Shown here: piece after piece, positions 1 to 64,000 of the stretch
How the letters are laid out: each line of letters starts with the position of its first letter
How positions within the stretch are numbered: the first letter of the stretch is position 1
NCBI GenBank assembly: GCA_964409365.1
Contig: CAYPCX010000001.1
Span: 128,684 to 192,683 of the forward strand
Direction: 5' to 3'
DNA from: an uncultured Planctomycetia bacterium
Lineage (GTDB): Bacteria; Omnitrophota; Gorgyraeia; Tantalellales; Tantalellaceae
DNA length: 64,000 nt
Translations under genes and position numbers: made by a program
The notes under the pieces: generated by a model
The model's database searches: none
What the model saw: the letters and a program-made list of their open reading frames with translations, nothing else
Told to the model about the DNA's origin: nothing

Positions 1-19
1 AAGGACCAATATCAGTTCA

Positions 20-811
20 TTGGCTAACCAGGTAAAGTTATTCCTTTGTTTCAACTTCGCGGGTGCCGGGAAGAAGGTGGACTTCTTGCTGGAACAGAAC
101 AAAGAGGATTTCTGGCGTAAGATATGCGATAAGGAGGCAGGAGAGTACAGGGTAGACTTCGATCTTATGGATTATGGGAAGTTCCGGGCCGGTCTCGACC
201 GGCTGGCGGGGAAAAGGGCGTTCACTCTGCCGCAGGTGTATCGCGGGTATATCGATTGCGTTCTTGACGCGACGTCAGGCAAGGCGGACATGAGGGCGTC
301 TGAACCGGAGTGGAAGCTGTATTTCACGGCCAATGCCGATTTTCTGGTAAGGCCGATCCTCGCATGGGACGGGAGAAATAAGGCCATCATACCCGTTAGG
401 GACCCGCTTCAAAGGTTCGGGTCGCATAAGAGGTGGCAATCTTCCGGGTTCATCTGCACGGAGGACCGGCTTTCCGGCTGGAAGAAGGTGCACCGGTCCT
501 ACATCTTCTTCAAAGAAAAGTATAAGGGCAGGGTGCTTTTGGTGGATTATGACGATCTTGTGGGAAATACGGAAAGAGGCATGAGACGTGTCGCGGAATT
601 CCTTGGCCTGGACTTCGAGGATGTCCTGACCGTTCCCACCCTCATGGGCAGGCCCGTGAAGGGCAATACTTCGTTCAAGGACCGGGGCAAGGAACGCCCC
701 GGCGAGATATACACGGGATCACAGGAAAGATATAAGGAAATATTAACGAAAGAAGAGATAGATATCATAGAGAAAGGCCTGAGGCCGCTCTACAAGGAGG
801 TTCTATCGTGA
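20..811 (+). CDS. Sulfotransferase-family protein (possibly 5'-truncated; TTG start at 20, frame stays open to base 2)
   Basis: RDP motif (IIPVRDPLQRF) and C-terminal region (LVDYDDLVGNTERGMRRVAEFLGLDFEDV) look like bacterial Stf0-type sulfotransferases. Co-directional with and adjacent to rfbF. The short antisense ORFs are shadows. Confidence 0.45.
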   Translation: MANQVKLFLCFNFAGAGKKVDFLLEQNKEDFWRKICDKEAGEYRVDFDLMDYGKFRAGLDRLAGKRAFTLPQVYRGYIDCVLDATSGKADMRASEPEWKLYFTANADFLVRPILAWDGRNKAIIPVRDPLQRFGSHKRWQSSGFICTEDRLSGWKKVHRSYIFFKEKYKGRVLLVDYDDLVGNTERGMRRVAEFLGLDFEDVLTVPTLMGRPVKGNTSFKDRGKERPGEIYTGSQERYKEILTKEEIDIIEKGLRPLYKEVLS

Positions 812-1584
812 AAGTCGTTATTCTTTGCGGGGGGTTAGGTACGAGGCTGCGTGAGGAGACCGAGTTCAAGCCCAAACCAATGGTCGAGATAGGGGCGAGG
901 CCCGTGCTGTGGCATATCATGAAGCTTTACGCGCATTACGGTTTCAAGGATTTCGTCCTCTGCCTGGGATATAAAGGGGAGATGATAAAGGAATATTTTT
1001 ATCATTACGGGGCCCTTAACAATGATTTTACGGTCGAGCTCGGGAGACAGGAAGCGGTAGAGATCCATAGCGACAATGAGGAAAAGGACTGGAAGGTCAC
1101 ACTGGCCAACACCGGGTACGAGGCGTTAAAAGGCGCGCGGCTTAAACGCGTGGAAAAGTACATCGACGGCGACAGGTTTATGATGACCTACGGCGACGGG
1201 GTCGCCAACGTGGATATCAACGCCCTTTTACGGTTTCACGAAAAACACGGAAAGCTGGCCACCGTTACGGGGGTGAACCTCGGTTCGCTTTTCGGCGACC
1301 TCAAGGTGAAGGGGGATATGGTCGAGATCTTCAGTGAAAAATCGGGCGAGAGCAGAGGGATGATCAACGGCGGGTTCTTTGTCTTTGACAGGGGAATATT
1401 CGATTATCTTTCAAGTGACGATAAATGTGACCTTGAGGTCGGAGCCCTCGAGACCCTGGCGAAGGACGGCGAGCTCATGGTCTATAAGCACAGGGGGTTC
1501 TGGTATTGCATGGACACTCTGCGCGATATGGATCATTTGAACAGGTTATGGAAAGAGAAAAAAGCGGACTGGAAGGTCTGGTAG
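808..1584 (+). CDS. rfbF: Glucose-1-phosphate cytidylyltransferase
   Basis: N-terminus MKVVILCGGLGTRLREETEFKPKPMVEIGARPVLWHIMKLYAHYGFKDFVLCLGYKG is the canonical RfbF/DdhA nucleotidyltransferase signature. 258 aa. 4-nt overlap with the upstream gene. Confidence 0.9.
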   Translation: MKVVILCGGLGTRLREETEFKPKPMVEIGARPVLWHIMKLYAHYGFKDFVLCLGYKGEMIKEYFYHYGALNNDFTVELGRQEAVEIHSDNEEKDWKVTLANTGYEALKGARLKRVEKYIDGDRFMMTYGDGVANVDINALLRFHEKHGKLATVTGVNLGSLFGDLKVKGDMVEIFSEKSGESRGMINGGFFVFDRGIFDYLSSDDKCDLEVGALETLAKDGELMVYKHRGFWYCMDTLRDMDHLNRLWKEKKADWKVW

Positions 1585-1590
1585 GGTAAG

Positions 1591-2682
1591 ATGTCAGATA
1601 TATTCGACGGGTTCTATAAGGATAAGAAAATACTGGTGACCGGTCATACCGGTTTCAAGGGATCGTGGCTATCCATGTGGCTGCGTGAACTCGGGGCGGA
1701 GGTGGCGGGTTTCGCGCTCGAACCCCCTTCGAAGCCGAGCCTTTACGAGGTGTCCGGGATGGAGGGCAGGATGGCCTCGGTTTTCGGGGACGTGAGGGAC
1801 GCGGTAAAGCTGGAAGAGACCTTTAACAGGTACGAGCCGGAGATGGTATTCCACATGGCGGCCCAGTCGCTGGTAAGGTATTCCTATAAGGCCCCGTCCT
1901 ATACTTATGAAACTAACGTACTGGGTACGGTGAACGTGCTTGAAGCCTGCCGGAAGACCCCTTCGGTGCGCGCGATAGTGAACGTGACCAGCGATAAATG
2001 TTATGACAACGATAACGCGGCGCGCCCGTTCAGGGAGAACGACCCCATGGGAGGGCATGATCCTTACAGTTCGAGCAAAGGATGCGCGGAACTGGTCACG
2101 GCGGCGTACGTGAGGTCTTATTTCAACCCCAGGGATTTTGCGGAACACGGTGTGTCCCTGGCGTCGGTCAGGTCGGGCAACGCGATAGGCGGAGGCGACT
2201 GGGGCAAGGACAGGCTTATACCGGATTGTGTGAAAGCGCTCGCCGAAGGTAAACCTGTCATTATCCGTTATCCGGAAGCGGTGCGTCCGTGGCAGCATGT
2301 GCTGGAGCCGGTCTATGGGTATCTTCTGTTAGGTAAGGACCTTTACCGGTACGGGGCGGCTTTCAGCGGGGGGTGGAATTTCGGTTCCGACGATCGCGAG
2401 GCCAGGACCGTGAGGTGGCTCATGGATAAGATGGTGACCATGTGGGGTCAGGGCGCCGCCTGGAAGGCCGACAGGGGCGACCATCCCTATGAGGCGCAGC
2501 ACCTGCGGCTGGATTGCTCCAAAGCCATAAAGGGGCTGGGCTGGTCCCCCGGGTGGGACCTGGAAACGGCCCTGGCGAATACGGTAGACTGGTACAAAGC
2601 GTATTTTGAAGGGAAAGAGATGTTACCTTTTACTGTGCGGCAGATCAAAAAATATGAAAAGACCGTTGAACGGAGAAGCTGA
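1591..2682 (+). CDS. rfbG: CDP-glucose 4,6-dehydratase
   Basis: ILVTGHTGFKGSWLSMWLRELGAEV Rossmann motif, extended-SDR YxxxK region and length (363 aa) match RfbG/DdhB. Immediately follows rfbF. Confidence 0.88.
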   Translation: MSDIFDGFYKDKKILVTGHTGFKGSWLSMWLRELGAEVAGFALEPPSKPSLYEVSGMEGRMASVFGDVRDAVKLEETFNRYEPEMVFHMAAQSLVRYSYKAPSYTYETNVLGTVNVLEACRKTPSVRAIVNVTSDKCYDNDNAARPFRENDPMGGHDPYSSSKGCAELVTAAYVRSYFNPRDFAEHGVSLASVRSGNAIGGGDWGKDRLIPDCVKALAEGKPVIIRYPEAVRPWQHVLEPVYGYLLLGKDLYRYGAAFSGGWNFGSDDREARTVRWLMDKMVTMWGQGAAWKADRGDHPYEAQHLRLDCSKAIKGLGWSPGWDLETALANTVDWYKAYFEGKEMLPFTVRQIKKYEKTVERRS

Positions 2683-2683
2683 A

Positions 2684-3910
2684 ATGGCGAATTGCAGGTT
2701 TTGCGGAAAGGAACTGGAACACCTTTTCGTCAGCCTCGGGAAGGCTCCTCTTTCGAATTCTTTTCTCGACAGGGAGGAGCTGGACCGGGAGGAACCGGTC
2801 TATCCGCTGGATGTGTATGTGTGCGACGGCTGTTTTCTCGTACAGCTCCCCGGGTCCAAAAGACCGGAAGAGATATTCAGCGAATATGCTTATTTCTCCT
2901 CATATTCGGACACCTGGCTGGAACATGCCCGCCGCTATGCCGATAAGATGACAGGGCTTTTCGGTATAAATGAGAATTCGCTCGTGATGGAAGTAGCGAG
3001 CAATGACGGGTATCTCCTGCAATATTTCAAGGAGAAGAAGGTCCCCGTTCTCGGGATAGAACCCGCGTTGAATGTCGCCCGCGCAGCCAGGGATAAGGGT
3101 ATACCCACGGAAACGGTCTTTCTGGGAAAAGATACGGCGAAGGATATAGCCGTGAACCGCGGACGCGCCGACCTGCTGGTGGGGAACAACGTGCTGGCCC
3201 ACGTCCCGGATATCAACGATTTCGTCGAGGGGGTCGGGGTGCTGCTGAAACGGGGCGGTGTTATCACGATGGAGTTCCCGCATCTCATGCGGCTGATTGA
3301 AGATATCCAGTTCGACACCATATATCATGAGCACTTTTCATATTTTTCCTTTATAACGGCCGAGAAGATCTTCGCGGCGCACGGACTTGTCATATTCGAC
3401 GTGGAGGAGATACCGACCCACGGGGGTTCTTTGAGGATCTATGTACGGCACGGGGATAACACCGGCCTGCCGGTCTCGGAAAGGGTGCGTGAGCTTAAGC
3501 GGCGCGAGACGGATGCCGGGTACGCCGATATAGAACATTATATGGGTTTTGACGGCAGGGTCCGAAAAGTGAAAAAGGACGTTGTGCGGTTCTTTGATGA
3601 AGCGCGAGCGGAAGGCAAAAAGGTGGCCGGGTACGGCGCCGCGGCCAAAGGCAATACGCTGCTTAACTATTGCGGTATAGATGCCGGGGCGGTCGATTAC
3701 GTGGCCGACAAAAACCCCTATAAGCAGGGGCGGTTCCTCCCGGGCAGCCGTATACCCGTGGAAACGCCGGAAAAGATCAAAGAGACGAAACCGGACTATG
3801 TACTCATCCTGCCATGGAATATCCGGCAGGAGATAACGGATCAGCTGGGATTCGTACGCGAATGGGGAGGAAGATTCGTGACAGTTATACCGAAAGTGAG
3901 GGTGTTCTGA
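2684..3910 (+). CDS. Sugar-nucleotide C-methyltransferase (N-terminal Zn-ribbon + class I SAM methyltransferase, TylCIII/NovU-like)
   Basis: CRFCGK...CDGC four-Cys Zn-ribbon is followed by a SAM-MTase fold (VMEVASNDGYLL, LLVGNNVLAHVPD) and a C-terminal C-methyltransferase domain. Start placed at ATG 2684, directly after the rfbG stop at 2682; the track ORF from 2606 is an upstream extension. Confidence 0.75.
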   Translation: MANCRFCGKELEHLFVSLGKAPLSNSFLDREELDREEPVYPLDVYVCDGCFLVQLPGSKRPEEIFSEYAYFSSYSDTWLEHARRYADKMTGLFGINENSLVMEVASNDGYLLQYFKEKKVPVLGIEPALNVARAARDKGIPTETVFLGKDTAKDIAVNRGRADLLVGNNVLAHVPDINDFVEGVGVLLKRGGVITMEFPHLMRLIEDIQFDTIYHEHFSYFSFITAEKIFAAHGLVIFDVEEIPTHGGSLRIYVRHGDNTGLPVSERVRELKRRETDAGYADIEHYMGFDGRVRKVKKDVVRFFDEARAEGKKVAGYGAAAKGNTLLNYCGIDAGAVDYVADKNPYKQGRFLPGSRIPVETPEKIKETKPDYVLILPWNIRQEITDQLGFVREWGGRFVTVIPKVRVF

Positions 3911-3912
3911 AA

Positions 3913-4443
3913 ATGATATTTAACCCGACCGGGCTCGATGGCGCGTTCCTGATAGAACCTGACAGGTTTGAGGATGAAAGAGGTTTTTTCCTGACGGGTT
4001 TTCACCGCGAAAAATTCAAAGAGAGGGGTATAGATCTTGATATAGACCAGAACAGCGTTTCGTATAACAGAAAAAAGGGGACGCTGAGGGGGATGCATTA
4101 CCAGGTGGCGCCTTATGAACAAGCAAAACTGGTGAGTTGCTTTAAAGGCGCCATATATGACGTGATAATCGATTTCAGGGAAGGGTCTTCCACTTACGGC
4201 AAATGGGTATCGGTGGACCTGGACGAAAGAACGTTAAGAGCGCTTTATGTCCCGAAGGGTTTCGCGCACGGTTTCCAGGCACTGGAAGATGATACGGTGG
4301 TGTTCTATGCAATAAGCGGACCTTATCGCCCGGAACACGCGGAAGGGATAAGATGGGATGACCGGGCCTTTAATATTGACTGGCCCCTGGAGCCGAGCGT
4401 GTTGTCGGAGAAAGACGCGGGTTGGCCCGATCATAAAGGATAG
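3913..4443 (+). CDS. Sugar-nucleotide 3,5-epimerase (RmlC-like cupin)
   Basis: MIFNPTGLDGAFLIEPDRFEDERGFF..GMHYQ..KLVSCFKGAIYDVIIDFR is the RmlC/dTDP-4-dehydrorhamnose 3,5-epimerase family signature. Start at ATG 3913, right after the 3910 stop; the track ORF from 3814 is extended. Confidence 0.85.
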   Translation: MIFNPTGLDGAFLIEPDRFEDERGFFLTGFHREKFKERGIDLDIDQNSVSYNRKKGTLRGMHYQVAPYEQAKLVSCFKGAIYDVIIDFREGSSTYGKWVSVDLDERTLRALYVPKGFAHGFQALEDDTVVFYAISGPYRPEHAEGIRWDDRAFNIDWPLEPSVLSEKDAGWPDHKG

Positions 4444-4446
4444 ACA

Positions 4447-5361
4447 ATGAAGAAGGTCATTTTGACAGGAGCAAGCGGTTTTATAGGCAGGCACACTATA
4501 CCGTATCTGTTGAAGAACGGCTGTGAAGTCCATGCTCTTTTCCGGGACCATGAACCGGAAATAAAGGACCGCAAAGGGCTTCTCTGGCATAAATGTGACA
4601 TTCTGGACCCCGCGGCGCGGGAAAGATTATGTGATGAGATAAAAGCGAGCCACCTGCTTCATTTTGCCTGGTGTACTGCTCCGGGTGAATATTGGACGTC
4701 CCCGGAAAACATGAAATGGGAACAGGCAAGTTTGGACCTGGTGATGAAATTCGCGGATAATGGGGGCAAAAGGGCGGTTATAGCGGGGACATGCGCTGAA
4801 TATGATTGGGGTCACGGCTATTGTTCCGAGGAAGGGACGCCTTTGAACCCCGCGAGCCTTTACGGCGCTTGTAAATGCGGTCTGGAGAACAGCGTAAGAC
4901 AGTTTTCCGCTGAGGCAGGCTTAAGCTACGCTTGGGGAAGGATATTTTACGTGTACGGCCCGTATGAGAACCCGGAGCGCCTGATCCCGTCGGTCATACG
5001 CGCTTTACAGGAGAAAAGGGTCGCGTGCTGCACTCATGGGGACCAGGTCCGGGATTTTTTGCATGTTGAGGACGTCGCTTCGGCCTTTGTGTCTTTGTTG
5101 TTGAGCGACGTCGACGGCCCGGTCAATATCGCCTCAGGCCAGCCTGTAAAGCTTCGCGAGGTGGTACTTGCTGTCGCCGATCATTTTGGCGCCGGCGATA
5201 AAGTGGAGTTCGGGGTGGTTCCGGCACCGGAAAAAGAAGCCGAACTGATCGTAAGCGGCAGTACTCGCCTGGCCGACGAGGTCGGCTGGCGACCGAAGTA
5301 CGATCTGGGTTCCGGTATCGCGCAAACGGTACGTTATTGGCAGGAAAAGACGCATAAATAG
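4447..5361 (+). CDS. NAD(P)-dependent epimerase/dehydratase family reductase (probable sugar-nucleotide 4-ketoreductase)
   Basis: VILTGASGFIGRHTIPYLL Rossmann motif. YGACK (SYxxxK-like) catalytic motif. 304 aa. Confidence 0.75.
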   Translation: MKKVILTGASGFIGRHTIPYLLKNGCEVHALFRDHEPEIKDRKGLLWHKCDILDPAARERLCDEIKASHLLHFAWCTAPGEYWTSPENMKWEQASLDLVMKFADNGGKRAVIAGTCAEYDWGHGYCSEEGTPLNPASLYGACKCGLENSVRQFSAEAGLSYAWGRIFYVYGPYENPERLIPSVIRALQEKRVACCTHGDQVRDFLHVEDVASAFVSLLLSDVDGPVNIASGQPVKLREVVLAVADHFGAGDKVEFGVVPAPEKEAELIVSGSTRLADEVGWRPKYDLGSGIAQTVRYWQEKTHK

Positions 5362-5366
5362 GGGGT

Positions 5367-6161
5367 ATGGTAATGAGAAAGACCAATGAAAACAGAATGG
5401 ATATGGTTCTCGGGCTTTCCTCGGAACGTGATCGTCATCTGTCCGAATCCCTGTCCGCGCTTGCCGAAAAGAGAAGCTTTGAGGAAATAGCGCAGTGTTT
5501 TCCCGCGTATATCAGGAGGATCAACCTGACCAGGTTCCTGGCTTATTATGAACTGTTCAAAAAAATAGAGGCAGTTCCGGGCTGGATCGTGGAGTGCGGG
5601 ATATATCGGGGATTCAGCCTTTTTTCTCTGGCGAAATTCCTTGAGATATTCTGCATGGGGGATAAAACGAGAAAGGTCCTGGGATTCGATAATTTCAGCG
5701 GTTTTACCGATCTTAGGGAGGAAGACGGGCCCGAAGATCGCAGCGTGACGAGGAACAAGGGAGGCACGAACCCGGGCAATTTCAGGGATGACTTCTTTGA
5801 GCTGCTCAAGTTGAACAACCAGGACGCTTTCGCGCCCTGGGCAAAAAGGATAAGTGTCGTCGAGGGGAACGTCCAGGAAACGGTGCCGAAGTACTGCGAA
5901 GAGAACCCCGGCCTCCGGATATCGTTCCTTAACCTGGATATAGATCTTTATGAGCCGGTCTGCACCTGCTTGGAGCATCTTTATCCCAGGGTAGTCCCGG
6001 GGGGACTTGTCGTTCTGGATGAATTCGCCCATAAGGATTGGCCGGGCGAAAGCAAGGCGGTCGAAGATGCGTTTCTCCGGAATGGATGGAAGATACCCGC
6101 CTTTAAGACCTTGACCTGGGTGGGTACCCCGACCACTTATTTCATAAAGGAGGCGTTTTGA
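5367..6161 (+). CDS. TylF/MycF-family SAM-dependent sugar O-methyltransferase
   Basis: GWIVECGIYRGFSLFSLAKFL and DLYEP..LEHLYPRVVPGGLVVLDEF match macrocin O-methyltransferase-family proteins. The 278-aa antisense ORF 5334..6170 is taken as a shadow. Confidence 0.7.
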   Translation: MVMRKTNENRMDMVLGLSSERDRHLSESLSALAEKRSFEEIAQCFPAYIRRINLTRFLAYYELFKKIEAVPGWIVECGIYRGFSLFSLAKFLEIFCMGDKTRKVLGFDNFSGFTDLREEDGPEDRSVTRNKGGTNPGNFRDDFFELLKLNNQDAFAPWAKRISVVEGNVQETVPKYCEENPGLRISFLNLDIDLYEPVCTCLEHLYPRVVPGGLVVLDEFAHKDWPGESKAVEDAFLRNGWKIPAFKTLTWVGTPTTYFIKEAF

Positions 6162-7534
6162 CGATACCACGTAAGGTCCTTCATGTTGCCCCTCACTTGG
6201 GAGGGGGAGTCGGGAGATTCGTTACTAACGTCTATTCCAGGGACGAGGAGTTCGACCATTTATTCCTTCTTCTCGAGGCTCCGGAGAATGAAGACTTTTT
6301 GAATTCGTCTAACATTAAATGGATGTTATCGAACAAAAGGGATGGTTTGAGCAGCCGTTCAGAAGAATACGATGCCATACAGATCGAATTTTGGAACCAT
6401 CCTCTTTTGTACAGGTTCTTATTGGAAAACAACCTTTTAAAGAGAACAAGGGTCTTGTTTTACAGCCATGTGAACGGCCTGTACGAACCCGGTATCATAA
6501 CCGAGACGCTTGTGAGATCGTGCGATAATTTTATGGTGTCAACGTTCGCGTCGACGCACTCCAAAGCCATCTCATCCGCGGACCATAAGATAAGCGTTGT
6601 TCCCGAGTTCGGGGGGTGCGGCAGGACCTCCGGGATACGCAAGGTCGAGCATGAGGGATTTAACGTTGTTTACATAGGATCAGCCGATAGAATAAAGCTG
6701 CACCCCGCGTATATAAGTATGTGCAGGAAGATCACGGAGAGGATCCCGCAGGCGAGATTCATTTTCTGCAGCCAGGATGACCATTCTTATTTGCGGGCGC
6801 AGGCAGAGGACGAGGGGATATTAACCCGTTTTACCTTCCACAGAAATTTGCGGAATATCGACGAAGTATTGGAAATAGCGGATGTTTTCGGGTACCCCCT
6901 GAACCCCCGGCACTTCGGGACCGGAGAACAGGCCCTTATCGAGTCGATGGGCGCCTCGGTCCCGCCGGTCGTTTTAGATAATCTTCCCGAGAGGTATATC
7001 GTGGATGACGGGATCACGGGTATCATAGCCGGTTCGGTCGATGATTACGTGGAAGCGGTAGAGTTCCTGTATTCGAACCCCGGGGCCGCTAAAGATATGG
7101 GGCAGAGCGCGAGGGAAAAAGCAATGACGGAAATGTCCGAGGTGAAGACATTATCCCGGCTCCATGAAGTGTATAAAAAAGTGTTGGCCCGTGAAAAAAC
7201 GGACCATGTGTTCTTTCCGGAGGATACTATAGAACGCATAGGGGACGATATCGGCTTGGGACTTTTCGCGGTCTCCCAGGGGGCGGCTGGAGAAAAGTTC
7301 TTGCAGGCGCTGGACGAAAACGGTAACGCCCGGTACTGGAAATGGAAGATCGGTCTTTGCGATGAGCACCTTTCGCCCCATAAGGGCACGCTGGCGCAAT
7401 ATCAGGCGTATTTCCCGGGGTCAAAGGGCCTTGCGCGACTGGTCGATATCGTGAGTTCGGAATTGGAAGGGGATAAAGATCTACGCCGACAAGGCTTTGG
7501 TCTGCGAAAGATGACACAGGGGAATATATTATGA
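6158..7534 (+). CDS. Glycosyltransferase family 4 (GT-B) with C-terminal extension
   Basis: N-terminal VLHVAPHLGGGVGRFV. C-terminal GT4 EX7E-type motif GEQALIESMGASVPPVVLDNLPERYIVDDGITGII. Confidence 0.7.
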   Translation: MTIPRKVLHVAPHLGGGVGRFVTNVYSRDEEFDHLFLLLEAPENEDFLNSSNIKWMLSNKRDGLSSRSEEYDAIQIEFWNHPLLYRFLLENNLLKRTRVLFYSHVNGLYEPGIITETLVRSCDNFMVSTFASTHSKAISSADHKISVVPEFGGCGRTSGIRKVEHEGFNVVYIGSADRIKLHPAYISMCRKITERIPQARFIFCSQDDHSYLRAQAEDEGILTRFTFHRNLRNIDEVLEIADVFGYPLNPRHFGTGEQALIESMGASVPPVVLDNLPERYIVDDGITGIIAGSVDDYVEAVEFLYSNPGAAKDMGQSAREKAMTEMSEVKTLSRLHEVYKKVLAREKTDHVFFPEDTIERIGDDIGLGLFAVSQGAAGEKFLQALDENGNARYWKWKIGLCDEHLSPHKGTLAQYQAYFPGSKGLARLVDIVSSELEGDKDLRRQGFGLRKMTQGNIL

Positions 7535-9057
7535 GGATCTTGTTCGTTTTGCCGAACGTGGCCGAGATAGGAGTGAAACCTATAGGGCTTTCGTTGTTGA
7601 GCGCGATATGCAGGGATCGCGGGTATAGCGTGGACCTTTTTGACACGACGTTCTATGAGTTCTCCGAGATAGACGATTTCACCAATAATGCGGCCGTGTA
7701 CGCGGACAAGAACCAGTCGAGGTCCGTTGATTATGAAAAAGCGGGAGTAAAAAAAGAGAAAGTCGATCTGCGGGAGCGCCTTCATGACAAGTTATCGGAA
7801 TATCGGCCCGACGTGTGCGCTTTTACCGTGATGACCTCCGACAGGGACCTGTGCGGGAAGATGTCGGACTATATAAAGGAATATGATGACGGGATCCAGA
7901 TCATCTGGGGCGGGATCTATCCGACGTCATCTCCGGAGGAGGCCATTTCCTATACATCAGTGGACCATATATGTTGTTACGAGGGCGTAGAGGCCTTTCC
8001 GGAACTCCTGGAGGCGATCGAAGAAGGGAAGGACACGGGTAATATAAAGAATATCTATACCAAGCGGGACGGAAGTATCATCAAGAACGAGATACGGCCT
8101 AAATTCATGCAGCTGGACAGCCTGCCTTATCTGGACTGGGAGATCTTTGATAAGAGAAAATTTTTAAGACCGTTCAAGGGAAAGCTCATAAGAGGCGGGG
8201 AGTTCATGTCCGTTGTAGGGTGCCCCAGCAGCTGCACTTACTGCATGAATAACTGGCTTAACAGAGAGGACCGGCGTATCAGGAGGTATTCGCCGAAAAG
8301 GATCATTGAAGAATTGAAATACCAGAAAGAAAAATATGATCTCGAATTCCTGACCTTCAGGGACGATGATTTTCTCGTACGCCCGATGGGTGAATTGACC
8401 GAACTTGCCGAGTTGTATAAGACCGAGATCGGCCTGCCTTTTTCCATGCAGGCCAATTCACGGTTCGTGACGGAGGAGAAGGTGGAGATCGTGAAAAATA
8501 TGGGAGTGCATTCGGTGAACATAGGTATCGAATCGGGTAATGAGTATATCCGTAAGGAGGTCTTGAAAAGACAGGACAGCATGGAAGAAATAGAGAACGC
8601 CTTTAAGTGGTTCAACGCGGCCGGGATAGAGACGCATTCGTTGAATATGATCGGCCTGCCGTTCGAGACCAGAGAGACCATTTTTGAAACGATCGAATTC
8701 ATAAGGAAAATAAAGCCGACCATCAGCTACGTAAGTATTTTTTACCCGTTCGAGAGGACGGAACTGTACGACCTGTGTATAGAGAAGAAGTGGTTCGATC
8801 CCGAGGAAAGCAGGCAAATAGACATTCTCAGGTTCTCGGCCTTGAAATTGCCGGGCATATCCGGCGAAGAGGTCGAGGGCATAAATAAGTGTTTCAGTAT
8901 GTACGTTAAATTCCCGAGATCATTATGGCCGCTCATCAGGCGGGCCGAAAAGAACAACAAGGAAGGTAAGGAGCTGTTCAAACTCTTGAGCGATATGTAT
9001 TCCAGTAACATACTGGAGAGAACGCGAACTTTTCCGGGGGAGGAGATCCACATATGA
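7531..9057 (+). CDS. Cobalamin-binding (class B) radical SAM enzyme
   Basis: N-terminal B12-binding-like domain (MRILFVLPNVAEIGVKPIGLSLLSAI) followed by a CxxxCxxC cluster motif (GCPSSCTYCMN) and a radical SAM core (HSVNIGIESGN). Confidence 0.8.
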   Translation: MRILFVLPNVAEIGVKPIGLSLLSAICRDRGYSVDLFDTTFYEFSEIDDFTNNAAVYADKNQSRSVDYEKAGVKKEKVDLRERLHDKLSEYRPDVCAFTVMTSDRDLCGKMSDYIKEYDDGIQIIWGGIYPTSSPEEAISYTSVDHICCYEGVEAFPELLEAIEEGKDTGNIKNIYTKRDGSIIKNEIRPKFMQLDSLPYLDWEIFDKRKFLRPFKGKLIRGGEFMSVVGCPSSCTYCMNNWLNREDRRIRRYSPKRIIEELKYQKEKYDLEFLTFRDDDFLVRPMGELTELAELYKTEIGLPFSMQANSRFVTEEKVEIVKNMGVHSVNIGIESGNEYIRKEVLKRQDSMEEIENAFKWFNAAGIETHSLNMIGLPFETRETIFETIEFIRKIKPTISYVSIFYPFERTELYDLCIEKKWFDPEESRQIDILRFSALKLPGISGEEVEGINKCFSMYVKFPRSLWPLIRRAEKNNKEGKELFKLLSDMYSSNILERTRTFPGEEIHI

Positions 9058-9863
9058 AAAGCGACAGAACACCGGTTAACGCGGCGATAAAAGAACCCCG
9101 GGGACCTGTTGACAAGATAAGGACGCGATGGGGATTTATTTTCAGGTCGTTCAGGTTGAACATCAGGACATTGCTCGCGTGTAAAAGTCTTATTGACGAC
9201 TATAGACATGAATTAAAGACTATCAATTTGGGCGAGCGTTCCCCGGTCGGATGGTTTACTTACCCGTTCCTGGAACATCTGGGATCATGTGATCTGTCGA
9301 AGTCGAAAGTGTTCGAATGGGGAGGAGGATATTCAAGTCTGATGTGGTCCGACCGCTGTAAGAAGGTGGTTACGGTCGAGAGCAACAGCCAATGGTTCGA
9401 ATATATCAAGAGCAGGTCCTTGGACCTTGAGAATATGGATCTGATCCTGGCGCAGGATCGGGATTCTTATATCGGCTATTTTGACGAACACAGGGGATCG
9501 GATATCGTATTGATCGACGGGCGCTGGAGATATGATTGCGCGGCGACGGTCCTGGAAAAAATATCCCCTTCGGCAGTGATCATATTGGATAATTCGGAAT
9601 GGTGTCCTGATACGTGTTCGTTGCTGCGGGCGCGGGGGTACGCGCGGATCGATTTTCCGGGGTTCGGGCCCTGTAATCAGTTCACCTGGTGCACATCGAT
9701 ATTCTTTAAGTCGCTGGATAACCCGTTGCTGAATCCCGTTAACTGTCCGTCCAGCGCCGGCGGTATATTACTCGAACGATCGGGCTATATGTTCGCAGGG
9801 GAGCATGAGAAGGCTCCCGAAAACTCGGAGGAACAATGCCGGAAAACTCATCCCATTACTTAG
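9054..9863 (+). CDS. Putative class I SAM-dependent methyltransferase
   Basis: FEWGGGYSSLMWSDRCKKVVTVESN (glycine-rich SAM motif I-like) and DIVLIDGRWRYDCA (motif post-I/II-like). Weak family assignment. Confidence 0.45.
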   Translation: MKSDRTPVNAAIKEPRGPVDKIRTRWGFIFRSFRLNIRTLLACKSLIDDYRHELKTINLGERSPVGWFTYPFLEHLGSCDLSKSKVFEWGGGYSSLMWSDRCKKVVTVESNSQWFEYIKSRSLDLENMDLILAQDRDSYIGYFDEHRGSDIVLIDGRWRYDCAATVLEKISPSAVIILDNSEWCPDTCSLLRARGYARIDFPGFGPCNQFTWCTSIFFKSLDNPLLNPVNCPSSAGGILLERSGYMFAGEHEKAPENSEEQCRKTHPIT

Positions 9864-10621
9864 ATGGAATGGCCCAGCGCATAGAGGCGCTTCGTAACGA
9901 CAAGGACCTGAGGCTGATCACCCTTGATTGGGTCGCGAGGGCGGGCGGCCGCGGCTATGGATACAACTTTTCCTGGCTGGGCAGGCCGATAATCCAGGTG
10001 CCCCAGGACATAATGGCCATGCAGGAACTTATATGGCAGGTCAAGCCTGATCTCGTCATCGAGACCGGTATCGCGCATGGCGGGTCGCTGATCATGAGCG
10101 CGTCCATGTTAGCCATGCTGGACTATTGTGAAGCGGTCGGATCCGGTACGGTGCTCGATCCCGCGGATACGCGCCGCCGCGTGATGGGGGTCGATATAGA
10201 TATATCTTCCCGTAACCGTGAGGCTATAGAGACGCATCCCATGGCGCATCGGATCGATATGCTCCAGGGATCGTCCGTCGATCCGGGAATAATAGCGCAG
10301 GTCCACGAGAAGGCCGAACGCCATGAACGGATCATGGTCTGTTTGGATTCAGACCATACGCACGATCACGTTCTGGCGGAACTGGAAGCTTATGCCGGGC
10401 TTACGAGCAAAGGCAGTTATTGTGTCGTGTTCGACACATCGATCGAAGATATGCCCGAAGAGATCTACACCGACAGGTCCTGGGGCAAAGGCAATAACCC
10501 CAAGACCGCGGTGTGGGAATTTCTCGGGAAAGATGACCGTTTCGTTGTCGACAAGGAGATCCAGGAGAAGCTGTTGATCACCGCCTCTCTTGACGGGTAT
10601 TTAAAGCGCGTAAAGGACTGA
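9836..10621 (+). CDS. CmcI-family methyltransferase (cephalosporin hydroxylase / rhamnosyl O-methyltransferase family)
   Basis: WLGRPIIQVPQDIMAMQELIWQVKPDLVIETGIAHGGSL is the diagnostic CmcI-family block. An alternative ATG at 9869 would avoid the 28-nt overlap with the upstream gene. Confidence 0.75.
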   Translation: MPENSSHYLDGMAQRIEALRNDKDLRLITLDWVARAGGRGYGYNFSWLGRPIIQVPQDIMAMQELIWQVKPDLVIETGIAHGGSLIMSASMLAMLDYCEAVGSGTVLDPADTRRRVMGVDIDISSRNREAIETHPMAHRIDMLQGSSVDPGIIAQVHEKAERHERIMVCLDSDHTHDHVLAELEAYAGLTSKGSYCVVFDTSIEDMPEEIYTDRSWGKGNNPKTAVWEFLGKDDRFVVDKEIQEKLLITASLDGYLKRVKD

Positions 10622-10622
10622 T

Positions 10623-11549
10623 ATGGATATCAGCAAAGAACAACCGTTAGTTTCGGTGGGCATACCCACATACGACCGGCCTGAAGGCCTGCGCCGGGCG
10701 CTTGAGTGCATCACCGGGCAGACTTACAGGAACATAGAGATCATAGTATCTGATAACTGTTCACCGGGAGAGGCAACGCAGGATGTCATCCGGGATTTCA
10801 TGAAGAAAGACCCCAGGATCCGGCACTACAGGCAGGACAGGAACAAAGGGGCGTTTTTTAACGGCCTGTTCGTGCTCGAGAAGGCTGCCGGAAAATATTT
10901 TATGTGGGCGGCCGACGATGACAGATGGGACAGGCGTTTTATAGAGAAATGCCTGGAAAAAATGGATGATAATACCGTCTTGTGTTTCAGTGAATCCATG
11001 GTCACGTACCCGGACGGTAAGGAGGATTTTTTGCCTTCAAAAAAGGTCACAAAGGGCTTAAGCAAGGCGGAGGGCCTCAGGAGGCTGCTTCTTGACCAGA
11101 GAAGGAACAGGGAGTTCTACGGCGTCATGAGGACGGATATCGCCCGAAAATACAAGTTCACGCGTACTTACGGGGAAGATCATGTCTTTTTGTTCTATTT
11201 GGGGCTGAAAGGCGAAGTGGTAAAAACGGAACCGGGCCTGTTCTTCACCAATTTCGCTTCTTCAGGATACAGGTCGGAAGAAGAAGCGCTGAAGTCGAAT
11301 AAATACCCGAGACGTTTCCTGTATTTCGGGTATATCTACCAGATGGTGGAGACCATGAAGGCGCTTTACAGGTACGGCGACGGAATCAAGCGGTCGGACA
11401 AACTGAAGATACTTTATTGGATATTCCATAAATATTTTTTCGTCCATCATTTCAATTATAATATCCGTCTTAAGTTCAAAAGGTTCTTTAAAGACCTTTT
11501 CAACGGGCGGCTAAAAGGGGAAGGAGAACGGTATGAGCCTGAAGCCTAA
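10623..11549 (+). CDS. Glycosyltransferase family 2
   Basis: VSVGIPTYDRPEGLRRALECITGQTYRNIEIIVSDNCS.., the classic GT2 N-terminal DxD-containing domain. Confidence 0.8.
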   Translation: MDISKEQPLVSVGIPTYDRPEGLRRALECITGQTYRNIEIIVSDNCSPGEATQDVIRDFMKKDPRIRHYRQDRNKGAFFNGLFVLEKAAGKYFMWAADDDRWDRRFIEKCLEKMDDNTVLCFSESMVTYPDGKEDFLPSKKVTKGLSKAEGLRRLLLDQRRNREFYGVMRTDIARKYKFTRTYGEDHVFLFYLGLKGEVVKTEPGLFFTNFASSGYRSEEEALKSNKYPRRFLYFGYIYQMVETMKALYRYGDGIKRSDKLKILYWIFHKYFFVHHFNYNIRLKFKRFFKDLFNGRLKGEGERYEPEA

Positions 11550-12303
11550 ACTTAAAAAAGGCGAGACCACGCTGGGTTCATGGATAACGATAGGAGACCC
11601 GTCGATAGCCGAGATCATGGCATGCGCCGGTTTTGACTGGCTTGTGGTGGATATGGAGCACAGCGCTATCGGCTTGAACGAGGCCCAGCGGCTTATAAGG
11701 GTGATAGAACTGGCGGGTTGTGTGCCTCTGGTGAGAGTGGGGAATAACGATCCGAACCTGATCAAGCGCGTTATGGACGCCGGGGCGCACGGCGTTATCG
11801 TTCCCATGGTGAATACCAGGGAAGAAGCCGTGCGGGCCGTGGAAGCGGTAAGGTATCCGCCTCTGGGAAAAAGGGGCGTAGGCCTGGCGCGGGCGCAGGG
11901 TTACGGCTTCGGCTTCGAACAGTATAAAAAGTGGGTGAATAACGAAAGCGTCGTTATAGTCCAGACAGAGCACATTGACGGGGTGAAGAACCTCGAGGAG
12001 ATACTGGGTGTCGACGGGGTGGACGGTTTTATCGTAGGACCGTATGATCTTTCGGGGTCCCTCGGGAGGCCCGGTGACTTTGCTCATGCGAAGATGAAAA
12101 AAGCCCTCGAAAGAGTAGAAAAGATCTCTAAAAAGTCCGGGAAGGCCGCGGGCATACATGTGATACAGCCGGACCCGCAGGAGGCTGAGAAAAGGATCAA
12201 AGAGGGATATAATTTTGTGGCATTCAGTCTTGATACGCTTTTCCTGGGCACGTGTTGCAGGGAAGGGGTCAGAGGAATAAAGAAAGCGGGACGGAAGAAA
12301 TGA
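11533..12303 (+). CDS. HpcH/HpaI-family class II (pyruvate/2-oxoacid) aldolase
   Basis: LGSWITIGDPSIAEIMACAGFDWLVVDMEHS..VRVGNNDPNLIKRVMDAGAHGVIVPMVNTREEA..LGKRGVG is the HpcH/HpaI/GarL/RhmA aldolase signature. Confidence 0.8.
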   Translation: MSLKPKLKKGETTLGSWITIGDPSIAEIMACAGFDWLVVDMEHSAIGLNEAQRLIRVIELAGCVPLVRVGNNDPNLIKRVMDAGAHGVIVPMVNTREEAVRAVEAVRYPPLGKRGVGLARAQGYGFGFEQYKKWVNNESVVIVQTEHIDGVKNLEEILGVDGVDGFIVGPYDLSGSLGRPGDFAHAKMKKALERVEKISKKSGKAAGIHVIQPDPQEAEKRIKEGYNFVAFSLDTLFLGTCCREGVRGIKKAGRKK

Positions 12304-13070
12304 GAATAGTAGGCATTATACCGGCGCGCATGGCGTCGACGAGATTCCCGGGCAAGCCGCTTGCCGATATAATGGGCAGACCCATGATCCACCATGTCTA
12401 TTTCAGGAGCGGTCTTTGCACTAAGCTCGACGAGCTGTACATCGCAACCTGCGACAGGGAGATAAGGGATTACTGCGAAGATAACGGCATAAAGGTCGTG
12501 ATGACCAAAGATACACATGAGAGAGCGTCGGACAGGGCGGCCGAGGCCATTTCCAAAATAGACAGAAGGACCGGAAAAAGGACGGACATCGTCGTGATGA
12601 TACAGGGAGACGAACCCCTGGTGCTTCCCGAGATGATCGACAGGTCCCTGAGGCCCATTCTGCGCGACAAAAGTATAGACATCGTGAACCTGATGGCGCC
12701 CATCGGTTCAAAGAAGGAACAGAAAGATCCCAACCTCGTTAAAGTGGTAGTGGACAGGGATGACTTCGCCCTTTACTTCTCCAGGGAACCTATCCCATCG
12801 TGGAAAAAAGGGGCAAAAGACGTCCCCATGTATAAACAGGTGCCGATAATACCTTTTACCAGGGATTTTTTGACGAAGTTCAACCGCCTTTCGGCGACGC
12901 CGCTGGAAGTCATCGAGTCTGTTGACATGCTCAGGGTCATGGAGCACGGTTACAAGGTAAAGATGGTGCCGGTCTCTTACGGCACGCAGAGCGTGGATAC
13001 ACTGGAGGACCTTGAAAAGGTCCGGAAAATGATGAAAAAAGACAAGTTATTCAGAAAGAGGTACGAATAA
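12300..13070 (+). CDS. CMP-sugar synthetase (KdsB/NeuA-family acylneuraminate/3-deoxy-ulosonate cytidylyltransferase)
   Basis: MRIVGIIPARMASTRFPGKPLADIMGRPMI is the KdsB/NeuA CTP-transferase N-terminal motif. Start ATG 12300 overlaps the aldolase stop (ATGA). Confidence 0.8.
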   Translation: MRIVGIIPARMASTRFPGKPLADIMGRPMIHHVYFRSGLCTKLDELYIATCDREIRDYCEDNGIKVVMTKDTHERASDRAAEAISKIDRRTGKRTDIVVMIQGDEPLVLPEMIDRSLRPILRDKSIDIVNLMAPIGSKKEQKDPNLVKVVVDRDDFALYFSREPIPSWKKGAKDVPMYKQVPIIPFTRDFLTKFNRLSATPLEVIESVDMLRVMEHGYKVKMVPVSYGTQSVDTLEDLEKVRKMMKKDKLFRKRYE

Positions 13071-14899
13071 TGATCATTTTAGGGATAGTCGATTCACATA
13101 ACGCTTCCGCCTGTATAGCTATCGACGGTAAAATAGTCGCGGCAGTGCAGGAAGAGCGTTTCACGAAAAGAAAAACGGAAGTCGGTTTCCCCCGGAACTC
13201 GATAGACTACGTGGTAAAAGAAGCCGGCATCAAAAAAGAGGATATAGACCTGGTCGGCATAGCCAACTATAAATACAATCCCGGGCAGATGCTAATCAAA
13301 AGGGAAGCGAATTTCACCATCCAGGATTACATCCGGGAACAGTATGATTACTGGCTGCCCAAACTTTCGGGAAAACCCTTCAAGCCGTACCAGGAACTCT
13401 ACCCTCAATATTATCATCCGGAAAAGCTTCCTTATGATTTCGGCAAGATGGACCTTAAGGTCGGCAGCGCGGAAGAATTCTATAAAGTGAGGATAAAGAC
13501 GATAGCGAATTACCTTAATATCGACGTATCGAAGGTCGTGCACGTTCCGCACCATCACGCGCATGCTTATTACGCTTATTTCGCTTCACCTATAAGGGAT
13601 GAAGATACGGCAGTCGTTACCGCCGACGGGTGGGGGGACGGGTTCAATTCCATAATAGGTTCGTTCTCGAAGAACGACTTCAACTTTGTCTGGGGCATGA
13701 CCGGCAACCAGCTCGCCCGCATGTACAGGTATATAACCCTTCTTCTCGGGATGAGGCCGCTGGAGCATGAGTTCAAGGTAATGGGCCTGGCCCCGTACGC
13801 CATGCCGTACCATTATGAACCGGTCATAAAGGAACTCGAGGGACTTTTGAAGGTCGACGGCCTGGAAGTGGTCATGACGAAAAAAGAACCGGACTGGTAT
13901 TTCTGCCTTAAGGACCGGCTGGAAGGGCACAGGTTCGACGGTATAGCCGGGGGCGCGCAGATATTCCTCGAGAGGATCCTTTGCAAGTGGTTCAGCAATA
14001 TAGCGGAGCACATGGGTATCAGGAAGTTCGTTTTCAGCGGCGGAACTTCCATGAACATAAAAGCCAATATGGAGATACTGGGCCTGGATTGTATAGATTA
14101 TCTGGGCGTCCCGGCTTCCGGGAGCGACGAATCCATATCCATCGGCGTGTGTTATTATCTGATGAAGGAAAAATACGGCGTGATCGGGGAACCTCTTACA
14201 CATATGTACCTGGGGCCGGACATAAACGAAGACGAGATCAAGCGGGTCATAAACTGCGCTACCCTGAGGGATTTTGAGGTAGTGGATAAGATCAGCAATA
14301 AGTATATCGCCGAGCGGCTGGTCGAAGGGGACATTGTGGGTGTGGCGCGCGGGAGAATGGAATTCGGTGCGAGGGCTTTGGGCAACCGGAGCATTCTGGC
14401 CGACCCGAGGAGTTCCGAGACCGTCAGGAAGATAAATACCGCGATAAAAAGGAGGGATTTCTGGATGCCCTTCGCGCCGACGATAAAAGACACCTATCTC
14501 GACGAGGTCCTTATTAACGATAAGAACGTCTATTCCCCCTTCATGACGGTAGGGTTCAGGACGAAAGAGAAGGCGAAAGAGACCATGATCGCCGCGCTTC
14601 ATCCGTGGGACTTCACTGCCAGGCCGCAGATGTTAAGGGAAGAGGTCAACAGGGACTATTACGAGGTCATAACGGAATTCGAGAAGATGACAGGCGTGGG
14701 AGCGGTGCTTAATACGTCTTTAAATCTGCACGGTACGCCCATAGTCACTGACGTTAAAGATTCCGTAAAGGTCTTTCTTAATTCCGACCTGGACATGATA
14801 GTTTTGAACGATATAGCGATAAAAAGAAGAAGAGACGGGCGTTCCCGGGTTCGGGAAGAGTCATCTGCCGAGCCGGTCGTTTCCAAAAAGGCGGTGTAA
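13070..14899 (+). CDS. Carbamoyltransferase (NodU/CmcH/TobZ family)
   Basis: MIILGIVDSHNASACIAIDGKIVAAVQEERFTKRK (YrdC/Kae1-like N-domain of O-carbamoyltransferases). Conserved HHHAHAYYAYF block. 609 aa. Confidence 0.85.
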   Translation: MIILGIVDSHNASACIAIDGKIVAAVQEERFTKRKTEVGFPRNSIDYVVKEAGIKKEDIDLVGIANYKYNPGQMLIKREANFTIQDYIREQYDYWLPKLSGKPFKPYQELYPQYYHPEKLPYDFGKMDLKVGSAEEFYKVRIKTIANYLNIDVSKVVHVPHHHAHAYYAYFASPIRDEDTAVVTADGWGDGFNSIIGSFSKNDFNFVWGMTGNQLARMYRYITLLLGMRPLEHEFKVMGLAPYAMPYHYEPVIKELEGLLKVDGLEVVMTKKEPDWYFCLKDRLEGHRFDGIAGGAQIFLERILCKWFSNIAEHMGIRKFVFSGGTSMNIKANMEILGLDCIDYLGVPASGSDESISIGVCYYLMKEKYGVIGEPLTHMYLGPDINEDEIKRVINCATLRDFEVVDKISNKYIAERLVEGDIVGVARGRMEFGARALGNRSILADPRSSETVRKINTAIKRRDFWMPFAPTIKDTYLDEVLINDKNVYSPFMTVGFRTKEKAKETMIAALHPWDFTARPQMLREEVNRDYYEVITEFEKMTGVGAVLNTSLNLHGTPIVTDVKDSVKVFLNSDLDMIVLNDIAIKRRRDGRSRVREESSAEPVVSKKAV

Positions 14900-14900
14900 T

Positions 14901-15971
14901 ATGAAGAAAGATTATCCTTTAAAAGTAGGTATAGCGGGCTTCGGTGTTGTGGGCAAGCGCCGCAGACAGTTCATAGACCAGCACCCGAGCATGCGCACGA
15001 CGGCCGTATGCGACCAGAAGTTCGAGGGGTCGGGCACCATGCCGGACGGCGTGAAATTCTACACGAACTACAAGGAGCTTCTTAAGGAACAGCTGGACGT
15101 TCTTTTCGTGTGCCTCCCCAATTACCTGGCGGCCGATGTCACCATAGCGGGCCTCGAGAAAAGCATGCACGTTTTTTGTGAAAAGCCGCCGGGGAGGAAC
15201 ATCGAAGACATACTCCGCGTGATAGAGGTCGAGAAGAGGAATCCCGGTCTTGTATTGAAATACGGGTTCAACCACCGTTATCATGATTCGGTGCGCGAGG
15301 CCATGAGGATCGTTAACTCCGGCGAGCTCGGGGAGGTCGTTAACCTGCGCGGTGTCTACGGTAAAAGCAAGATCATACCTTTTGAGGGCGGATGGCGCGC
15401 CGAAAGAAAATACTCGGGCGGCGGGATACTCCTCGACCAGGGGATCCACATGGTGGACCTCATGGGCCTTTTCTGCGGCGATTTCAGGGACATAAAGAGC
15501 TACGTATCGAACGATTACTGGAACCATGACGTCGAGGACAACGCTTTCGCCATCATGAAGGACGAAAAAGGGCGCATAGCCATGCTGCATTCCAGCGCGA
15601 CGCAATGGGAACACAAATTCTCCCTGGATATAGCCCTGAGCGAAGGGTACCTGGAGCTCGCGGGGATACTGTCCGGCTCCAAAAGCTACGGCCAGGAGAA
15701 GCTTACCATCGGCAAAAGATCCGAGGCCGCCGTCGGCACGATGCAGGAAGAGACCCTGACGTACCTGGAGGACAACTCCTGGCGCGACGAGATATACGAA
15801 TTCGCCGGGGCCGTTACGAACGGTACCGGCATAGAACACGGTACCAGCGAAGAGGCCCTCAAGACAATGAGGGTCGTCTACCGCATCTATTATGCCGACA
15901 AAGCATGGAGGAAGGCCTATGATATAGCCGACCCCGACGCCATCGAAACGACAATAAAAGGAGCGAAATAA
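14901..15971 (+). CDS. Gfo/Idh/MocA-family NAD(P)-dependent oxidoreductase
   Basis: LKVGIAGFGVVGKRRRQFI Rossmann N-terminus. CEKPPG motif typical of Gfo/Idh/MocA (EKP). Confidence 0.8.
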   Translation: MKKDYPLKVGIAGFGVVGKRRRQFIDQHPSMRTTAVCDQKFEGSGTMPDGVKFYTNYKELLKEQLDVLFVCLPNYLAADVTIAGLEKSMHVFCEKPPGRNIEDILRVIEVEKRNPGLVLKYGFNHRYHDSVREAMRIVNSGELGEVVNLRGVYGKSKIIPFEGGWRAERKYSGGGILLDQGIHMVDLMGLFCGDFRDIKSYVSNDYWNHDVEDNAFAIMKDEKGRIAMLHSSATQWEHKFSLDIALSEGYLELAGILSGSKSYGQEKLTIGKRSEAAVGTMQEETLTYLEDNSWRDEIYEFAGAVTNGTGIEHGTSEEALKTMRVVYRIYYADKAWRKAYDIADPDAIETTIKGAK

Positions 15972-16588
15972 TGAGTAATATAGACAGTATCATCAACAGT
16001 TCCCCGGATGTGTCACAGTTCGCGAAAGGTTATTTCGAGTACATATCGAAACTGACCGCACAGCTTGATACGGAGGCCATATCCGCTTTTGTAAAAGAGC
16101 TGGAATCCGCGCGAAAAGACCATAACACGGTCTTTTTCGTGGGTAACGGCGGCTCTGCCGCCACCGCTTCGCACATGGCGAACGACCTCGCTTTCGGTTC
16201 ACGTGTCCATCAGGACCCTCCGTTCCGCGTCCTTTCGCTCACGGACAACGTCGCCGCCATGACGGCCGTAGCTAACGATAACGGCTATGAAAGTCTTTTC
16301 ATACGCCAGCTCAAGGTCCATTACAGGCCCGGCGACAAGCTCGTGGCGATATCGGCCAGCGGCAATTCCCCGAACGTGGTGACAGCGGCCGAATGGGTGA
16401 AAGAGCAGGGCGGGAAGGTCATAGGACTTGTGGGTTTCGACGGAGGGAAGCTCAGGGACATCTGCGACATAACGATATGCATAGAGACCCCCAAAGGGGA
16501 ATACGGCCCGGTGGAGGACGTGCACATGATGCTTGATCACCTCATATATACCTGGATATGGTACAGGAAACGCAAGGGAGATATCTGA
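15971..16588 (+). CDS. SIS-domain sugar-phosphate isomerase (GmhA-like / single-domain arabinose-5-P isomerase-like)
   Basis: VFFVGNGGSAATASHMANDL and VAISASGNSPNVV are SIS-domain motifs. 205 aa with no CBS domains. Confidence 0.75.
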   Translation: MSNIDSIINSSPDVSQFAKGYFEYISKLTAQLDTEAISAFVKELESARKDHNTVFFVGNGGSAATASHMANDLAFGSRVHQDPPFRVLSLTDNVAAMTAVANDNGYESLFIRQLKVHYRPGDKLVAISASGNSPNVVTAAEWVKEQGGKVIGLVGFDGGKLRDICDITICIETPKGEYGPVEDVHMMLDHLIYTWIWYRKRKGDI

Positions 16589-17526
16589 TGGGTTCTCTGG
16601 CAGGCGAGAAGGTATTGATAGGGCCGTCCTCGTTCGCGGCGATGGATCCATCTCCCATGGATATGCTGGTGAAGGCGGGAGCGGAGGTCGTGGACAACCC
16701 TTACAAGAGGCGGCTGACAAAAGACGAGCTCAGGGCCCTTCTTACAGAAGGCATAACAGGCCTGATAGCCGGGCTTGAGCCGTTAGACAGGGATGTCCTG
16801 TCGTCTTCAGGCCTTAAGGTGATATCCCGTTGCGGATCCGGCATGTCCAACGTGGATACCAAAGCGGCGGATGAACTGGGCATACTGGTGCGTTACACCC
16901 CCGACGCGCCCGTGGAATCCGTGGCGGAACTGGCGCTGGGCGCCATGTTGTCCCTTTTGAGGATGGTCCCGCTCATGGACAGCCAGCTGCACGAAGGCAA
17001 GTGGACAAAGAAAATAGGGACCCTCTTGGAAGGGAAAACGGTCGCTATCATCGGGTTCGGCCGAATAGGCAGGCGCTTGAGCGAACTTCTCGCGCCCTTC
17101 AACGCGAAAGTGCTTGCGGTGGACCCTTTTCTTGACGGGGGCGTGGATGAATACGATATCGTATCTCTCAATGCGGCGCTTCCCCAGGCGGACATTATCA
17201 GTATCCATTCAAGCGGGGAGGCTTGTGTGCTGGGACAGGAAGAGTTCGATATGATGAAGAGGGGCGCGTTTCTTCTGAACGTCGCTAGGGGCTCACTGGT
17301 TGAAGAGAACGCCCTTGTCAAGGCGCTGGATGAAGGACGGATAGCCGGGGCGTATCTTGATGTATTCTGGCAGGAACCGTACACGGGACCGCTTGTGAAA
17401 TACCCCCAGGTGATATTAACGCCCCACGTGGGCTCGTATACGAAAGAATGCAGGAAGAGGATGGAGACCGAAGCTGCCGATAATCTTATAGAGGCGTTCG
17501 GAAAAATAAAGGGAGGTCAAATATGA
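16588..17526 (+). CDS. D-isomer-specific 2-hydroxyacid dehydrogenase family protein
   Basis: GKTVAIIGFGRIGRRLSELL NAD-binding motif. Conserved R/E/H region (LLNVARGSLVEENAL..TPHVGSYT). Start ATG 16588 overlaps the upstream stop (TGATG). Confidence 0.8.
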   Translation: MGSLAGEKVLIGPSSFAAMDPSPMDMLVKAGAEVVDNPYKRRLTKDELRALLTEGITGLIAGLEPLDRDVLSSSGLKVISRCGSGMSNVDTKAADELGILVRYTPDAPVESVAELALGAMLSLLRMVPLMDSQLHEGKWTKKIGTLLEGKTVAIIGFGRIGRRLSELLAPFNAKVLAVDPFLDGGVDEYDIVSLNAALPQADIISIHSSGEACVLGQEEFDMMKRGAFLLNVARGSLVEENALVKALDEGRIAGAYLDVFWQEPYTGPLVKYPQVILTPHVGSYTKECRKRMETEAADNLIEAFGKIKGGQI

Positions 17527-18263
17527 ACATTGACTTCAAAGGCAAGAGGGTGCTCGTGACCGGCGCCACGCGCGGTATAGGCAGGAAAATAGCCGAAGAC
17601 CTGGCCGAAGCCGGTGCGGAGCTCATACTGACCGGCACGAATGAGGACGAGATAAAAAAGCTGAACTTATCCGGCGGGCCCAACATGAAATATTACCGCG
17701 TGGATTTCACCGACACGGGCAGCGTGGAGGGTTTCCTGAAGGAGCTCGGGAAGTTCGACAGGATCGATGTGTGCATCAACAATGCCGGTATCAACAAGAT
17801 CGATCTTATAGACGAAGTGGAAGACAAGGACTGGGACGATATCATAGCCGTTAACCTTAAGGGCCCGTTCCTTCTCACCAGGGCGGTCAGCGGCATCATG
17901 AAGAAGAACGGTTACGGCCGGATAGTGAATATCGCCTCCATATTCGGCGTCGTTAGCAAGGAAAAGAGGTCCACGTATTCGACGACGAAGTTCGGGCTTA
18001 GAGGCATGACGAAAGCCGCTTCGAATGAGCTTGCCGGATACGGGGTCCTGGTGAATGCCGTATCGCCCGGGTTCGTGCTTACGGACCTTACCAGGAGCAT
18101 ATTAAGCGAGAAAGAGATGAAAGAGATCGCGCAGCGGGTGCCGGCCAAACGGCTGGCCCAGCCGGAGGATATATCAAAGGTGGTACTGTTCCTGGCCAGC
18201 GACCTCAATACGTACCTGACCGGAAAGAACATAGTAGTGGACGGAGGGTTCATAGATGTCTGA
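17523..18263 (+). CDS. Short-chain dehydrogenase/reductase (FabG-like)
   Basis: VLVTGATRGIGRKIAEDL (TGxxxGIG) and NNAG motif. 246 aa. Confidence 0.85.
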   Translation: MNIDFKGKRVLVTGATRGIGRKIAEDLAEAGAELILTGTNEDEIKKLNLSGGPNMKYYRVDFTDTGSVEGFLKELGKFDRIDVCINNAGINKIDLIDEVEDKDWDDIIAVNLKGPFLLTRAVSGIMKKNGYGRIVNIASIFGVVSKEKRSTYSTTKFGLRGMTKAASNELAGYGVLVNAVSPGFVLTDLTRSILSEKEMKEIAQRVPAKRLAQPEDISKVVLFLASDLNTYLTGKNIVVDGGFIDV

Positions 18264-19329
18264 TAAATTCACCGTAAGGTCGAGGATAAGGGAGTATACC
18301 GTTGAGTTCACGGACCACCTGAAGGCCCTGGAGAAATGCGCCGGGGAAGGGGCTTTCCTGGTCCTGGATGAAAAGGTGGGCGAGTTGTACGGCGGTAAGA
18401 TGAAGGAGTTTTTCGCGCCGGAGAAGATCCTGATGGTCCATGCCGACGAGGAAAGCAAGACGCTCCGCGGATGCCAGGGTCTCATAAAGGAGCTTATCGA
18501 GAGGGGCATACGCAGGAACAATAAGCTCGTCGCCGTGGGCGGCGGCGTGATAGAAGATATCGCCGGGTTCATGAGCACCGTGATATTCAGGGGCATAGAA
18601 TGGGTATTTATCCCGACCACGCTCCTGGCGCAGGCCGATAGCTGTATAGGCAGCAAGAGTTCGATAAACCTGGGGCGGTACAAGAACATGCTGGGGTCTT
18701 TCTATCCCCCGTCGAACGTTTACATCGATGTGGAGTTCCTCAAGACGCTGCCGGAGAGCGAGATAAAGTCAGGCATAGGCGAGGTGCTGCACTTTTACCT
18801 CATTGCCGGGGAAGAGGAGCTGGCGGGCAGGATGATGTCGGAATATGACGCGATTTTGGCCGACCCCGGGAAGATGAAGGATTATATATTGCCGAGCCTC
18901 CTGATAAAAAAGAGCGTTATCGAGGTGGACGAACTTGATAAGAATGAGAGGAACATATTCAATTACGGGCACACATTCGGCCATGCGATCGAGACAGTCA
19001 CCTCGTACGGCATAAACCACGGCCAGGCGGTCACGATGGGCATGGATATGGCCAATTACATCTCCATGAAGAAGGGATATATAAAGGAAGAGGTATTTGA
19101 CCGCCTGCACGGCATACTGGCTAGAAATATGCCCGATTTCGCGCTCTCGGAGGAGTCCTCCGACGGTTATTTCAAGGCGCTATCGAAGGATAAGAAGAAC
19201 GTAGGTGCTGACCTGGGCTGCATATTGACAAAGGGACCGGGTAAGATGTTCAAGGAACTGGTTCCGATGAACAGGGTTTTCAAGGACGATATATTTGAGT
19301 ATTTCGGGAGGAGAACACCGGACAGATGA
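18256..19329 (+). CDS. 3-dehydroquinate-synthase-like sugar-phosphate cyclase superfamily enzyme
   Basis: GGGVIEDIAGFMSTVIFRGIEWVFIPTTLLAQADSCIGSKSSINLGRYKNMLGSFYPPSNVYIDVEFLKTLPESE and NYGHTFGHAIE match AroB/EEVS/DOIS-family motifs. Confidence 0.75.
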   Translation: MSDKFTVRSRIREYTVEFTDHLKALEKCAGEGAFLVLDEKVGELYGGKMKEFFAPEKILMVHADEESKTLRGCQGLIKELIERGIRRNNKLVAVGGGVIEDIAGFMSTVIFRGIEWVFIPTTLLAQADSCIGSKSSINLGRYKNMLGSFYPPSNVYIDVEFLKTLPESEIKSGIGEVLHFYLIAGEEELAGRMMSEYDAILADPGKMKDYILPSLLIKKSVIEVDELDKNERNIFNYGHTFGHAIETVTSYGINHGQAVTMGMDMANYISMKKGYIKEEVFDRLHGILARNMPDFALSEESSDGYFKALSKDKKNVGADLGCILTKGPGKMFKELVPMNRVFKDDIFEYFGRRTPDR

Positions 19330-20069
19330 TCATCTCACATAAGTACAAGTTCATATTTATTAAAAACTGGAAAACAGCCAGCACCAGTATAGAAGGTTAC
19401 CTGGCAAAGTACTGCGGGCAGGATGACGTTATCGCGACAGTCCCTTCGGCCATCGGGATCGACGAAGAGAAAAACGTCAAAGGGCTTTTCAATCCGGTTC
19501 CGGAGATCCTGGATTGTAACAGGATCACCGTGGGCAGGGACTTTTTCGGGATCACGAGCATGCGCAGGACATTGAAGGATTTTGTCACCTTCACTAAGTT
19601 TTATAACCATATGCCTGCTTACCAGGTGCAGAGCAGGGTGCCGAAAAGGATATGGGACACTTATTATAAGTTCTGTTTTGAAAGGAGTCCCTGGGACAAG
19701 GTAATATCCAATTTCTTCATGCTGAAAGGCGCCCATGTGAGAAAATTCATGCCTGATCTTACTTTTGAAAAATATATGGAGGACAAGGTATTCTTATCAT
19801 GCCTGAACTATCCCCGGTATATGGATAATAAACGGCAGGAGAAGGTGATCGTGGACCATATCGGGAAGTATGAGGACCTGGACAGGGAGATGGGGAAGAT
19901 CTGCCAAAAGTTGAATATACCGTATGAGGGCACGCTTGGGATGCATATATACAAAAGCCCCGCTAAAGATGAGGAAAAGGAAGAATATAAGCGCTTACTT
20001 AAAGATAAATACAGCGAGTTGTTCTTGAAGTATTTCAACAAAGAACTGGAATTGTGGGAAAGATTATAA
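19326..20069 (+). CDS. Hypothetical protein, putative sulfotransferase-like
   Basis: N-terminal KFIFIKNWKTASTSIEGYL resembles the PAPS 5'-phosphosulfate-binding loop of Sulfotransfer_2-type proteins (PKxGxTS). The rest of the protein is unassigned. Confidence 0.35.
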   Translation: MIISHKYKFIFIKNWKTASTSIEGYLAKYCGQDDVIATVPSAIGIDEEKNVKGLFNPVPEILDCNRITVGRDFFGITSMRRTLKDFVTFTKFYNHMPAYQVQSRVPKRIWDTYYKFCFERSPWDKVISNFFMLKGAHVRKFMPDLTFEKYMEDKVFLSCLNYPRYMDNKRQEKVIVDHIGKYEDLDREMGKICQKLNIPYEGTLGMHIYKSPAKDEEKEEYKRLLKDKYSELFLKYFNKELELWERL

Positions 20070-20078
20070 GGGAATGAT

Positions 20079-21263
20079 ATGGTAAAGAAACTATTCACGG
20101 GATTAAGGGGATTCTGGCTCGCGCTGGGCGTGGTGCTTATGGTCCTTTTGTGCATGGAGGGCGCTTCGGGGCTTTTCCTGTACGTCAAGGAGGGGGTCTT
20201 GAGGTCCGTAGATCCCAGGGCGGAGGCGGACGTTTATGCCGGGGCCCAATGGACGGAGGATTTCTACAGGACGGCTCTTAAAATGGGCGGGGTAAGATGG
20301 CACCCTTATGTCTACTGGCGAAGGAAGGCATTCGAGAGCGAGTACATAAATGTGGATAAATACGGCGTACGAAAGACGTGGAACAGGGAAGCGTCCGCCG
20401 GAGAGAAGGGAGAGCCCTTCAAGATCTTCATGTTCGGGGGGTCAGCCATGTGGGGAACGGGCGCCAGGGACGACCATACGATACCCTCTTATCTATCTAA
20501 AATGCTGAGCGAAACGATTGAGCGCAGGGTGGAGGTAGTGAATTACGGTGAGATGGGATACGTCAACACTCAGGAGGTCGCCATGCTGCTTTACCAGCTG
20601 AGGAGAGGCAACGTGCCGGATATGGTGATCTTCTACGACAATATAAACGACATAGGGGCGGCCGCGCAGAACAGGGAGGCCGGCCTCACCAACAGCGAAT
20701 TTAACAGGGCCAGGGAATTCAACCTGCTGAACGAAGTGAGGCAGCAGGATCTTTACCTTGAGGCCGTAAGGAGCGCGGCGAAGAATTCTCCTACCATGCG
20801 CCTGATGAAAAAGGTATTGAGGAAGATAGGGCTGCTGAAAAAAGAGCCCCCCCAGGCGGGCTCGGACGGGAAGATCTCCGACAAGCTTGCCGACGATATA
20901 ATAAAGGTATATGAATCGAACATAAAGATGGTAGAGGCGCTGGGAAAAGAATATGGGTTCGAGTCTCTCTTTTACTGGCAGCCGATAGTTCTGGACAAAC
21001 CCCACCTTACGCCTTTCGAGAAGAAGCAGGCCAGGGAATGGATGTATTTCAAGGACTTTTATTTCCAGATGCACGGGAGAGTGGACGGATCGGGGTTCCT
21101 TTCTTCGGATCCCCGGTTCCGGGACTTGAGCGGGATCTTCGCAAATGCGAAAAAACCGTATTTTATAGATTTTTGCCACCTGGGAGAAGCGGGTAATGAG
21201 ATAGTGGCGGAAAACATGTACGAAGATGTGCTTCCGATCATCAAAAAAAGGGGAGAACAATGA
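20079..21263 (+). CDS. Membrane-anchored SGNH/GDSL-like hydrolase or acyl(acetyl)transferase accessory protein
   Basis: N-terminal TM helix (FWLALGVVLMVLLCM). FMFGGSAMWGTG block is a GDSL-block-I-like motif with G replacing D. The 255-aa antisense ORF 20493..21260 is taken as a shadow. Confidence 0.5.
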   Translation: MVKKLFTGLRGFWLALGVVLMVLLCMEGASGLFLYVKEGVLRSVDPRAEADVYAGAQWTEDFYRTALKMGGVRWHPYVYWRRKAFESEYINVDKYGVRKTWNREASAGEKGEPFKIFMFGGSAMWGTGARDDHTIPSYLSKMLSETIERRVEVVNYGEMGYVNTQEVAMLLYQLRRGNVPDMVIFYDNINDIGAAAQNREAGLTNSEFNRAREFNLLNEVRQQDLYLEAVRSAAKNSPTMRLMKKVLRKIGLLKKEPPQAGSDGKISDKLADDIIKVYESNIKMVEALGKEYGFESLFYWQPIVLDKPHLTPFEKKQAREWMYFKDFYFQMHGRVDGSGFLSSDPRFRDLSGIFANAKKPYFIDFCHLGEAGNEIVAENMYEDVLPIIKKRGEQ

Positions 21264-22222
21264 AGCTGGTGATACAGATACCGTGTCATAACGAAGAAGA
21301 GACCCTTCCGGTCACGTTGAAAGACCTGCCGTCGTCCATAGACGGGGTGGGTACCATCGAGAAGGTGGTCATCAACGACGGCTCAACGGATAATACGGTT
21401 GCCGCAGCGTGCGGGAACGGGGTGGACCACATCGTGAACCTGCCGTACAGGCGAGGCCTGGCCGAGGCTTTCAGGCAGGGCATAGAAAAGTCCCTGGAGC
21501 TTGGCGCCGATATTATCGTGAACACGGACGGGGATAACCAGTATAAAGGAGAGGATATCAAGAAGCTCATAAAGCCGATACTGGATAAAAAGGCGGATAT
21601 AGTGGTGGGCTGCCGCGATATCTCGACGATAGAGCATTTCTCGCCGCTGAAGAAACTTCTGCAGAAAGTGGGCAGCCACGTCGTGAGGAGGTTCTCCAGG
21701 ACGGATATCCCCGACACGACAAGCGGTTTCAGGGCGTATTCGAGGGACGCGGCGCTCAGGCTCAATGTCTTTTCCAATTACACGTACACCCTCGAGACGA
21801 TAATCCAGGCGGGCCGCAAAGAGATACCGATAACCCATGTCGAGATAGGCACGAACGAAAAATTAAGGGAATCCCGGCTCATCAAGAGCCTGCCGTCGTA
21901 CGTAGCCAGGTCCTGCGCCACCATGCTGCGCATATACCTTATGTACGAGCCGATGAAGTTCTTCACGAAGGTAGGGACGGTGATATTGTCGCTGGGCGCT
22001 CTGCTCGGCGTGAGGTACCTGTATTTTTTCTTTTTCACGGCCAGGCGCGGCGGACACATGCAGTCGTTGCTTCTCGGGGCGATATTGTTCCTTTCGGGGT
22101 TCATACTGGTCGTCATAGGGCTTCTGGCGGACGTGATAGCCGCGAACAGGAAGCTGAACGAGGAGATACTTTTCCGCCTGAAGAAGAGCGGGTTTTCGGA
22201 CAAGGTCAGGAACAAGGTTTAG
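21260..22222 (+). CDS. Polyprenyl-phosphate glycosyltransferase (GT2, GtrB/ArnC/DPM1-like) with C-terminal TM helices
   Basis: KLVIQIPCHNEEETLPVTLKDL..VVINDGSTDNT..VNTDGDNQY..DTTSGFRAY are GtrB/ArnC motifs. The hydrophobic C-terminus is typical of Und-P sugar synthases. Confidence 0.8.
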   Translation: MKLVIQIPCHNEEETLPVTLKDLPSSIDGVGTIEKVVINDGSTDNTVAAACGNGVDHIVNLPYRRGLAEAFRQGIEKSLELGADIIVNTDGDNQYKGEDIKKLIKPILDKKADIVVGCRDISTIEHFSPLKKLLQKVGSHVVRRFSRTDIPDTTSGFRAYSRDAALRLNVFSNYTYTLETIIQAGRKEIPITHVEIGTNEKLRESRLIKSLPSYVARSCATMLRIYLMYEPMKFFTKVGTVILSLGALLGVRYLYFFFFTARRGGHMQSLLLGAILFLSGFILVVIGLLADVIAANRKLNEEILFRLKKSGFSDKVRNKV

Positions 22223-22264
22223 GTTAAGGTTGAGATTTAAAGACCGTTAAACGCAAAGAACGCG

Positions 22265-23335
22265 ATGAACGCAAAGAACGCTAAAAAAATACTGATGTTG
22301 TCGAGGAAGTATCCTCCTTCCGTCGGGGGCATGCAGGTGTACGCGCGGGACTTCATAGAACACATGGGTGGGATCTACGACGTTGATAAAGTAGTCCTCG
22401 GAAAAGGGCAGGGCCACCTGGTGTGGTTCCTCCCGTACCTTTTCATGAGCTCTTTCGCGCTCAACATGACGCGGGATTATGACCTCGTGTGGTTGTGTGA
22501 CGCGCTTCTCGCGCCGCTGGGAGTCGCGCTTAAAAAAGCGTTCAACGTCAAGGTCGGGGTTACGGTCCACGGGCTGGACATGACCTATGACAGATTTTTA
22601 TACCAGAGCGTGGTTCCCGGGGCCGTTTCACGGCTTGACAGGGTAGTGTGCGTGAGCGGGAACACCAGGGAAGAATGTCTCAAGAGGGGTGTGGACGGCG
22701 ACAGACTATCCGTTATACCCAACGGCATAAGACCGGAAGGGTTCAAATGGGAGTTTTCCGAAACAGAGGGGAAAGAACTGCTCAGAGAGGCCGCCGGCGG
22801 GGATCTGGGGGAAAAGAAAGTATTATTGACGGTCGGAAGGCTTATCAAACGCAAAGGGGTGGACTGGTTCATAGAGAACGTCATGCCGCGCCTTGAAGAT
22901 GATTTTGTCTACCTTATAGCGGGCGCGGGCCCGGAATACGACAATATCGCCGGGACGATAAAAAGATGCGGCCTGTCCGGCCGGGTCAAATTGCTCGGCA
23001 GGGTCAGTGACGATCTCTTAAAGGCCCTGTACAGATTCTCATATGCGATGGTACTGCCGAACCAGAGGATCGAACGGGATCCCGAAGGGTTCGGGATAGT
23101 CGCCATAGAAGCGGCGAGTTGCGGGCTTCCCGTTATAGCCAACCTGGTGGACGGTATAGGCGAGGCCGTGCTGGACGGGAGGACGGGGTGGCTCGTGGAT
23201 TACAATGACGCCGATCTTTTTATCGAAAAGATAAAAAGATCGGTCCTCGAAAGAAGCATAGTGGAAAAAGGCAGCGAGGCCTTCTACTGGCCGAATATAG
23301 CCGGAAGGTATCAAAAGGAGATCGATGCGATATAA
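22265..23335 (+). CDS. Glycosyltransferase family 4
   Basis: LSRKYPPSVGGMQVYARDF N-terminus. C-terminal GT4 block FGIVAIEAASCGLPVIANLVDGIGEAVLDGRTGWLV. An ATG at 22295 is an alternative start. Confidence 0.8.
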   Translation: MNAKNAKKILMLSRKYPPSVGGMQVYARDFIEHMGGIYDVDKVVLGKGQGHLVWFLPYLFMSSFALNMTRDYDLVWLCDALLAPLGVALKKAFNVKVGVTVHGLDMTYDRFLYQSVVPGAVSRLDRVVCVSGNTREECLKRGVDGDRLSVIPNGIRPEGFKWEFSETEGKELLREAAGGDLGEKKVLLTVGRLIKRKGVDWFIENVMPRLEDDFVYLIAGAGPEYDNIAGTIKRCGLSGRVKLLGRVSDDLLKALYRFSYAMVLPNQRIERDPEGFGIVAIEAASCGLPVIANLVDGIGEAVLDGRTGWLVDYNDADLFIEKIKRSVLERSIVEKGSEAFYWPNIAGRYQKEIDAI

Positions 23336-24797
23336 GAGGCTCTTATTCCTGATACCCGGATACAAGGGGTCCCATTATGAGTACGCGGGGCTCCCGACCG
23401 GGGTGGGATATGTTTCCGAGGCTTTGGGCTCTGCCGGCATAGAACAGAGCATCGTGGACATGCGCCTGGGATACGGGTATAAGGACCTCAAAAAACGCAT
23501 CAACTTGTTCAAACCGGATCTTGTGGGTGTTTCCATGATGAGTTTCAGGTACAAGGACCATTATGCGCTCCTGGACAGGATAAAGAAGGACTTCGGTAAT
23601 ATCGATATCGCCGTGGGTGGTCCGCACCTTTCGACTTTCAGGGAGAAAGCGCTTGAGGAATGCAGGTCCATCGATTACGGCGTGACCCTGGAAGGCGAAG
23701 ATACCATTATCGAGCTCTGCAAGGGCGAGAAAGACCCGGACCGGATAAAGGGCCTCATGTTCAGACGCGGCGACGGGATAGCCTATTCAGGTGACAGGGA
23801 ATTCATAACGGACCTGGACGGCAAGGATTTCCCGAGATATGAGCATTTTGAGACGGACAAATACCCGCATTACAGGTCGCTGGTGACGAGCAGAGGGTGC
23901 CCCCATAACTGCATCTTCTGCCCGGTGCAGCTTACGATAGGCAAAAGGCTGCGCATGAGGTCGCCCGAATCGATACTGGAAGAGATAGATCACTGGTACG
24001 GGAAAGGTATTCGCGTTTTCAACGTCGTGGATGACAACTTCACGTTCTATAAGAAGAGGATAATGGATATATGCGAGGGCGTAAGGAAAAGAGGGTACAA
24101 AGATCTCACGTTCAGCTGCAGGAACGGTGTCAGGGCGGACACCGTCGACAGGGAGATGCTGGAAGCGATGAAGGAGATAGGGTTCAATTATCTCGCTTTC
24201 GGAGTGGAATCAGGAAGTGACAAGATGCTGAAGATCATCAAAAAAGGCGAGGGCCTGGCCGCGATCGAGCGTGCCGTCCGGGAGGCGTGCGATCTCGGAT
24301 ACATGGTGACGCTGTTCTTTATCATGGGCCTCCCTTACGAGACCGAGGAAGACGTCGAAAAGTCCCTTGCGCTGGCCATGAAATATCCGGTCTTCGACGT
24401 GAGGTTCTACAACCCGATACCTTTTCCCGGGACCGAGCTCCATGACTGGGTGGAAGAGAACGGTTATTTCAACGACAAGAGCAGGGACTTCCTGAATTCT
24501 TTCTCCCACTGGATAAGCGACCCCGTGTTCGAGACGCCGGAACTGCCCATGGAGAAACGCAAGGCTCTGTACAAGGATATCAATAAAAAGATAAAAAAGC
24601 ATACGTTCAAGACAAAACTTTCTTTCGCGAAAAATATGGAGAAGATGTTCAACGACCTGGGCCTGCCGGGACACCTTAGTAAGGTGCTCGCCAGGCTGTA
24701 TTACACCTCCTTCTTTCAAAGGTTTGTCATCGATTCGGGCCTGGCGTCCAGGCTCAGGAAGTTCCTGAAACTGAAAAGGAGGTCGCGAGCGGCATGA
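23325..24797 (+). CDS. Cobalamin-binding (class B) radical SAM enzyme
   Basis: B12-binding-like N-domain (LVGVSMMSFRYKD..IAVGGPHLS) followed by TSRGCPHNCIFCPV (CxxxCxxC) and a radical SAM core. Second such enzyme in the locus. Confidence 0.8.
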   Translation: MRYKRLLFLIPGYKGSHYEYAGLPTGVGYVSEALGSAGIEQSIVDMRLGYGYKDLKKRINLFKPDLVGVSMMSFRYKDHYALLDRIKKDFGNIDIAVGGPHLSTFREKALEECRSIDYGVTLEGEDTIIELCKGEKDPDRIKGLMFRRGDGIAYSGDREFITDLDGKDFPRYEHFETDKYPHYRSLVTSRGCPHNCIFCPVQLTIGKRLRMRSPESILEEIDHWYGKGIRVFNVVDDNFTFYKKRIMDICEGVRKRGYKDLTFSCRNGVRADTVDREMLEAMKEIGFNYLAFGVESGSDKMLKIIKKGEGLAAIERAVREACDLGYMVTLFFIMGLPYETEEDVEKSLALAMKYPVFDVRFYNPIPFPGTELHDWVEENGYFNDKSRDFLNSFSHWISDPVFETPELPMEKRKALYKDINKKIKKHTFKTKLSFAKNMEKMFNDLGLPGHLSKVLARLYYTSFFQRFVIDSGLASRLRKFLKLKRRSRAA

Positions 24798-25930
24798 AGA
24801 TATTCACCGTTACCATGGTGCCCGTGAACCCGCCGTATGACGATGCGGTGAAGAACATGGTGATAAACATCGCCAGACGCATAAGGAGGCATTCGTTCCT
24901 TCTCGTATCCTCTTTTTTCGGTAAGGCGTTCAGGCGGGAGGCGAACGTCACTTTTCTGCGGTCGGTCTTCCAGAAACAGGGCCGGCACAGTATGTCCTTT
25001 ATGCAGAAATTATACGTGTTCATTATGGTGCTCCTGAACATGGGAAAGGTGGACCTCTTTCAGTTCTTTGTCACCCCGCAGCCGTATTTCTCGCGTGTGT
25101 TCAAGAGACTATTGCAAGACAAGGGCAAAAAGTCCCTCCAGGTAGTGTCTTCCATACACACTCTTTACGGGAAGAACGACGATAAGGTGATAGCGGATCT
25201 CTTTTTCGCGGACCGCGTGGTGGTGTATTCGGATTTCACCAAGAAATCTCTTGAGGAAAAAGGCGTTAAAAACGTGGTGCGCGTTTATCCGGGTATCGAT
25301 TGCGAAAGGTTCGCTCCAAAACCCGGGACGGATAGTTCTTTCAATATCGTGTACGCGGGGTCTTACGGGGTATTGGCCGGGGCTTTCCCTTTCGAGGATC
25401 TCTCCGCTGTCGCGGAAAAGGTGACCGGACGTTTCAAGAAGGCTAATTTTATCATGGCGTGCAGGATAAGAACGGCGAAGGATATACTCCTTCGCAGGGC
25501 CTTTGAAAAAATGGTCGAACGGAAAGGGATGAAAGATAATTTCACGTTCCTGGATACGGTGGAGGACATGCCGGCGCTTTTCAGAAAGAGCGATATCGGG
25601 ATAATGCCGGCAAAGGACGCGATGTCCGGCGTGCTGGAGATACCCATGGTGCTCTTGGAGATGGCCTGCGCGGGTAAACCGGTCATATACGGGGACGTAC
25701 CTCCCCTGGGAGAGCTTGCCGACAAGGGTATCGGGATCATGCTCGCGGACCGGTGTGCCGGGGCCTACGCGGAGAAGATACTCGCGCTTCTGGAGGACAG
25801 GGATTCGGCCGCAAGTATCGGAAAAAGATCAAAGAATGCCGTGGAAAAGTATTTTAACATAGATGTCATGGCCCGGGAGTATGAGAGGATATACGAGGAT
25901 CTGGAGACAGGTCGCAGGAGGAGCGGGTAG
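24794..25930 (+). CDS. Glycosyltransferase family 4
   Basis: C-terminal GT4 motif PAKDAMSGVLEIPMVLLEMACAGKPVIYGDVPPLGEL. Confidence 0.7.
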   Translation: MKIFTVTMVPVNPPYDDAVKNMVINIARRIRRHSFLLVSSFFGKAFRREANVTFLRSVFQKQGRHSMSFMQKLYVFIMVLLNMGKVDLFQFFVTPQPYFSRVFKRLLQDKGKKSLQVVSSIHTLYGKNDDKVIADLFFADRVVVYSDFTKKSLEEKGVKNVVRVYPGIDCERFAPKPGTDSSFNIVYAGSYGVLAGAFPFEDLSAVAEKVTGRFKKANFIMACRIRTAKDILLRRAFEKMVERKGMKDNFTFLDTVEDMPALFRKSDIGIMPAKDAMSGVLEIPMVLLEMACAGKPVIYGDVPPLGELADKGIGIMLADRCAGAYAEKILALLEDRDSAASIGKRSKNAVEKYFNIDVMAREYERIYEDLETGRRRSG

Positions 25931-27456
25931 TGGACGCTAACAGGGGTATAGTCGAGACGCAGTTGGAGAATGTGCGGTATTTCACGCACAGGGATTATCC
26001 GCCGGACGGGAACACCAGGACGATACTGGAGAAGATGGCCCGTGTAGAGGGGGTCGTGAAGCCGGTAGTGGCCCTGCCGGACCTGCATTACAAGTATTCG
26101 TATCACACCCCGACCGGTGTCGTAGTCCTTACCAGGGACAGGATAATACCGAAGTTCGTGAACGCGAACTGCGGCATGAGTTTCGTGAAAACGCCTTTTT
26201 TCGCCGATGAGGTCGATGATAAGAAACTGGACACCCTGTTCGATCACCTGAGGAAAAATATCACCATTTCCACCAGGATGGAACCCGTGATCTCGAGGGA
26301 CGATCTGGAGGAAATAGTGATGAAAGGGGCGGAATGGACCTTTGAGAAGTTCGGCCTGGACGGGCGGGACCTTGCCAATTTTGAGAACGAGGGTTCGCTC
26401 TTTAAATACGACACCAGGTCCGCGGAGAAGATAATGTCTTACGTACCGCGGGCATGCCGTGATGTGGGTCTCTTAAGTCTCGGTGTTCTCGGATACGGCA
26501 ATCATTTCATAGAGCTCCAAGCGGTGGATTCGGTGCTTAACGGCGAGATCGCCGAAAAATTCGGCATATCAGAAAACCAGCTGTGCTTCATGATACACAG
26601 CGATTCCAGGGCGTTCGGTCAGTCCCTGATAGACCATTATTCTAAAAAGACGAAGAGACTTCTGGGGCTGCAGCAGGCCTATAAGAAGATCCATTACATG
26701 GCTCTTGCTTCGCAAAGGGTGCCGCGCCCGGTAAAAAGGGCTTTCGACAGGCTGAACTTTTACCTGAACAGGTTCAAATCTACCGCTTACTGGAAGATGG
26801 ACGCGTTGAACAGAAAGGCGGATATCGATTTCAAGACGATGGGCGCCGGAACGGAAGAGGCCGAGGGCTACCTGGCGAGCACATACGCGGCCATCAATTT
26901 CGGTTATGCCAACAGGGCGTATATGGCTTCCGTGATACGCGACGCGTTCAATAGGGCGTTCGGCAGGGAGGATACACAGGTCAATATACTGCATGACGGC
27001 AATCATGACGCCCTTCAGCAGGAAAGGATAGGCGGCGAGATATACTATGTGCACAGGAACGGGGCTAACAGGGCGCTTCCTCCCGAATGCTTCCCGGACC
27101 ATCCGGTATTTTCCCGGACCGGGCAGCCCGTGCTCCTTCCCAGTTCGCTGGGCAGGCCTTCTTTCCTCTGCGCGGCCGCGAAAGGATGTCCGGCTTCGTA
27201 TTTTTCCACGTGCCACGGGGTGGGCAGGGTGATAGACAGGGGAGAAGCCAGGGAAAAGTTCAGCGCGGACGAAGTCTTTGACGAGGCAAGGTCCGCCAGT
27301 ATGAAGATATACGATTACGGGAAAGGTAAGGCCCAGGAAGAGGCGCCGCGCGCGTTCAAGGACGTGAATAAGGTGCTGGAGACGCTGGCCGAGAATGAGA
27401 TCGCGGAACCCGTGGCCAGGCTCAGACCGTTGGCGGTCCTTAAAGGATGGAGATAA
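25930..27456 (+). CDS. RtcB-family (3'-phosphate/5'-hydroxyl nucleic-acid ligase) homologue, divergent
   Basis: Blocks matching RtcB signatures: ALPDLHYKYSYHTPTGVVV (cf. PDxHxGxGxxIG), LGYGNHFIELQ (cf. GSGNHFxExQ), ILHDGNHDAL, STCHGVGRV (cf. HGAGR), and the C-terminal RLRPLAVLKGW (cf. LxPxxVxKG). 508 aa. Confidence 0.6.
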   Translation: MDANRGIVETQLENVRYFTHRDYPPDGNTRTILEKMARVEGVVKPVVALPDLHYKYSYHTPTGVVVLTRDRIIPKFVNANCGMSFVKTPFFADEVDDKKLDTLFDHLRKNITISTRMEPVISRDDLEEIVMKGAEWTFEKFGLDGRDLANFENEGSLFKYDTRSAEKIMSYVPRACRDVGLLSLGVLGYGNHFIELQAVDSVLNGEIAEKFGISENQLCFMIHSDSRAFGQSLIDHYSKKTKRLLGLQQAYKKIHYMALASQRVPRPVKRAFDRLNFYLNRFKSTAYWKMDALNRKADIDFKTMGAGTEEAEGYLASTYAAINFGYANRAYMASVIRDAFNRAFGREDTQVNILHDGNHDALQQERIGGEIYYVHRNGANRALPPECFPDHPVFSRTGQPVLLPSSLGRPSFLCAAAKGCPASYFSTCHGVGRVIDRGEAREKFSADEVFDEARSASMKIYDYGKGKAQEEAPRAFKDVNKVLETLAENEIAEPVARLRPLAVLKGWR

Positions 27457-27457
27457 G

Positions 27458-28090
27458 ATGATAATAGCTTTTTCGGGTCTGGACGGGAGCGGAAAAACGA
27501 CACAGTCCAGGTTCGCTGAGCAGTACCTCAGGGACAGGGGCTACAGATGTGCCTACAGGCATGCTATAAGGGGCTCGCTGCATTATTTTATACTGCATAA
27601 CCTGGTAGGCAGGGTCTCCGGCCGGGCGAAGGATTCTATGGAGAAGGGTTTAAGGGAAACGGGCGGGGCGAAAGCGTTCTTCGTATCCCTGGTGAAAAAG
27701 ATCTTTCTTTTCCTGGACCTTGTATATTTCAACCTGCGGTACGGGCGTTATAAAGGGCAGACAAAAAGGAATATAATATGCGACCGGTATTTTTACGACG
27801 AGATCGTGCAGGCGGATTATCTAAAAATAGCCGGGAACGCTTTCAACGGCATGTACCGGAAGCTTATACTGGAGCCGGACATTTCTTTTTTCCTGAAAGT
27901 GCGTCCCGAGTCGGCTTTTGAGCGCAAAAAAGAATATAACAGGTCTTATTTTACGCAGAAAGGGAAAGTATACGAGACCTTCGCGCAGCGGATAAAAATG
28001 AACGAAGTTGACGAACAAGACCCGGAGGCGGCAAAGAAGGCCGTACTTTCGGACCTGGAACGGCTATATACGGCACGAGGGACGGTATGA
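27458..28090 (+). CDS. Thymidylate-kinase-like P-loop (d)NMP kinase family protein
   Basis: MIIAFSGLDGSGKTTQ matches the dTMP-kinase Walker A block IxxEGxDGxGKTTQ. Start ATG 27458 is 2 nt after the upstream stop; the track ORF from 27395 is extended. Confidence 0.55.
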   Translation: MIIAFSGLDGSGKTTQSRFAEQYLRDRGYRCAYRHAIRGSLHYFILHNLVGRVSGRAKDSMEKGLRETGGAKAFFVSLVKKIFLFLDLVYFNLRYGRYKGQTKRNIICDRYFYDEIVQADYLKIAGNAFNGMYRKLILEPDISFFLKVRPESAFERKKEYNRSYFTQKGKVYETFAQRIKMNEVDEQDPEAAKKAVLSDLERLYTARGTV

Positions 28091-28091
28091 T

Positions 28092-29099
28092 ATGGAACTG
28101 AAGAACGGTTACTTGAAAAGATGGATACAGACCTTTCTGATCGCGGCGATCACGGCAGGCCTCGTCTGGTTCATAAGGGATAACTGGCCGCTGATAAAGA
28201 AAATATTGATCATAAGGCCTTCATATGTAGCCCTTATAATGTCACTGCTCCTGATAGGAAGGGTCATGGCGGGTTTGAGGATAAAGCTTATCGTGGGGCT
28301 CTCGGGAGTGAAGCTCCGTTTCATGGAGTGGTTCGGCACCGCGGTCATCACCAATTTTTACAATTCGTTCTTTTTTAAAGGCGGGGTAGCCCTGACCGCC
28401 ATATACCTCAAGAACAACCATCGTCTGAATTATTCCAAGTATGTCAGCCTGACGATCGGTTCAATGAGCATGGTGGGCCTCTCGGCCGCTATTATAGGAA
28501 TAGCATGCAGTTTGTACGGGTACTTCAAGGGGGCTTTCGACCTTGCGCTCGCGGTGATCTTCGCCGTGATGCTTATCGGGGTGGTGATCGTGCTCCTTTT
28601 ACCGGGTATACGTTTTCCCCGGAAAAAGATCTTCAAGCTGCCGAATACGCTGTTCGAGTGCTGGGATGTGCTGCGCGGCGACAAAATAACGGTATTGAAA
28701 TTATTCATCCTTGAGACCACCGTGCTTTGCCTTTTCGCTTTAAGATATTATCTGACCTTCAAGATGTTCGAGATACCGGTGCCTTTTTATGTGTGCCTCA
28801 TCCTTTGCCCTTTTAACATAGTTACGAACGTCGTCAGCATAATACCCAACGCGTACGGGGTAAGGGAAGCGGTGGTAGGGTTCGCGTCCAAGCTGGCGGG
28901 GATAGGCTTCACCGGAGGCGTGATGGCCACGCTGGTGAACAGGGTGCTCATGATGATCGTGTCTTTTACGCTGACGCCGGTTTTCAGTTATTACCTGATG
29001 GGGAATTTCAAGGTGGGACCCGCCGCCGTGGACGCTGCCGGGAAAGCGGGCATATCGGAAGAAGAACCAGAAAAGGAATTTTGTTATGATGAACAGTAA
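28092..29099 (+). CDS. Polytopic membrane protein, MprF/lysylphosphatidylglycerol-synthase TM-region-like (flippase-like, UPF0104)
   Basis: At least 7 predicted TM segments. The N-terminal pattern (WIQTFLIAAITAGLVWFIRDNWPLIKKIL, positive-inside loops) resembles LPG_synthase_TM-family proteins. Start ATG 28092, 2 nt after the upstream stop. Confidence 0.45.
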   Translation: MELKNGYLKRWIQTFLIAAITAGLVWFIRDNWPLIKKILIIRPSYVALIMSLLLIGRVMAGLRIKLIVGLSGVKLRFMEWFGTAVITNFYNSFFFKGGVALTAIYLKNNHRLNYSKYVSLTIGSMSMVGLSAAIIGIACSLYGYFKGAFDLALAVIFAVMLIGVVIVLLLPGIRFPRKKIFKLPNTLFECWDVLRGDKITVLKLFILETTVLCLFALRYYLTFKMFEIPVPFYVCLILCPFNIVTNVVSIIPNAYGVREAVVGFASKLAGIGFTGGVMATLVNRVLMMIVSFTLTPVFSYYLMGNFKVGPAAVDAAGKAGISEEEPEKEFCYDEQ

Positions 29100-30621
29100 A
29101 GCGGTCTTTGTTTTTCTCTTTTTCGCGGCCCTGTACGCGGTTTTTTCGATAGGGCACTTCGGGGGCGACGGGTACCAGGACTACCTGATCGCGGAAAGCA
29201 TTGTCCTGGACGGGAACCTTTCGCTTTTTGACAGGCCGCAGGATAAGGATGACCTGGCATATGAGGCGGGATCCATCGGCAAGCGGGGCACGGACGGTAA
29301 GATCTATTCGTCGCGCAAGGGGTTCGGCGTGGCTTTTATACTCGTTCCTTTTTACCTGGCCGGCCACGTGGTGTCTTTCTTTTTCAAGGGAGTACCGCAT
29401 GATTACATTACGATGCTTTTTGTATCGTTCGCTAATCCGCTCATAACGGCGCTGAGCTGCATGATGGTGTTTTTCATAGCGGGCAGGCTGGGGTTCGGAT
29501 CGAGGCTTTCCGCATTATTGAGTTTAATCTACGGGCTTTCCACTATGGCGCCCGTGTACGCCAGGACGGGGTTCGGTGAACCTGTGATGGTCCTTTTCAT
29601 GCTGCTGGCGGTGCGCACCGCTCTTTGGTACGGCAAAGGCCCCGGCGTATACCGGATAGCTTTGACCGCGTTGTTGCTTTCGTGCATGTTCGTGTGCAAA
29701 ATATCGTCCCTTATATTCGTTCCGTGTTTTCTCGTATACGTGATATGGGTGATGAAAGGGGCGAAACTGTCCGTTTCCGCCCGGACGGGGCATTTTGTAT
29801 TGTTCTCGGGAGTGGTCCTTCTGGTGTTCTCCGCCATATTGGCGGCGAACTTTCTGCTGTTCGGCGACCCGTTCTCGTTCGGGGAGACAAAAGCTCTTTA
29901 TATCACGAAGAAAATAACCATGGCCCCGCACGTTATAAAGGGGTTTTATTATTACCTGGTAAGCACGGGCAAGGGGATGTTCCTCTATAACATACCTGTG
30001 ATACTGGCGTTATTAGCCGCGGGAAGGGCCTTCAAGGAAGATAAAAAAGCGGCGGTGCTTTTCCTTCTGATCTTCGCGGTGAACCTCCTGTTCTTCGCGA
30101 AGTCCTTCAGGCGGGGATCGCTTTTCAGCTGGGGCCCCAGGTATCTTTTACCGTCGGTTCCGCTTTTAGTGCTTCTTTCGGGGTATTTTCTGAGGGATAT
30201 CAGGGCAATGGCCCTGAAGGTCGCGGTCTTCCTGTCGGCGGCGGCGGGATTTCTTATAATGATACCCTGTATGCTGGTCAACCAGTCGAAATTCTATTTT
30301 TTCGTCGTCGAGAAACTGAAGCTTGAGGAATACATGATAAATTTCATGCCGGATCTTTGCCCTATAGGGGGTTCCTGGTGGATGCTTGTGAGCGGTATTG
30401 TTGAAAAGAGAGGGGGGGCGCCCCCGCTCTTTACGTACATGCCGGATTACCGGCTGGTCGAGCCGGTCAGTTCCGCCATGACAGGATACAACAACATGGA
30501 CCTGTGGTCCATCAAGGTGGCGAACCTGGCTCCTCAGTTCATGCCGTGCGTATACATATGCCTCGGCATACTGGGGGTCGTCGCGGCCTTTTCGTTCTAT
30601 AAAATAGTGTCCGAGAAATGA
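29086..30621 (+). CDS. Large polytopic membrane protein, putative GT-C-fold glycosyltransferase or polymerase
   Basis: 511 aa with more than 10 predicted TM helices and an N-terminal periplasmic-loop-like acidic segment (GHFGGDGYQDYLIAESIVLDGNLS). No precise family assignable by eye. Confidence 0.35.
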   Translation: MMNSKAVFVFLFFAALYAVFSIGHFGGDGYQDYLIAESIVLDGNLSLFDRPQDKDDLAYEAGSIGKRGTDGKIYSSRKGFGVAFILVPFYLAGHVVSFFFKGVPHDYITMLFVSFANPLITALSCMMVFFIAGRLGFGSRLSALLSLIYGLSTMAPVYARTGFGEPVMVLFMLLAVRTALWYGKGPGVYRIALTALLLSCMFVCKISSLIFVPCFLVYVIWVMKGAKLSVSARTGHFVLFSGVVLLVFSAILAANFLLFGDPFSFGETKALYITKKITMAPHVIKGFYYYLVSTGKGMFLYNIPVILALLAAGRAFKEDKKAAVLFLLIFAVNLLFFAKSFRRGSLFSWGPRYLLPSVPLLVLLSGYFLRDIRAMALKVAVFLSAAAGFLIMIPCMLVNQSKFYFFVVEKLKLEEYMINFMPDLCPIGGSWWMLVSGIVEKRGGAPPLFTYMPDYRLVEPVSSAMTGYNNMDLWSIKVANLAPQFMPCVYICLGILGVVAAFSFYKIVSEK

Positions 30622-31523
30622 AGATAGATATACTGGTGCTCAATTACAACGGTAAAGACCTCATGGAAGCTTATCTGCCCTCGGTATGCGAGGCCGCGGA
30701 GCGCTCCGCGCATGAGTGCGAGGTGCATGTAGTGGACAACCTGAGTTCCGACGGGAGCGCGAGGGTAGTGCGCGAGGGTTTTCCCGCGGTCCGGCTGCAC
30801 ATAGCCCGGGAGAACAGGGTATTGTGCTCGTACAACGAGGTGGTAAGGGACCTTTCGAGCGACGTGGTCATATTCCTGAACAACGATATCAAGGTAGAGC
30901 CGGATTTTGTGGACATACTCGTGGGGCATTTCGAGAAAGAGGACGTCATGTTCGCGGCGCCGCGCCTCATGAACTTCGACGGCACGTATAACGGGGGAAG
31001 GTCCTTCCTCAAGTTCGACAAGGGGGCCGTGAAGGTGATGGTCGACGAGGATAATTTCAAAAGGCCGGGCGGAACATGCGCCATATCGACAGGGGCGTTC
31101 AGACGAAGCGCGTTTCTGGATCTCGGAGGGTTTGATGACTTGTACCTCCCGGGCATATGGGAGGACGTGGATATATGTTTCAGGGGCCAGATCCTCGGAT
31201 GGAAAGGCGTGTATGAACCGGACAGCGTCATCTGGCATGACGAGTCTACCACTTTCCACAGGGAATACGGCAAGAAGGGCAAGATGAGGATAGCGCACAG
31301 GAATATGTTCCTTTTCTTCTGGAAGAACATAACCGACCCGGGTATGTTCGCGGGGCACCTGGTCTGGACGGTCCCGCGGGCCGCGGTGTTGGCGCTGAAA
31401 GGAAAAACAGAGATCATGGAAGGGCTTTTGATGGCCATAAGGCGCATGCCGCTTGTCATCGGGAAAAGGAAGCATCTAAAAAAGGAAAGCAGGATCAAAA
31501 GGGACAGGGACCTTATAGGATAA
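30618..31523 (+). CDS. Glycosyltransferase family 2
   Basis: IDILVLNYNGKDLMEAYLPS..VHVVDNLSSDGS..FLNNDIKVEPDF is a GT2 DxD domain. The 504-aa antisense ORF 30671..32185 is a shadow. Confidence 0.8.
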   Translation: MKIDILVLNYNGKDLMEAYLPSVCEAAERSAHECEVHVVDNLSSDGSARVVREGFPAVRLHIARENRVLCSYNEVVRDLSSDVVIFLNNDIKVEPDFVDILVGHFEKEDVMFAAPRLMNFDGTYNGGRSFLKFDKGAVKVMVDEDNFKRPGGTCAISTGAFRRSAFLDLGGFDDLYLPGIWEDVDICFRGQILGWKGVYEPDSVIWHDESTTFHREYGKKGKMRIAHRNMFLFFWKNITDPGMFAGHLVWTVPRAAVLALKGKTEIMEGLLMAIRRMPLVIGKRKHLKKESRIKRDRDLIG

Positions 31524-32227
31524 TGAAGATAACGATCCTTACAAGTGACATACTTGACGGTCTGGTGATATCCCAGCGCATCATTGACGCGGGGAAGGAT
31601 GTGAAGGCCATACTGTATGAGACTAAAAAAAAGACCTGGAAGGCGCTTCTCAAGCGCTTTCTGTATCTTTTGAAGGGCGAGATAAGGCATCTGGGCTACA
31701 GGGGCATGGCAAAGGCCAGGCCCGGGCTCAGGGTAGAAGAGGTAAGTGACATGAACTCCGGAAGGGCTAAAAAAGTCCTGGAGGAAGTAAAGCCGGACCT
31801 TATTGTCGTCGCCGGGACCGGGAAGCTGAAAAAAGAGATATACAGTTCGGCGGCGAAAGGCGCTATAAACATGCACTCGGGGATCCTTCCGTATTACAGA
31901 GGAGCCGATTCGGAGTTCTGGGCGCTTTACAACGGCGAGGCCGACAGGATAGGCGTCACGATACATTTCATAGACGAACGCCTCGACGCGGGGGACATGA
32001 TACTGCAGGAGAGGTTGAGGGTGGGGTCCCGCGATGATTTCAAGAAGCTGAGGATGAAGAACATATCCCTGGGAAGCCGTAAGATGGTGGAAGCTATCGA
32101 ACTTATCGAGAAGGAAGGGCACAAAAGGATGCCGCAGGACGAGAGCGTCGCGAGGACTTACAGGACGCATACAGCGAGAGACCAAGCCGTTTACCTGGAA
32201 AGGACGAGAACATGCGCAAAAAAGTAA
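31523..32227 (+). CDS. Formyltransferase-domain protein (sugar N-formyltransferase / Fmt-N-domain-like)
   Basis: AINMHSGILPYYRGADSEFWALYNGE..GVTIHFIDERLDAGDMI is the formyl_trans_N catalytic motif (HxSLLPxxRG, D). Only 234 aa, so no Fmt C-domain. Confidence 0.75.
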   Translation: MKITILTSDILDGLVISQRIIDAGKDVKAILYETKKKTWKALLKRFLYLLKGEIRHLGYRGMAKARPGLRVEEVSDMNSGRAKKVLEEVKPDLIVVAGTGKLKKEIYSSAAKGAINMHSGILPYYRGADSEFWALYNGEADRIGVTIHFIDERLDAGDMILQERLRVGSRDDFKKLRMKNISLGSRKMVEAIELIEKEGHKRMPQDESVARTYRTHTARDQAVYLERTRTCAKK

Positions 32228-33222
32228 GCGTGTTAAAGGAATTCGGTTTCGAAGGGCTGAAGGTCAGGGAGACCGTGGCGCAGGAGCCGACGATACTCAA
32301 AGGGGGCAGGCGCACCGGTTTTCCGAGCGACCTTTTCTGCCTGAGGATCGACGCGGACGAGTACAATAAAGAGGCATTCGAGGCTTACTATCCGGTTTTC
32401 GAGAGATACGCCGGCTGCATAACCATATTTTTTAACGGCAACTCTTTCAGGACGGCGACGGACCAGATATTAAGATGCAAGGCAACGGGGCTGGACGTCC
32501 AATCCCATTCTTTTTATCACTATATTTACAGCGATTATGAAAGCAACAGGCGTAATGTAGCCAAGGCCAGGGATTTTTTCAGCAGGCTGGGCATTGACAC
32601 GGTGGGTTTTGCCGCTCCGATGGGTTGGTGGAATCATGGCCTGATGAAGGCCCTGGAAGACGAGGGTTACGCGTATTCGTCGGATTTTTCCTACGACTAC
32701 ATGTCGCTGCCGAGTTACCCGAGGCTGGGAGAGGTGACTTCCAGGGTCCTGGAAATACCGGTGTTCCCGGTAGCCCCGGAGCTTTTCTGGGAGGGAAACG
32801 AGCCGGATGTGGGAGCTGTGTTCGAATATTACAAACAGGCTATAGATGAGATGGTCCGCTGCGGGGTGCCCGTGATAATCTATGCGCATACCAGTACCGG
32901 ACTTTCGGCCATACCGGGTCTTCTGGGAGCGATCTGCCGTTACGCGCTCGAGAGAAAACAACTGAGGCCTGCCACGATGACCGGTATCTACGAGGAATGG
33001 ACAAAGAAGGGCATGCAATGGTTCGCCGCCATCTCGGGAGAGAGAGAAGTGCCCGCCGTCCCGGAAGAGTTCATAGGCCGGGAGGTGAAGGTGCCTTTCT
33101 TTAAGTCGCTGAAAGAAAGTATCAAAAAAAGAATAGATTTCGAAAAGATAACGCCCTATGAAGAATTGGAGTGCGCCCTGCCGAAGAAGGTGATAAAATT
33201 ACTTGCCAGGAAGCTCACTTAA
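32212..33222 (+). CDS. Polysaccharide deacetylase (NodB / CE4 family)
   Basis: LRIDADEY (motif 1 DxD region) and DVQSHSFYHY (motif 2 H-S-x-x-H) are typical of NodB-homology deacetylases. Confidence 0.65.
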   Translation: MRKKVSVLKEFGFEGLKVRETVAQEPTILKGGRRTGFPSDLFCLRIDADEYNKEAFEAYYPVFERYAGCITIFFNGNSFRTATDQILRCKATGLDVQSHSFYHYIYSDYESNRRNVAKARDFFSRLGIDTVGFAAPMGWWNHGLMKALEDEGYAYSSDFSYDYMSLPSYPRLGEVTSRVLEIPVFPVAPELFWEGNEPDVGAVFEYYKQAIDEMVRCGVPVIIYAHTSTGLSAIPGLLGAICRYALERKQLRPATMTGIYEEWTKKGMQWFAAISGEREVPAVPEEFIGREVKVPFFKSLKESIKKRIDFEKITPYEELECALPKKVIKLLARKLT

Positions 33223-33252
33223 CGGGGGTCCAGCTTAAGGAGGTATGAGAAG

Positions 33253-34221
33253 ATGAAAAGTTTCTACAAGAGTAAAAGGGTCCTGGTGACGGGGGCCGAC
33301 GGTTTCATGGGGTCTCACCTGACGGAAAGGCTTCTCGATGAAGGGGCCAAAGTATCGGTATTCGTAAGAGGCAGTTCCACTTCCGGCACGACCCAGTATA
33401 CCCTGAAGAACCTTGAACGGGCGGAGAAAAAGCTCGATGATATACTGACCGGCGATATCGGTTCACCGGACGCGCGGGCCCTTGTGATGAAGAACAGGCC
33501 CGATATCGTTTTCCACCTGGCGGCGGACGCCTATGTGCCGAACTCTTTTGACCACCCGCTCGAGGTCATGGAGACCAATGTCATAGGCACGCTGAACATG
33601 CTGCACGCCGTCAAGGAATCGAAGACCATCAAGCGCGTGGTATGCACTTCCTCCAGCGAGATATACGGTATGACCATAGGGGGATCGATCGACGAGGAGC
33701 ACCCGCTTTACCCTTCTTCACCTTACGCGGCGAGCAAGGTAGCCGCCGACAGGTACTGTTATTCATACTGGAACACCTATCGCCTGCCGATCGCTATCGT
33801 GCGGCCTTTCAACACTTATGGCCCGAGGCATACTTACGACGTTATCCCGAAGTTCATCGACCTCGCCCTTTCGGACAAGCGGCTTACAGTGCACGGCAGC
33901 GGCAGGCAGTCGAGGGATTTTACTTATGTTGACGATATGATAGAGGCCTTTTTAGTTATGGGCAGGCACAAACGCGCCGTCGGCAAGGCGGTCAATTTTG
34001 GCACCGGTGAAGCGATCACGGTCAATTACATAGCCAGAAAGATCAAGCAGCTTTCCGGTTCCCGTTCGAGAATAGTGCATGTCGAGGACAGGAAGGCGCA
34101 GGTGCCGAAACTTCTTTGTGATTATTCACTCGCGAAAAAACTTTTCGGATGGAGGCCCAAAGTGTTCATAGACGAAGGACTCAGGAGGAACATAGAATGG
34201 GAAAAGGCGAACAGGCAGTAA
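33253..34221 (+). CDS. NAD-dependent epimerase/dehydratase (UDP-glucuronate decarboxylase / nucleotide-sugar 4,6-dehydratase-like)
   Basis: [20 protein letters not shown] Rossmann motif. [11 protein letters not shown] (YxxxK). 322 aa. Confidence 0.8.
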
Positions 34222-34712
34222 AGATACACCCCACGGCCATAGTGTCGGAAGCGGCCAGGATAGGAGAAGGCACCGTTATCTGGGCCTATGCCCAGGTCAT
34301 GGAAGGCGCCAGGGTGGGCAAGAACTGCGTGCTGGGTAACGGCGTGTACGTTGACAGGAACGTCAGGATAGGCAATAACGTGAAAATACATAACAAATCC
34401 TGCATATACCACGGCAACGTTATAGAGGATAACGTTTTCATCGGCCCTCAAGTGTGCCTGGCGAACGACAGGTACCCGGCTCATGATACGACCAGGGACC
34501 TTAAGGGCGTGTCCTGGCGCGTGAAAAATGGGGCCTCGATAGGCGCGAACGTCACGGTCCTTCCTGACGTCAATATAGGTAAAAACTCTGTAATAGGAGC
34601 GGGTTCAGTGGTGACAAGGGACGTGCCGGACAATACGGTATGTTACGGCAACCCGGCCAAGGTAAAAGGTTCCGTGAAAAGAAGGACAAAAACCATCAGG
34701 AGAAAGAAATGA
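34197..34712 (+). CDS. Hexapeptide-repeat (left-handed beta-helix) sugar N-acetyltransferase
   Basis: Repeated [LIV]G-x4 hexapeptides ([45 protein letters not shown]). Start ATG 34197; the track ORF from 34149 is extended. Confidence 0.75.
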
Positions 34713-35887
34713 AGATAATACCGGATAAGGTGGATGGTATAACCCTTGCAAGGGAATGGATGATAAATTCAGGGATACAGAACACCGAGGGTATCAACCG
34801 CGGCGGATTCAATTCCTGGTATGACACGGCGAGCGGAGATTATTCTTACGTATATTCCGAGATAACCGGGTACGGGATAACCACGCTTCTTTTTCTCGAG
34901 AAGATATATTCGGACAAGGAATACCTCAAGAGGGCGATCATCGCGGCCAACTGGCTTGCTTCACGGGCGGTCCACTCGATCGGCGGGGTAAAGACCAGGG
35001 ATTATATACAGGAAATGGAGGAGGCGCACCTTTATTCATTTGACAGCGAGAACATATACGCTTTTGATAACGCCATGGTCCTGTACGGGATGGTAAACCT
35101 TTACAAGCGGACGCAGGATAAGAAGTTCCTCGAGTTCTCCCTGTGGATGGGTGATTTCCTTGTGAAAAGGCTCAAAAAGGACGACGGTTCGTTCTACGCC
35201 GTTTACAACGCCGGTACCGGAGAGAAAGAGGACCGGACGGCGAAGTGGTCCACGCAGAGCGGGAGTTACCATGCAAAGATGGCGCTGGGGTTCATAGACC
35301 TTTTTGACGCCACGGGTATAAGTACTTACGGTGATGTTGCTTATGATCTCTGTAAGTGGAGCATGGAACAGCAGGATTTCTCCGGCAGGTTCATTACTTC
35401 CCGCGCGGATTCAAGCACGCATCTTCATCCGCATTGCTACACGGCGGCGGGGCTGCTTTACGCCGGGCTTTATTTCGGTGACGAGGGCTTTACCAGAAGC
35501 GCCGTGAAAGCCATGAAATGGGCGCTCGACAACGTCCGGTTGGACGGCGGGATACCCAAAATGTACGACGGCAGGCAATTCAACCGCAATTGCAGGACCG
35601 ATATCATGGCGCAGGTACTGCGGCTCGGCGTCATACTGTACCACAAGGGCAGGCTGGAAGAGGCCTACCGGCGCAAGTTAGACGCCCTGAGGAAGGCTCT
35701 TCTCAGACAGCAGTATCTCGGGGACGACAGCCAGAAGGGAGGGTTCTTTTACGGCGCCACCCTTGACGGCATAAAAAAGAAACATATCAATTCCTGGTGT
35801 TCGATGTTCGCCCTCCAGGCGCTCATCATGTACCAGGAGTATCTTGTGGAGAACAGGGAAATAGAAAAACTGGAGCTTTTTGTCTGA
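34709..35887 (+). CDS. Hypothetical protein (possible (alpha/alpha)6-barrel, AGE/glycoside-hydrolase-like fold)
   Basis: Soluble, 392 aa, aromatic-rich repeated helical hairpin pattern. No confident family. Start ATG 34709 overlaps the upstream stop (ATGA). Confidence 0.35.
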
Positions 35888-37011
35888 TGAAGAAAAGAAA
35901 ATTAGCGTTCGTATTCGGCACGAGGCCTGAAATAATAAAACTGAGCTCGACCATCCGGGAATGCGTTGAAAAGAAAATAGATTTTTTTACCGTGCATACC
36001 GGACAGCATTACTCGCACAACATGTTCAAGCTCTTCCTTAACGAGCTTAAACTGCCGCGGCCGGACTTTAACCTTAACGTCAAGTCAAAGGCGCCGTACA
36101 GGCAGGGTGACCATACCGGCAGGATGATGGCCAGGCTCGAGGAGATATTCCTCAAAGAGAAGCCGACCGTCGTGCTTGTCCAGGGCGATACCAACACGGC
36201 GCTGGCCGGCGCGCTCACGACTTCCAAGATATCCACCACCAGGTCCTTTACCGGTTTTCACATAAGGCTCGCCCACGTGGAAGCCGGGCTGAGGAGCTAT
36301 GACAGGGGGATGCCGGAAGAGATCAACAGGGTAATATCCGACCACCTCTCCGATTATCTCTTCGCCCCGACCAGGAACGCGAAGGAAATAGCGCTCAGCG
36401 AAGGTATACCCGCGAAGAAGATATCGGTGACAGGGAACACTATAGTCGACGCAGTTCGGGAAGGCCTGTGGCTGGGCGAAAAAAAGGGAGATATCCTTTC
36501 AGGGTACGGCCTGAAAAAAGATTCGTACATGCTTCTCACTCTTCACAGGCAGGAGAACGTGGATAACAGGAAGCAGCTCATCAAGATACTGGCCGGCATC
36601 GAGAAGGTCGGCAAAAAACACAAACTGCCGGTCGTTTTTCCGATACATCCGCGCACAGTGAAGATGTTCAGGATATTCGATATCAAACCGCACGAAAGTA
36701 TACGTATCATAGAACCGTGCAGTTTCCTGGAGTTCCTCCGGCTGGAGGCCGGTGCACGGCTGATACTGACCGATTCAGGGGGTGTCCAGGAGGAGGGATG
36801 CGTGATGCGCGTCCCGTGCGTAACGCTCAGGAACTCCACGGAAAGGCCGGAGACGGTCGAAGTGGGCGCGAACGTGATCGCGGGAGTGGCCCCCAGGACG
36901 ATAGCCGCTTCCGTGGAGAATATGCTCGAAAAGAAAAGGAACTGGAGAAATCCGTTCGGCAACGGGGATTCCGGGAAAAAAATAATAAAGATACTGAAAA
37001 AAAGGGCGTGA
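35887..37011 (+). CDS. wecB: UDP-N-acetylglucosamine 2-epimerase (non-hydrolysing)
   Basis: LAFVFGTRPEIIKLS..VLVQGDTNTALAGAL..AHVEAGLRSYD..HPRT are WecB/MnaA signatures. Carries a ~12-aa insertion (TSKISTTRSFTGFHIR) ahead of the conserved HVEAGLR block. Start ATG 35887 overlaps the upstream stop. Confidence 0.85.
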   Translation: MKKRKLAFVFGTRPEIIKLSSTIRECVEKKIDFFTVHTGQHYSHNMFKLFLNELKLPRPDFNLNVKSKAPYRQGDHTGRMMARLEEIFLKEKPTVVLVQGDTNTALAGALTTSKISTTRSFTGFHIRLAHVEAGLRSYDRGMPEEINRVISDHLSDYLFAPTRNAKEIALSEGIPAKKISVTGNTIVDAVREGLWLGEKKGDILSGYGLKKDSYMLLTLHRQENVDNRKQLIKILAGIEKVGKKHKLPVVFPIHPRTVKMFRIFDIKPHESIRIIEPCSFLEFLRLEAGARLILTDSGGVQEEGCVMRVPCVTLRNSTERPETVEVGANVIAGVAPRTIAASVENMLEKKRNWRNPFGNGDSGKKIIKILKKRA

Positions 37012-38060
37012 GTTTTAAGGTGAAGGTGGCTTTTTTCGTATATCCGTCGGCGTTCCAGAACAGGGGAGGAGGGGAAATACTTCTCGAGAAGACGGAAGAA
37101 TACCTGCTCAAGAAAGGCGTCGATATCGGCAGGTTCGATATGTGGAGCGACTCGATCGCCGATTTCGATATACTCCACGTGTTCGGTTCAGTGAAAGATT
37201 GTCTTGCGTTAATGCAGGTAGCCAGTTCCCGGGGAGTCAAGGTGGTGCTCGAATCCATCTTCTGGTCGGATCTCAGGAGGGCGTTCTATGAGGAAGCGGG
37301 TACGCTCAAAAGGGCCGAGATGATCGCCAGGCACCTTGTGAAAAGCCTTATCCCGGCTTTCCCGTCTTCCAGGCGGAAGATGTTCACGGTCTCGGATATC
37401 ATATTCCCGAACTCCGAGAACGAGGCGAAGCAGATATCGCGTCTTTTCGCCGTGCCGATGGATAAGATGTTCGTCGTACCCAACGGGGTCGACAAAGCGT
37501 TCGCGGATGCCACGCCGGAAGCTTTCCTGGAGAAATACGGCCTGGAGGATTTCGTCCTTTCCGTGGGAAGGATAGAGCCGAGAAAGAACCAGCTGAACCT
37601 TATAAGGGCCATGAAGGGGATAGACAGGGACCTTGTGCTTATAGGCGATATCGTGTCCGGTTATGAGTGGTACCATAAGAGGTGCATGGAAGAGGCGGAC
37701 CACCACGTACATTTTATAAAGGCTTTTGACCACCGGTCGGATCTTCTGCGGTCGGCATACGCGGCCTGTGACCTGTTCGTCCTGCCGGGATGGTTCGAGA
37801 CGCCCGGCCTGGCGGCCCTGGAAGCGGCCCTGGCCGGGGCGAAGGTAGTAGCTACCGACGGCGGGAGCACGCGGGAATATTTTCACGACAAGGTGGATTA
37901 TATCAGGCCGAACGACCCCGCGGACATACGCGACAAGATACGTAAAGCACTGGACCGCGGAAAGGATAATGAACTCAGGGAACTGGTCAGGGGATCATAT
38001 ACATGGGACAAGGTAGCTGAAAAAATAATAGAAGGGTACGCAATGGTGCTGAAAAAATGA
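37008..38060 (+). CDS. Glycosyltransferase family 4 (GTG start)
   Basis: C-terminal GT4 block FVLPGWFETPGLAALEAALAGAKVVATDGGSTREYF. There is no in-frame ATG until well inside the conserved domain, so a GTG at 37008 overlapping the wecB stop (gTGa) is proposed. The 98-aa upstream extension in the track (from 36717) overlaps wecB and is rejected. Confidence 0.65.
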   Translation: MSFKVKVAFFVYPSAFQNRGGGEILLEKTEEYLLKKGVDIGRFDMWSDSIADFDILHVFGSVKDCLALMQVASSRGVKVVLESIFWSDLRRAFYEEAGTLKRAEMIARHLVKSLIPAFPSSRRKMFTVSDIIFPNSENEAKQISRLFAVPMDKMFVVPNGVDKAFADATPEAFLEKYGLEDFVLSVGRIEPRKNQLNLIRAMKGIDRDLVLIGDIVSGYEWYHKRCMEEADHHVHFIKAFDHRSDLLRSAYAACDLFVLPGWFETPGLAALEAALAGAKVVATDGGSTREYFHDKVDYIRPNDPADIRDKIRKALDRGKDNELRELVRGSYTWDKVAEKIIEGYAMVLKK

Positions 38061-38743
38061 AACTATCCGTTTTATTGCCTGTCTATAATGAATCAAAGAC
38101 GCTCCTGGACCTCCTGGACAGGGTAGGCGAGGTGGACCTCGACAAGGAGATCGTGCTGGTGGATGACTATTCCACCGACGGGACCAGGGAACTCCTTAAG
38201 GAGAAAGTGGAGAACGTCCGTGAAGGGGTAAGGGTCTTTTATCACCCGAGGAACATGGGTAAGGGCAGCGCCGTAAGGACCGCTCTTGAGAACGCCATGG
38301 GGGACTACTGTATAATACAGGACGCCGATCTCGAATATGACCCGTTCGATTACAAGCCGCTTTTCGAATATGTCCGGGAGAACGGCTGCGAAGTTATATA
38401 TGGTTCCAGGTTCCTTAAGACGTGGCGTTCGACCTCCCCGTGGCATTTCGCGGTCAACAAGTTCCTGACGGTCCTGACCAACATCCTGTTCGGAGGGACG
38501 CTTACCGACATGGAGACCTGTTACAAGATGGTGAGGACCGATCTCATGCGGTCGCTTGACCTGAAAGCGGAGAGGTTCGAGCTTGAACCCGAGATAACCG
38601 CGAAGATACTCAAGAAAGGATACCGCATACCGGAGATACCCATATCTTATCGCGGGCGCGGGTATGACGAGGGGAAAAAGATCACCTGGAAAGACGGGGT
38701 AGAAGCGGTTCTCATTCTTTTCCGGATGAGGTTTTTACGATAA
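38057..38743 (+). CDS. GT2 polyprenyl-phosphate glycosyltransferase-like (small, soluble GtrB/ArnC-type catalytic domain)
   Basis: LSVLLPVYNESKTLLDLLDRV..IVLVDDYSTDGT..IIQDADLEYDP..YGSRF. 228 aa with no C-terminal TM helices. Confidence 0.75.
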   Translation: MKLSVLLPVYNESKTLLDLLDRVGEVDLDKEIVLVDDYSTDGTRELLKEKVENVREGVRVFYHPRNMGKGSAVRTALENAMGDYCIIQDADLEYDPFDYKPLFEYVRENGCEVIYGSRFLKTWRSTSPWHFAVNKFLTVLTNILFGGTLTDMETCYKMVRTDLMRSLDLKAERFELEPEITAKILKKGYRIPEIPISYRGRGYDEGKKITWKDGVEAVLILFRMRFLR

Positions 38744-40089
38744 TGAAACGCGACATTACGATACTTCTCATCGTCTCTTGCGTCTTACTGCTCGTCAATC
38801 TCGGGGCGGGTAGCCTGAGTTCCTGGGATGAGGCCGTCTATGCCCAGGTGTCCAGGGAGATGTTCCGGACAGGAGATTGGATAGACCTGAGATGGGGAGG
38901 AAGCTCCTGGAGCGATAAACCCCCCTTGTATATGTGGCTCACCGCCTTCTTTTACTGTTTTTTCGGTGTGAACGAGTTCTCGGCCCGCCTTTTCTCGGCC
39001 CTTTGCGGCATGGGCGTGATAATAGTGACGTATCTTCTGGGGAGGAAGCTTTTTTCACGGAGGACCGGGCTCCTGGCAGCGATCATGATGATGAGCACGT
39101 ACCATTTTGTCTGGTTCAGCAAGATGGGAACGCTTGACGTAGCTTTCACTTTGTTCTCGTTGCTTTCAGTATATTTTTTCCTGCTGGCGGGAAAGGACAG
39201 GGTGAATATGATATATTCTGCAATAGCTTTCAGCCTTGCCTTTCTTACGAAGGGGGGCGGGGCGCTCCTTATACCGATCGCGTTCGGTCTTTACGTGCTG
39301 GTAAGAAGGGACTGGCGCCTGGTCGTCAACCGTTACACTTTGATCGGGGCGGCCATATTTTTGGTCACCGTGGGCGGCTGGTACTTCGCGGTGCTCCGCT
39401 GCGGCCACGATGTCGTAAAGGGGCATTTCTTCCAGCACCTTGTGCACCGGACCGTTACGGTGATGGACGGCCATCAGGGGAACCTTTTGACCTATATAAA
39501 TGTCGTCCTTTACAAAGGGAAACCCTGGGGGTTCCTGGCCCTCGCGAGCCTGCCTTTTTTTATTTACCGGACGCTGAAAAAGCGCGAGTTCGAGAACCTC
39601 ATCATCATCTCGTGGATATTGGTCGTGCTTTTTGTGTTCACCGCGGTCAGGACGAAGCTTCACTGGTACATAATGCCGGTCTACCCGGCCATGATGGTGG
39701 TGGCCGCGTGGAGCGCTGACTGGATGTTCGGACGCCGTTCGGTGCCGGTCGTGGCCGTGATAGCTTTTTTGTGTATTGTTTATTTCGGCGTGAAAAAAGA
39801 CATATTCTCGCTGGATTTTAACCCGGAAGTTAAAGGGTTTTCGGAAAAAGTAACGGCGCGCCTTGCTGAAGGGCAGGACGTCTACCTTTACAACGTGGCG
39901 GATCCCGGGATGATGTACTATTTCGGCGGTGTTGCGAGGAATGTGCATAACGAAAGGCTTGAACCCGAGCTGGCCGTCCGTAAAGGAGTGGTAATAGTCA
40001 CGACGAAGGAAGAGTTCGATTCTTCCGGCGTGAGGGGGAAATTACTGGCTTCTTCCGGGTCGGGATACGTAGCGGTCGTGACGGAATGA
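38743..40089 (+). CDS. GT-C glycosyltransferase, ArnT/PMT (GT39/GT83)-like
   Basis: SWDEAVYAQVSREMFRTGDWIDLRWGGSSWSDKPPLYMWL is the characteristic first periplasmic-loop motif (DE..Y..R....GDW...........KPPL) of ArnT/PMT-family enzymes. Multiple TM helices. Confidence 0.8.
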   Translation: MKRDITILLIVSCVLLLVNLGAGSLSSWDEAVYAQVSREMFRTGDWIDLRWGGSSWSDKPPLYMWLTAFFYCFFGVNEFSARLFSALCGMGVIIVTYLLGRKLFSRRTGLLAAIMMMSTYHFVWFSKMGTLDVAFTLFSLLSVYFFLLAGKDRVNMIYSAIAFSLAFLTKGGGALLIPIAFGLYVLVRRDWRLVVNRYTLIGAAIFLVTVGGWYFAVLRCGHDVVKGHFFQHLVHRTVTVMDGHQGNLLTYINVVLYKGKPWGFLALASLPFFIYRTLKKREFENLIIISWILVVLFVFTAVRTKLHWYIMPVYPAMMVVAAWSADWMFGRRSVPVVAVIAFLCIVYFGVKKDIFSLDFNPEVKGFSEKVTARLAEGQDVYLYNVADPGMMYYFGGVARNVHNERLEPELAVRKGVVIVTTKEEFDSSGVRGKLLASSGSGYVAVVTE

Positions 40090-40090
40090 T

Positions 40091-41248
40091 ATGGGAAAAA
40101 AGGTCTTTTTTATAACGGCATGTCTGGTCGTTAATATCGCCGTCATCTTCGCGATAGGCGAGATATACGCCAGGACAAAACACGGCGAAACGCTGTCTTT
40201 TAAATCGAGAGAAGCCCGGTACAGGAGGGCCGATTTCGAACTCCATCACTCGCTGATCCCGAACTCGCGGGGAAGGTCGGTGACGAAAGAGTGGGACGTG
40301 CCTTATTCGATCAATTCCCTGGGGCTGAGGGACAAAGAATATCCCGTCCGGAAAGATAAAGGCGCGTACAGGATACTCGTTATCGGGGATTCGTTCGCCG
40401 AGGGTTACGGCGTGAAGGCGGAAGATTCTTTCGCCAAGGTCCTCGAACGCAAGCTTAACGGCTCGCTCCCGGGCGGCCGGGAATACGAGGTCATCAACTG
40501 CGGCGTGGCCAGCTATTCGCCTCTTTTGGAATATCTTTTCCTCAAGAAAAGAGGCCTGGCCCTTAAGCCTGATATGGTCATCCTTTTTTACGATTTTGCC
40601 GATCTCAAGGATGATTATGAATACGAGATGACCACTTTTTACGCTTCTGGGGGCACGCCTCTGGCGAGCGTGCCATACAAAAGGGTTAGAGCGTACGGTT
40701 CCGGTCCCCTGGAACGGTTCCTGGTCAGGCATTCCATGTTCTATCTTTATCTGGAGAACAGGATCAACAAGGTCCTTTTCAAGTTCTCCGATATTGCCGG
40801 CGAAATGCCCGACATGGAAGAGATCGACCGTTTTATAGCTTTCAGGCAGGGTGAGGATAATGAAAAAAAGGTCCTGGAGCTGTGGGAAAGAAGCCGGGGA
40901 TATCTCCAGATGATCTACGGTATACTGGAAGAGAACGATATAAAGCTCGTCATTGCCAGTTATCCTTACGCCATAGAGGTGAGCGAAAAAGAGTGGTCCG
41001 AGGGACGGACGCTTAACGGTTTCGAGCGGGATGTAGTGTACGGCGAACCGGCCGTTGCCGGATACCTGCAGGAATTCGCCGGGGAAAGGGGGATATCCTT
41101 TATCGACCTGTACCCGGATTTCAGGGAAAGCGGTAAGTACCCTCTTTATTACGCGTTCGACGGCCACTTCAACGCGAACGGACATTCACTCGTGGCCGAA
41201 TCGCTTTTCAGGGAACTTACGGACGGGAGCGTCATCGAATTAAAATGA
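40091..41248 (+). CDS. Membrane-anchored SGNH/GDSL hydrolase-family protein
   Basis: N-terminal TM helix followed by YRILVIGDSFAEGYGV (GDS block I). C-terminal FDGHFNANGHSL (block V, DxxH-like). Confidence 0.7.
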   Translation: MGKKVFFITACLVVNIAVIFAIGEIYARTKHGETLSFKSREARYRRADFELHHSLIPNSRGRSVTKEWDVPYSINSLGLRDKEYPVRKDKGAYRILVIGDSFAEGYGVKAEDSFAKVLERKLNGSLPGGREYEVINCGVASYSPLLEYLFLKKRGLALKPDMVILFYDFADLKDDYEYEMTTFYASGGTPLASVPYKRVRAYGSGPLERFLVRHSMFYLYLENRINKVLFKFSDIAGEMPDMEEIDRFIAFRQGEDNEKKVLELWERSRGYLQMIYGILEENDIKLVIASYPYAIEVSEKEWSEGRTLNGFERDVVYGEPAVAGYLQEFAGERGISFIDLYPDFRESGKYPLYYAFDGHFNANGHSLVAESLFRELTDGSVIELK

Positions 41249-42348
41249 GATACGTTTTCAAAAAGAAAAAATACGTCATACTTTTTTCCGTGCTGGACGC
41301 GCTGGGGACGGTACTCATGCTGGCTTCATGGATAGCCAGGCGCGCCCTGCCTTTTAAGGTGGACAGGATGCTCATCATAAGGGGTGATCATATCGGGGAC
41401 GTCATCGCCGCCACTGTCGTTTTGGAACCCCTGAGGGAGGCGTTCCCGGAGGCTACAATAGATTTTGTGGCGCCGTCCTGGGCGGCGGATATCCTGAGCG
41501 CCAATCCTTTTCTGGACAACGTCATTCCCTTCGATCCACCCTGGTTCGACAGGAGCGCGGGAGGACCGGTGTTCGACATGAACGGTTTCCGTGAGCTTGT
41601 CGAGCTCATAAGGAAAGGTAATTATGAGCTTGCTATCGATCTCAGAGGGGATTTCAGGCATATCCTGGCCATGTACCTGGCGGGCGTGAGATACAGGATC
41701 GGCTACGGCGTAACAGGCGGGGGTTTCCTTCTCACGCATATGGTCCCTTATGATACGAAAAAGCATGAGACCGAGAGGAACGCGGCGCTCCTTGAGCCTC
41801 TGGGCATAGAGGGCGAGACCGGTAAGGTCGGGCTCTTTCTTTCGGAAGAGGACGACGAGAAGACCGATATCGTCAGGCGCGAATACGGTATCGAGAAAGA
41901 TTATGCCGTGGTACATCCCGTCCCGGGGCATAAAGCGAAGAACTGGAACGAATATGACTTCGCCCAGGTAGTGAAATACGTGCATGACGATAAAGGGCTG
42001 ATGCCGCTGATCGTCGGTTCAGAGAGCGACGGAAAAGCGGCGAAAGAGATATTGTCGCTGGCCGGGGTGGAGGGAGTGGACCTTTCGGGGAAAACAAGCC
42101 TTGCGACTCTGGGGTGGCTCGCCAGCGGGGCGTCGCTTTTCATCGGAGTGGATTCGGGGCCTTCGCACATCGCCGCTTCGACCGGGATCCCCTCGGTGAT
42201 ACTCTTCAGCGGCGTTAATGATCCAGAACAATGGGCTCCCAAGGGCGATAACGTCAGGATAGTATATCCGGGAGAAGGGAAAGACCTGTCATGGGTGACC
42301 CCTCCCCAGGTATACAAGGCAATAGATGAGGTGTTGGAGAAAAGATAG
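41245..42348 (+). CDS. Glycosyltransferase family 9 (ADP-heptose:LPS heptosyltransferase-like)
   Basis: RMLIIRGDHIGDVIAATVVLEPLREAFPEATIDFVAPSWAADIL and a C-terminal GVDSGPSHIAAS block are typical of WaaC/WaaF/WaaQ-family proteins. Confidence 0.8.
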   Translation: MRYVFKKKKYVILFSVLDALGTVLMLASWIARRALPFKVDRMLIIRGDHIGDVIAATVVLEPLREAFPEATIDFVAPSWAADILSANPFLDNVIPFDPPWFDRSAGGPVFDMNGFRELVELIRKGNYELAIDLRGDFRHILAMYLAGVRYRIGYGVTGGGFLLTHMVPYDTKKHETERNAALLEPLGIEGETGKVGLFLSEEDDEKTDIVRREYGIEKDYAVVHPVPGHKAKNWNEYDFAQVVKYVHDDKGLMPLIVGSESDGKAAKEILSLAGVEGVDLSGKTSLATLGWLASGASLFIGVDSGPSHIAASTGIPSVILFSGVNDPEQWAPKGDNVRIVYPGEGKDLSWVTPPQVYKAIDEVLEKR

Positions 42349-42396
42349 TGTCAAAGTGTCAAAGAATCCACTCTGATATTATGACACTATGACACT
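42349..42396. promoter_or_regulatory. Dyad-symmetric element with duplicated half-sites (AGTGTCAA x2 ... N16 ... ATGACACT x2) in a 63-bp intergenic gap
   Basis: Sequence tgtcaaagtgtcaaag-aatccactctgatatt-atgacactatgacact. The two tandem 8-mers on the left are the reverse complement of the two tandem 8-mers on the right. Could be an operator or a hairpin. Confidence 0.4.
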
Positions 42397-42411
42397 GAAA
42401 CGGAGTGAACG

Positions 42412-43509
42412 ATGCGAATTGGTTTTGATGCGAGGATGATAACGCACCCGGGTATAGGCAGGTACATAAGCTGTCTTTTGCCCGAGATGGTAAAATTCGC
42501 GCCGAAAGACAAGTTCGTTCTTTTCGGCGACCCGGAACGCCTTGTTGATATTGCCGCTTCGGGGAACGTGAGCGTCCGCAGGTGGACCGCGCCGGTCTAT
42601 TCGTTCCGGGAACAGCTCTTCGGCCTTTTTCCGGCAAAGGGCCTGGATATACTTCATGTACCGCATTTCAATATCCCGCTCTTTTTCAAGGGAAAGATGG
42701 TGGTTACGATCCATGACCTGATATATCTTCTTTTTCCGGGATCCGTGCCATCGCCCCTGGCGAAGCGTTACGCTTCTTTTATGATCGCATCATGCATGAA
42801 GAAGGCCGTGGGAATAATAGCGGTCTCCGAGAATACCCGGAAGGACCTGGAGAGGATATACGGCAAGGCCCGTTCGGGGAAGATCAGTGTCGTCCATGAG
42901 GCGTCGGGTAGATCTTTTCGGCTGATGGAGGACAAGACAAAAGAGGCGGACGTGAAATGCAGGTACCGGTTGTCAGACCGTACTATACTGTATGTCGGCA
43001 GCATCAAACCCCATAAGAATATAGAGACGCTGATAAAAGCGTTCAGGCTTTTGAAGGACTGGGGCGTGCCGCACCAGCTTGTGATATGCGGCAGGTGGGA
43101 TAAGAAGGAGGACCGCCTCAGGGCAGAAATGAGCGACGGCCTGATAAAGTATCTCGGCGAGGTCCCTGCCGAAGACCTCGTGGTCCTTTATAACATGGCG
43201 GACGTTCTGTTGCACCCGTCTCTTTACGAGGGGTTCGGCCTGACGGTGCTCGAAGCCATGCGTTGCGGCACACCCGTTGTTACAACGGATACCTCGTCGC
43301 TTCCCGAGGTCGCGGGCAAGGCCGCGTTCACCGTGCCTCCCCTCAACGTTGAGCAGATGGCGGATACAGTGTACAATGTGCTGGTCAACGAGGAGCTTCG
43401 GAAAGGCATGGTGGAAGAGGGTTTTAGGCAGGAAGCAAAATTCTCCTGGGAGAGGGCCGCCCGGGAGACGCTTGATGTGTACCGGGAGGTACATGGGGAG
43501 AAGGCATGA
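42412..43509 (+). CDS. Glycosyltransferase family 4
   Basis: C-terminal GT4 block LHPSLYEGFGLTVLEAMRCGTPVVTTDTSSLPEVAG (E-x7-E). Confidence 0.8.
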   Translation: MRIGFDARMITHPGIGRYISCLLPEMVKFAPKDKFVLFGDPERLVDIAASGNVSVRRWTAPVYSFREQLFGLFPAKGLDILHVPHFNIPLFFKGKMVVTIHDLIYLLFPGSVPSPLAKRYASFMIASCMKKAVGIIAVSENTRKDLERIYGKARSGKISVVHEASGRSFRLMEDKTKEADVKCRYRLSDRTILYVGSIKPHKNIETLIKAFRLLKDWGVPHQLVICGRWDKKEDRLRAEMSDGLIKYLGEVPAEDLVVLYNMADVLLHPSLYEGFGLTVLEAMRCGTPVVTTDTSSLPEVAGKAAFTVPPLNVEQMADTVYNVLVNEELRKGMVEEGFRQEAKFSWERAARETLDVYREVHGEKA

Positions 43510-43530
43510 ACTTTTCAGCTGGCAACAGTA

Positions 43531-43620
43531 AAAGGCAAGAGCACCCCGCGCTCGGACAGTTTTCGCCTCGCACAGTTTCGACAGCAAAAAAACTCGCGCG
43601 AGATACTCTTACCTTTTTTC
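43531..43620 (+). repeat. Palindromic terminator-like intergenic repeat, copy A (diverged)
   Basis: aagagcaccccgcgctcggacagttttcgcctcgcacagtttcgacagcaaaaaaactcgcgcgagatactcttaccttttttc shares the ...CCCG.GC....CAGTTTT.GC...CAGCAAAAAAACT.CGCG...TACTCTT...TTTTT architecture with the copies at 48.5, 58.7 and 60.8-61.1 kb. Confidence 0.55.
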
Positions 43621-43713
43621 GAGACCCGCTCATAACAGTTCAGGCCATTGGTGCCTTGCAGCGTTAGATACAGAAGAAAGCTAGTCTCCAGATGCGGCTA
43701 AGGATATTGTGGA

Positions 43714-44868
43714 ATGGATAATATGAAAGTAGCGATAGTACATGACTGGTTGACCGGGATGAGAGGCGGGGAGAAGTGCCTTGAGGTGTTCTGTGAACTG
43801 TTCCCTGAGGCGCGTCTTTTCACGCTTCTTCATGATAAGGGGAGCGTTTCCGGGACTATCGAGAAGATGGACATAACGACCTCTTTCCTCCAGAAGATAC
43901 CGGGCATATCCAGGAATTACCGGAACTTCCTGCCTTTTTTCCCGGCGGCCGTGCGCAGTTTCGACCTTTCGTCCTATGATCTTGTCCTGAGTTCGAGCCA
44001 TTGCGTGGCCAAAGGGGCCAGGATCCCGGCCGGGGCTCTGCACATATGTTATTGTTATACCCCGATGAGGTATGCCTGGAAGTTCTTTAACGAGTATTTC
44101 GACAGGGAAGCTTCCGTCAAGAAGTGGGCGATAGCAAAGGTCATCGGCGCTCTCAAGAGCTGGGACCTCGCGACCAACAAAAGAGTTGATTATTTCATAG
44201 CCATATCGGATAATGTTAAAAAACGTGTAGAGCGTTTCTACGAAAGGGACGCGGAAGTCATATATCCGCCAGTGGATACGGATGAAAAGGGCGCTGTGGC
44301 GGAGAAAGGCGGGTATTACCTTATAGTTTCCGCCCTGGTGCCGTATAAGCGGGTAGATCTCGCCGTCAGGTCTTTTAATGAGACCGGCAGGAAACTTGTT
44401 ATAATAGGCACAGGGACGGACCTGGAACGGCTCAAGAGGTCCTCGAACGGGAATATCGAATACGCGGGGTGGGCGGATGACGCCGCGCTCAAGAGGTATT
44501 ACGCAGGATGCCGGGCCCTGGTCTTCCCCGGGGAAGAGGATTTCGGTATAGTTCCCGTGGAAGCCCAGGCGTATGGTAAGCCCGTGATAGCCTACGCGGG
44601 CGGCGGTGCGCTTGAAACGGTGGTCCCGCTCGGCGTGGAGGGCCATACCGGTAAGCAGGAACACGCTACTGGCGTGTTCTTCCATGAGCAAACGGCCTCT
44701 TCATTGAACGGGGCGATAGAGACCTTTGAAAGGAACGAGCGTTTCTTTGACCCGGCGCGGATCAGGCAGAACGCGCTCCGTTTTAACAGGGACCGGTTCA
44801 AGCGTGAGGTCCGTGAGTATATAGAGAAAAAATGGAAAGAACATTTAAAGGATGAGGAAAAGAAATAA
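43714..44868 (+). CDS. Glycosyltransferase family 4
   Basis: N-terminal KVAIVHDWLTGMRGGEK. C-terminal ALVFPGEEDFGIVPVEAQAYGKPVIAYAGGGALETV. The 336-aa antisense ORF 43681..44691 is a shadow. Confidence 0.8.
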   Translation: MDNMKVAIVHDWLTGMRGGEKCLEVFCELFPEARLFTLLHDKGSVSGTIEKMDITTSFLQKIPGISRNYRNFLPFFPAAVRSFDLSSYDLVLSSSHCVAKGARIPAGALHICYCYTPMRYAWKFFNEYFDREASVKKWAIAKVIGALKSWDLATNKRVDYFIAISDNVKKRVERFYERDAEVIYPPVDTDEKGAVAEKGGYYLIVSALVPYKRVDLAVRSFNETGRKLVIIGTGTDLERLKRSSNGNIEYAGWADDAALKRYYAGCRALVFPGEEDFGIVPVEAQAYGKPVIAYAGGGALETVVPLGVEGHTGKQEHATGVFFHEQTASSLNGAIETFERNERFFDPARIRQNALRFNRDRFKREVREYIEKKWKEHLKDEEKK

Positions 44869-46246
44869 CGTAAAACTGGCCGCGGTACTGGTGCTGGGAG
44901 ATATCCTGGCCATCAACCTGGGGTTTCTCGTCGCGTACTGGTTGAGGTTCAGATCGGGCCTTTTCCCGATCGTTTACGGGATACCTCATATCAGCGAATA
45001 CATAAAGCTATTACCGGTACTTACGGTCATACTTCTTTTCCTGGCGCGGGCCGAAAAGCTTTATTCCGCCAAGGCGCGTCTTTCCATAGTGGACGAGTTT
45101 TTCGTCATAGTCAGGTCCGTGACACTGGGCATATTGGTGTTCATGGCCGCGACGTTCGTTTACAGGGAATATTCATACTCGCGCGGAATGCTCATCGTCT
45201 CGTGGCTCATGCTCATCTTTTTTATGGGCGGCTGGAGATTCTTTGTCAACAGGGTACGTATCCTGATCAGGGAGAAGAAGGGCAAAACGAGGAATCTTCT
45301 CATTATAGGGGACGGCCCCATGGTCAACCGCCTGATAATGCATATATCGGGGGACCCGCACTGGGATTACAACGTGAAGGGTGTGGTCAGGGTGAATTTC
45401 AGCGTCTCCGACTATCCGGGCGATGCCCCCGTCCTGGGGTCACTCGACAACCTGACGAAGATACTCGAGGACAATGATATCGGGGAGGTCATCCTCACCG
45501 ACGTGGAGATGCCGCGGTCAAGGATAATGGACATAATAATGGAGTGCGAGAAGCGCATGATAGAGTTCCGGCTTGTGGCGGATATCCTGGGCATGGTGAC
45601 TTCCCAGGTGGATATGCAGAGCATAGACGGGGTGCCGCTTTTAGGGCTCAAAGACTCTCCGCTAATGGAGGGTTACCACCGTTTTATAAAAAGGGTGACC
45701 GATATCGTGTTCTCGAGCATAGGGCTGGTAGTCCTTTCACCCGTATTCCTGGTAGTGGGCGCGGCCGTCAAATTAAGTTCGTCCGGCCCCATGTTCTATC
45801 TGCAGAAGCGTATAGGAGAGGACGGCCGCCGGTTCGCCATGATAAAGTTCAGGACCATGGTGGAGAACGCCGAAAAGGGAGTGGGCAGGGTCTGGGCCCA
45901 GGAGAACGATCCCAGGAGGACCGGTGTGGGCGGGGTCTTAAGGAAATACAACCTGGATGAACTGCCCCAGCTGGTGAACGTGCTTAAAGGTGAGATGAGC
46001 CTGGTAGGACCGAGGCCGGAACGGCCCCATTTTGTAGGCAAGTTCAAGGAGGATATCCCGCGTTACATGACCCGCCACAAGATCAAATCCGGAATGACCG
46101 GATGGGCCCAGGTCAACGGGTTAAGGGGTAATACGTCGATAGAAGAGCGCACGAAATACGACCTTTATTACATCGAGAACTGGTCACTGGCGTTTGACCT
46201 CAAGATCCTGTTCATGTCGGTCTTCGCGGTGAAGAACGCGTATTGA
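44852..46246 (+). CDS. Polyprenyl-phosphate hexose-1-phosphate transferase (WbaP/WcaJ-type bacterial sugar transferase, initiating enzyme)
   Basis: N-terminal TM helices. Central ~95-aa cytoplasmic domain, likely CoA-binding-like (LLIIGDGPMVNRLIMHI). C-terminal catalytic domain RVTDIVFSSIGLVVLSPVFLVVGAAVKLSSSGPMFYLQKRIGEDGRRFAMIKFRTM..DELPQLVNVLKGEMSLVGPRP, the classic bacterial sugar transferase signature. Confidence 0.85.
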   Translation: MRKRNNVKLAAVLVLGDILAINLGFLVAYWLRFRSGLFPIVYGIPHISEYIKLLPVLTVILLFLARAEKLYSAKARLSIVDEFFVIVRSVTLGILVFMAATFVYREYSYSRGMLIVSWLMLIFFMGGWRFFVNRVRILIREKKGKTRNLLIIGDGPMVNRLIMHISGDPHWDYNVKGVVRVNFSVSDYPGDAPVLGSLDNLTKILEDNDIGEVILTDVEMPRSRIMDIIMECEKRMIEFRLVADILGMVTSQVDMQSIDGVPLLGLKDSPLMEGYHRFIKRVTDIVFSSIGLVVLSPVFLVVGAAVKLSSSGPMFYLQKRIGEDGRRFAMIKFRTMVENAEKGVGRVWAQENDPRRTGVGGVLRKYNLDELPQLVNVLKGEMSLVGPRPERPHFVGKFKEDIPRYMTRHKIKSGMTGWAQVNGLRGNTSIEERTKYDLYYIENWSLAFDLKILFMSVFAVKNAY

Positions 46247-46259
46247 CCCCCTTAAAATT

Positions 46260-47465
46260 ATGTCAAAAGAAAAGATCCTGAAAACATGTGATATCGCGAT
46301 CGAGTGGTCTTTTTATTCACTGCTCGTGGTGGTAACGTTCTCCACGTCGCTGGTAGAGATATTCTCTTCGGTGATGATAGCCGCCTGGCTGGTAAAGATG
46401 ATACTGCGAAAGGATATCAGGTCCGTTGATTCCATCCCCGTCAGGATTCTGCTGCTGTACTGGGCGTGGACAGTGCTTTCCTGTGTTAACAGTGGATATT
46501 TCAGCGAAAGCCTGCGAGGCATATTTAAATGGGGAGAATACGGTCTTTTATTCATCGTAGCCGCGACGGAACTGCGGGGTGAAAAGACCGTCAAAAAAGC
46601 CCTTTATGCCTTAACGGGAGCGACCGTACTGGTGACACTGAACGGTTTCGCGCAGTATTTTACCGGCGAGGACCTGATCAGGCACAGGCAGCTGATATAC
46701 CAGGATTATCTTAACAGGGTCTCGTCCTCTTTTGTCCATCCCAACGATTACGGTGTCTACCTGCTCGTGGTGGCCATGATATTCATATCGTTCCTCATAT
46801 CGCAGGGAAGCCGGTTGAGGGAGAGGTTTCTGGTGGCAGTGCCGGCCGCGCTTTCGATGGTGAGCCTTTTTCTTACCAAGTCGCGCGGGGCATGGATCTC
46901 CTTCGCGGCCGCGTTCTTTGTTCTGGGCACATTGAAGTCCAGGCGGATGGTGGCCCTGTTCCTCGCGATGCTCCTGGTAGTGTTCATAATACTTCCTTAC
47001 ACGGCCCAGCAGAGGATATTCGATCTTGCCGATCTTCAAGGGGGCACCACCTGGGAACGCCTCATGCTCTGGAAAGGCACGGTCAATATGATAAAAGTGC
47101 ATCCCGTCATGGGTTTCGGGGTGAACACTTACAGCAGGAATTTCCCCAAGTATAAACCGCCGGATTATTTCGGCATGAGGTATACGCATAATTCCTACCT
47201 GCACATGGCCGCCGAGGTGGGATGCGTGGGGGCACTGCTCTTTATGGTGTTCCTTGTCACGACATTGACCCTTTCGTTGAGGGGGATCTTCGTTCTTGCG
47301 GAAGGCCGCCGGAAGGCGTTCGCGGTCGGGCTTTTTGCGGCAATGGCGGGTTTTTCCATGAACTGTATAGTGGATACACATCTTTATTCCGTCAATCTTG
47401 CCGTTTTTTTTCATTTGTTGTTAGGTTACTGTTTTGCGCTGAGCTGCTATGCCCGAAAAGACTGA
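46260..47465 (+). CDS. O-antigen ligase / Wzy_C-family membrane protein (WaaL- or polymerase-like)
   Basis: About 10 TM helices plus a large periplasmic loop carrying NSYLHMAAEVGCVGALLF, the Wzy_C signature (H-N-x-Y-L...E-x-G). Confidence 0.75.
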   Translation: MSKEKILKTCDIAIEWSFYSLLVVVTFSTSLVEIFSSVMIAAWLVKMILRKDIRSVDSIPVRILLLYWAWTVLSCVNSGYFSESLRGIFKWGEYGLLFIVAATELRGEKTVKKALYALTGATVLVTLNGFAQYFTGEDLIRHRQLIYQDYLNRVSSSFVHPNDYGVYLLVVAMIFISFLISQGSRLRERFLVAVPAALSMVSLFLTKSRGAWISFAAAFFVLGTLKSRRMVALFLAMLLVVFIILPYTAQQRIFDLADLQGGTTWERLMLWKGTVNMIKVHPVMGFGVNTYSRNFPKYKPPDYFGMRYTHNSYLHMAAEVGCVGALLFMVFLVTTLTLSLRGIFVLAEGRRKAFAVGLFAAMAGFSMNCIVDTHLYSVNLAVFFHLLLGYCFALSCYARKD

Positions 47466-48492
47466 TCCCCGGAATATAGTGATAATGCGGACCGACCGCA
47501 TAGGAGAGGTCCTGCTTTCCACCGTCGCGGTGGACGCTCTCAGGAGGGCATTCCCCGGCGCCCGCATATCGTTCGTGACGTCCGAATATTCCAGGCCAGT
47601 CGTGGAAGGGAGGGACGATATCGACGAAGTGGTAACGGTGGACACTATGACCAGAGGCGGAACACTTGTTAGGGCGGTCCGCCTGGCCTCGACCTTGAAA
47701 GAGAAGAAGTTCGACGCGGCGATCGTCCTGAACCCGCATAAGGTCCTGCACATGGCCGCTTTTCTGGCGGGCATCGGTGTACGCCTCGGGTATGACAGGA
47801 AATGGGGATGTCTGCTGAACAGGAAGATGCGCGATTTAAGATCTGAAGGCAGAAAACACGAAATAGAGTACACCATGGACCTTCTCCGGCTTTTGGGAGT
47901 AGAAGGCGAGGCCTTTGGGCCGAGGCTCCCGGTGGATGAGGCGGCAAGAGAACGTGTGAGGGAGTTTCTGTCTAGAAGGGGGATCGCGCCGGATACACGC
48001 GTTATCGTGGTCCATCCCGGCAGCAGTAACCCGGCCAAAATATGGCCGAGCGGACGGTATGCGCTGCTCATACGCAGAATAAGGATGGAATTGGGGTTTC
48101 TCGTTTGCGTGCTGGGGGTAAAGGAGGAACGCTCCCTGGCTAACAGGATAGTGCAGGAGGCAGGAGCGGATGTGCTGAACCTTGCCGGAGAGTTCGACCT
48201 GAAAGAGGTTTCCGCGCTTCTGGAACGAGCGTGTCTTTTCATCGGGAATGACACGGGTCCCATGCACATGGCGGCTGCTCTCGGCGTGCCCGTGGTGGCC
48301 ATATTCTCGAGGAACATACCTGGCGTGAGCCCCGCCAGATGGCGGCCCTGGGGCGAGGGGCACGTGGTCTTTCACGAGACGCCGGGCTGCGAACCGTGCC
48401 ATGATACGGGATGCCCTTATGAATATAAATGCATGCAGGCGGTAGCTGTCGATGATGTATTTAAAGCAGCGCAAAGGATATTAAATGTCTAA
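47449..48492 (+). CDS. Glycosyltransferase family 9 (heptosyltransferase-like)
   Basis: IVIMRTDRIGEVLLSTVAVDALRRAFPGARISFVTSEYSRPVVEG..LFIGNDTGPMHMAAALGVPVVAIF. Confidence 0.8.
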   Translation: MPEKTDPRNIVIMRTDRIGEVLLSTVAVDALRRAFPGARISFVTSEYSRPVVEGRDDIDEVVTVDTMTRGGTLVRAVRLASTLKEKKFDAAIVLNPHKVLHMAAFLAGIGVRLGYDRKWGCLLNRKMRDLRSEGRKHEIEYTMDLLRLLGVEGEAFGPRLPVDEAARERVREFLSRRGIAPDTRVIVVHPGSSNPAKIWPSGRYALLIRRIRMELGFLVCVLGVKEERSLANRIVQEAGADVLNLAGEFDLKEVSALLERACLFIGNDTGPMHMAAALGVPVVAIFSRNIPGVSPARWRPWGEGHVVFHETPGCEPCHDTGCPYEYKCMQAVAVDDVFKAAQRILNV

Positions 48493-48518
48493 AAAGTTTT
48501 CAATGCGAACACAGAAAA

Positions 48519-48612
48519 GAAAAGAGTCTCCCGTGCTCAAACAGTTTTTGCCTCACACATTTTGCGTGACAGCAAAAAAACTGCGCGCGGGAGACCCTTT
48601 CCTTTTTTACGC
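48519..48612 (+). repeat. Palindromic terminator-like intergenic repeat, copy B
   Basis: aaaagagtctcccgtgctcaaacagtttttgcctcacacattttgcgtgacagcaaaaaaactgcgcgcgggagaccctttccttttttacgc. The arms are reverse-complementary (GAGTCTCCCGTGC / GCGCGGGAGAC), and the hairpin is followed by a T-run. Confidence 0.6.
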
Positions 48613-48745
48613 TCCCGTTGAGGACTTTTCGAATATGGAATATGTGGAACTTGTATAACTTAAAGAGGAAAGGGTGTTCCCGTACAGGGAGGATCCACAC
48701 CGGGCGGAGGGGCCCTGGCAGGGAGTACCCTTTCGTCTTTACGCT

Positions 48746-49840
48746 ATGAACAGGATACTGGTAGCTAACATATTCGGCATAGGGGACGTTCTCTTCACGA
48801 CGCCCCTTATCTCGAGCCTGAAGAGGAAGATGCCCGGTCTTTCGGTGGACTATCTCTGCAACGCCAGGGCCAGGGGGATGGTCAAGTTTATACCGGATGT
48901 GGACGATATATACGTGTATGAGAAGGATGATCTCGCTTCCCTGTGGCGCTCTTCGAAGCCGGCCTGCCTTAAACGGTCGTGGGAGATCTTCTCGGCTCTC
49001 AGGGATAAAAAATATGACGCGGTCTTTGATTTCACGCTTTCGCGAAAGTTCGGGTTTTTCTTAATGCTGGCCGGTATCCGCAGGAGAATAGGGCTGGACT
49101 ACAAAAAAAGAGGGACTTTCCTCACGGATAAGACTGCGTTTACGGGTTTTGAACAGCGGCACGTGATAGAACATTATCTTGATCTTCTGGAGCATGCGGG
49201 AGTGGAACCTTCGGTGAGGGAGCTGGGCCTGGTGCCGGATGAGAACGCCCTCGAACGCGCGGACCGCTTTTTGGGGGAGAAAGGTGTGGGAGAAGGGGAT
49301 CTTGTGGCCGTCATGCCGGGCGGCGGCGCCAGCTGGGGGCCGATGGCGCCCAGGAAACGATGGAGCGCTGGAGGGTTCGCGCGCGTCGCGGACATATTGA
49401 CGGAAAAAGGATATAAGGTACTTATTCTCGGGGACAGGTCGGAAACAGGTCTTTGTGAGGATACTGTCCGGATGATGAAAGAAAAATGCGCGTTGGTCGA
49501 GAACGGCCTGGAGATCGAAGAATACATAGCGGTCCTGGCGAGGTGCGGCCTGGCGGTCTGCAACGACGGAGGCCCCCTTCACGTGGCGGTCGCGCTGGGG
49601 CTCAGGACGGTGTCGATATTCGGCCCCGTGGACGAAAAGGTGTACGGGCCTTATCCGCCTTCAGAGAAACACGTGGTCATGACCGCGAAAGAGTTGGGCT
49701 GCCGGCCGTGTTATGGGAGGTTCCGGTTGCCGGAATGTTCAAACGATCTACGGTGTCTGGGTAATATTGAACCGGGAAAAGTGGCGAACGCCTGCTTGAA
49801 ACTTTTGGGAAGGAAAGATGTATATACGGACGTTAAATAG
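48746..49840 (+). CDS. Glycosyltransferase family 9 (heptosyltransferase-like)
   Basis: MNRILVANIFGIGDVLFTTPLISSLKRKMPGLSVDYL..VAVMPGGGASWG..VCNDGGPLHVAVALG. ATG 48746 gives a family-typical N-terminus. An upstream GTG at 48674, preceded by aagaggaaagg, is an alternative start. Confidence 0.75.
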   Translation: MNRILVANIFGIGDVLFTTPLISSLKRKMPGLSVDYLCNARARGMVKFIPDVDDIYVYEKDDLASLWRSSKPACLKRSWEIFSALRDKKYDAVFDFTLSRKFGFFLMLAGIRRRIGLDYKKRGTFLTDKTAFTGFEQRHVIEHYLDLLEHAGVEPSVRELGLVPDENALERADRFLGEKGVGEGDLVAVMPGGGASWGPMAPRKRWSAGGFARVADILTEKGYKVLILGDRSETGLCEDTVRMMKEKCALVENGLEIEEYIAVLARCGLAVCNDGGPLHVAVALGLRTVSIFGPVDEKVYGPYPPSEKHVVMTAKELGCRPCYGRFRLPECSNDLRCLGNIEPGKVANACLKLLGRKDVYTDVK

Positions 49841-50804
49841 CCTGTTACGGTCCCTGCAGAAGAACCGTTCGGGGAAACTCCTGTATTACCCTTCAAAGGT
49901 CTCTTTTGAGACGGGCAATATCTGCAACCTGCGCTGCCCGTTATGTCCCACGGCCGACGAAGATCAGAAAGACGTGAAAAGGGGTTTCATGTCCTTTGAG
50001 GGTTTCAGGAACGTTTTCGACAAGATCGCTCCCTTCGTGAAGACGATCGACCTTTTCAGCTGGGGAGAACCTTTTCTTAATAAGGACCTGGGCAAGATGA
50101 TAAAGTACGCTAAACAGCGGAAACCGGGGATCAGGATATTCATAGACAGCAACCTGAACGTTATCAGCGAAGAGCAGGTAGAAGCTGTGGTAAGATACGG
50201 GCTGGACGTTCTGAAGGTCTCATGCGACGGCGCGACACAGGGCGTGTATGAACAGTACAGGGTAGGCGGGGACCTGGACGCCGTTCTGGGTAACGTAAGG
50301 AGGATACTCTCCCGGAAGGCGGAGTTGAACAGCTTGAAGCCTCGTATCATCTGGAAATATCTCGTGTTCAGGCACAACCGGGCTGAAGTGGACGAGGCGA
50401 GGGACATGGCCGGGATGCTGGGCGTGGATTTCGAGGCAAGCGGCATGCGTGTCGACTGCGGAAAAGAGATATTCGAGAACGTGGAGGAATCTGTCGAAAG
50501 GGACAGGGTGTGGATCCCCGAGGATACCGAGTACGATAATTACAGGGACCTTACGGCGGGCAAGACTTTTTGCGAAAAACCCTGGCGTACCCTGACCGTG
50601 AATTGGGACGGGGAAGTGGTGCCATGCGGCGCCATATATGACTGTGCGCGGTACAGCTTCGGCAATCTACTGCGGCAGGGTTTTGACGAGGTGTGGAACG
50701 GAGAGAAGTTCGTCCTCGCCAGAGGAGTGATATCCGGCAAGAGCGAGGGGAAGAAGGACCATATATGTTCCATTTGCAAAGAGAACGGGTACCAGTTCTT
50801 TTGA
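49818..50804 (+). CDS. Radical SAM enzyme with C-terminal Cys-rich (SPASM/twitch-like) domain
   Basis: ETGNICNLRCPLCP (CxxxCxxC). C-terminal additional Cys cluster (CEKPW..CGAIYDCARY..HICSICKENGY). Confidence 0.7.
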   Translation: MYIRTLNSLLRSLQKNRSGKLLYYPSKVSFETGNICNLRCPLCPTADEDQKDVKRGFMSFEGFRNVFDKIAPFVKTIDLFSWGEPFLNKDLGKMIKYAKQRKPGIRIFIDSNLNVISEEQVEAVVRYGLDVLKVSCDGATQGVYEQYRVGGDLDAVLGNVRRILSRKAELNSLKPRIIWKYLVFRHNRAEVDEARDMAGMLGVDFEASGMRVDCGKEIFENVEESVERDRVWIPEDTEYDNYRDLTAGKTFCEKPWRTLTVNWDGEVVPCGAIYDCARYSFGNLLRQGFDEVWNGEKFVLARGVISGKSEGKKDHICSICKENGYQFF

Positions 50805-50936
50805 GAGTGTAAAGTAACAAGGAACAAGGATAAAGGATAAAGTGATCGGTAAGCAGTAACCAGAGTTATCTGGAAACCGGTTACGGGAAACGGGTTACTT
50901 TTGAGAGTATCGAGTATTGGGTAACAAGGACATAGT

Positions 50937-50966
50937 ATACATCGGGTGTATATACATCGGGTGTAT
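50937..50966. promoter_or_regulatory. Two perfect tandem copies of a 15-bp palindromic site, ATACA-TCGGG-TGTAT, 80 bp upstream of the GT2-GT2 gene
   Basis: atacatcgggtgtat atacatcgggtgtat. Each unit has 5-bp inverted arms (ATACA/TGTAT), like an operator. TTGAC-like hexamers lie downstream at 50986 and 51007, and an SD aaagggga sits at 51035. Confidence 0.4.
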
Positions 50967-51047
50967 GAATAGGTTTGAGGAAGGGTTGACGAACGTTTCT
51001 TGATACTTGACGCTTAGTACTTGTTACTCCCAAGAAAGGGGATTTTG

Positions 51048-52631
51048 ATGGAGGGCAAGAGAGTGCCTTTATCGGTAGTGATCATAACGAAGAACGAAGA
51101 GAACAGGCTCAGGGAGTGCCTGGAAAGCGCCAAGTGGGCCGATGAGATCGTGGTACTGGACGATAACAGCCGGGACCGGACGGTGGACATCGCTAAAGAG
51201 TACACGGACAAGGTATACCGGAAAGAGATGACCAACGAGGGGGCGCACAGGAATTACGCTTACTCGCTCGCGTCCAACGAGTGGGTACTCAGCCTCGACG
51301 CCGACGAGAGGATCACCCCCGAGCTGAAGGAAGAGATAGCCGGGGTCCTGGCCGGCGGCACCGACTGTAACGGGTTCACCGTGCCGCGTAAGAACTTCAT
51401 AGGGGACTTCTGGCTGAAACACGGGGGCTGGTACCCGAGCGCGCAGCTCAAATTTTTCAAGAAAGACAAATTCAAATACGAGGAAGTGGACGTTCATCCG
51501 AGGGCGTTCATGAAGGATCCGCGGGGTCAGCTTTCGAGCCCGTTACTGCATTACAGTTACCGGGACCTTGAGGATTTCGTGAACAAGCTCAATAACCAGA
51601 CCTCGAGGGAAAGCGCCAAATGGGGAGAGTCGGAAAAAGGGATGCCTTTTTCCAGGGCTTTCAGGCGGAGTATAGACCGTTATGCCAGGGCATATCACAG
51701 GAAAGAAGGCAAAAAGGACGGTACGATGGGTTTTATTCTGGCCACGCTGGGCGGTTTTTACCAGATACTCAGCTACGCCAAGTACTGGGAGGCGAAGCTC
51801 CCGCCTTATGACCCCAAAGCGGGGTCGGACCCGGCAAGCCCCGAGAAGGACACCGATCCGGACCGTTTGAAACTGTCCGCCGTGATAATCACGAAGAACG
51901 AGGAAGACAATATCGCGGATTGCCTTGAAAGCCTGAAGTGGGCTGATGAGGTGGTCGTCGTCGACGGGTTCAGTACCGACAGGACGGCGGATATTTGCAG
52001 GGAATACGGGGCCAAGGTAGTGCAGCACAAGTTCGAAGGTGACTTCGGCCTGGAAAGGAATATAGGGGTCGAGAACTCTTCCGGCGACTGGATATTGCAG
52101 CTGGACGCCGACGAAGTGGTAACGGAAGGGTTTAAGCGAAGGACCCTCAGGATGCTTAAAGAGAAGGACGACCATGCTTCTTACAAGTTCATGCGAAAGA
52201 ATTTTTTCATGGGGCATTTCATGAGGTACGGGGGGTGGTACCATCATTCGCACCACTTTTTCAGGAAGGGAAAAGCCCATTACGACGGCCGTGTACATCA
52301 CCAGCTCATCGTCGACGGCAAGACGGGTATCCTCAAGGAGGACGTGGAGCACTATCCTTTCAAGGGCTTTTCGCAGCTTATAACCAGGCAGAACCGTTAT
52401 ACCACGATCGAGGCCCGGGAACTTCTGGAGCTCAGGGGAAAGATCGACGAAAAGGAAGTGGCGTATAACATAATCGCAAAGCCCCGGAAGCTTTTCTGGA
52501 AATTCTACGTTAAAAAAATGGGTTTCAGGGAGGGGATGAGGGGATTCCTCTTTTCCGTGCTTTTCGCATGGGTCCACTTCATAAAATGGGCGAAATACTG
52601 GGAAATGAGCCGTGAGCGAGAGGTTGAGTGA
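51048..52631 (+). CDS. Tandem double GT2 glycosyltransferase (two fused family-2 domains, LPS-core WaaE/KdtX-like)
   Basis: First domain LSVVIITKNEENRLRECLESAKWADEIVVLDDNSRDRT. Second domain LSAVIITKNEEDNIADCLESLKWADEVVVVDGFSTDRT. Both continue with matching ..LDADE..GGWY.. blocks. SD aaagggga lies 6 nt upstream of ATG 51048. The 344-aa antisense ORF is a shadow. Confidence 0.8.
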   Translation: MEGKRVPLSVVIITKNEENRLRECLESAKWADEIVVLDDNSRDRTVDIAKEYTDKVYRKEMTNEGAHRNYAYSLASNEWVLSLDADERITPELKEEIAGVLAGGTDCNGFTVPRKNFIGDFWLKHGGWYPSAQLKFFKKDKFKYEEVDVHPRAFMKDPRGQLSSPLLHYSYRDLEDFVNKLNNQTSRESAKWGESEKGMPFSRAFRRSIDRYARAYHRKEGKKDGTMGFILATLGGFYQILSYAKYWEAKLPPYDPKAGSDPASPEKDTDPDRLKLSAVIITKNEEDNIADCLESLKWADEVVVVDGFSTDRTADICREYGAKVVQHKFEGDFGLERNIGVENSSGDWILQLDADEVVTEGFKRRTLRMLKEKDDHASYKFMRKNFFMGHFMRYGGWYHHSHHFFRKGKAHYDGRVHHQLIVDGKTGILKEDVEHYPFKGFSQLITRQNRYTTIEARELLELRGKIDEKEVAYNIIAKPRKLFWKFYVKKMGFREGMRGFLFSVLFAWVHFIKWAKYWEMSREREVE

Positions 52632-52735
52632 GTGTTAAGGTCAAGGTTGAATGAGTGTTAAGGTTAAGGTTGCAATGGAGTGCGTAGAGGGCTACTGGAG
52701 AAACAATTCTAGACCTAAGCCTGAACCTGGACCTA

Positions 52736-53926
52736 ATGCGAAATACGATATACGAAATATTATATGCGATATGCTTAATTATGGATCATCAGTGTGATAT
52801 AGTTTTGCTGAGTTATGAAAGTCCCCAGCTTCTCAGGAAGTGCGTCCGGAGCGTCCTGGACCACACCCGCGTAAGTTCCCGCCTTATAGTGGTCGATAAC
52901 GCCAGTAAAGATCCCGGTGTGAAACAGTTCCTTGGCGGCATTCACGGCAACTCGACGGTAGAGATAGAAAAACTCTTCAGCGAAGAGAACGCCGGTTTCG
53001 CGGCCGGGATGAACAAAGGAATGCGTTTGGCGGATTCCCCGTTCGTGTGCCTTTTGAACAACGATTGCGTGGTGACCGAGGGGTGGCTTGAGGAGATGAT
53101 CGCGGTCTCGCGTTCAAGAGATGATATAGGCCTGGTCAATCCCCAGAGCAATACGTTCGGTTCCAGGCCTGACGCCGGAGCTTCTATCGATAGCCATGCC
53201 ATGTTGCTCAGCGACAGGAGAGGCCGGTTCGTCGAACTCGGCCATGCTATAGGGTTCGCGTGTCTGATAAAGAAAGAGGTCATAGACAGGATAGGTTATC
53301 TGGATGAGGAATATGAAGGCGTTTGCTACGAGGATACCGATTTTTCCGTCAGGGCGCAGAAAGCCGGTTATATTTCCGTCATGGCCGAGGGAGCCTATGT
53401 CTTCCACGTGGAACAGGCCTCCAGGAGGAACATGAAGGACAAGGGTTCGGTTTACAAGAAGAACAGGGAGATATTCGAACGTAAATGGGGGCGCCTGTTG
53501 AGGATCTTCTACCTGGATAACCGCCAGCAGGGAGAGGTAGAGACCATAAAGAGTTACGAAGCCCTGAAAGGTATTGCCCGGGAAAGGGCCATAGTGGATT
53601 TCTGGGTCAGACAGAAGAGGGGCGGGAAAAAGGACTTTTTCGGCGAAGAGAAAAGGGCCACCATAAAACACGCCGATATAGGAGTAACTGTTTTCAGCGG
53701 CAATTTTATAGCCCTGGCGGTCCTCTTGCGTGTCCTGACCAAGAAAAAAAAGTACGACGCGGTCATAACGGATAAAGGCGTCGTTTCGCTGGTATTGCGG
53801 ATACTGAAGTTCCTTCACGGGACGGAGGTCTTCACCCGGGAAGGCAGCTGGGCGCGGAAGGGGGACATGGTGTTCGACCTGAACCAGCCTTCGGGTTTCG
53901 CGGAATATCTTAGGAAAAGGAAATGA
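52736..53926 (+). CDS. Glycosyltransferase family 2 with C-terminal extension
   Basis: DIVLLSYESPQLLRKCVRSVLDHT..LIVVDNASKD..AAGMNKGMRLADSPFVCLLNNDCVV (GT2 DxD and QxxRW-like region). An ATG at 52781 is an alternative start. Confidence 0.75.
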   Translation: MRNTIYEILYAICLIMDHQCDIVLLSYESPQLLRKCVRSVLDHTRVSSRLIVVDNASKDPGVKQFLGGIHGNSTVEIEKLFSEENAGFAAGMNKGMRLADSPFVCLLNNDCVVTEGWLEEMIAVSRSRDDIGLVNPQSNTFGSRPDAGASIDSHAMLLSDRRGRFVELGHAIGFACLIKKEVIDRIGYLDEEYEGVCYEDTDFSVRAQKAGYISVMAEGAYVFHVEQASRRNMKDKGSVYKKNREIFERKWGRLLRIFYLDNRQQGEVETIKSYEALKGIARERAIVDFWVRQKRGGKKDFFGEEKRATIKHADIGVTVFSGNFIALAVLLRVLTKKKKYDAVITDKGVVSLVLRILKFLHGTEVFTREGSWARKGDMVFDLNQPSGFAEYLRKRK

Positions 53927-53941
53927 TATTATATTGAGGTT

Positions 53942-53998
53942 CTGGGGACACGTCTGTGTGGACGGCATGTAGGCGAGCAGACATGTCCCCAGAATATA
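53942..53998 (+). terminator. Putative rho-independent terminator (15-bp GC-rich stem, 21-nt loop, followed by A/T-rich tract)
   Basis: Left arm ctggggacacgtctg (53942-53956) pairs 14/15 with right arm cagacatgtccccag (53978-53992). It is followed by aatatattttta and sits directly after the GT2 stop at 53926. Confidence 0.5.
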
Positions 53999-54435
53999 TT
54001 TTTATGAACATGAAATTCGGTATGCTTACAAAAAAACAATTGTTGAAATTTACGTTAATCGTATGGATAATTCTGTGGATGTTCTTCCTGGTCCGCGAGG
54101 ACAAGGACGGACAATACAAACGCCTGGCGTATTTTTACACCCACGGGTACGGGGATAACAGCCGTTACATAATGGGGCCGGACCTTTATGATTTCCTGGT
54201 ATTTTCCAGGAGGAACATCCCCGACGGGTCTACCTACCAGCTCATAGGGTTCGAAAGGTTCTCGATAGCCGAAGTAAGGGCGAGATATTTTCTGTGGCCG
54301 CTCAGGAGCGTTTCGGAAGACGCGGAATTCAAGATCTTCTATGGCGGAAAAGACGCGGAAGTCCCCGGATATGTGCTTTACCGGGATTATGACGGAAAGG
54401 GCGTGATACTGGTGAAAGAAGGCGGCGTGCGATGA
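53956..54435 (+). CDS. Hypothetical small membrane-anchored protein
   Basis: One N-terminal TM helix (LLKFTLIVWIILWMFFLV). No recognisable family. The true start is probably the internal Met, MNMKFGM.. (~54004), downstream of the hairpin. Confidence 0.4.
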   Translation: MWTACRRADMSPEYIFMNMKFGMLTKKQLLKFTLIVWIILWMFFLVREDKDGQYKRLAYFYTHGYGDNSRYIMGPDLYDFLVFSRRNIPDGSTYQLIGFERFSIAEVRARYFLWPLRSVSEDAEFKIFYGGKDAEVPGYVLYRDYDGKGVILVKEGGVR

Positions 54436-55817
54436 GTTTTTTCTTTTCGGTCCTTTCGCTCGAGGTCATAGGGTTTTTCTTCATGCTGATGATCGTGAAA
54501 AGAAGAAGATATCCCTGTCCGATCGCGGAACTCGCCTCCCTGTCCTATTTTCTCGGAATGGGTTTTGGTGTGTATTTTCTGATGCTGTACCACTTTGCCG
54601 GGTTGGCGTTCACGTTCGCCCATGTCGTGTCGATACCCGTGGTGATGGCGATATTGACAGCCGCATATTACTTTTCGAGACCCGAAAGGGGAAGAGAGCT
54701 TGCCCCTGAGGCGCGATGGAAGAGATGGAACCTTGCCGAATGGCTGTTGGCGCTGGGCGTGCTGGCACAACTGGTGTGGATCGTTTTTCTGGTCATACCG
54801 GTGCCGGTCTCTTCACATGACGCTGTGGCGAATTACGCTTTAAAAGCGAAGATCTTTTATTTCGCGGGAGGCATTCCCGCCGGTTATCCTGCCTGGAACG
54901 AAGCCACGGTGGCGCACCCGGGGTATCCGCCGCTCTTGCCTTTGCTGATGACGTGGGTCTATTGCTTCACGACCTTTGACGACCTGGTCGTGAAGATGCT
55001 GATGCCTGTCATCTACCTGGCTTTTATCGTGCTCTTTTATTCGCAGATGAAAAGATTCTTCACGAGAGCTTACGCCATGCTCGCGGTCTTCCTGCTGGCT
55101 ACCATACCGCAGCTCGCGGATTACGCGACGCGGATGTACGCGGACCTTATCCTTGCCGCTTTTATTACATGCGCTGTCGGTTATTTCATGCTGTACGTGC
55201 GGGAGATGAAGAGCGTGTACATGGTCCTGGCCGCTCTTTTAATGGCCTTTTCGCTGTGGGTGAAGAACGAAGCTATTGTTTTTACCGGTGTCTTCGCTAT
55301 TTGTTCGATAGTTTTGTGCAAAAAAACCCGGCCTTCACTTAAACAGCGCGCGTTCCGTGATACGGTAATGGCCCTGCTGGTTATGGCCGCGATAGCCGCT
55401 CCGTGGTTCTTCGCGAAGCTGTCCGGCGGGCACGTGAACAGTGATATCGATCTTGCCAGGCTGACGCCTGAGAGGCTCTGGCAGAACGTGAAGGATATAC
55501 CCGTTATGCTCAACCTTTTCCAGCAGCAGGTGTTCGGCCCGAAAAAGTGGAACATGCTCTGGGTGATGGTCTTCGCAGGGTTAATATGGAAGAGAAAGTC
55601 CCTCTGGAAGGGAGAGTGTTTCTACCTTACACTTTTTCTTGTTCTGTCTATCGCGGGCTATTTTGCAGGGTACATGGTGACCACCGGGGAGAACCTGTTT
55701 TTTTACGTGAACACTACGCTGTCGCGTTTCATGCTGCATTTTTGCGGGATATCTCTTTTTCTGCTGGCGTTTCTGGTGTATGATGACGTGAAGCAATTGC
55801 CGAGTTTTGGGGAGTAG
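54432..55817 (+). CDS. Polytopic membrane protein (putative GT-C-like glycosyltransferase or polymerase)
   Basis: 461 aa, about 12 predicted TM helices. No precise family assignable by eye. Confidence 0.35.
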   Translation: MSFFFSVLSLEVIGFFFMLMIVKRRRYPCPIAELASLSYFLGMGFGVYFLMLYHFAGLAFTFAHVVSIPVVMAILTAAYYFSRPERGRELAPEARWKRWNLAEWLLALGVLAQLVWIVFLVIPVPVSSHDAVANYALKAKIFYFAGGIPAGYPAWNEATVAHPGYPPLLPLLMTWVYCFTTFDDLVVKMLMPVIYLAFIVLFYSQMKRFFTRAYAMLAVFLLATIPQLADYATRMYADLILAAFITCAVGYFMLYVREMKSVYMVLAALLMAFSLWVKNEAIVFTGVFAICSIVLCKKTRPSLKQRAFRDTVMALLVMAAIAAPWFFAKLSGGHVNSDIDLARLTPERLWQNVKDIPVMLNLFQQQVFGPKKWNMLWVMVFAGLIWKRKSLWKGECFYLTLFLVLSIAGYFAGYMVTTGENLFFYVNTTLSRFMLHFCGISLFLLAFLVYDDVKQLPSFGE

Positions 55818-55908
55818 CAACCAGTGACAGTGACCAGTAACCGGTTTCCAGTAACCAGAAAAATCTGGCAACTGGTTACTGTTTGTTAACAACTAATAGG
55901 GCGAGCAT

Positions 55909-56478
55909 ATGAACGATAAATACGTGTTCCTCGACAGGGACGGAGTGATAAATAAAGATCCCGGCGGCTGGACGGATCACGGATACGTGACGAAGCGTGA
56001 GGATCTTTATTTTCTTCCCGGTTCGCTCGAGGCGATAAGGAAGCTGACGGAGGAAGGATATAAAAGCGTGATCATATCGAACCAGCAGGGTGTGGGTAAA
56101 GGGTACTTTACACAGGAGGACCTTGATGAGGTGACGGACGAGATGATAAGCGGGATACGCAAAAGCGGCGGGGACATAGCCGCGGTGTATTATTGTCCTC
56201 ATCTAAGGACCGAAGAATGCGGCTGCCATAAACCCGATCCCGGACTTTTTGACAAAGCCAGAGAAGAATTGGGGCTCGGGGATATCCGGGGAAGATTTTA
56301 TGTAGGTGACACCGAACGCGACATACAGGCCGGCAGAAAAGCCGGTCTTAAGACGATACTTGTCCTTTCAGGCAAGTCCTCGCGGGAAGAGACGGGGACC
56401 TGGGAGCATAGACCTGACTATATATGCGAGAGCCTTCTGGAAGCCGTAGGCCTGATAATCGGGGAGGACAATGGGTAA
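55909..56478 (+). CDS. gmhB: D-glycero-D-manno-heptose 1,7-bisphosphate 7-phosphatase (HAD-IIIA)
   Basis: VFLDRDGVIN (DxDGT/V HAD motif I)..VIISNQQGVGKGYF..Zn-binding CPH..C.CHKPDPGLF..GDTERD is the GmhB signature. Fits the three GT9 heptosyltransferases upstream. Confidence 0.85.
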   Translation: MNDKYVFLDRDGVINKDPGGWTDHGYVTKREDLYFLPGSLEAIRKLTEEGYKSVIISNQQGVGKGYFTQEDLDEVTDEMISGIRKSGGDIAAVYYCPHLRTEECGCHKPDPGLFDKAREELGLGDIRGRFYVGDTERDIQAGRKAGLKTILVLSGKSSREETGTWEHRPDYICESLLEAVGLIIGEDNG

Positions 56479-57607
56479 AAAGAAGGTCATCATACTCTAT
56501 TCGACCGGCGGCATGGGACATAAAAAGGCGGCCATAGCCATATATGACGCCCTTTTGAACCGGGGCAGGGCGGTGGACGCGGAGATAATAGACGTCCTCG
56601 ATTATGCGACTCCGTTCTACCGTTTCGCGTACATGAAAGGGTATGTTTTCCTGATGTCGAGCGGCAGGTGGCTGTGGGGCGCGCTCTACTATTTTACGAA
56701 CAACAGGCTGGTCGACGCCCTTACCCGCAGGATGCGGGAGTTCCTGGATAACAGGAATTTCCCCGGGCTATCCGGGATGATTATAGATAGAGCCCCTGAC
56801 GCGGTCATCGCCACGCATTTCGTCCTGCCCAGCATTGCCGGGGTCTTCAAAAGGGACAAGAGCTTCCGGTCCCGCCTGTACACCGTCATAACCGATTACG
56901 GTCCTCACGCGTACTGGCTGTCACCGGATATGAACAGGTTTTTCGTGGGGTCCGATTCAGTGGCGCAGGAACTTTCGAAAGTAGGGATACCCGGGGATAA
57001 GATCGCGGTCACGGGCATACCCACTGTCGAGGAGTTCGGCCGCCGGTTCGACCTGGAAAAGCTACGCGGGAATTACGGCCTGGAAAAAGGAAAAAAGACC
57101 ATCTTTTTGATGAGCGGCGGTTTCGGCGTGGGTCCGATCGGCCGGATGCTGCTATCATTGAATAAGTGCCGCGCGGGAACGATACAGGTCATAACCGTGT
57201 GCGGGCATAACGAAGCCGTCTATGAAAAAATAGTGCTTTTAAAGAAAGATCTCAATTATCCGCTCGTACTTTTCGGTTTTACCGACAAGGTCGCGGAACT
57301 CATGGCCGTTTCAGACCTTATGATAACGAAGGCCGGCGGGATAAGCGTTACAGAAGCGCTTGACTCGCGCCTTCCGATGATACTTTTCGCTTCCGTACCC
57401 GGGCAGGAAACGTGGAACGAACGCCTCTTGACAGCGTGCGGCGCCGCCGTGAAAGCGAAAAAGGTCAGTGACCTCCCCGTGATAGCGGACCGCATACTGT
57501 TCTCCGGCAATGTCACCGAGAACATGAAGGCCAGTATCGACAAGGTCCGCAGGCCTGACGCGGCGGAAAGGATAGTGGATATCGTACTGGAGGAAGTGGG
57601 AGAATAA
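56471..57607 (+). CDS. GT28-family glycosyltransferase (MGDG-synthase / UgtP-like diacylglycerol glycosyltransferase)
   Basis: KKVIILYSTGGMGHKKAAIAIYDAL is the MGDG_synth N-terminal motif. C-terminal ITKAGGISVTEAL is the GT28 nucleotide-sugar-binding block. Confidence 0.7.
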   Translation: MGKKKVIILYSTGGMGHKKAAIAIYDALLNRGRAVDAEIIDVLDYATPFYRFAYMKGYVFLMSSGRWLWGALYYFTNNRLVDALTRRMREFLDNRNFPGLSGMIIDRAPDAVIATHFVLPSIAGVFKRDKSFRSRLYTVITDYGPHAYWLSPDMNRFFVGSDSVAQELSKVGIPGDKIAVTGIPTVEEFGRRFDLEKLRGNYGLEKGKKTIFLMSGGFGVGPIGRMLLSLNKCRAGTIQVITVCGHNEAVYEKIVLLKKDLNYPLVLFGFTDKVAELMAVSDLMITKAGGISVTEALDSRLPMILFASVPGQETWNERLLTACGAAVKAKKVSDLPVIADRILFSGNVTENMKASIDKVRRPDAAERIVDIVLEEVGE

Positions 57608-57608
57608 C

Positions 57609-58304
57609 ATGAAAGACGGAACGAACGATCTTCTGGAAAGCATCAAAAGCCTGATAGAGTCAGAGAGAATGGCCGGGATAGACGAGATATTCGTCGCCGG
57701 TAACCCCGGGGGGAGGAAGACCACGCTGGAAGCGGTGAGGAAGAGGACGGTGAACTGCCAAAGGTGCCCTCTGTCCGAAACGCGCACCAACGTGGTGTTC
57801 GGTGAAGGCGATCCGAACGCGGACCTTATGTTCATCGGGGAAGCGCCGGGGTTCGAAGAAGACAAACAGGCCCGTCCCTTTGTGGGCAGGGCGGGACAGC
57901 TTTTGACGAAGATAATCGAATCGATCGGGTTGAAAAGAAAAGACGTTTTTATAGCCAACATCCTTAAATGCCGGCCTCCGAACAACAGGAACCCGCTGCC
58001 GAGCGAGATAGCCAGCTGTTCGCCGTATCTTCTGAAGCAGATAGAGATGATAAAGCCGAAGGTGATCTGCGCGCTCGGTAAGTTCGCCGCCCAGACCCTC
58101 CTGAACACAGATACGCCCATAAGCAGGCTGCGAGGGAAATGGGCCGAATACCAAGGCATAAAACTGATGCCGACTTACCATCCGGCGTATCTATTGCGGA
58201 ATCCCGGCGGAAAAAAAGACGTATGGATAGATATGAAGGCCGTGGCGCGCGAACTCGGTCTGGAGATACCCCCGGCGAAAAGGCCGGGCGGAAAAAAGAG
58301 GTGA
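57609..58304 (+). CDS. Uracil-DNA glycosylase, family 4
   Basis: CQRCPL (Fe-S Cys)..FIGEAPG (GEAPG motif)..FVGRAG..HPAYLLRNP is the thermostable-type UDG family 4 signature. Confidence 0.85.
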   Translation: MKDGTNDLLESIKSLIESERMAGIDEIFVAGNPGGRKTTLEAVRKRTVNCQRCPLSETRTNVVFGEGDPNADLMFIGEAPGFEEDKQARPFVGRAGQLLTKIIESIGLKRKDVFIANILKCRPPNNRNPLPSEIASCSPYLLKQIEMIKPKVICALGKFAAQTLLNTDTPISRLRGKWAEYQGIKLMPTYHPAYLLRNPGGKKDVWIDMKAVARELGLEIPPAKRPGGKKR

Positions 58305-58308
58305 GAAC

Positions 58309-58644
58309 ATGGACAAAAGGAAATTCGTAAGGGAATTCACCACTTCCCCGATAAAATTCATCGACGCGGAAGGAGCTGTGGTCTTCAAAGGGACCGTGAA
58401 CGACATATCCGCCGCCGGCATCCTGGCCGTTTCTTATGATCTTGAAGATTTTGAGGGCCTCAACGTGAACGACGAGATAGGGTTCATCATGAGCATACCC
58501 ACGGGGGACGTTGCCGGCGTGGCCGAGGTAGTGTGGATGGACGGAGAGAAATCGCGCATGGGGCTGAAGTTCATCAAGATCGTGGATAAAGCGAGCGTGG
58601 CCAATCTCATGTCCTTTGTCGCCGCAGGATTTTTCCACGCTTGA
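58309..58644 (+). CDS. PilZ-domain protein (putative c-di-GMP receptor)
   Basis: RKFVR (RxxxR) and NDISAAGIL (D/NxSxxG) are PilZ motifs. 111 aa. Confidence 0.65.
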   Translation: MDKRKFVREFTTSPIKFIDAEGAVVFKGTVNDISAAGILAVSYDLEDFEGLNVNDEIGFIMSIPTGDVAGVAEVVWMDGEKSRMGLKFIKIVDKASVANLMSFVAAGFFHA

Positions 58645-58663
58645 AATGTTTTGTCCGTACAAT

Positions 58664-58755
58664 GCAAAAGGAAAAAGTGTCCCGGCGCAGTTTTTTTTGC
58701 TGTTGGAACTGTGCAAAGCAAAAACTGTTCGAGCACGGGATACTTTTTTCTTTCG
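58664..58755 (-). repeat. Palindromic terminator-like intergenic repeat, copy C (inverted orientation)
   Basis: aaaaggaaaaagtgtcccggcgcagttttttttgctgttggaactgtgcaaagcaaaaactgttcgagcacgggatacttttttctttcg. Its reverse complement matches copies B and D (gagtatcccgtgctc.aacagtttttgc..cagcaaaaaaaactgcgc.gggacac). Confidence 0.6.
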
Positions 58756-58807
58756 CATAGTCCCGCGCAAAACATATCAAAGATAAAAAAGTCACGCGCT
58801 AGTAGAA

Positions 58808-60799
58808 ATGAAGAAATACGTTGAGGTCATAACCAGTTTACCTATCGACCGGACCTTCCAGTATGAGGTCACGGGCGAGGAGACGTTCCCTCCGGAGATA
58901 GGAAAGAGGGTCCACATACCTTTCCGCAGCGCCAGACGCGTGGGATATATCGTCAAAATAGAGGACCGCCCCATGGTGAAAGAACCGAGGCCCCTCATAG
59001 ACATCATAGACGAGAACCCGATATTCACGAAGGAGATGATCGACCTTGCCGGCTGGATCAAGGACAATTATTTCTGTTCATGGGGAGAAGCTCTTGAAGC
59101 GATGATCCCCGGGCCTTTGAAACACGGGAAGATCTCTATGACCTCCCGGGTGAAAGAAGCGCCCGGTGAAGTGGAGCCGACCGAGCCGCACGTTCCCAAC
59201 AAAGAGCAGAAAAAGGTGCTGGACAGTATCAATAAATGCCTGGACGAGGGGAGGCACGAAGTCTTCCTGCTTCACGGCATAACCGGCAGCGGCAAGACGG
59301 AGATATACCTCCAGGCCATGGAAAGCGTCATGGCGAAGGGGAAAAGCGGTATCATACTTGTTCCGGAGATATCCCTCACTCCGCAAACGGTAGAGCGTTT
59401 CATGTCGAGGTTCGGGCAGCGCGTTGCCGTTTTCCATTCAAGGATGCTCCAGAGCGCGAAGTTCAAAGAATGGGAACGCATCCGCAAAGGCGAAGCGCGT
59501 ATAGTGGTCGGGCCGCGTTCGGCGGTCTTCAGCCCGTTCCGGGAAATAGGCCTTTTTGTGGTGGATGAAGAACATGAACCCAGCTATAAACAGGAGGACG
59601 TGCCCAGGTATCACGCGCGGGACGTCGCGATAGAAAGAGCTAAAGAAGCGGGAGTGCCTGTGATACTCGGCAGCGCGACACCTTCCCTCGAGTCTTTCTA
59701 CAAGGCCGCCAGCGGGGAGTATCACCTCGTGGAGCTCACTCAGAGGATAAAGGAAAAAGAACTTCCCAAAGTAAAACTGGTGGACATGAGGATGGAGTTC
59801 GACACGAGGGTAGGGAAAAAAGTCGTTTCGCAGGTCCTGGCCGAAGCCCTAAAGAAGGATATCACCAAGAAACAGCAGGCGCTTATATTCCTGAACCGCA
59901 GGGGATTTTCCACTTTCGTGTCCTGCCGGAAATGCGGGCACGTCATAAAATGCCCTAAATGTGATTCGCCCATGGTCTTCCACAAGGAGAAGGACGAGCT
60001 TATCTGTCATTACTGCAATGCGAGGATCAGCCCTCCGGTAATATGCCCCGCGTGCAACGGGGATTACCTGATGTATAGGGGTACCGGCACGCAGAAGGTC
60101 GAAGCGGAGCTGAAAAGGATCCTGCCGGAAGTACGCATAGCCAGGATGGATTCGGACTCCATGACCAAAAGAGGTTCCCACGGCAGGGTGCTGAAAGATT
60201 TCAAGGACCACGGGATCGACGTGATCGTCGGCACGCAGATGATAGCTAAAGGACTGGATTTCCCTAAAGTGACGCTGGTAGGCGTGGTGTCCGCTGATGC
60301 CAATCTCAACCTCCCGGATTTTCGTTCCGGGGAACGCACGTTCAACCTTATCACCCAGGTAGCCGGGCGCGCCGGGCGCGGTGACCTGGGTGGAGAGGTG
60401 ATAGTACAGACCTATACGCCGGAACATTACGCGGTGGGCCTTGCGGCAAAGCACGATTATAACACCTTTTATTATAAAGAGATAGAATCACGGCGCCATT
60501 TGTCATTCCCCCCGTTCGTGAACCTGGTGAAGATCACCTTGAGGTCCAGGAAAGAAGAGAACGCGCAAGAAGCCGCTGAAAGATTGGCGAAGGTCCTTAA
60601 GAAGAAGATACAGGGTATCGATATCCTCGGACCGGCGCCGTCGCCGATGGCGAAACTGAGGGGGTATTACAGGTGGAACGTTCTTATCCGGGCGCAGGAC
60701 AGAAGCGCCATGGTTAAAAAGTTGCGGAGCGCGTTGAAGGGATTCCGCAAAGGCTCCGGGGTTTTCATGGCGGTTGACGTCGATCCGATGTCGATGTAG
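58808..60799 (+). CDS. priA: Primosomal protein N' (replication restart helicase)
   Basis: N-terminal 3'-BD (MKKYVEVITSLPIDRTFQYEV). Walker A LLHGITGSGKTE. DEEH box VVDEEHE. Cys-rich Zn region CRKCGHVIKCPKCDSPMVFHKEKDELICHYC..CPACNG. 663 aa. Confidence 0.92.
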   Translation: MKKYVEVITSLPIDRTFQYEVTGEETFPPEIGKRVHIPFRSARRVGYIVKIEDRPMVKEPRPLIDIIDENPIFTKEMIDLAGWIKDNYFCSWGEALEAMIPGPLKHGKISMTSRVKEAPGEVEPTEPHVPNKEQKKVLDSINKCLDEGRHEVFLLHGITGSGKTEIYLQAMESVMAKGKSGIILVPEISLTPQTVERFMSRFGQRVAVFHSRMLQSAKFKEWERIRKGEARIVVGPRSAVFSPFREIGLFVVDEEHEPSYKQEDVPRYHARDVAIERAKEAGVPVILGSATPSLESFYKAASGEYHLVELTQRIKEKELPKVKLVDMRMEFDTRVGKKVVSQVLAEALKKDITKKQQALIFLNRRGFSTFVSCRKCGHVIKCPKCDSPMVFHKEKDELICHYCNARISPPVICPACNGDYLMYRGTGTQKVEAELKRILPEVRIARMDSDSMTKRGSHGRVLKDFKDHGIDVIVGTQMIAKGLDFPKVTLVGVVSADANLNLPDFRSGERTFNLITQVAGRAGRGDLGGEVIVQTYTPEHYAVGLAAKHDYNTFYYKEIESRRHLSFPPFVNLVKITLRSRKEENAQEAAERLAKVLKKKIQGIDILGPAPSPMAKLRGYYRWNVLIRAQDRSAMVKKLRSALKGFRKGSGVFMAVDVDPMSM

Positions 60800-60818
60800 C
60801 TCTTTAACAATGTTTGAG

Positions 60819-61096
60819 GTGTTTTTAGGCCGACATAAAAGGAAAGAGTATCCCGTGCTCAAACAGTTTTTGCGTAGCTCAGCAGGCAACAGCAAAAAAA
60901 CTGCGCGCGGGACACTCTTCGCTTTTTCGCAGCAAGGTCGAACATCTCAAACATTTGGTTTGGGGTGTTTTTAGGCCGACATAAAAGGAAAGAGTATCCC
61001 GTGCTCAAACAGTTTTTGCGTAGCTCAGCAGGCAACAGCAAAAAAACTGCGCGCGGGACACTCTTCGCTTTTTCGCAGCAAGGTCGAACATCTCAA
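60819..61096 (+). repeat. Perfect tandem duplication (2 x 132 bp identical, period 146 bp), each unit containing one palindromic terminator-like repeat (copies D1, D2)
   Basis: gtgtttttaggccgacataaaaggaaagagtatcccgtgctcaaacagtttttgcgtagctcagcaggcaacagcaaaaaaactgcgcgcgggacactcttcgctttttcgcagcaaggtcgaacatctcaa occurs at 60819-60950 and again, identical, at 60965-61096. Confidence 0.85.
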
Positions 61097-61155
61097 GCAA
61101 AAATAAGGTTTTCTTTTACATTTTAGGGTTTTCGCTTTAAACTGACACCTGTAAT

Positions 61156-61228
61156 CTGGTAACTGGTTACTGGTTACTGGTAACTGGTAACTGGTAACTG
61201 GTTACTGGTAACTGGTTACTGGTAACTG
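61156..61228 (+). repeat. Tandem heptamer array (CTGGTWA) x ~10.4, ending 12 nt before the fmt start codon
   Basis: ctggtaa ctggtta ctggtta ctggtaa ctggtaa ctggtaa ctggtta ctggtaa ctggtta ctggtaa ctg. Contains repeated GTAAC-N3-GTTAC near-dyads. The fmt SD gaggtgg is at 61232. Confidence 0.85.
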
Positions 61229-61239
61229 AATGAGGTGGT

Positions 61240-62175
61240 ATGCGTATAGTTTTTTTCGGGACAGGTAAGTTCGCGGTGCCGGTATTGAAGAGATTGCTGG
61301 CGAGTGATCATGAGATCGCTGCGGTAGTTACCCAGCCGGACAAGAAGAAAGGCCGCGGGTGGAATGTCCAGCCCACGCCGGTAAAGGCGGTCGTTGAACA
61401 GATGCGTCCAGAGGTCCATGTTTTCCAGCCGGAAAAGGCCTCGGAGGCTTCTTTCATCGACGAGATGCGCGGGATGGGAGCGGATTTTTTTGTAGTGGTG
61501 GACTATGGAAAGAAACTTCCAAAAGTGCTTCTGGACCTTCCTGGGAAATACTGCATAAACCTTCATCCGTCGCTATTGCCCAAATACCGGGGTGCCGCCC
61601 CGGTGAACTGGGCCGTGCTGAACGGCGATAAGGAGACCGGCAACACGGTCATTAAGATGTCCGAGGAGATGGATGCCGGTGATATCATTGCACAGGAGAA
61701 AGTGGAAATAGGCGAAGACGAGACCGCGGTCTCTTTGCTCGAACGGCTTTCGCGCGACGGGGCGGATCTTGTCATGAAAGTGATAGATATGGCTGAAGCC
61801 GGTGAGGAAAGTTTTACCGCACAGGACGAAAAGGGCGCGTCCTATGCTCCGCGGCTTACCAAAGAACAGGGGAGGATAGACTGGACGATCTCCGCGGCCG
61901 AAATAACGAGAAAAGTGAAAGCCATGCAGCCGTGGCCCGGCGCGTTCACTTCTCTAGGCGGGAGAACGTTGAAGATCATAGAAGCCTGTACGGAAAGTGG
62001 CACGAGCGACGCTCCGCCGGGGGCCGTTACTGATGTAAAAGCTTTTATAGTGAGCACGGGAGAGGGTTCCGTCCGGATAAAGATGCTGCAGATCGAAGGG
62101 AAAAAGATCATGCCGGTCCGGGAATTCCTGAAGGGGCACCGGATAGAAAAGGGCACGGTACTGGGCGCGCAATAA
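61240..62175 (+). CDS. fmt: Methionyl-tRNA formyltransferase
   Basis: MRIVFFGTGKFAVPVLKRLL..INLHPSLLPKYRGAAPVNWAVLNGDKETG (HxSLLPxxRG) plus a C-terminal Fmt-specific domain. 311 aa. Confidence 0.92.
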   Translation: MRIVFFGTGKFAVPVLKRLLASDHEIAAVVTQPDKKKGRGWNVQPTPVKAVVEQMRPEVHVFQPEKASEASFIDEMRGMGADFFVVVDYGKKLPKVLLDLPGKYCINLHPSLLPKYRGAAPVNWAVLNGDKETGNTVIKMSEEMDAGDIIAQEKVEIGEDETAVSLLERLSRDGADLVMKVIDMAEAGEESFTAQDEKGASYAPRLTKEQGRIDWTISAAEITRKVKAMQPWPGAFTSLGGRTLKIIEACTESGTSDAPPGAVTDVKAFIVSTGEGSVRIKMLQIEGKKIMPVREFLKGHRIEKGTVLGAQ

Positions 62176-62183
62176 AAAAATCA

Positions 62184-62212
62184 TTGATAGATTAAGGAGA
62201 TGATTATATAAT
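62184..62212 (+). promoter_or_regulatory. Sigma70-like promoter upstream of gap (TTGATA - 17 nt - TATAAT)
   Basis: ttgata at 62184-62189, a 17-nt spacer, tataat at 62207-62212, in an AT-rich tract after the fmt stop. The gap SD aaggagga is at 62264-62271, 6 nt before ATG 62278. Confidence 0.5.
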
Positions 62213-62277
62213 ACGAAATTCTAAAGAAGTTTCGGTTACGGGTTCGAGGATACAAGAAAAACACGAAGGAGGAAGAA

Positions 62278-63273
62278 ATGGCTATAAGAGTAGGGATCAA
62301 CGGTTTCGGCAGGATAGGAAGAATGGTATGCAAGATAATGGCCGAGCGCGGCGGGTTCGATATAGTCGCTGTCAACGACCTTACGGATGCCAAGACGATG
62401 GCCCACATGCTGAAGTACGATTCGGTGCACGGTATATTCAAGGGCGAGGTAAGTGCGGAAGATAACGCGATCATCATCAACGGCAAAAAAATAGATTTTT
62501 TGAGCATAAAGAATCCGGCGGAGCTTCCCTGGAAAAAAGAGGACGTCCAGGTCGTGGTGGAATCCACGGGCGTTTTCCGTGAAAGGGCCAAGATAGCCAT
62601 GCATCTCGAAGCCGGCGCGAAGAAAGTGCTCCTGACAGTGCCCGCCAAGGACGAGATCGACAACATGATAGTCCTCGGCGTGAACCCCGAAGCGCTCAAG
62701 CCGACCGACCAGATCGTTTCCAACGCGTCCTGCACCACGAACTGTCTCGCCCCGATGGTAAAAGTGCTCAATGACACGTTCGGTGTTGAAAGGGGGCTCA
62801 TGACCACCATTCACGCTTACACCAACGACCAGAGGATAGTGGATATGTACCACAAGGATTTGAGAAGGGCCCGTGCCGCCGCGGAGAACGTGATCCCCAC
62901 CACCACCGGCGCCGCGAAGGCCGTCGGGAAGATCATTCCCGAACTTAACGGCAAAATAAACGGTATGGCGGTAAGAGTGCCCGTGCCCTGTGGTTCGCTC
63001 ACGGATTTCGTTGCCACGCTGAAAACGAAAGTGACCAAGGACCAGATCAACGGGGCGTTCAAAAAGGCAGCCGGTTCTTCGCTCAAGGGAATACTCGAGT
63101 ATTCCGAAGAACCACTGGTCTCGAGGGACATAATAGGGAACACCCATTCCTGTATATTCGACTCCGGTTCGACGATGGTCATAGACGACAACCTGGTGAA
63201 GGTAGTCGGCTGGTACGATAATGAGTGGGGTTATTCCAACAGAGTGGTCGATCTTATCGAAAAGCTCGTGTAA
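62278..63273 (+). CDS. gap: Glyceraldehyde-3-phosphate dehydrogenase, type I
   Basis: [34 protein letters not shown] (catalytic Cys)..[15 protein letters not shown]. 331 aa. Confidence 0.95.
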
Positions 63274-63293
63274 CGGACATCAGGAGGTGCCAC

Positions 63294-64000
63294 ATGAAAA
63301 AGACAGTTACCGATGTCGATCTGAAGGGTAAAAAAGTGCTTATGCGGGCCGATTTTAACGTCCCGCTGGACGATAAGCGCAACATCACCGATGATACCAG
63401 GATAGTAGCGGCCCTTCCGACGATAAGGTACATACTCGACAACGGCGGCAAGCTTATCCTCATGAGCCATCTCGGCAGGCCTAAGGGAGAGGTCAAGCCG
63501 GAGCTGTGTCTCGACCCGGTGGCTGAAAGACTTTCCACGCTTCTCAGGAAGGACGTCAGGAAGATGGATGATTGTGTGGGCGAGGACGTGGAAGACGCCG
63601 TGAGCAACATGAAAGAAGGCGATTGCATACTCCTGGAGAACCTCAGGTTCCACAAAGAGGAGACGAAGAACGATCCAGGTTTTGCGAAACAGCTCGCGTC
63701 GCTGGGCGACGTGTTCGTCGAGGACGCGTTCGGCACCTGTCACCGCGCTCACGCTTCCACGGTAGGGGTTACCCAGTACCTTCCGAGCGTAGCCGGTTTC
63801 CTCGTGGAGAAAGAAATAAAGTATTTCGAGAAAGTGACGAAAGATCCGGACAAACCTTTTTGCCTCATGCTCGGCGGGGCCAAGGTAGCCGACAAGATAC
63901 CCGTTATCGAGAACATGCTCGATAAGATAAATTTCCTGCTGATCGGCGGGGCCATGGCATACACGTTCCTCAAATCGAGGCGTAAAGGTATAGGCGCCTC
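63294..64000 (+). CDS. pgk: Phosphoglycerate kinase (3'-truncated by window end)
   Basis: ATG 63294 is preceded by SD aggagg. The translation [78 protein letters not shown] is canonical PGK. It is absent from the ORF track because there is no stop within the window. Confidence 0.9.

Follow-up and report, generated by a model that had tools for sequence, protein, structure and literature searches.

A conserved seven-gene cassette with an AroB-like enzyme in the slot of a phosphatase, possibly for a CMP-activated 2-keto sugar acid

Gene content and spread of the cassette

The window (the whole stretch of DNA that was analysed, 64,000 nucleotides) carries the following genes:

11533..12303, + strand: HpcH/HpaI class II (metal-dependent) pyruvate aldolase, 256 aa (PF03328, 130 bits); candidate condensing enzyme
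12300..13070, + strand: KdsB-like CMP-transferase (CTP_transf_3), 256 aa (NF009905); predicted CMP-activation of the product
13070..14899, + strand: NodU/CmcH/TobZ-type O-carbamoyltransferase, 609 aa (PF02543 + PF16861, Carbam_trans_N + Carbam_trans_C); insert inside the cassette
14901..15971, + strand: Gfo/Idh/MocA NAD(P) oxidoreductase, 356 aa (Pfam GFO_IDH_MocA)
15971..16588, + strand: GmhA-like single-domain SIS sugar-phosphate isomerase, 205 aa (SIS_2)
16588..17526, + strand: D-2-hydroxyacid dehydrogenase (HacDH), short phosphoglycerate-dehydrogenase (PGDH) type, 312 aa (PF02826 + PF00389)
17523..18263, + strand: classical SDR (FabG-like) ketoreductase, 246 aa (adh_short)
18256..19329, + strand: AroB-like NAD+/metal enzyme, 357 aa (DHQ_synthase + DHQS_C; TIGR04425)
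19326..20069, + strand: sulfotransferase-family-2-like protein, 247 aa (homologues with PF03567); lineage-specific insert
20079..21263, + strand: GDSL/SGNH-like protein, 394 aa (Lipase_GDSL_2, weak, under cut-off); insert
21260-22222, + strand: GT2 glycosyltransferase (Pfam); candidate transferase for the cassette sugar
22265-23335, + strand: GT4 glycosyltransferase (Pfam); candidate transferase for the cassette sugar

The first nine ORFs, each starting with ATG, lie where a preliminary description had placed them, and neighbours are spaced by -17 to +9 nt. Where identical contigs from metagenomes had been annotated independently, the gene boundaries were the same, and Pfam and NCBIfam profiles confirmed the family of eight of them, the ninth having no match of its own. 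For HacDH, 16588 (312 aa) is the most likely start and 16558 an alternative upstream start. The aldolase gene shares 4 nt with the CMP-transferase gene and the SDR gene overlaps the AroB-like gene by 8 nt; judged from the sequence, the cassette genes are translationally coupled. Among the window ORFs scanned there was no KdsA, NeuB or HAD-type phosphatase, in agreement with the earlier observation that a NeuB/KdsA-type synthase is missing. With KdsA, NeuB and KdsC-type genes absent, the block also matches none of the gene sets for Kdo, Neu5Ac, legionaminic acid, pseudaminic acid or Kdn, as had been proposed.

The nine genes had been described as one module. The block is indeed co-conserved, and the arrangement is not due to chance, since the same seven genes recur together across phyla. 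However, the conserved unit is not a nine-gene unit but a seven-gene cassette (HpcH aldolase, KdsB-like CMP-transferase, Gfo/Idh/MocA, GmhA-like SIS, PGDH-like 2-hydroxyacid dehydrogenase, FabG-like SDR and AroB-like protein) with three lineage-specific inserts: the carbamoyltransferase, the sulfotransferase-like ORF and, as a tenth gene past the range described before, the GDSL/SGNH-like ORF. The related loci were sampled mostly from metagenome bins and many are truncated; among the 28 well-flanked core loci, 11, from many phyla, contain all seven genes, while SDR, Gfo and HacDH are each present in 27, SIS in 25 and a CMP-transferase in 24. Hosts of the seven-gene set are Planctomycetota (Scalindua), Omnitrophota-type bacteria, Acidobacteriota, Bacteroidota, Coxiellaceae and other bins, and overall the cassette is found in many bacterial metagenome bins and in a few that are labelled archaeal. 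In L005, L089 and L090, the closest of the loci that were read gene by gene, the genes stand in the order of the window. Literature searches found no published characterisation of the cassette.

The inserts look like accessory decorations that are found only in the lineage of the window. A carbamoyltransferase homologue was present in none of the 28 well-flanked loci and at the equivalent position in no other cassette; in L178, a carbamoyltransferase adjoins the aldolase. The GDSL/SGNH-like ORF is missing from L089, L090 and L179, where the GT2 gene follows directly or after one methyltransferase gene; this GT2 is syntenic and 63-76% identical in these three loci and in L175. The sulfotransferase-like ORF has neither a Pfam or NCBIfam match of its own nor a counterpart in other cassettes, but it is about 40% identical to PF03567 (Sulfotransfer_2) proteins named 'sulfotransferase family 2', and K16-T-A-S-T-S, H95, R120 and S128 are conserved. 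With its AF2 model (mean pLDDT 73), the top 50 Foldseek matches in the PDB were all PAPS sulfotransferases, at weak scores (E ~1e-2, TM 0.3-0.4). Decoration of the product with carbamoyl and sulfate groups, as suggested before, is plausible; similar genes recur near relatives. The surrounding locus contains three GT9 genes, a Wzy_C ligase, Bac_transf and many glycosyltransferases.

Aldolase, CMP-transferase, isomerase and dehydrogenases

The aldolase scores 178-199 bits against the equivalog models for the catabolic enzymes HpaI, GarL and RhmA, under all of their cut-offs (369-441), and was therefore rejected as an orthologue of these enzymes, in line with the earlier proposal. Its top PDB match is YfaU (2vws, 168 bits), of which H49, R74, E153 and D179 are conserved. 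Relatives at 64-71% identity comprise more than 120 cluster representatives across phyla, and HpcH is the most conserved protein of the cassette. The CMP-transferase reaches 300 bits with NF009905 (cut-off 255) and 162.5 with TIGR00466 kdsB (cut-off 155.2) and stays below the equivalog cut-off of NF003948 (196 vs 281). It is 36% identical to E. coli KdsB, compared with 62-68% among cassette orthologues. The KdsB catalytic residues R10, R15, K19, Q98, D100, R157 and D235 (E. coli numbering) are retained, whereas the segments aligned to E. coli H181 and the ESLEQLR motif differ.

The suggestion that these two genes might be conserved neighbours was borne out. The nine loci retrieved with the aldolase as query have an aldolase 64-70% identical to that of the window, and all of them carry a CTP_transf_3 gene near it, adjacent or at most two genes away in most; in the five where the KdsB-like partner was matched it is 62-66% identical to that of the window. 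Aldolase and KdsB-like transferase (62-71% identity across phyla) co-occur with or without the AroB-like gene. The same Gfo-SIS-HacDH-SDR-DHQS core is also found with a CMP-transferase and without the aldolase (L118, L130, L142, L023 and HisC-type loci), and six-gene NeuA-SDR-DHQS-HacDH-Gfo-SIS cassettes and HisC-type loci have neither an aldolase nor NeuB nearby. Thus, the aldolase-based route put forward before is likely for the window but not proven, the aldolase is not universal, and the 2-keto acid may come from a step other than the aldolase reaction.

The SIS protein, first described as either an arabinose-5-phosphate isomerase or a GmhA-like enzyme, is of the latter type: its top PDB matches are all phosphoheptose isomerases (96 bits), and it retains counterparts of the GmhA metal/catalytic residues (D72, E182, H185, H190) and the SGNSPN phosphate loop, with a score of 106 bits that lies under the cut-off of the GmhA model TIGR00441 (209). 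The Gfo protein, in which the EKP motif and D179/H183 are invariant across 36 orthologues, has inositol, glucose-fructose and sugar dehydrogenases as best PDB matches. HacDH is nearest to PGDH, whose substrates are phosphorylated 2-hydroxy acids (best PDB match 1wwk, 178 bits), and its R234/E263/H280 triad and the anion-site residues R81, W139 and K141 are all invariant. Its gene is present in eight of the nine loci found from the aldolase and, in loci read gene by gene, lies at most two genes from a phosphate-removing enzyme, with L173 as the exception. Relatives repeatedly carry genes for a 6-phosphogluconolactonase-family or 'cyclase' hydrolase.

The AroB-like enzyme and the phosphatase slot

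The AroB-like protein scores 424 bits with TIGR04425 (cut-off 400), a family named 'AroB-related putative sugar phosphate phospholyase (cyclizing)'. It fails the cut-off of the aroB model TIGR01357 (272 vs 305), is 33% identical to E. coli AroB and falls, in a neighbour-joining tree, into a derived clade apart from context-free aroB-like genes. Invariant in the family are R120, D136, K142, N152, E184, K226, R240, N244, H247, H251, H264 and K323/324 (E. coli numbering); the conserved AroB residues presumably bind the carboxylate and phosphate of DAHP, as in the A. nidulans DHQS structure literature. Compared with E. coli AroB, the exchange of K187 for His is the sole change among the active-site residues checked. 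With these residues retained, cyclisation is expected by default, as in AroB, which counts against the main reading given below.

Two other identities were considered for this protein. Sedoheptulose cyclase or EEVS-like chemistry, raised in the preliminary description, is disfavoured, since the structure matches are far closer to true DHQS (126-170 bits, vs 92-97 for EEVS and DDGS) and the AroB residues are kept. Glycerol-1-phosphate dehydrogenase, named there as a possible objection, was rejected (39 bits, cut-off 413).

The SDR, whose PDB matches are FabG-like, is an obligate partner of the AroB-like gene: an SDR gene lies directly upstream in 67 of 89 loci at 39% identity or more, versus 7 of 38 below 39%, a group that takes in true-aroB-like loci. 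Together, the two fill the slot of the phosphatase in sister cassettes. All seven sampled aldolase/CMP-transferase cassettes without an AroB-like gene contain a phosphatase. In L179, whose other genes are orthologous to those of the window (identities: HpcH 65%, KdsB 66%, Gfo 71%, SIS 62%, HacDH 65%, downstream GT2 69%), an Inositol_P-family phosphatase, for which FBPase/IMPase models outscore CysQ, stands at the exact position held by SDR and AroB-like gene in the window; in the other six, a HAD phosphatase gene lies close to HacDH. Among the 12 loci with HpcH, KdsB and DHQS, no homologue of seven reference phosphatases, by which alone absence was judged, was found; for 7/7 versus 0/12 our own arithmetic gives ~2e-5 (hypergeometric). 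Two NeuA-type mosaic loci (L015 and L026) combine the AroB-like gene with a HAD phosphatase. The AroB-like protein would act ahead of CMP activation, on a DAHP-like sugar-acid phosphate whose phosphate it would eliminate.

Candidate pathways

Gene content, conservation, the checked catalytic residues, the aldolase/CMP-transferase pairing and the swap of phosphatase for AroB-like enzyme and SDR were observed directly; from these we infer every chemical step, the step order, the C7 backbone and the final structure. We see about even chances that the seven genes form a portable cassette for a CMP-activated 2-keto (ulosonic-acid-type) sugar acid, with AroB-like enzyme and SDR removing the phosphate. 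The GmhA-like isomerase would prepare a sugar phosphate, and the aldolase would join pyruvate and an aldose phosphate to a DAHP-like phosphorylated 2-keto sugar acid (hept-2-ulosonate 7-phosphate), with Gfo and the PGDH-like dehydrogenase helping either by oxidising C1 and then C2 or by tailoring. The AroB-like enzyme would take off the phosphate by NAD+-dependent oxidation/beta-elimination, where sister cassettes would hydrolyse it, and the coupled SDR would reduce the ketone left behind; a terminal-deoxy sugar acid is the preferred outcome and a quinate-like carbocycle the less likely one. The KdsB-like enzyme would then form the CMP-sugar. In the lineage of the window, the sugar is probably also O-carbamoylated and sulfated and handled by the SGNH-type enzyme, and neighbouring glycosyltransferases would add it to the LPS-type glycan for which the remainder of the locus codes. 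The product is probably an undescribed acidic sugar, CMP-activated and destined for cell-surface glycans, for which the cassette would employ an enzyme of shikimate-pathway type together with a reductase, in place of the ordinary phosphatase of sister cassettes. The scheme does not assign a necessary, non-redundant role to every one of Gfo, HacDH and HpcH.

It is conceivable, though rather unlikely, that the aldolase is not the condensing step and that the trunk is oxidative. The GmhA-like isomerase would convert sedoheptulose-7-phosphate to heptose-7-phosphate, Gfo would oxidise C1 (with a lactonase in some relatives) and the PGDH-like enzyme C2, giving hept-2-ulosonate 7-phosphate, here a 3-hydroxy analogue of DAHP; AroB-like enzyme and SDR would take off the phosphate before the CMP-transferase activates the product. 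HpcH would then be only a parallel entry (pyruvate + erythrose-4-phosphate), or would epimerise or exchange the C1-C3 unit. Each product would be the canonical substrate class of the next enzyme, and such a trunk agrees with the aldolase- and NeuB-less NeuA-type and HisC-type loci, with the GmhA-like SIS protein, with a PGDH-like HacDH that adjoins a phosphate-removing enzyme in most loci and with the PF01182 lactonase-family genes in six relative loci (L015, L021, L027, L136, L138, L150). However, HpcH, more conserved than any other protein of the cassette, would have no required role, and the HpcH+KdsB pairing resembles a synthase-activase pair. Furthermore, L026 and L174 combine HpcH with AroB-like gene and SDR without HacDH, and oxidation by Gfo enzymes also takes place at C3 or elsewhere.

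A carbocyclic product is unlikely. Here, the AroB-like enzyme would carry a DAHP-like substrate through the complete DHQS reaction, yielding a quinate-like cyclitol carboxylic acid; the SDR would reduce its ketone, and a 'carba-ulosonic acid' that retains a tertiary OH beside the carboxylate would be charged with CMP. In a variant, pyruvate addition by the aldolase would turn the carbocycle into the side ring of a bicyclic, larger ulosonic acid. The checked AroB catalytic residues, kept across the family except for K187, point this way, as do the word '(cyclizing)' given by NCBI curators and the inositol dehydrogenases, which act on cyclitols, among the best-scoring characterised relatives of Gfo; in addition, the DHQS enol-pyranose intermediate cyclises spontaneously. 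Yet such a product has no ring oxygen for ordinary CMP-sugar glycosyl transfer, while the cassette travels with CMP-transferases (24/28) and glycosyltransferases. Since the phosphatase version L179 keeps orthologous KdsB and GT2, the two products should differ little (e.g. CH2OH versus CH3) and not as pyranose versus carbocycle. Bradyrhizose, the sole glycan carbocycle pathway checked, is reported without a DHQS-like gene.

It is very improbable that there is no dedicated pathway but only housekeeping and LPS-core genes in an LPS megalocus (KdsB for Kdo, GmhA for the core heptose that three GT9 heptosyltransferases in the window would require, an aroB paralogue, oxidoreductases) or a catabolic sugar-acid cluster: the KdsB-like protein clears the kdsB cut-off, and oxidative sugar catabolism typically uses dehydrogenase, lactonase and HpcH-aldolase families, but the block recurs across phyla, including lineages labelled Bifidobacterium, Dehalococcoidia and Patescibacteria, which are not known to make LPS, the cassette KdsB proteins are far closer to each other than to E. 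coli KdsB, the AroB-like clade stands apart, the genes appear translationally coupled, and in loci read gene by gene the neighbouring genes code in every case for glycosyltransferases and flippases and never for transporters or regulators.

The cassette within the glycan locus

From its first nucleotide to about 58 kb the window is a single long glycan locus on the plus strand, and over its entire 64 kb the GC skew stays positive. Each of the nine ORFs at 11533-20069 starts with ATG; they have purine-rich stretches upstream and are separated by gaps of -17 to +9 nucleotides; no excess of terminators was found at this block, and the ORF boundaries are matched by the gene calls on identical public metagenome contigs. 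The families that the preliminary description had assigned to the nine ORFs were recovered in Pfam and NCBIfam searches, except that the ninth has no Pfam match of its own and is about 40% identical to proteins carrying PF03567 (Sulfotransfer_2). The block is preceded by dTDP-sugar genes, C- and O-methyltransferase genes, glycosyltransferase genes and a B12-radical-SAM gene, and on its 3' side come GT2, GT4 and GT1 genes together with another radical-SAM gene and a block of RtcB, kinase and membrane-protein genes.

7531-9057, plus strand: B12-binding radical-SAM gene
9054-9863, plus strand: ORF of 269 aa in the operon, for which Pfam and NCBIfam searches gave no match
11533-20069, plus strand: the nine ORFs, with genes for an HpcH-family aldolase, a KdsB-like CMP-transferase, a Gfo/Idh/MocA oxidoreductase (Gfo), a GmhA-like isomerase (SIS), a PGDH-like 2-hydroxyacid dehydrogenase (HacDH), a FabG-like ketoreductase (SDR) and an AroB-like protein (DHQS)
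13070-14899, plus strand: carbamoyltransferase gene, inserted between the KdsB and Gfo genes
18256-19329, plus strand: AroB-like gene, overlapping the SDR gene
19326-20069, plus strand: ninth ORF, sulfotransferase-like, 3' of the AroB-like gene
20079-21263, plus strand: GDSL/SGNH-like ORF, likewise 3' of the AroB-like gene
23325-24797, plus strand: second B12-binding radical-SAM gene
25930-30621, plus strand: genes for an RtcB-family RNA ligase, a thymidylate-kinase-like protein, an LPG_synthase_TM membrane protein and a PMT_2-like membrane protein, inside the glycan operon
31523-58000, plus strand throughout: LPS-type megalocus with ArnA/ArnD-like genes (the ArnA-like one for a formyltransferase), genes for a polysaccharide deacetylase, a Wzy_C ligase and three GT9 heptosyltransferases, a SPASM radical-SAM gene, Bac_transf and further PMT_2 genes
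58808: PriA

The two Pfam domains of the B12-binding radical-SAM proteins, which flank the cassette on both sides, were also seen about one to four genes from the aldolase gene in three related loci (L090, L175 and L179; L-numbers designate related loci in other genomes or metagenome bins, found with the AroB-like protein or the aldolase) and at the edge of a fourth (L176). These proteins may C-methylate the same glycan or sugar. The RtcB block recurs 3' of the cassette in an Omnitrophota-labelled bin (L090/L091, 15704-20304); it is odd that an RNA-repair-type ligase is kept in a glycan locus.

To define the conserved unit, an alignment of the AroB-like protein was used to search the JGI metagenomes and GTDB, the latter with a single representative genome for each species, and the neighbours of 160 loci were scored by BLAST against the window proteins. 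A non-redundant subset of 62 loci had at least 7 kb of upstream and at least 5 kb of downstream sequence, and 28 of them had two or all three of Gfo, SIS and HacDH next to the AroB-like gene. Among these 28 core loci SDR, Gfo and HacDH were each present in 27, SIS in 25, a CMP-transferase in 24 (KdsB-like in 17, NeuA-like in 9) and HpcH in 15; the full seven-gene set of the window was found in 11. The gene order HpcH-KdsB-Gfo-SIS-HacDH-SDR-DHQS is identical in the closest loci, L089, L090 (an Omnitrophota-labelled bin) and L005 (Scalindua). Both L089 and L090 have GT2 and GT4 genes directly 3' of the cassette, L090 then continues with the radical-SAM/GT1/RtcB block of the window, and in neither of them is the carbamoyltransferase, the sulfotransferase-like ORF or the GDSL-like ORF present. 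Homologues of these three genes were found beside the AroB-like gene in none of the 28 core loci, and the unit is thus a seven-gene cassette with three lineage-specific inserts. The nine-gene module originally proposed therefore stands as far as its ORFs are real and tightly packed, but not as the conserved unit.

Loci of the cassette family occur in bins labelled Omnitrophota, Planctomycetota, Acidobacteriota, Bacteroidota, Patescibacteria, Bifidobacterium and Coxiellaceae. A few loci carry archaeal labels, namely Thaumarchaeota and, in a branch linked to a ThDP enzyme, Halobacteriales and Methanomassiliicoccales. In a plasmid collection the AroB-like query matched only ordinary aroB, with about 33% identity. 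Full-text searches found no experimental or descriptive paper on this cassette or on the family TIGR04425, to which the AroB-like protein belongs.

The enzymes of the cassette

Judged from their sequences the cassette enzymes seem to be functional, and none of them looks like an ordinary orthologue of a housekeeping enzyme. The aldolase matches PF03328 with 130 bits and has the catalytic and metal residues of class II; the counterparts of YfaU H49, R74, E153 and D179 are present and are invariant in 19 orthologues. A catabolic HpaI, GarL or RhmA enzyme was rejected, since the scores (199, 179/178 and 178 bits) are below the respective cut-offs (369, 407/393 and 441), and the context was a glycan locus in all nine cases read. 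These nine contexts were chosen from a subfamily of more than 120 cluster representatives with 64-71% identity. A CTP_transf_3 gene was located near the aldolase gene in all nine, so that the pair is indeed conserved as neighbours, and HacDH was present in eight. In the five loci where the KdsB-like partner was matched, it is 62-66% identical to that of the window.

The KdsB-like protein passes TIGR00466 (162.5 bits, cut-off 155.2) as well as two subfamily models, NF009905 and NF003952, and falls below the equivalog NF003948 (196 vs 281) and NF003950 (212 vs 234). Its identity is 36% to E. coli KdsB vs 62-68% to its cassette orthologues. The catalytic residues of KdsB are kept; E. coli H181, Y185 and the ESLEQLR motif are not conserved, and the substitutions Y11M, D50C, H51D, A106P, Y187F and E210D are found throughout the cassettes. 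The altered positions line what we take to be the sugar site. The isomerase scores 106 bits against the GmhA equivalog (cut-off 209), its top PDB matches are all GmhA, and the counterparts of B. pseudomallei GmhA E68, Q175 and H183 are D72, E182 and H190. HacDH stays below the SerA equivalog (197 bits, cut-off 454); its closest solved family is the short PGDH (178 bits), and it keeps the Arg/Glu/His triad and the W139/K141 pair.

The AroB-like protein has the same two Pfam domains and the same metal ligands as AroB and is 33% identical to E. coli AroB. It scores 424.4 bits against TIGR04425 (cut-off 400; its relatives in L018 and L046 reach 473 and 425 bits) and remains below the aroB equivalog TIGR01357 (272 bits, cut-off 305). 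TIGR04425 is a 'hypoth_equivalog' that NCBI curators named 'AroB-related putative sugar phosphate phospholyase (cyclizing)'; the curators have thus already set the family apart from AroB, with a name that is itself a guess at its activity. A glycerol-1-phosphate dehydrogenase was ruled out (39 bits with NF002022, cut-off 413), and only a weak match to Pfam Fe-ADH_2 was detected. The protein is a genuine member of the dehydroquinate synthase superfamily, unusual in a glycan locus, as had been proposed. The suggestion of sedoheptulose cyclase chemistry is disfavoured: among PDB chains the protein scores 126-170 bits with DHQS, 136 with DOIS (2d2x), 97 with DDGS (5tpr) and 92 with EEVS (4p53). 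EEVS and DDGS replace the residues that bind the DAHP carboxylate. The window protein keeps the counterparts of E. coli K226 and R240 and is nearer to the DHQS structures, and an EEVS, DDGS or DOIS was rejected on these grounds.

We aligned 76 family members with E. coli AroB and checked R120, D136, K142, N152, E184, K187, K226, R240, N244, H247, H251, H264 and K323/324 (E. coli numbering). All are invariant except K187, in cassette proteins and in ordinary aroB-like genes alike, and they presumably include the residues that hold the carboxylate and phosphate of DAHP in the A. nidulans DHQS structure. K187 is replaced by His in the window protein and in 10 of the 17 related cassette proteins checked, with a weak trend relative to the presence of the aldolase (6/8 vs 2/7 loci). 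In a neighbour-joining tree the context-free aroB-like genes are basal, followed by a branch linked to ALS-like ThDP enzymes, and the proteins of the glycan cassettes form a derived clade. The window gene is part of a glycan operon. Wherever a locus was read gene by gene, the AroB-like gene has glycan genes and not aroK as neighbours. Of 89 loci with an identity of 39% or more, 67 have an SDR gene directly upstream, vs 7 of 38 below this value.

The phosphatase position and possible routes to the product

In sister cassettes with the aldolase and the CMP-transferase, a phosphatase is found where the window has the AroB-like and SDR genes. Among the newly examined aldolase loci L174 alone contains the AroB-like/SDR pair (L089 and L090 had been examined before). 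Six loci carry a HAD phosphatase (L173, from a Bacillaceae isolate, L175, L176, L177, L178 and L180), located at most two genes from HacDH in five of them. The clearest case is L179, which is orthologous to the window in HpcH (65%), KdsB (66%), Gfo (71%), SIS (62%), HacDH (65%) and the downstream GT2 (69%), and has an Inositol_P-family phosphatase exactly at the position of SDR and AroB-like. Homologues of seven reference phosphatases were found in none of the 12 HpcH and KdsB cassettes with the AroB-like/SDR pair; with a phosphatase in 7/7 vs 0/12 the hypergeometric probability is about 2e-5. Two mosaic loci of the NeuA type (L015 and L026) hold both a phosphatase and an AroB-like gene. A CysQ-type PAP phosphatase serving sulfation is disfavoured for L179, since FBPase/IMPase/HisN models score 111-128 bits and CysQ 85; the gene list of L179 contains no sulfotransferase. 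From these sequence comparisons we infer that the AroB-like/SDR pair does the KdsC-like job of a phosphatase on a phosphorylated 2-keto sugar acid.

AroB oxidises its substrate with NAD+ next to the carbon bearing the CH2-O-phosphate, eliminates the phosphate by beta-elimination and returns the hydride. The conserved AroB pocket suggests that the acid used here resembles DAHP, i.e. it would be a hept-2-ulosonate 7-phosphate, and an AroB-type elimination would remove its phosphate without hydrolysis. Two outcomes can be envisaged. In the first, the terminal carbon would receive the hydride, in the manner of 4,6-dehydratases, or the intermediate would be captured by the SDR, and in both cases a terminal-deoxy ulosonic acid would result. 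In the second, the normal DHQS sequence would be completed to give a quinate-like carbocycle. We favour the deoxy product as the probable one and regard the carbocycle as less likely, because the phosphatase version keeps an orthologous KdsB and GT2, so that the products should be close analogues, and because a carbocycle cannot pass through ordinary CMP-sugar glycosyl transfer. Cyclisation would call for an unusual pseudo-glycosyltransferase that builds a CMP-activated carba-ulosonic acid into LPS or capsule, which we consider rather improbable; candidates for this step would be the conserved GT2 and uncharacterised proteins of the TIGR04326 or LIC12162 type. If it were true, a carbasugar would be a regular glycan residue in many phyla, made by a shikimate-type enzyme.

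The data fit two routes to the keto-acid phosphate. In the Kdo-like one, the isomerase would yield an aldose phosphate to which the HpcH aldolase adds pyruvate, the substrate of the characterised HpcH-family members. The aldolase-based route put forward at the outset is supported by the conservation of the aldolase/CMP-transferase pair and by L026 and L174, which combine HpcH with the AroB-like/SDR pair and lack HacDH, but core cassettes without the aldolase exist (L118, L130, L142 and L023). These fit an oxidative trunk, in which the GmhA-like isomerase would act first, Gfo would oxidise C1, some relatives would use a lactonase, and the PGDH-like enzyme would oxidise C2: L118, L130 and L142 have a complete-looking set NeuA-SDR-DHQS-HacDH-Gfo-SIS, and 6-phosphogluconolactonase-family and 'cyclase' hydrolase genes recur in relatives. 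The same route is favoured by the HisC-like class I/II aminotransferase that takes the place of HpcH in KdsB-type loci. The two are near-exclusive alternatives in KdsB-type AroB-like cassettes (HpcH in 11, HisC in 5, both in 1, neither in 0), and HisC usually comes with a second Gfo-like gene. HpcH-side loci are L005, L010, L013, L089, L090, L097, L099, L101, L102, L143 and L145, and HisC-side loci L008, L018, L021, L092, L106, L134, L153 and L154. Both types interleave in the tree of AroB-like proteins, showing that the modules have been swapped often. No single linear scheme makes HpcH, Gfo and HacDH all necessary.

A C10 sugar from heptose-7-phosphate and pyruvate, 3-phosphohydroxypyruvate as aldol donor and an exchange of hydroxypyruvate and pyruvate units were set aside, as the DAHP-type pocket and the gene patterns were fitted no better by any of them. 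A link to bradyrhizose was rejected: a text search of that paper gave no match for dehydroquinate, and the mutated cluster gene that it describes is a dTDP-glucose 4,6-dehydratase.

Relation to known pathways, decoration and neighbouring cassettes

The system is best described as a CMP-ulosonic acid biosynthesis, the unusual part being a shikimate-type enzyme that was apparently recruited in place of a phosphatase. As stated in the preliminary description, the gene set belongs to none of the Kdo, Neu5Ac, Pse, Leg and Kdn pathways. With the Kdo pathway (KdsD, KdsA, KdsC, KdsB) it would share its logic: an SIS isomerase, addition of a C3 unit to an aldose phosphate, removal of phosphate and activation by a KdsB-family enzyme. 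Compared to the Kdo and Kdn pathways, however, the enzyme differs at every step except the CMP-transferase. KdsA and KdsC were not found among the window ORFs scanned; the HpcH-family aldolase is the candidate condensing enzyme, and AroB-like and SDR take the position that a HAD or IMPase phosphatase has in sister cassettes. The isomerase is GmhA-like and not a KdsD with SIS and CBS domains, and the Gfo and PGDH-like dehydrogenases are additional. The nonulosonic acid and Kdn pathways (NeuB/PseI/LegI with NeuA-type enzymes; Kdn-9-P synthase with a phosphatase) likewise provide CMP-activated ulosonic acids for surface glycans, but the window contains neither a PEP-dependent synthase nor the UDP/GDP-sugar precursor steps, and the seven-gene set has no aminotransferase or acetyltransferase.

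In the synthesis of Shewanella Kdo8N, KdnB, a metal-dependent alcohol oxidoreductase of the iron-alcohol-dehydrogenase group, and the aminotransferase KdnA act on Kdo before KdsB; KdnB oxidises the free C8 alcohol and thereby modifies the tail of the ulosonic acid. The weak Fe-ADH_2 match and the aminotransferase of the HisC-type relatives are reminiscent of this system, but the AroB-like protein differs from KdnB in keeping the full phosphate-binding and elimination set of AroB, with which it presumably shares NAD+-dependent oxidation and phosphate elimination. By analogy, RmlB and RmlD (dTDP-glucose 4,6-dehydratase and 4-ketoreductase) also combine a transient ketone and a terminal beta-elimination with a separate reductase that finishes the reaction, and such a logic would explain the obligate SDR partner. 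The fold is unrelated, and here the leaving group would be phosphate instead of water and the substrate a free sugar-acid phosphate instead of a nucleotide sugar.

If the model holds, the cassettes represent a large family of CMP-sugar-acid pathways, of broad phylogenetic range and uncharacterised so far, in which Kdo- or sialic-acid-like residues would be made with an HpcH-family aldolase and not with a PEP-dependent synthase. In one branch the AroB fold would have a new job in making terminal-deoxy or carbocyclic acidic sugars, the DHQS homologue and a reductase together replacing the phosphatase step. Thousands of 'AroB', 'KdsB', 'GmhA', 'SerA' and 'FabG' annotations in glycan loci, probably mis-assigned, would be explained, and surface residues, here probably carbamoylated and sulfated, are predicted that standard glycan analysis could miss. 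The pathway is widespread and probably mis-annotated, there is a credible chance of a new sugar, and the swap between phosphatase and AroB-like protein offers a clean, testable way into the enzymology.

The carbamoyltransferase has both Carbam_trans domains (103 and 192 bits) and is far below the NodU equivalog (90 bits, cut-off 1000). The ninth ORF contains a K-T-A-S-T-S motif resembling a 5'-PSB/PAPS loop, with R120 and S128 conserved, and the best 50 PDB matches of its AF2 model (mean pLDDT 73) in Foldseek are all PAPS sulfotransferases, although weak (E about 1e-2, TM 0.3-0.4). Similar decoration genes recur around this sugar family: in L180 (6074-9997, Omnitrophota-labelled bin) genes for PAPS synthesis (ATP sulfurylase and APS kinase) and a Sulfotransfer_3 gene are located directly upstream of HpcH-KdsB, L174 has a Sulfotransfer_3-like gene within the cassette (8275-9336), and L178 (4569-8437, Nealsonbacteria-labelled contig) a carbamoyltransferase and a GDSL gene beside HpcH. 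It is therefore reasonable to predict that the product is O-carbamoylated and sulfated.

Large uncharacterised proteins are encoded beside several cassettes (L008 12377-14317, L005 11099-13087, L018 4862-6688, L021 4365-5993, L179 5396-7243 and L180 15418-17178). They belong to TIGR04326 ('surface carbohydrate biosynthesis protein'), TIGR04331/PF27859 (LIC12162 family transferase) and TIGR04417 (PFTS motif) and are candidate transferases for the new sugar; none of these types was found among the window ORFs scanned. Some related cassettes have NeuA-type transferases with adjoining NeuB, Maf-like and LIC12162-family genes.

A second TIGR04425 cassette consists of an ALS-like ThDP enzyme, SDR, AroB-like and an FGGY-like kinase (L024, L029, L034-L061, L158, L163, L164 and L170; e.g. 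L046 7482-11017 and L052 8341-12383). Often a HAD, a synthase of the PseI/NeuB type and an HMGL-like aldolase, whose long C-terminal extension is uncharacterised, are present as well. The cassette was seen in isolates of Lachnospiraceae and Butyrivibrio and in bins with the labels Halobacteriales, Methanomassiliicoccales, cyanobacteria and Verrucomicrobia. On a Balneolaceae chromosome (L015, 2000-11000) two apparently complete modules lie side by side, one with aldolase, HacDH, NeuA, epimerase and HAD and the other with HacDH, Gfo, SIS, SDR, AroB-like and NeuA, which suggests that these are separable pathways.

Follow-up and report, generated by a model that had tools for sequence, protein, structure and literature searches.

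The presence of a gene for an RtcB-family protein inside a run of glycosyltransferase genes raises the question of what an RNA-ligase fold is doing in a surface-glycan cluster. The initial annotation of this locus offered two answers, namely co-opted nucleotide-activating chemistry acting on a glycan or lipid intermediate, and insertion of an RNA-repair cassette. The gene lies on the forward strand at positions 25930 to 27456 of a 64-kb stretch of DNA (the window) and encodes a protein of 508 aa from a GTG start. The Pfam family RtcB (PF01139) covers it end to end at 294.9 bits (cut-off 27), and the protein scores under every NCBIfam RtcB equivalog cut-off. All of the RtcB blocks first quoted for it are present in the translation (PDLHYKYSYHTP, GYGNHFIELQ, LHDGNHD, CHGVGR and RLRPLAVLKG), and its first block is indeed atypical, PDxHxGxG being replaced by PDxH[FY]KxSYHTPTG in the clade described below. 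The protein is about 100 aa longer only when compared with the E. coli type of RtcB, which has 408 aa; against the archaeal/human type, of 481-505 aa, the excess is about 27 aa and stems from a clade-specific insert of about 44 aa. No homologue has a counterpart of the first 11 residues, which the AF2 model shows as disordered.

Fifty full-length RtcB-like proteins are monophyletic in 99 of 100 neighbor-joining bootstraps, with a median identity that is 55% among clade members and 30% against the remaining RtcBs; membership is mostly Candidatus Omnitrophota, and the list of homologue scores falls steeply beyond P0054. The window protein is a member of this distinct clade and not an ordinary RtcB. 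Gene context was surveyed over 11 distinct clade loci (the window, equivalent to L007, and L001, L002, L003, L004, L005, L010, L011, L094, L095 and L096), together with co-occurrence on equal-sized contigs; one metagenome scan yielded ordinary RtcBs only. A gene for a Tmk-like kinase stands directly downstream of the RtcB-like gene in all 11 loci, every one of them a glycan cluster, and 14 Tmk-like relatives occur on contigs equal in size to RtcB-like contigs. No such kinase adjoins an ordinary RtcB gene in 82 loci, 67 of which continue downstream for 700 nt or more. Two of the contigs look archaeal: L004 carries Ribosomal_L37e and LSM genes, and L005 has a gene of eEF1A type as well as a uL3 of 325 aa. 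On both, the pair adjoins GT4, UDP-glucose dehydrogenase and Polysacc_synt genes.

The junctions in the window are tight. The TAG stop (25928-25930) of the upstream GT4 gene shares one nucleotide with the RtcB-like GTG start (TAGTG), and that start is preceded, at 8 nt, by the Shine-Dalgarno sequence AGGAGG. After the RtcB-like TAA stop, whose last base is 27456, the kinase begins with ATG at 27458; the kinase TGA stop ends at 28090 and the ATG of a flippase-like gene follows at 28092. The spacers are therefore 1 nt long, each start lying 2 nt beyond the final base of the preceding stop, which is the 2-nt spacing originally described. With these overlaps and spacers, translation of the RtcB-like and kinase genes is coupled to that of their glycan neighbors. 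G+C content is even across the cassette junctions, and terminator-like sites show no excess. Within the window, no tRNA or Rfam RNA was found and a defense-system search gave no match; near the pair in the clade loci examined there is no archease, RtcA, RtcR or PrfH gene. The uniform G+C, the coupling, the lack of RNA-repair partners and the same glycan setting at all 11 loci speak against an inserted RNA-repair cassette.

The genes on either side of the pair recur as well, all on the forward strand. The dedicated upstream partner GT4b (24794-25930; Pfam Glyco_trans_1_4, Glycos_transf_1 and Glyco_transf_4) belongs to a small family of 35 proteins, delimited by a sharp score fall from 268 to 135 bits; it is directly upstream of the RtcB-like gene in 8 of the 11 loci, and at least 17 relatives lie on contigs equal in size to RtcB-like contigs. 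The B12-binding radical SAM enzyme before it (23325-24797; Pfam B12-binding and Radical_SAM; best NCBIfam match HpnJ at 168.7 bits, below the cut-off of 577.6) has orthologues in L001, L010, L011 and L004, and B12-binding radical SAM genes are also present in L094, L095 and L096. Further upstream, a polyprenyl-phosphate sugar synthase-like GT2 (21260-22222) and a second GT4, GT4a (22265-23335), both assigned by Pfam, have as best NCBIfam matches AglJ, PpgS and dolichyl-P hexose transferase, none of them reaching its cut-off, and orthologues upstream of the pair in L001-L004, L010 and L011. The three-gene block thus lies, as first noted, between GT4 and GT-C genes. Its last member, the flippase-like membrane protein (28092-29099), has the transmembrane domain of MprF (LPG_synthase_TM, 71.7 bits; TIGR00374 flippase-like domain, 28.4 bits, below cut-off); the likeness to MprF extends to this part only, the aminoacyl-lipid synthase domain being absent. 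Its orthologue adjoins the pair in L001, L002, L003, L010, L011, L094 and L095. The following polytopic membrane protein (29086-30621, 511 aa) has no Pfam match of its own at E<=0.01 and is classed by orthology as GT-C-like (ArnT/PMT_2 type): it scores 464-621 bits to proteins of L001, L002, L003, L010 and L011, and the L001 and L002 orthologues and a neighbor in L095 match the GT-C families PMT_2/PMT. Downstream lies an Arn-like trio, an arrangement repeated in L001 and L003, of a GT2 (30618-31523; Glycos_transf_2), a formyltransferase (31523-32227; Formyl_trans_N; best NCBIfam match ArnA-type at 75.7 bits, below cut-off) and a polysaccharide deacetylase (32212-33222; Polysacc_deac_1).

In this setting the RtcB-like protein and the Tmk-fold kinase are proposed to form a two-enzyme module for envelope-glycan or glycolipid biosynthesis and not for RNA repair, a reading to which we assign a probability of roughly 0.5. 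The AF2 model (pLDDT 90.6) superimposes on 4DWQ/8ODP at TM 0.73-0.77 and 25-27% identity. Residues were aligned to P. horikoshii RtcB and counted in clade and canonical proteins, with residue roles following PMC9745838 and PMC8051266. Residues C81, N191/H192, E195, H223, H359, H429, R433, R437 and K505 are kept; across the clade these include the M1 ligands (C81, H223, H359), the GMP-accepting nucleophile H429 and the guanine-reading E195 and K505. The M2 ligand Asp95 is lost, being Asn78 in the window protein (NANCG versus DINCG); of the 50 clade members, 48 have Asn there and the remaining two Leu or Phe. This exchange, missed in the initial annotation, is the most important atypical feature of the protein. 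It might loosen the binding of metal M2 and so reduce activity. Contacts to the backbone of the 5'-OH strand are lost too: R190 and Q194, present in 43/43 canonical RtcBs, and H242, present in 39/43, are V/M/I, S and Q/R, respectively, in the clade, which has gained Asp225, Asn358 and Asp360 beside the metal-binding histidines. The insert, at about 246-293, is a basic two-helix element conserved in the clade with a net charge of +4 to +14.

From sequence, the conserved machinery fits GTP-dependent self-guanylylation and is equally compatible with an RNA ligase. The enzyme might accordingly still join or cap RNA or DNA ends, its operon position reflecting co-regulation (e.g., under envelope stress) and not shared chemistry. 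Conservation of His429, the M1 ligands, the GTP-reading Glu/Lys, Arg227, Arg433 and Arg437 would suit such a role, as would the highly basic insert, which could bind RNA rather than a membrane or an anionic glycan; context-specialized paralogues also exist, e.g., RtcB2-PrfH (PMC9223846). It is nonetheless unlikely, given that 11/11 loci of bacteria and archaea-like contigs keep the association of the gene with a dedicated GT4 and a non-RNA kinase, that Asp95, R190, Q194 and H242, (nearly) invariant in 43 canonical RtcBs, are lost, and that the clade loci lack the usual RtcB partners and the window any RNA gene.

The kinase (27458-28090, forward strand, 210 aa; Pfam Thymidylate_kin, 45.9 bits) contains IIAFSGLDGSGKTTQ, and in the family alignment the DGSGKT P-loop, DRYFxD and the R156-K157-x-E159 lid are invariant. 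Its AF2 model (pLDDT 90.9) finds Tmk as best PDB matches, at TM 0.6-0.73 and 15-23% identity. The description as thymidylate-kinase-like thus stands for fold and Pfam family. A housekeeping tmk was considered and rejected: the TIGR00041 score is 42.9 bits where the cut-off is 83.25, and alignment fails over the dTMP-binding segment. Found directly after the RtcB-like gene in all 11 clade loci, it is that gene's obligate partner. More distant Tmk-like kinases are found in polysaccharide clusters that have no RtcB, which places the family as such in glycan pathways.

Enzymes of the Tmk family usually phosphorylate the phosphate of a nucleotide and not a sugar hydroxyl. With the DRY motif still in place, and likewise a Gln of the base-binding helix, this kinase too could have a nucleotide as its substrate. 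The kinase might then act on an NMP or a nucleotide 3'-OH, with the RtcB-like enzyme guanylylating or joining the nucleotide phosphate to give a G(5')pp-nucleotide, a glycan decorated with nucleotides or an unusual nucleotide-sugar precursor. The Tmk fold with its P-loop Asp, DRY and lid Arg agrees with this, RtcB can GMP-cap polynucleotide phosphate ends to DNAppG (PMC8051266), and sulfation genes (a sulfotransferase at window positions 20-811; PAPS reductase and CysN-like GTPase genes in L005) imply 3'-phosphate nucleotides nearby. These genes are variable across clade loci, however, and the unaligned dTMP-binding segment, the score below the dTMP-kinase cut-off and the distant relatives in RtcB-free polysaccharide clusters make a nucleotide product improbable. 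Very unlikely is a catalytically dead RtcB fold that serves a complex for glycan assembly as scaffold or substrate-binding subunit: Asp95 is gone clade-wide and one member has Tyr for His192, but His429, C81, H223, H359, N191, E195, R433 and K505 are (nearly) invariant over 50 sequences only ~55% identical, which indicates selection on catalysis.

For the preferred glycan module, family assignments and context would be accommodated by the following chemistry, each step of which is inferred. The P-loop kinase, with ATP, would phosphorylate a sugar, polyol or lipid-linked intermediate. GTP and His429 would yield a covalent RtcB-like enzyme-GMP, for which the machinery is fully conserved, and GMP would be moved onto the substrate phosphomonoester to give X-O-P-P-G, as in RNA-3'pp5'G. 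The activated phosphate may then be attacked by a second partner, a glycan or lipid, through one of its hydroxyls, leaving a phosphodiester bridge and GMP. Alternatively, the GDP-activated product may be released for use by the dedicated neighboring GT4 or, at the two loci that diverge most and have Glu in place of Arg227, by a neighboring CDP-alcohol phosphotransferase. The phosphodiester variant is modestly preferred because Asn191 (50/50) and Arg227 (47/50) are kept, residues whose counterparts in RtcB position the attacking 5'-OH end. The GT2, flippase-like and GT-C proteins would move a polyprenyl-phosphate-linked sugar and attach it on the outer side of the membrane, in the manner of Gtr/Arn-type systems. 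The co-opted chemistry first proposed fits the clade, the context, the retained GTP and His residues and the loss of the M2 ligand and three RNA-strand contacts, while the activity itself is inferred. No paper tying RtcB to glycans was found in the literature, and the locus suggests that RNA-ligase chemistry has been recruited for surface-glycan building in Omnitrophota and some archaeal-looking contigs.

With archaeal and eukaryal RtcB (P. horikoshii PH1602, human RTCB) the clade shares the fold, the HG[AV]GR His and the Arg pair following it, the M1 ligands and the guanine-reading Glu/Lys; it differs in the substitutions, added residues, first block and insert described above, and in always accompanying a Tmk-like kinase in glycan clusters, never archease or RtcA. 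The kinase likewise shares fold, GxDGxGKT P-loop and DRY motif with Tmk and departs from it in sequence, NMP-binding segment and setting. Among end-capping enzymes, M. xanthus RtcB3 caps 5'-phosphate ends, and E. coli RtcB forms a stable DNA3'ppG cap (PMC8051266). End-capping shows that RtcB chemistry can halt once GMP is on a phosphomonoester, as a GDP-activated-donor variant would require; the substrates there are polynucleotide ends, whereas the context here points to a glycan or lipid intermediate. RtcB2-PrfH (PMC9223846, PMC13166195) is likewise an RtcB paralogue with a fixed partner gene defining its substrate, but that partner is a release-factor homologue and the substrate 16S rRNA, in place of a kinase and glycosyltransferases.

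Two further schemes resemble the proposed logic. The GDP-cyclitol route of validamycin and acarbose, whose protein families are unrelated, uses a cyclitol kinase, a guanylyltransferase and a pseudo-glycosyltransferase, so that a transferase of GT-B type is supplied by a kinase and an enzyme that transfers GMP; the window has a DHQ-synthase-like gene of the sugar-phosphate-cyclase superfamily (18256-19329), but none lies near L002-L005 and it is not conserved across clade loci. The Kennedy pathway, LicA/LicC/LicD phosphocholine and CDP-glycerol/CDP-ribitol teichoic acid systems combine kinase, nucleotidylyltransferase and phosphotransferase: an alcohol is phosphorylated, converted to an NDP-ester and transferred to a hydroxyl as a phosphodiester. 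The CDP-alcohol phosphotransferase genes neighboring the pair in L094 and L095 belong to such a scheme. The cassette would differ in employing a Tmk-fold kinase and in activating by the His-GMP of an RtcB fold in place of a cytidylyltransferase, so that activation and transfer could share a single active site.

Nearly the whole window (positions 20-57607) is filled by glycan/LPS-type genes on one strand that form a single array, with uniform G+C and a positive GC skew along the full stretch. Within the array lies the RtcB-like gene (25930-27456, plus strand), and its 508-residue translation contains all of the RtcB blocks quoted in the initial annotation. The GTG start overlaps the stop codon (TAGTG) of an upstream GT4 glycosyltransferase gene, here termed GT4b (24794-25930, plus strand), and is preceded, at 8 nt, by an AGGAGG. 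Because of these two features the annotated start is probably real; residues 1-11 (window 25930-25962) are disordered in the structural model and have no counterpart in homologues. One base separates the RtcB-like stop from the ATG of a thymidylate kinase (Tmk)-like gene (27458-28090, plus strand), one base again separates the kinase stop from the ATG of a flippase-like gene (28092-29099, plus strand), and the next gene overlaps the latter by 14 nt. The co-directional RtcB-like/kinase/flippase set originally reported is thus borne out by profile match, model and gene junctions. Terminator-like sites are not in excess in the region, a promoter and terminator scan having returned no more sites than shuffled sequence.

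The RtcB-like enzyme matches the Pfam RtcB profile PF01139 at 294.9 bits (cut-off 27), with residues 33-506 covering positions 2-426 of 426. Its AF2 model (pLDDT 90.6, pTM 0.92) has the RtcB fold, with Foldseek TM scores of 0.73-0.77 to 4DWQ, 1UC2 and 8ODP and 25-27% identity to solved RtcBs. All cut-offs of the NCBIfam RtcB equivalogs are missed, NF007153 at 154.9 versus 407 bits and TIGR03073 at 124.3 versus 271.8. Approximately 54 homologues, mostly labelled Candidatus Omnitrophota, share 38-100% identity with the enzyme (at least 362 bits), and the next sequences are ordinary RtcBs at about 33%. The 50 full-length members form a monophyletic group in a neighbour-joining tree built from 116 sequences, with support from 99 of 100 bootstraps; median identity is 55% within the clade and 30% to other RtcBs. 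Of 1.84 billion cluster representatives (50% identity), only nine or so have scores in the range of the clade (at least 489 bits); below that, scores fall off gradually through further non-canonical RtcB-like groups.

Several of these groups deserve mention in their own right. Metagenomes hold many further RtcB-like subfamilies, outside the window, that lack the aspartate of the GYDINCG motif (homologues P0055-P0074 and P0173-P0214). One, with the motif SSPSxNCGM, has lost two further residues, the guanine-stacking aromatic and the Arg that follows the catalytic His; another carries VDxGINCGM, and in variants P0188, P0191, P0196 and P0203 the bridging Cys is replaced by Ser or Asp. An ordinary RtcB with GYDINCG is also present in Omnitrophica (P0070). 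As the present clade shows, the label "RtcB family protein" covers functionally distinct subfamilies.

Residues of the active site were compared over the 50 clade members and 43 canonical RtcBs. In P. horikoshii RtcB, metal M1 is held by Cys98, His234 and His329 and M2 by Asp95, Cys98 and His203; guanine is read by Glu206 and Lys480, and Asn330 contacts the γ-phosphate (PMC9745838). The 5'-OH polynucleotide strand is contacted by Asn202, Arg238, Arg190, Gln194 and His242 (PMC8051266). The GMP acceptor, His404, corresponds to H429 in the CHGVGR sequence (HGxGR motif), and H429, G430, G432 and R433 are invariant (50/50), as are the M1 ligands C81, H223 and H359. Also kept are N191/H192 for Asn202/His203 (N191 in 50/50), R433/R437 for Arg408/Arg412, the guanine-reading pair as E195 and K505 (both invariant in the clade), and Arg238 as R227 (47/50). 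The initial annotation had called for alignment of the metal ligands and the GMP-accepting His with characterised enzymes, and the result is that the His and M1 ligands are conserved, that the M2 aspartate is replaced by Asn, and that the metal and His ligands are by no means all gone.

Asp95 is present in 43/43 of the canonical sequences selected for comparison; its counterpart, residue 78, is Asn in 48 of 50 members, the exceptions being the two most divergent, P0052 and P0053, with Leu or Phe. Three strand contacts are lost as well: Arg190 (R in 43/43 canonical sequences) is V, M or I at position 179, Gln194 (Q in 43/43) is Ser at position 183 in 49 of 50, and His242 (H in 39/43) is Gln or Arg at position 231. 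New polar residues stand beside the metal histidines (Asp225, Asn358 and Asp360, the last replacing Asn330), the first block of the clade reads PDxH[FY]KxSYHTPTG, and an insert of about 44 residues, modelled as two helices at 246-293, bears a net charge of +4 to +14 in 26 of 26 aligned members. This pattern of conservation reads as selection for GTP binding and self-guanylylation, with a second metal site that appears remodelled and a polynucleotide-backbone-holding surface that appears replaced.

The product of the gene directly downstream has a Tmk fold (AF2 pLDDT 90.9), and its best PDB matches are all Tmk (TM 0.6-0.73, 15-23% identity). The DGSGKT P-loop, DRYFxD and R-K-x-E lid are invariant in 28 family members. 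The match to TIGR00041 is 42.9 bits against a cut-off of 83.25, and Pfam PF02223 is matched by residues 101-175 (profile 78-155) and the P-loop only. PDB Tmk alignments likewise cover the P-loop and C-terminal half, leaving the NMP-binding segment unaligned. With the dTMP-kinase cut-off missed and that segment unaligned, the protein is not the housekeeping tmk that had been considered. Residues 70-98 were entertained as a membrane- or lipid-binding insert, but the model shows a core helix (71-98) that is found in every Tmk before the DRY motif. More distant relatives (30-34% identity) occur in polysaccharide clusters that lack RtcB: one (locus L097, 8001-8588) adjoins a Polysacc_synt flippase, GT2s and a LytR_cpsA_psr gene, and the other (L098, 8001-8618) lies in a cluster with Wzy, GT2, DegT, a split transketolase and Bac_transf. 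The kinase would seem to belong to a broader, as yet undescribed group of P-loop kinases from glycan clusters.

The third protein (335 residues) matches the transmembrane domain PF03706 over residues 18-292 at 71.7 bits (cut-off 33.4). This domain is its sole Pfam match and is of the flippase type, as the comparison with MprF had implied; the C-terminal aminoacyl-phosphatidylglycerol synthase domain of MprF is absent. An MprF-like, tRNA-dependent lipid aminoacylation is rejected, since the synthase domain is missing and no tRNA gene (nor any Rfam RNA) was found in the window. Downstream of this gene are encoded a GT-C-like protein (29086-30621), assigned solely because its orthologues match PMT_2/PMT, a second GT2, an ArnA-type formyltransferase and a deacetylase. 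The first GT2 (21260-22222) best matches polyprenyl-phosphate sugar synthases of the AglJ, PpgS and ArnC types, all below cut-off. Taken together, the surrounding genes resemble a set for extracytoplasmic glycosylation of the Gtr/Arn type, each assignment lying below equivalog cut-offs.

Elsewhere the array (20-57607) includes a sulfotransferase, NDP-sugar genes with a C-methyltransferase, a carbamoyltransferase, an HpcH aldolase with a CMP-sugar-type cytidylyltransferase, three GT9 heptosyltransferases, a Bac_transf initiating transferase (44852-46246), a Wzy_C ligase (46260-47465) and, in addition to that at 29086-30621, GT-C/PMT_2-like proteins at 38743-40089 and 54432-55817, three in all. 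It also encodes three radical-SAM enzymes (7531-9057, 23325-24797 and 49818-50804), two of them B12-binding and one SPASM. For the enzyme adjacent to the RtcB-like cassette the best match is HpnJ (hopanoid ring contraction), at 168.7 bits versus a cut-off of 577.6, a hint of unusual chemistry on a sugar or cyclitol. A DHQ-synthase-like gene of the sugar-phosphate-cyclase superfamily (18256-19329) adjoins SIS_2, 2-hydroxyacid dehydrogenase, SDR and GFO_IDH genes (15971-18263). Another clade locus, L001, has a matching set (SIS_2, 2-hydroxyacid dehydrogenase, SDR and a DHQ-synthase-like gene); such a set may be a branch towards a cyclitol or a rare ulosonic sugar. Other inositol or cyclitol threads are equally weak: MshA- and BshA-like GT4 matches, Inositol_P in locus L002, and inositol-phosphate-type CDP-alcohol transferases in loci L094 and L095. 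As anything beyond a lead, an inositol- or cyclitol-phosphate substrate is rejected, because every match is below cut-off and none of the genes is conserved across loci.

Eleven distinct clade loci were examined: that of the window (L007), L001-L005, L010, L011 and L094-L096. The glycan-cluster association that had been suspected for the clade is found in all eleven. A Tmk-like gene lies directly downstream of the RtcB-like gene in 11/11 and GT4b directly upstream in 8/11; most also have the flippase-like protein, a GT2 of the polyprenyl-phosphate-sugar-synthase type, a GT-C/PMT_2 protein and a B12-radical-SAM enzyme. In contrast, none of 82 ordinary-RtcB loci (67 with at least 700 nt of sequence downstream) has a Tmk-like gene. 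Eighty ordinary loci come from a metagenome scan with the clade alignment (LGxGNHF[ILV]E pattern) in which all matches listed were ordinary, and which serves as the negative control; a genome-contig scan with a single protein gave at least four clade loci and one ordinary RtcB among the matches listed. The partner families are small, like the clade itself: the kinase has 27 close relatives and GT4b 35, its scores then dropping from 268 to 135 bits. Putative co-location, judged by contigs equal in length to RtcB-like ones, was found for 14 Tmk-like and at least 17 GT4b relatives.

The initial annotation had allowed for chance insertion or an RNA-repair cassette. Both are rejected on account of the conserved clade context, the 82-locus control, the small partner families and the kinase relatives in polysaccharide clusters without RtcB. 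Archease, RtcA, RtcR and PrfH are absent from the called genes of L001-L005, L007 and L094-L096. Mobile or foreign insertion of the pair is ruled out by uniform G+C and GC skew and by conserved synteny, and a defence-system reading is set aside, PADLOC matches being at the P-loop level only.

Two of the loci look archaeal, L004 by Ribosomal_L37e and LSM and L005 by a 325-residue uL3 and an eEF1A-type gene. Their clade members (39-48% identity) are very rich in lysine and arginine (net charge +23 to +49), and the RtcB-like/kinase pair is kept beside GT4s or beside UDP-glucose dehydrogenase and a Polysacc_synt flippase. Such loci suggest that the module has been transferred between small-genome archaea and Omnitrophota. 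Clade loci L009 and L010 belong to MAGs labelled "uncultured Planctomycetia" and "Patescibacteria group", and share synteny and about 60% identity with loci of Omnitrophota. Either these labels are unreliable or the module extends beyond that phylum. In L094 (1559-2260, minus strand) and L095 (899-1612, minus strand), where GT4b is absent, a CDP-alcohol phosphotransferase gene lies divergently upstream of the RtcB-like gene, its product best matching archaetidylinositol-phosphate and DIPP synthases below cut-off. The RtcB-like proteins of these two loci, the most divergent of all, have Glu for Arg227 and Leu or Phe at residue 78.

We give about an even chance (0.5) to the general reading of the pair as a non-RNA, phosphate-activating glycan module, and infer its chemistry throughout from what is observed of family and fold, residue conservation, gene order and phyletic distribution. 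The Tmk-like kinase would make a phosphomonoester; the RtcB-like enzyme would react with GTP to form His429-GMP, and would pass GMP to the substrate phosphate, giving X-pp-G. Attack by a hydroxyl would then yield a phosphodiester and GMP (ligation), or GDP-X would be freed for a neighbouring transferase (release). This scheme, the most economical one, keeps the chemistry of each family. Retention of Asn191 and Arg227 mildly favours ligation; the E. coli counterpart of Arg227 affects sealing about 200-fold and RNAppG formation only 3-fold (PMC8051266). Loci L094 and L095 offer a hint, from these two loci, that the final step can be outsourced to a CDP-alcohol phosphotransferase.

The stronger proposal is tentative and distinctly less probable than the general one: that the clade would be the first RtcB-family enzyme off nucleic acid, a GTP-dependent "glycan ligase" joining the phosphate that the kinase has placed on a sugar or polyol to a hydroxyl on a further glycan or lipid, via X-pp-G. 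If true, phosphodiester-linked surface polymers could be made without a CDP-alcohol or NDP-sugar-phosphate donor, by a route common to Omnitrophota bacteria and small-genome archaea. A genuine RNA ligase would agree with the intact GTP and His features and with Arg227, and would have to work with three of the strand contacts replaced; we regard it as unlikely. A nucleotide-level role, suggested by the Tmk fold of the partner and set against its unaligned NMP-binding segment, seems no likelier. The loss of Asp95 notwithstanding, a pseudo-enzyme is very improbable, the nucleophile and M1 ligands being invariant.

To our knowledge, characterised RtcB enzymes all act on RNA or DNA ends, and the surface chemistry of Omnitrophota and DPANN-like archaea is essentially unknown. 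A literature search found nothing tying RtcB to glycan synthesis; outside its coverage was the work of Burroughs and Aravind (2016) on RNA repair systems, which could mention the clade. The clade and its context are well supported and the proposed mechanism is plausible. An RtcB clade bound to a kinase and a GT4 of its own, which has lost RNA-strand contacts but keeps the GTP/His features, suggests a new use for the chemistry of 3'-phosphate activation, and possibly a new route by which cell envelopes acquire GDP-activated donors or phosphodiester links. The three-gene unit, in Omnitrophota and DPANN-like archaea, is a concrete system for study.

Set beside known systems, the RtcB-like enzyme shares fold, profile and nucleophile features with the RtcB family, but not the M2 Asp, the strand contacts R190, Q194 and H242, or the equivalog scores; and unlike RtcB RNA-repair operons, its gene has every known RtcB partner missing beside it. 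The kinase shares P-loop, DR[YFH] motif and fold with dTMP kinase, but neither equivalog score nor alignment of the NMP segment. The Kennedy, Lic and teichoic-acid routes are pathways of kinase, nucleotidylyltransferase and phosphotransferase, and it is to these and to GDP-cyclitol routes that the proposed module would be alike in overall logic, although the protein families are unrelated.
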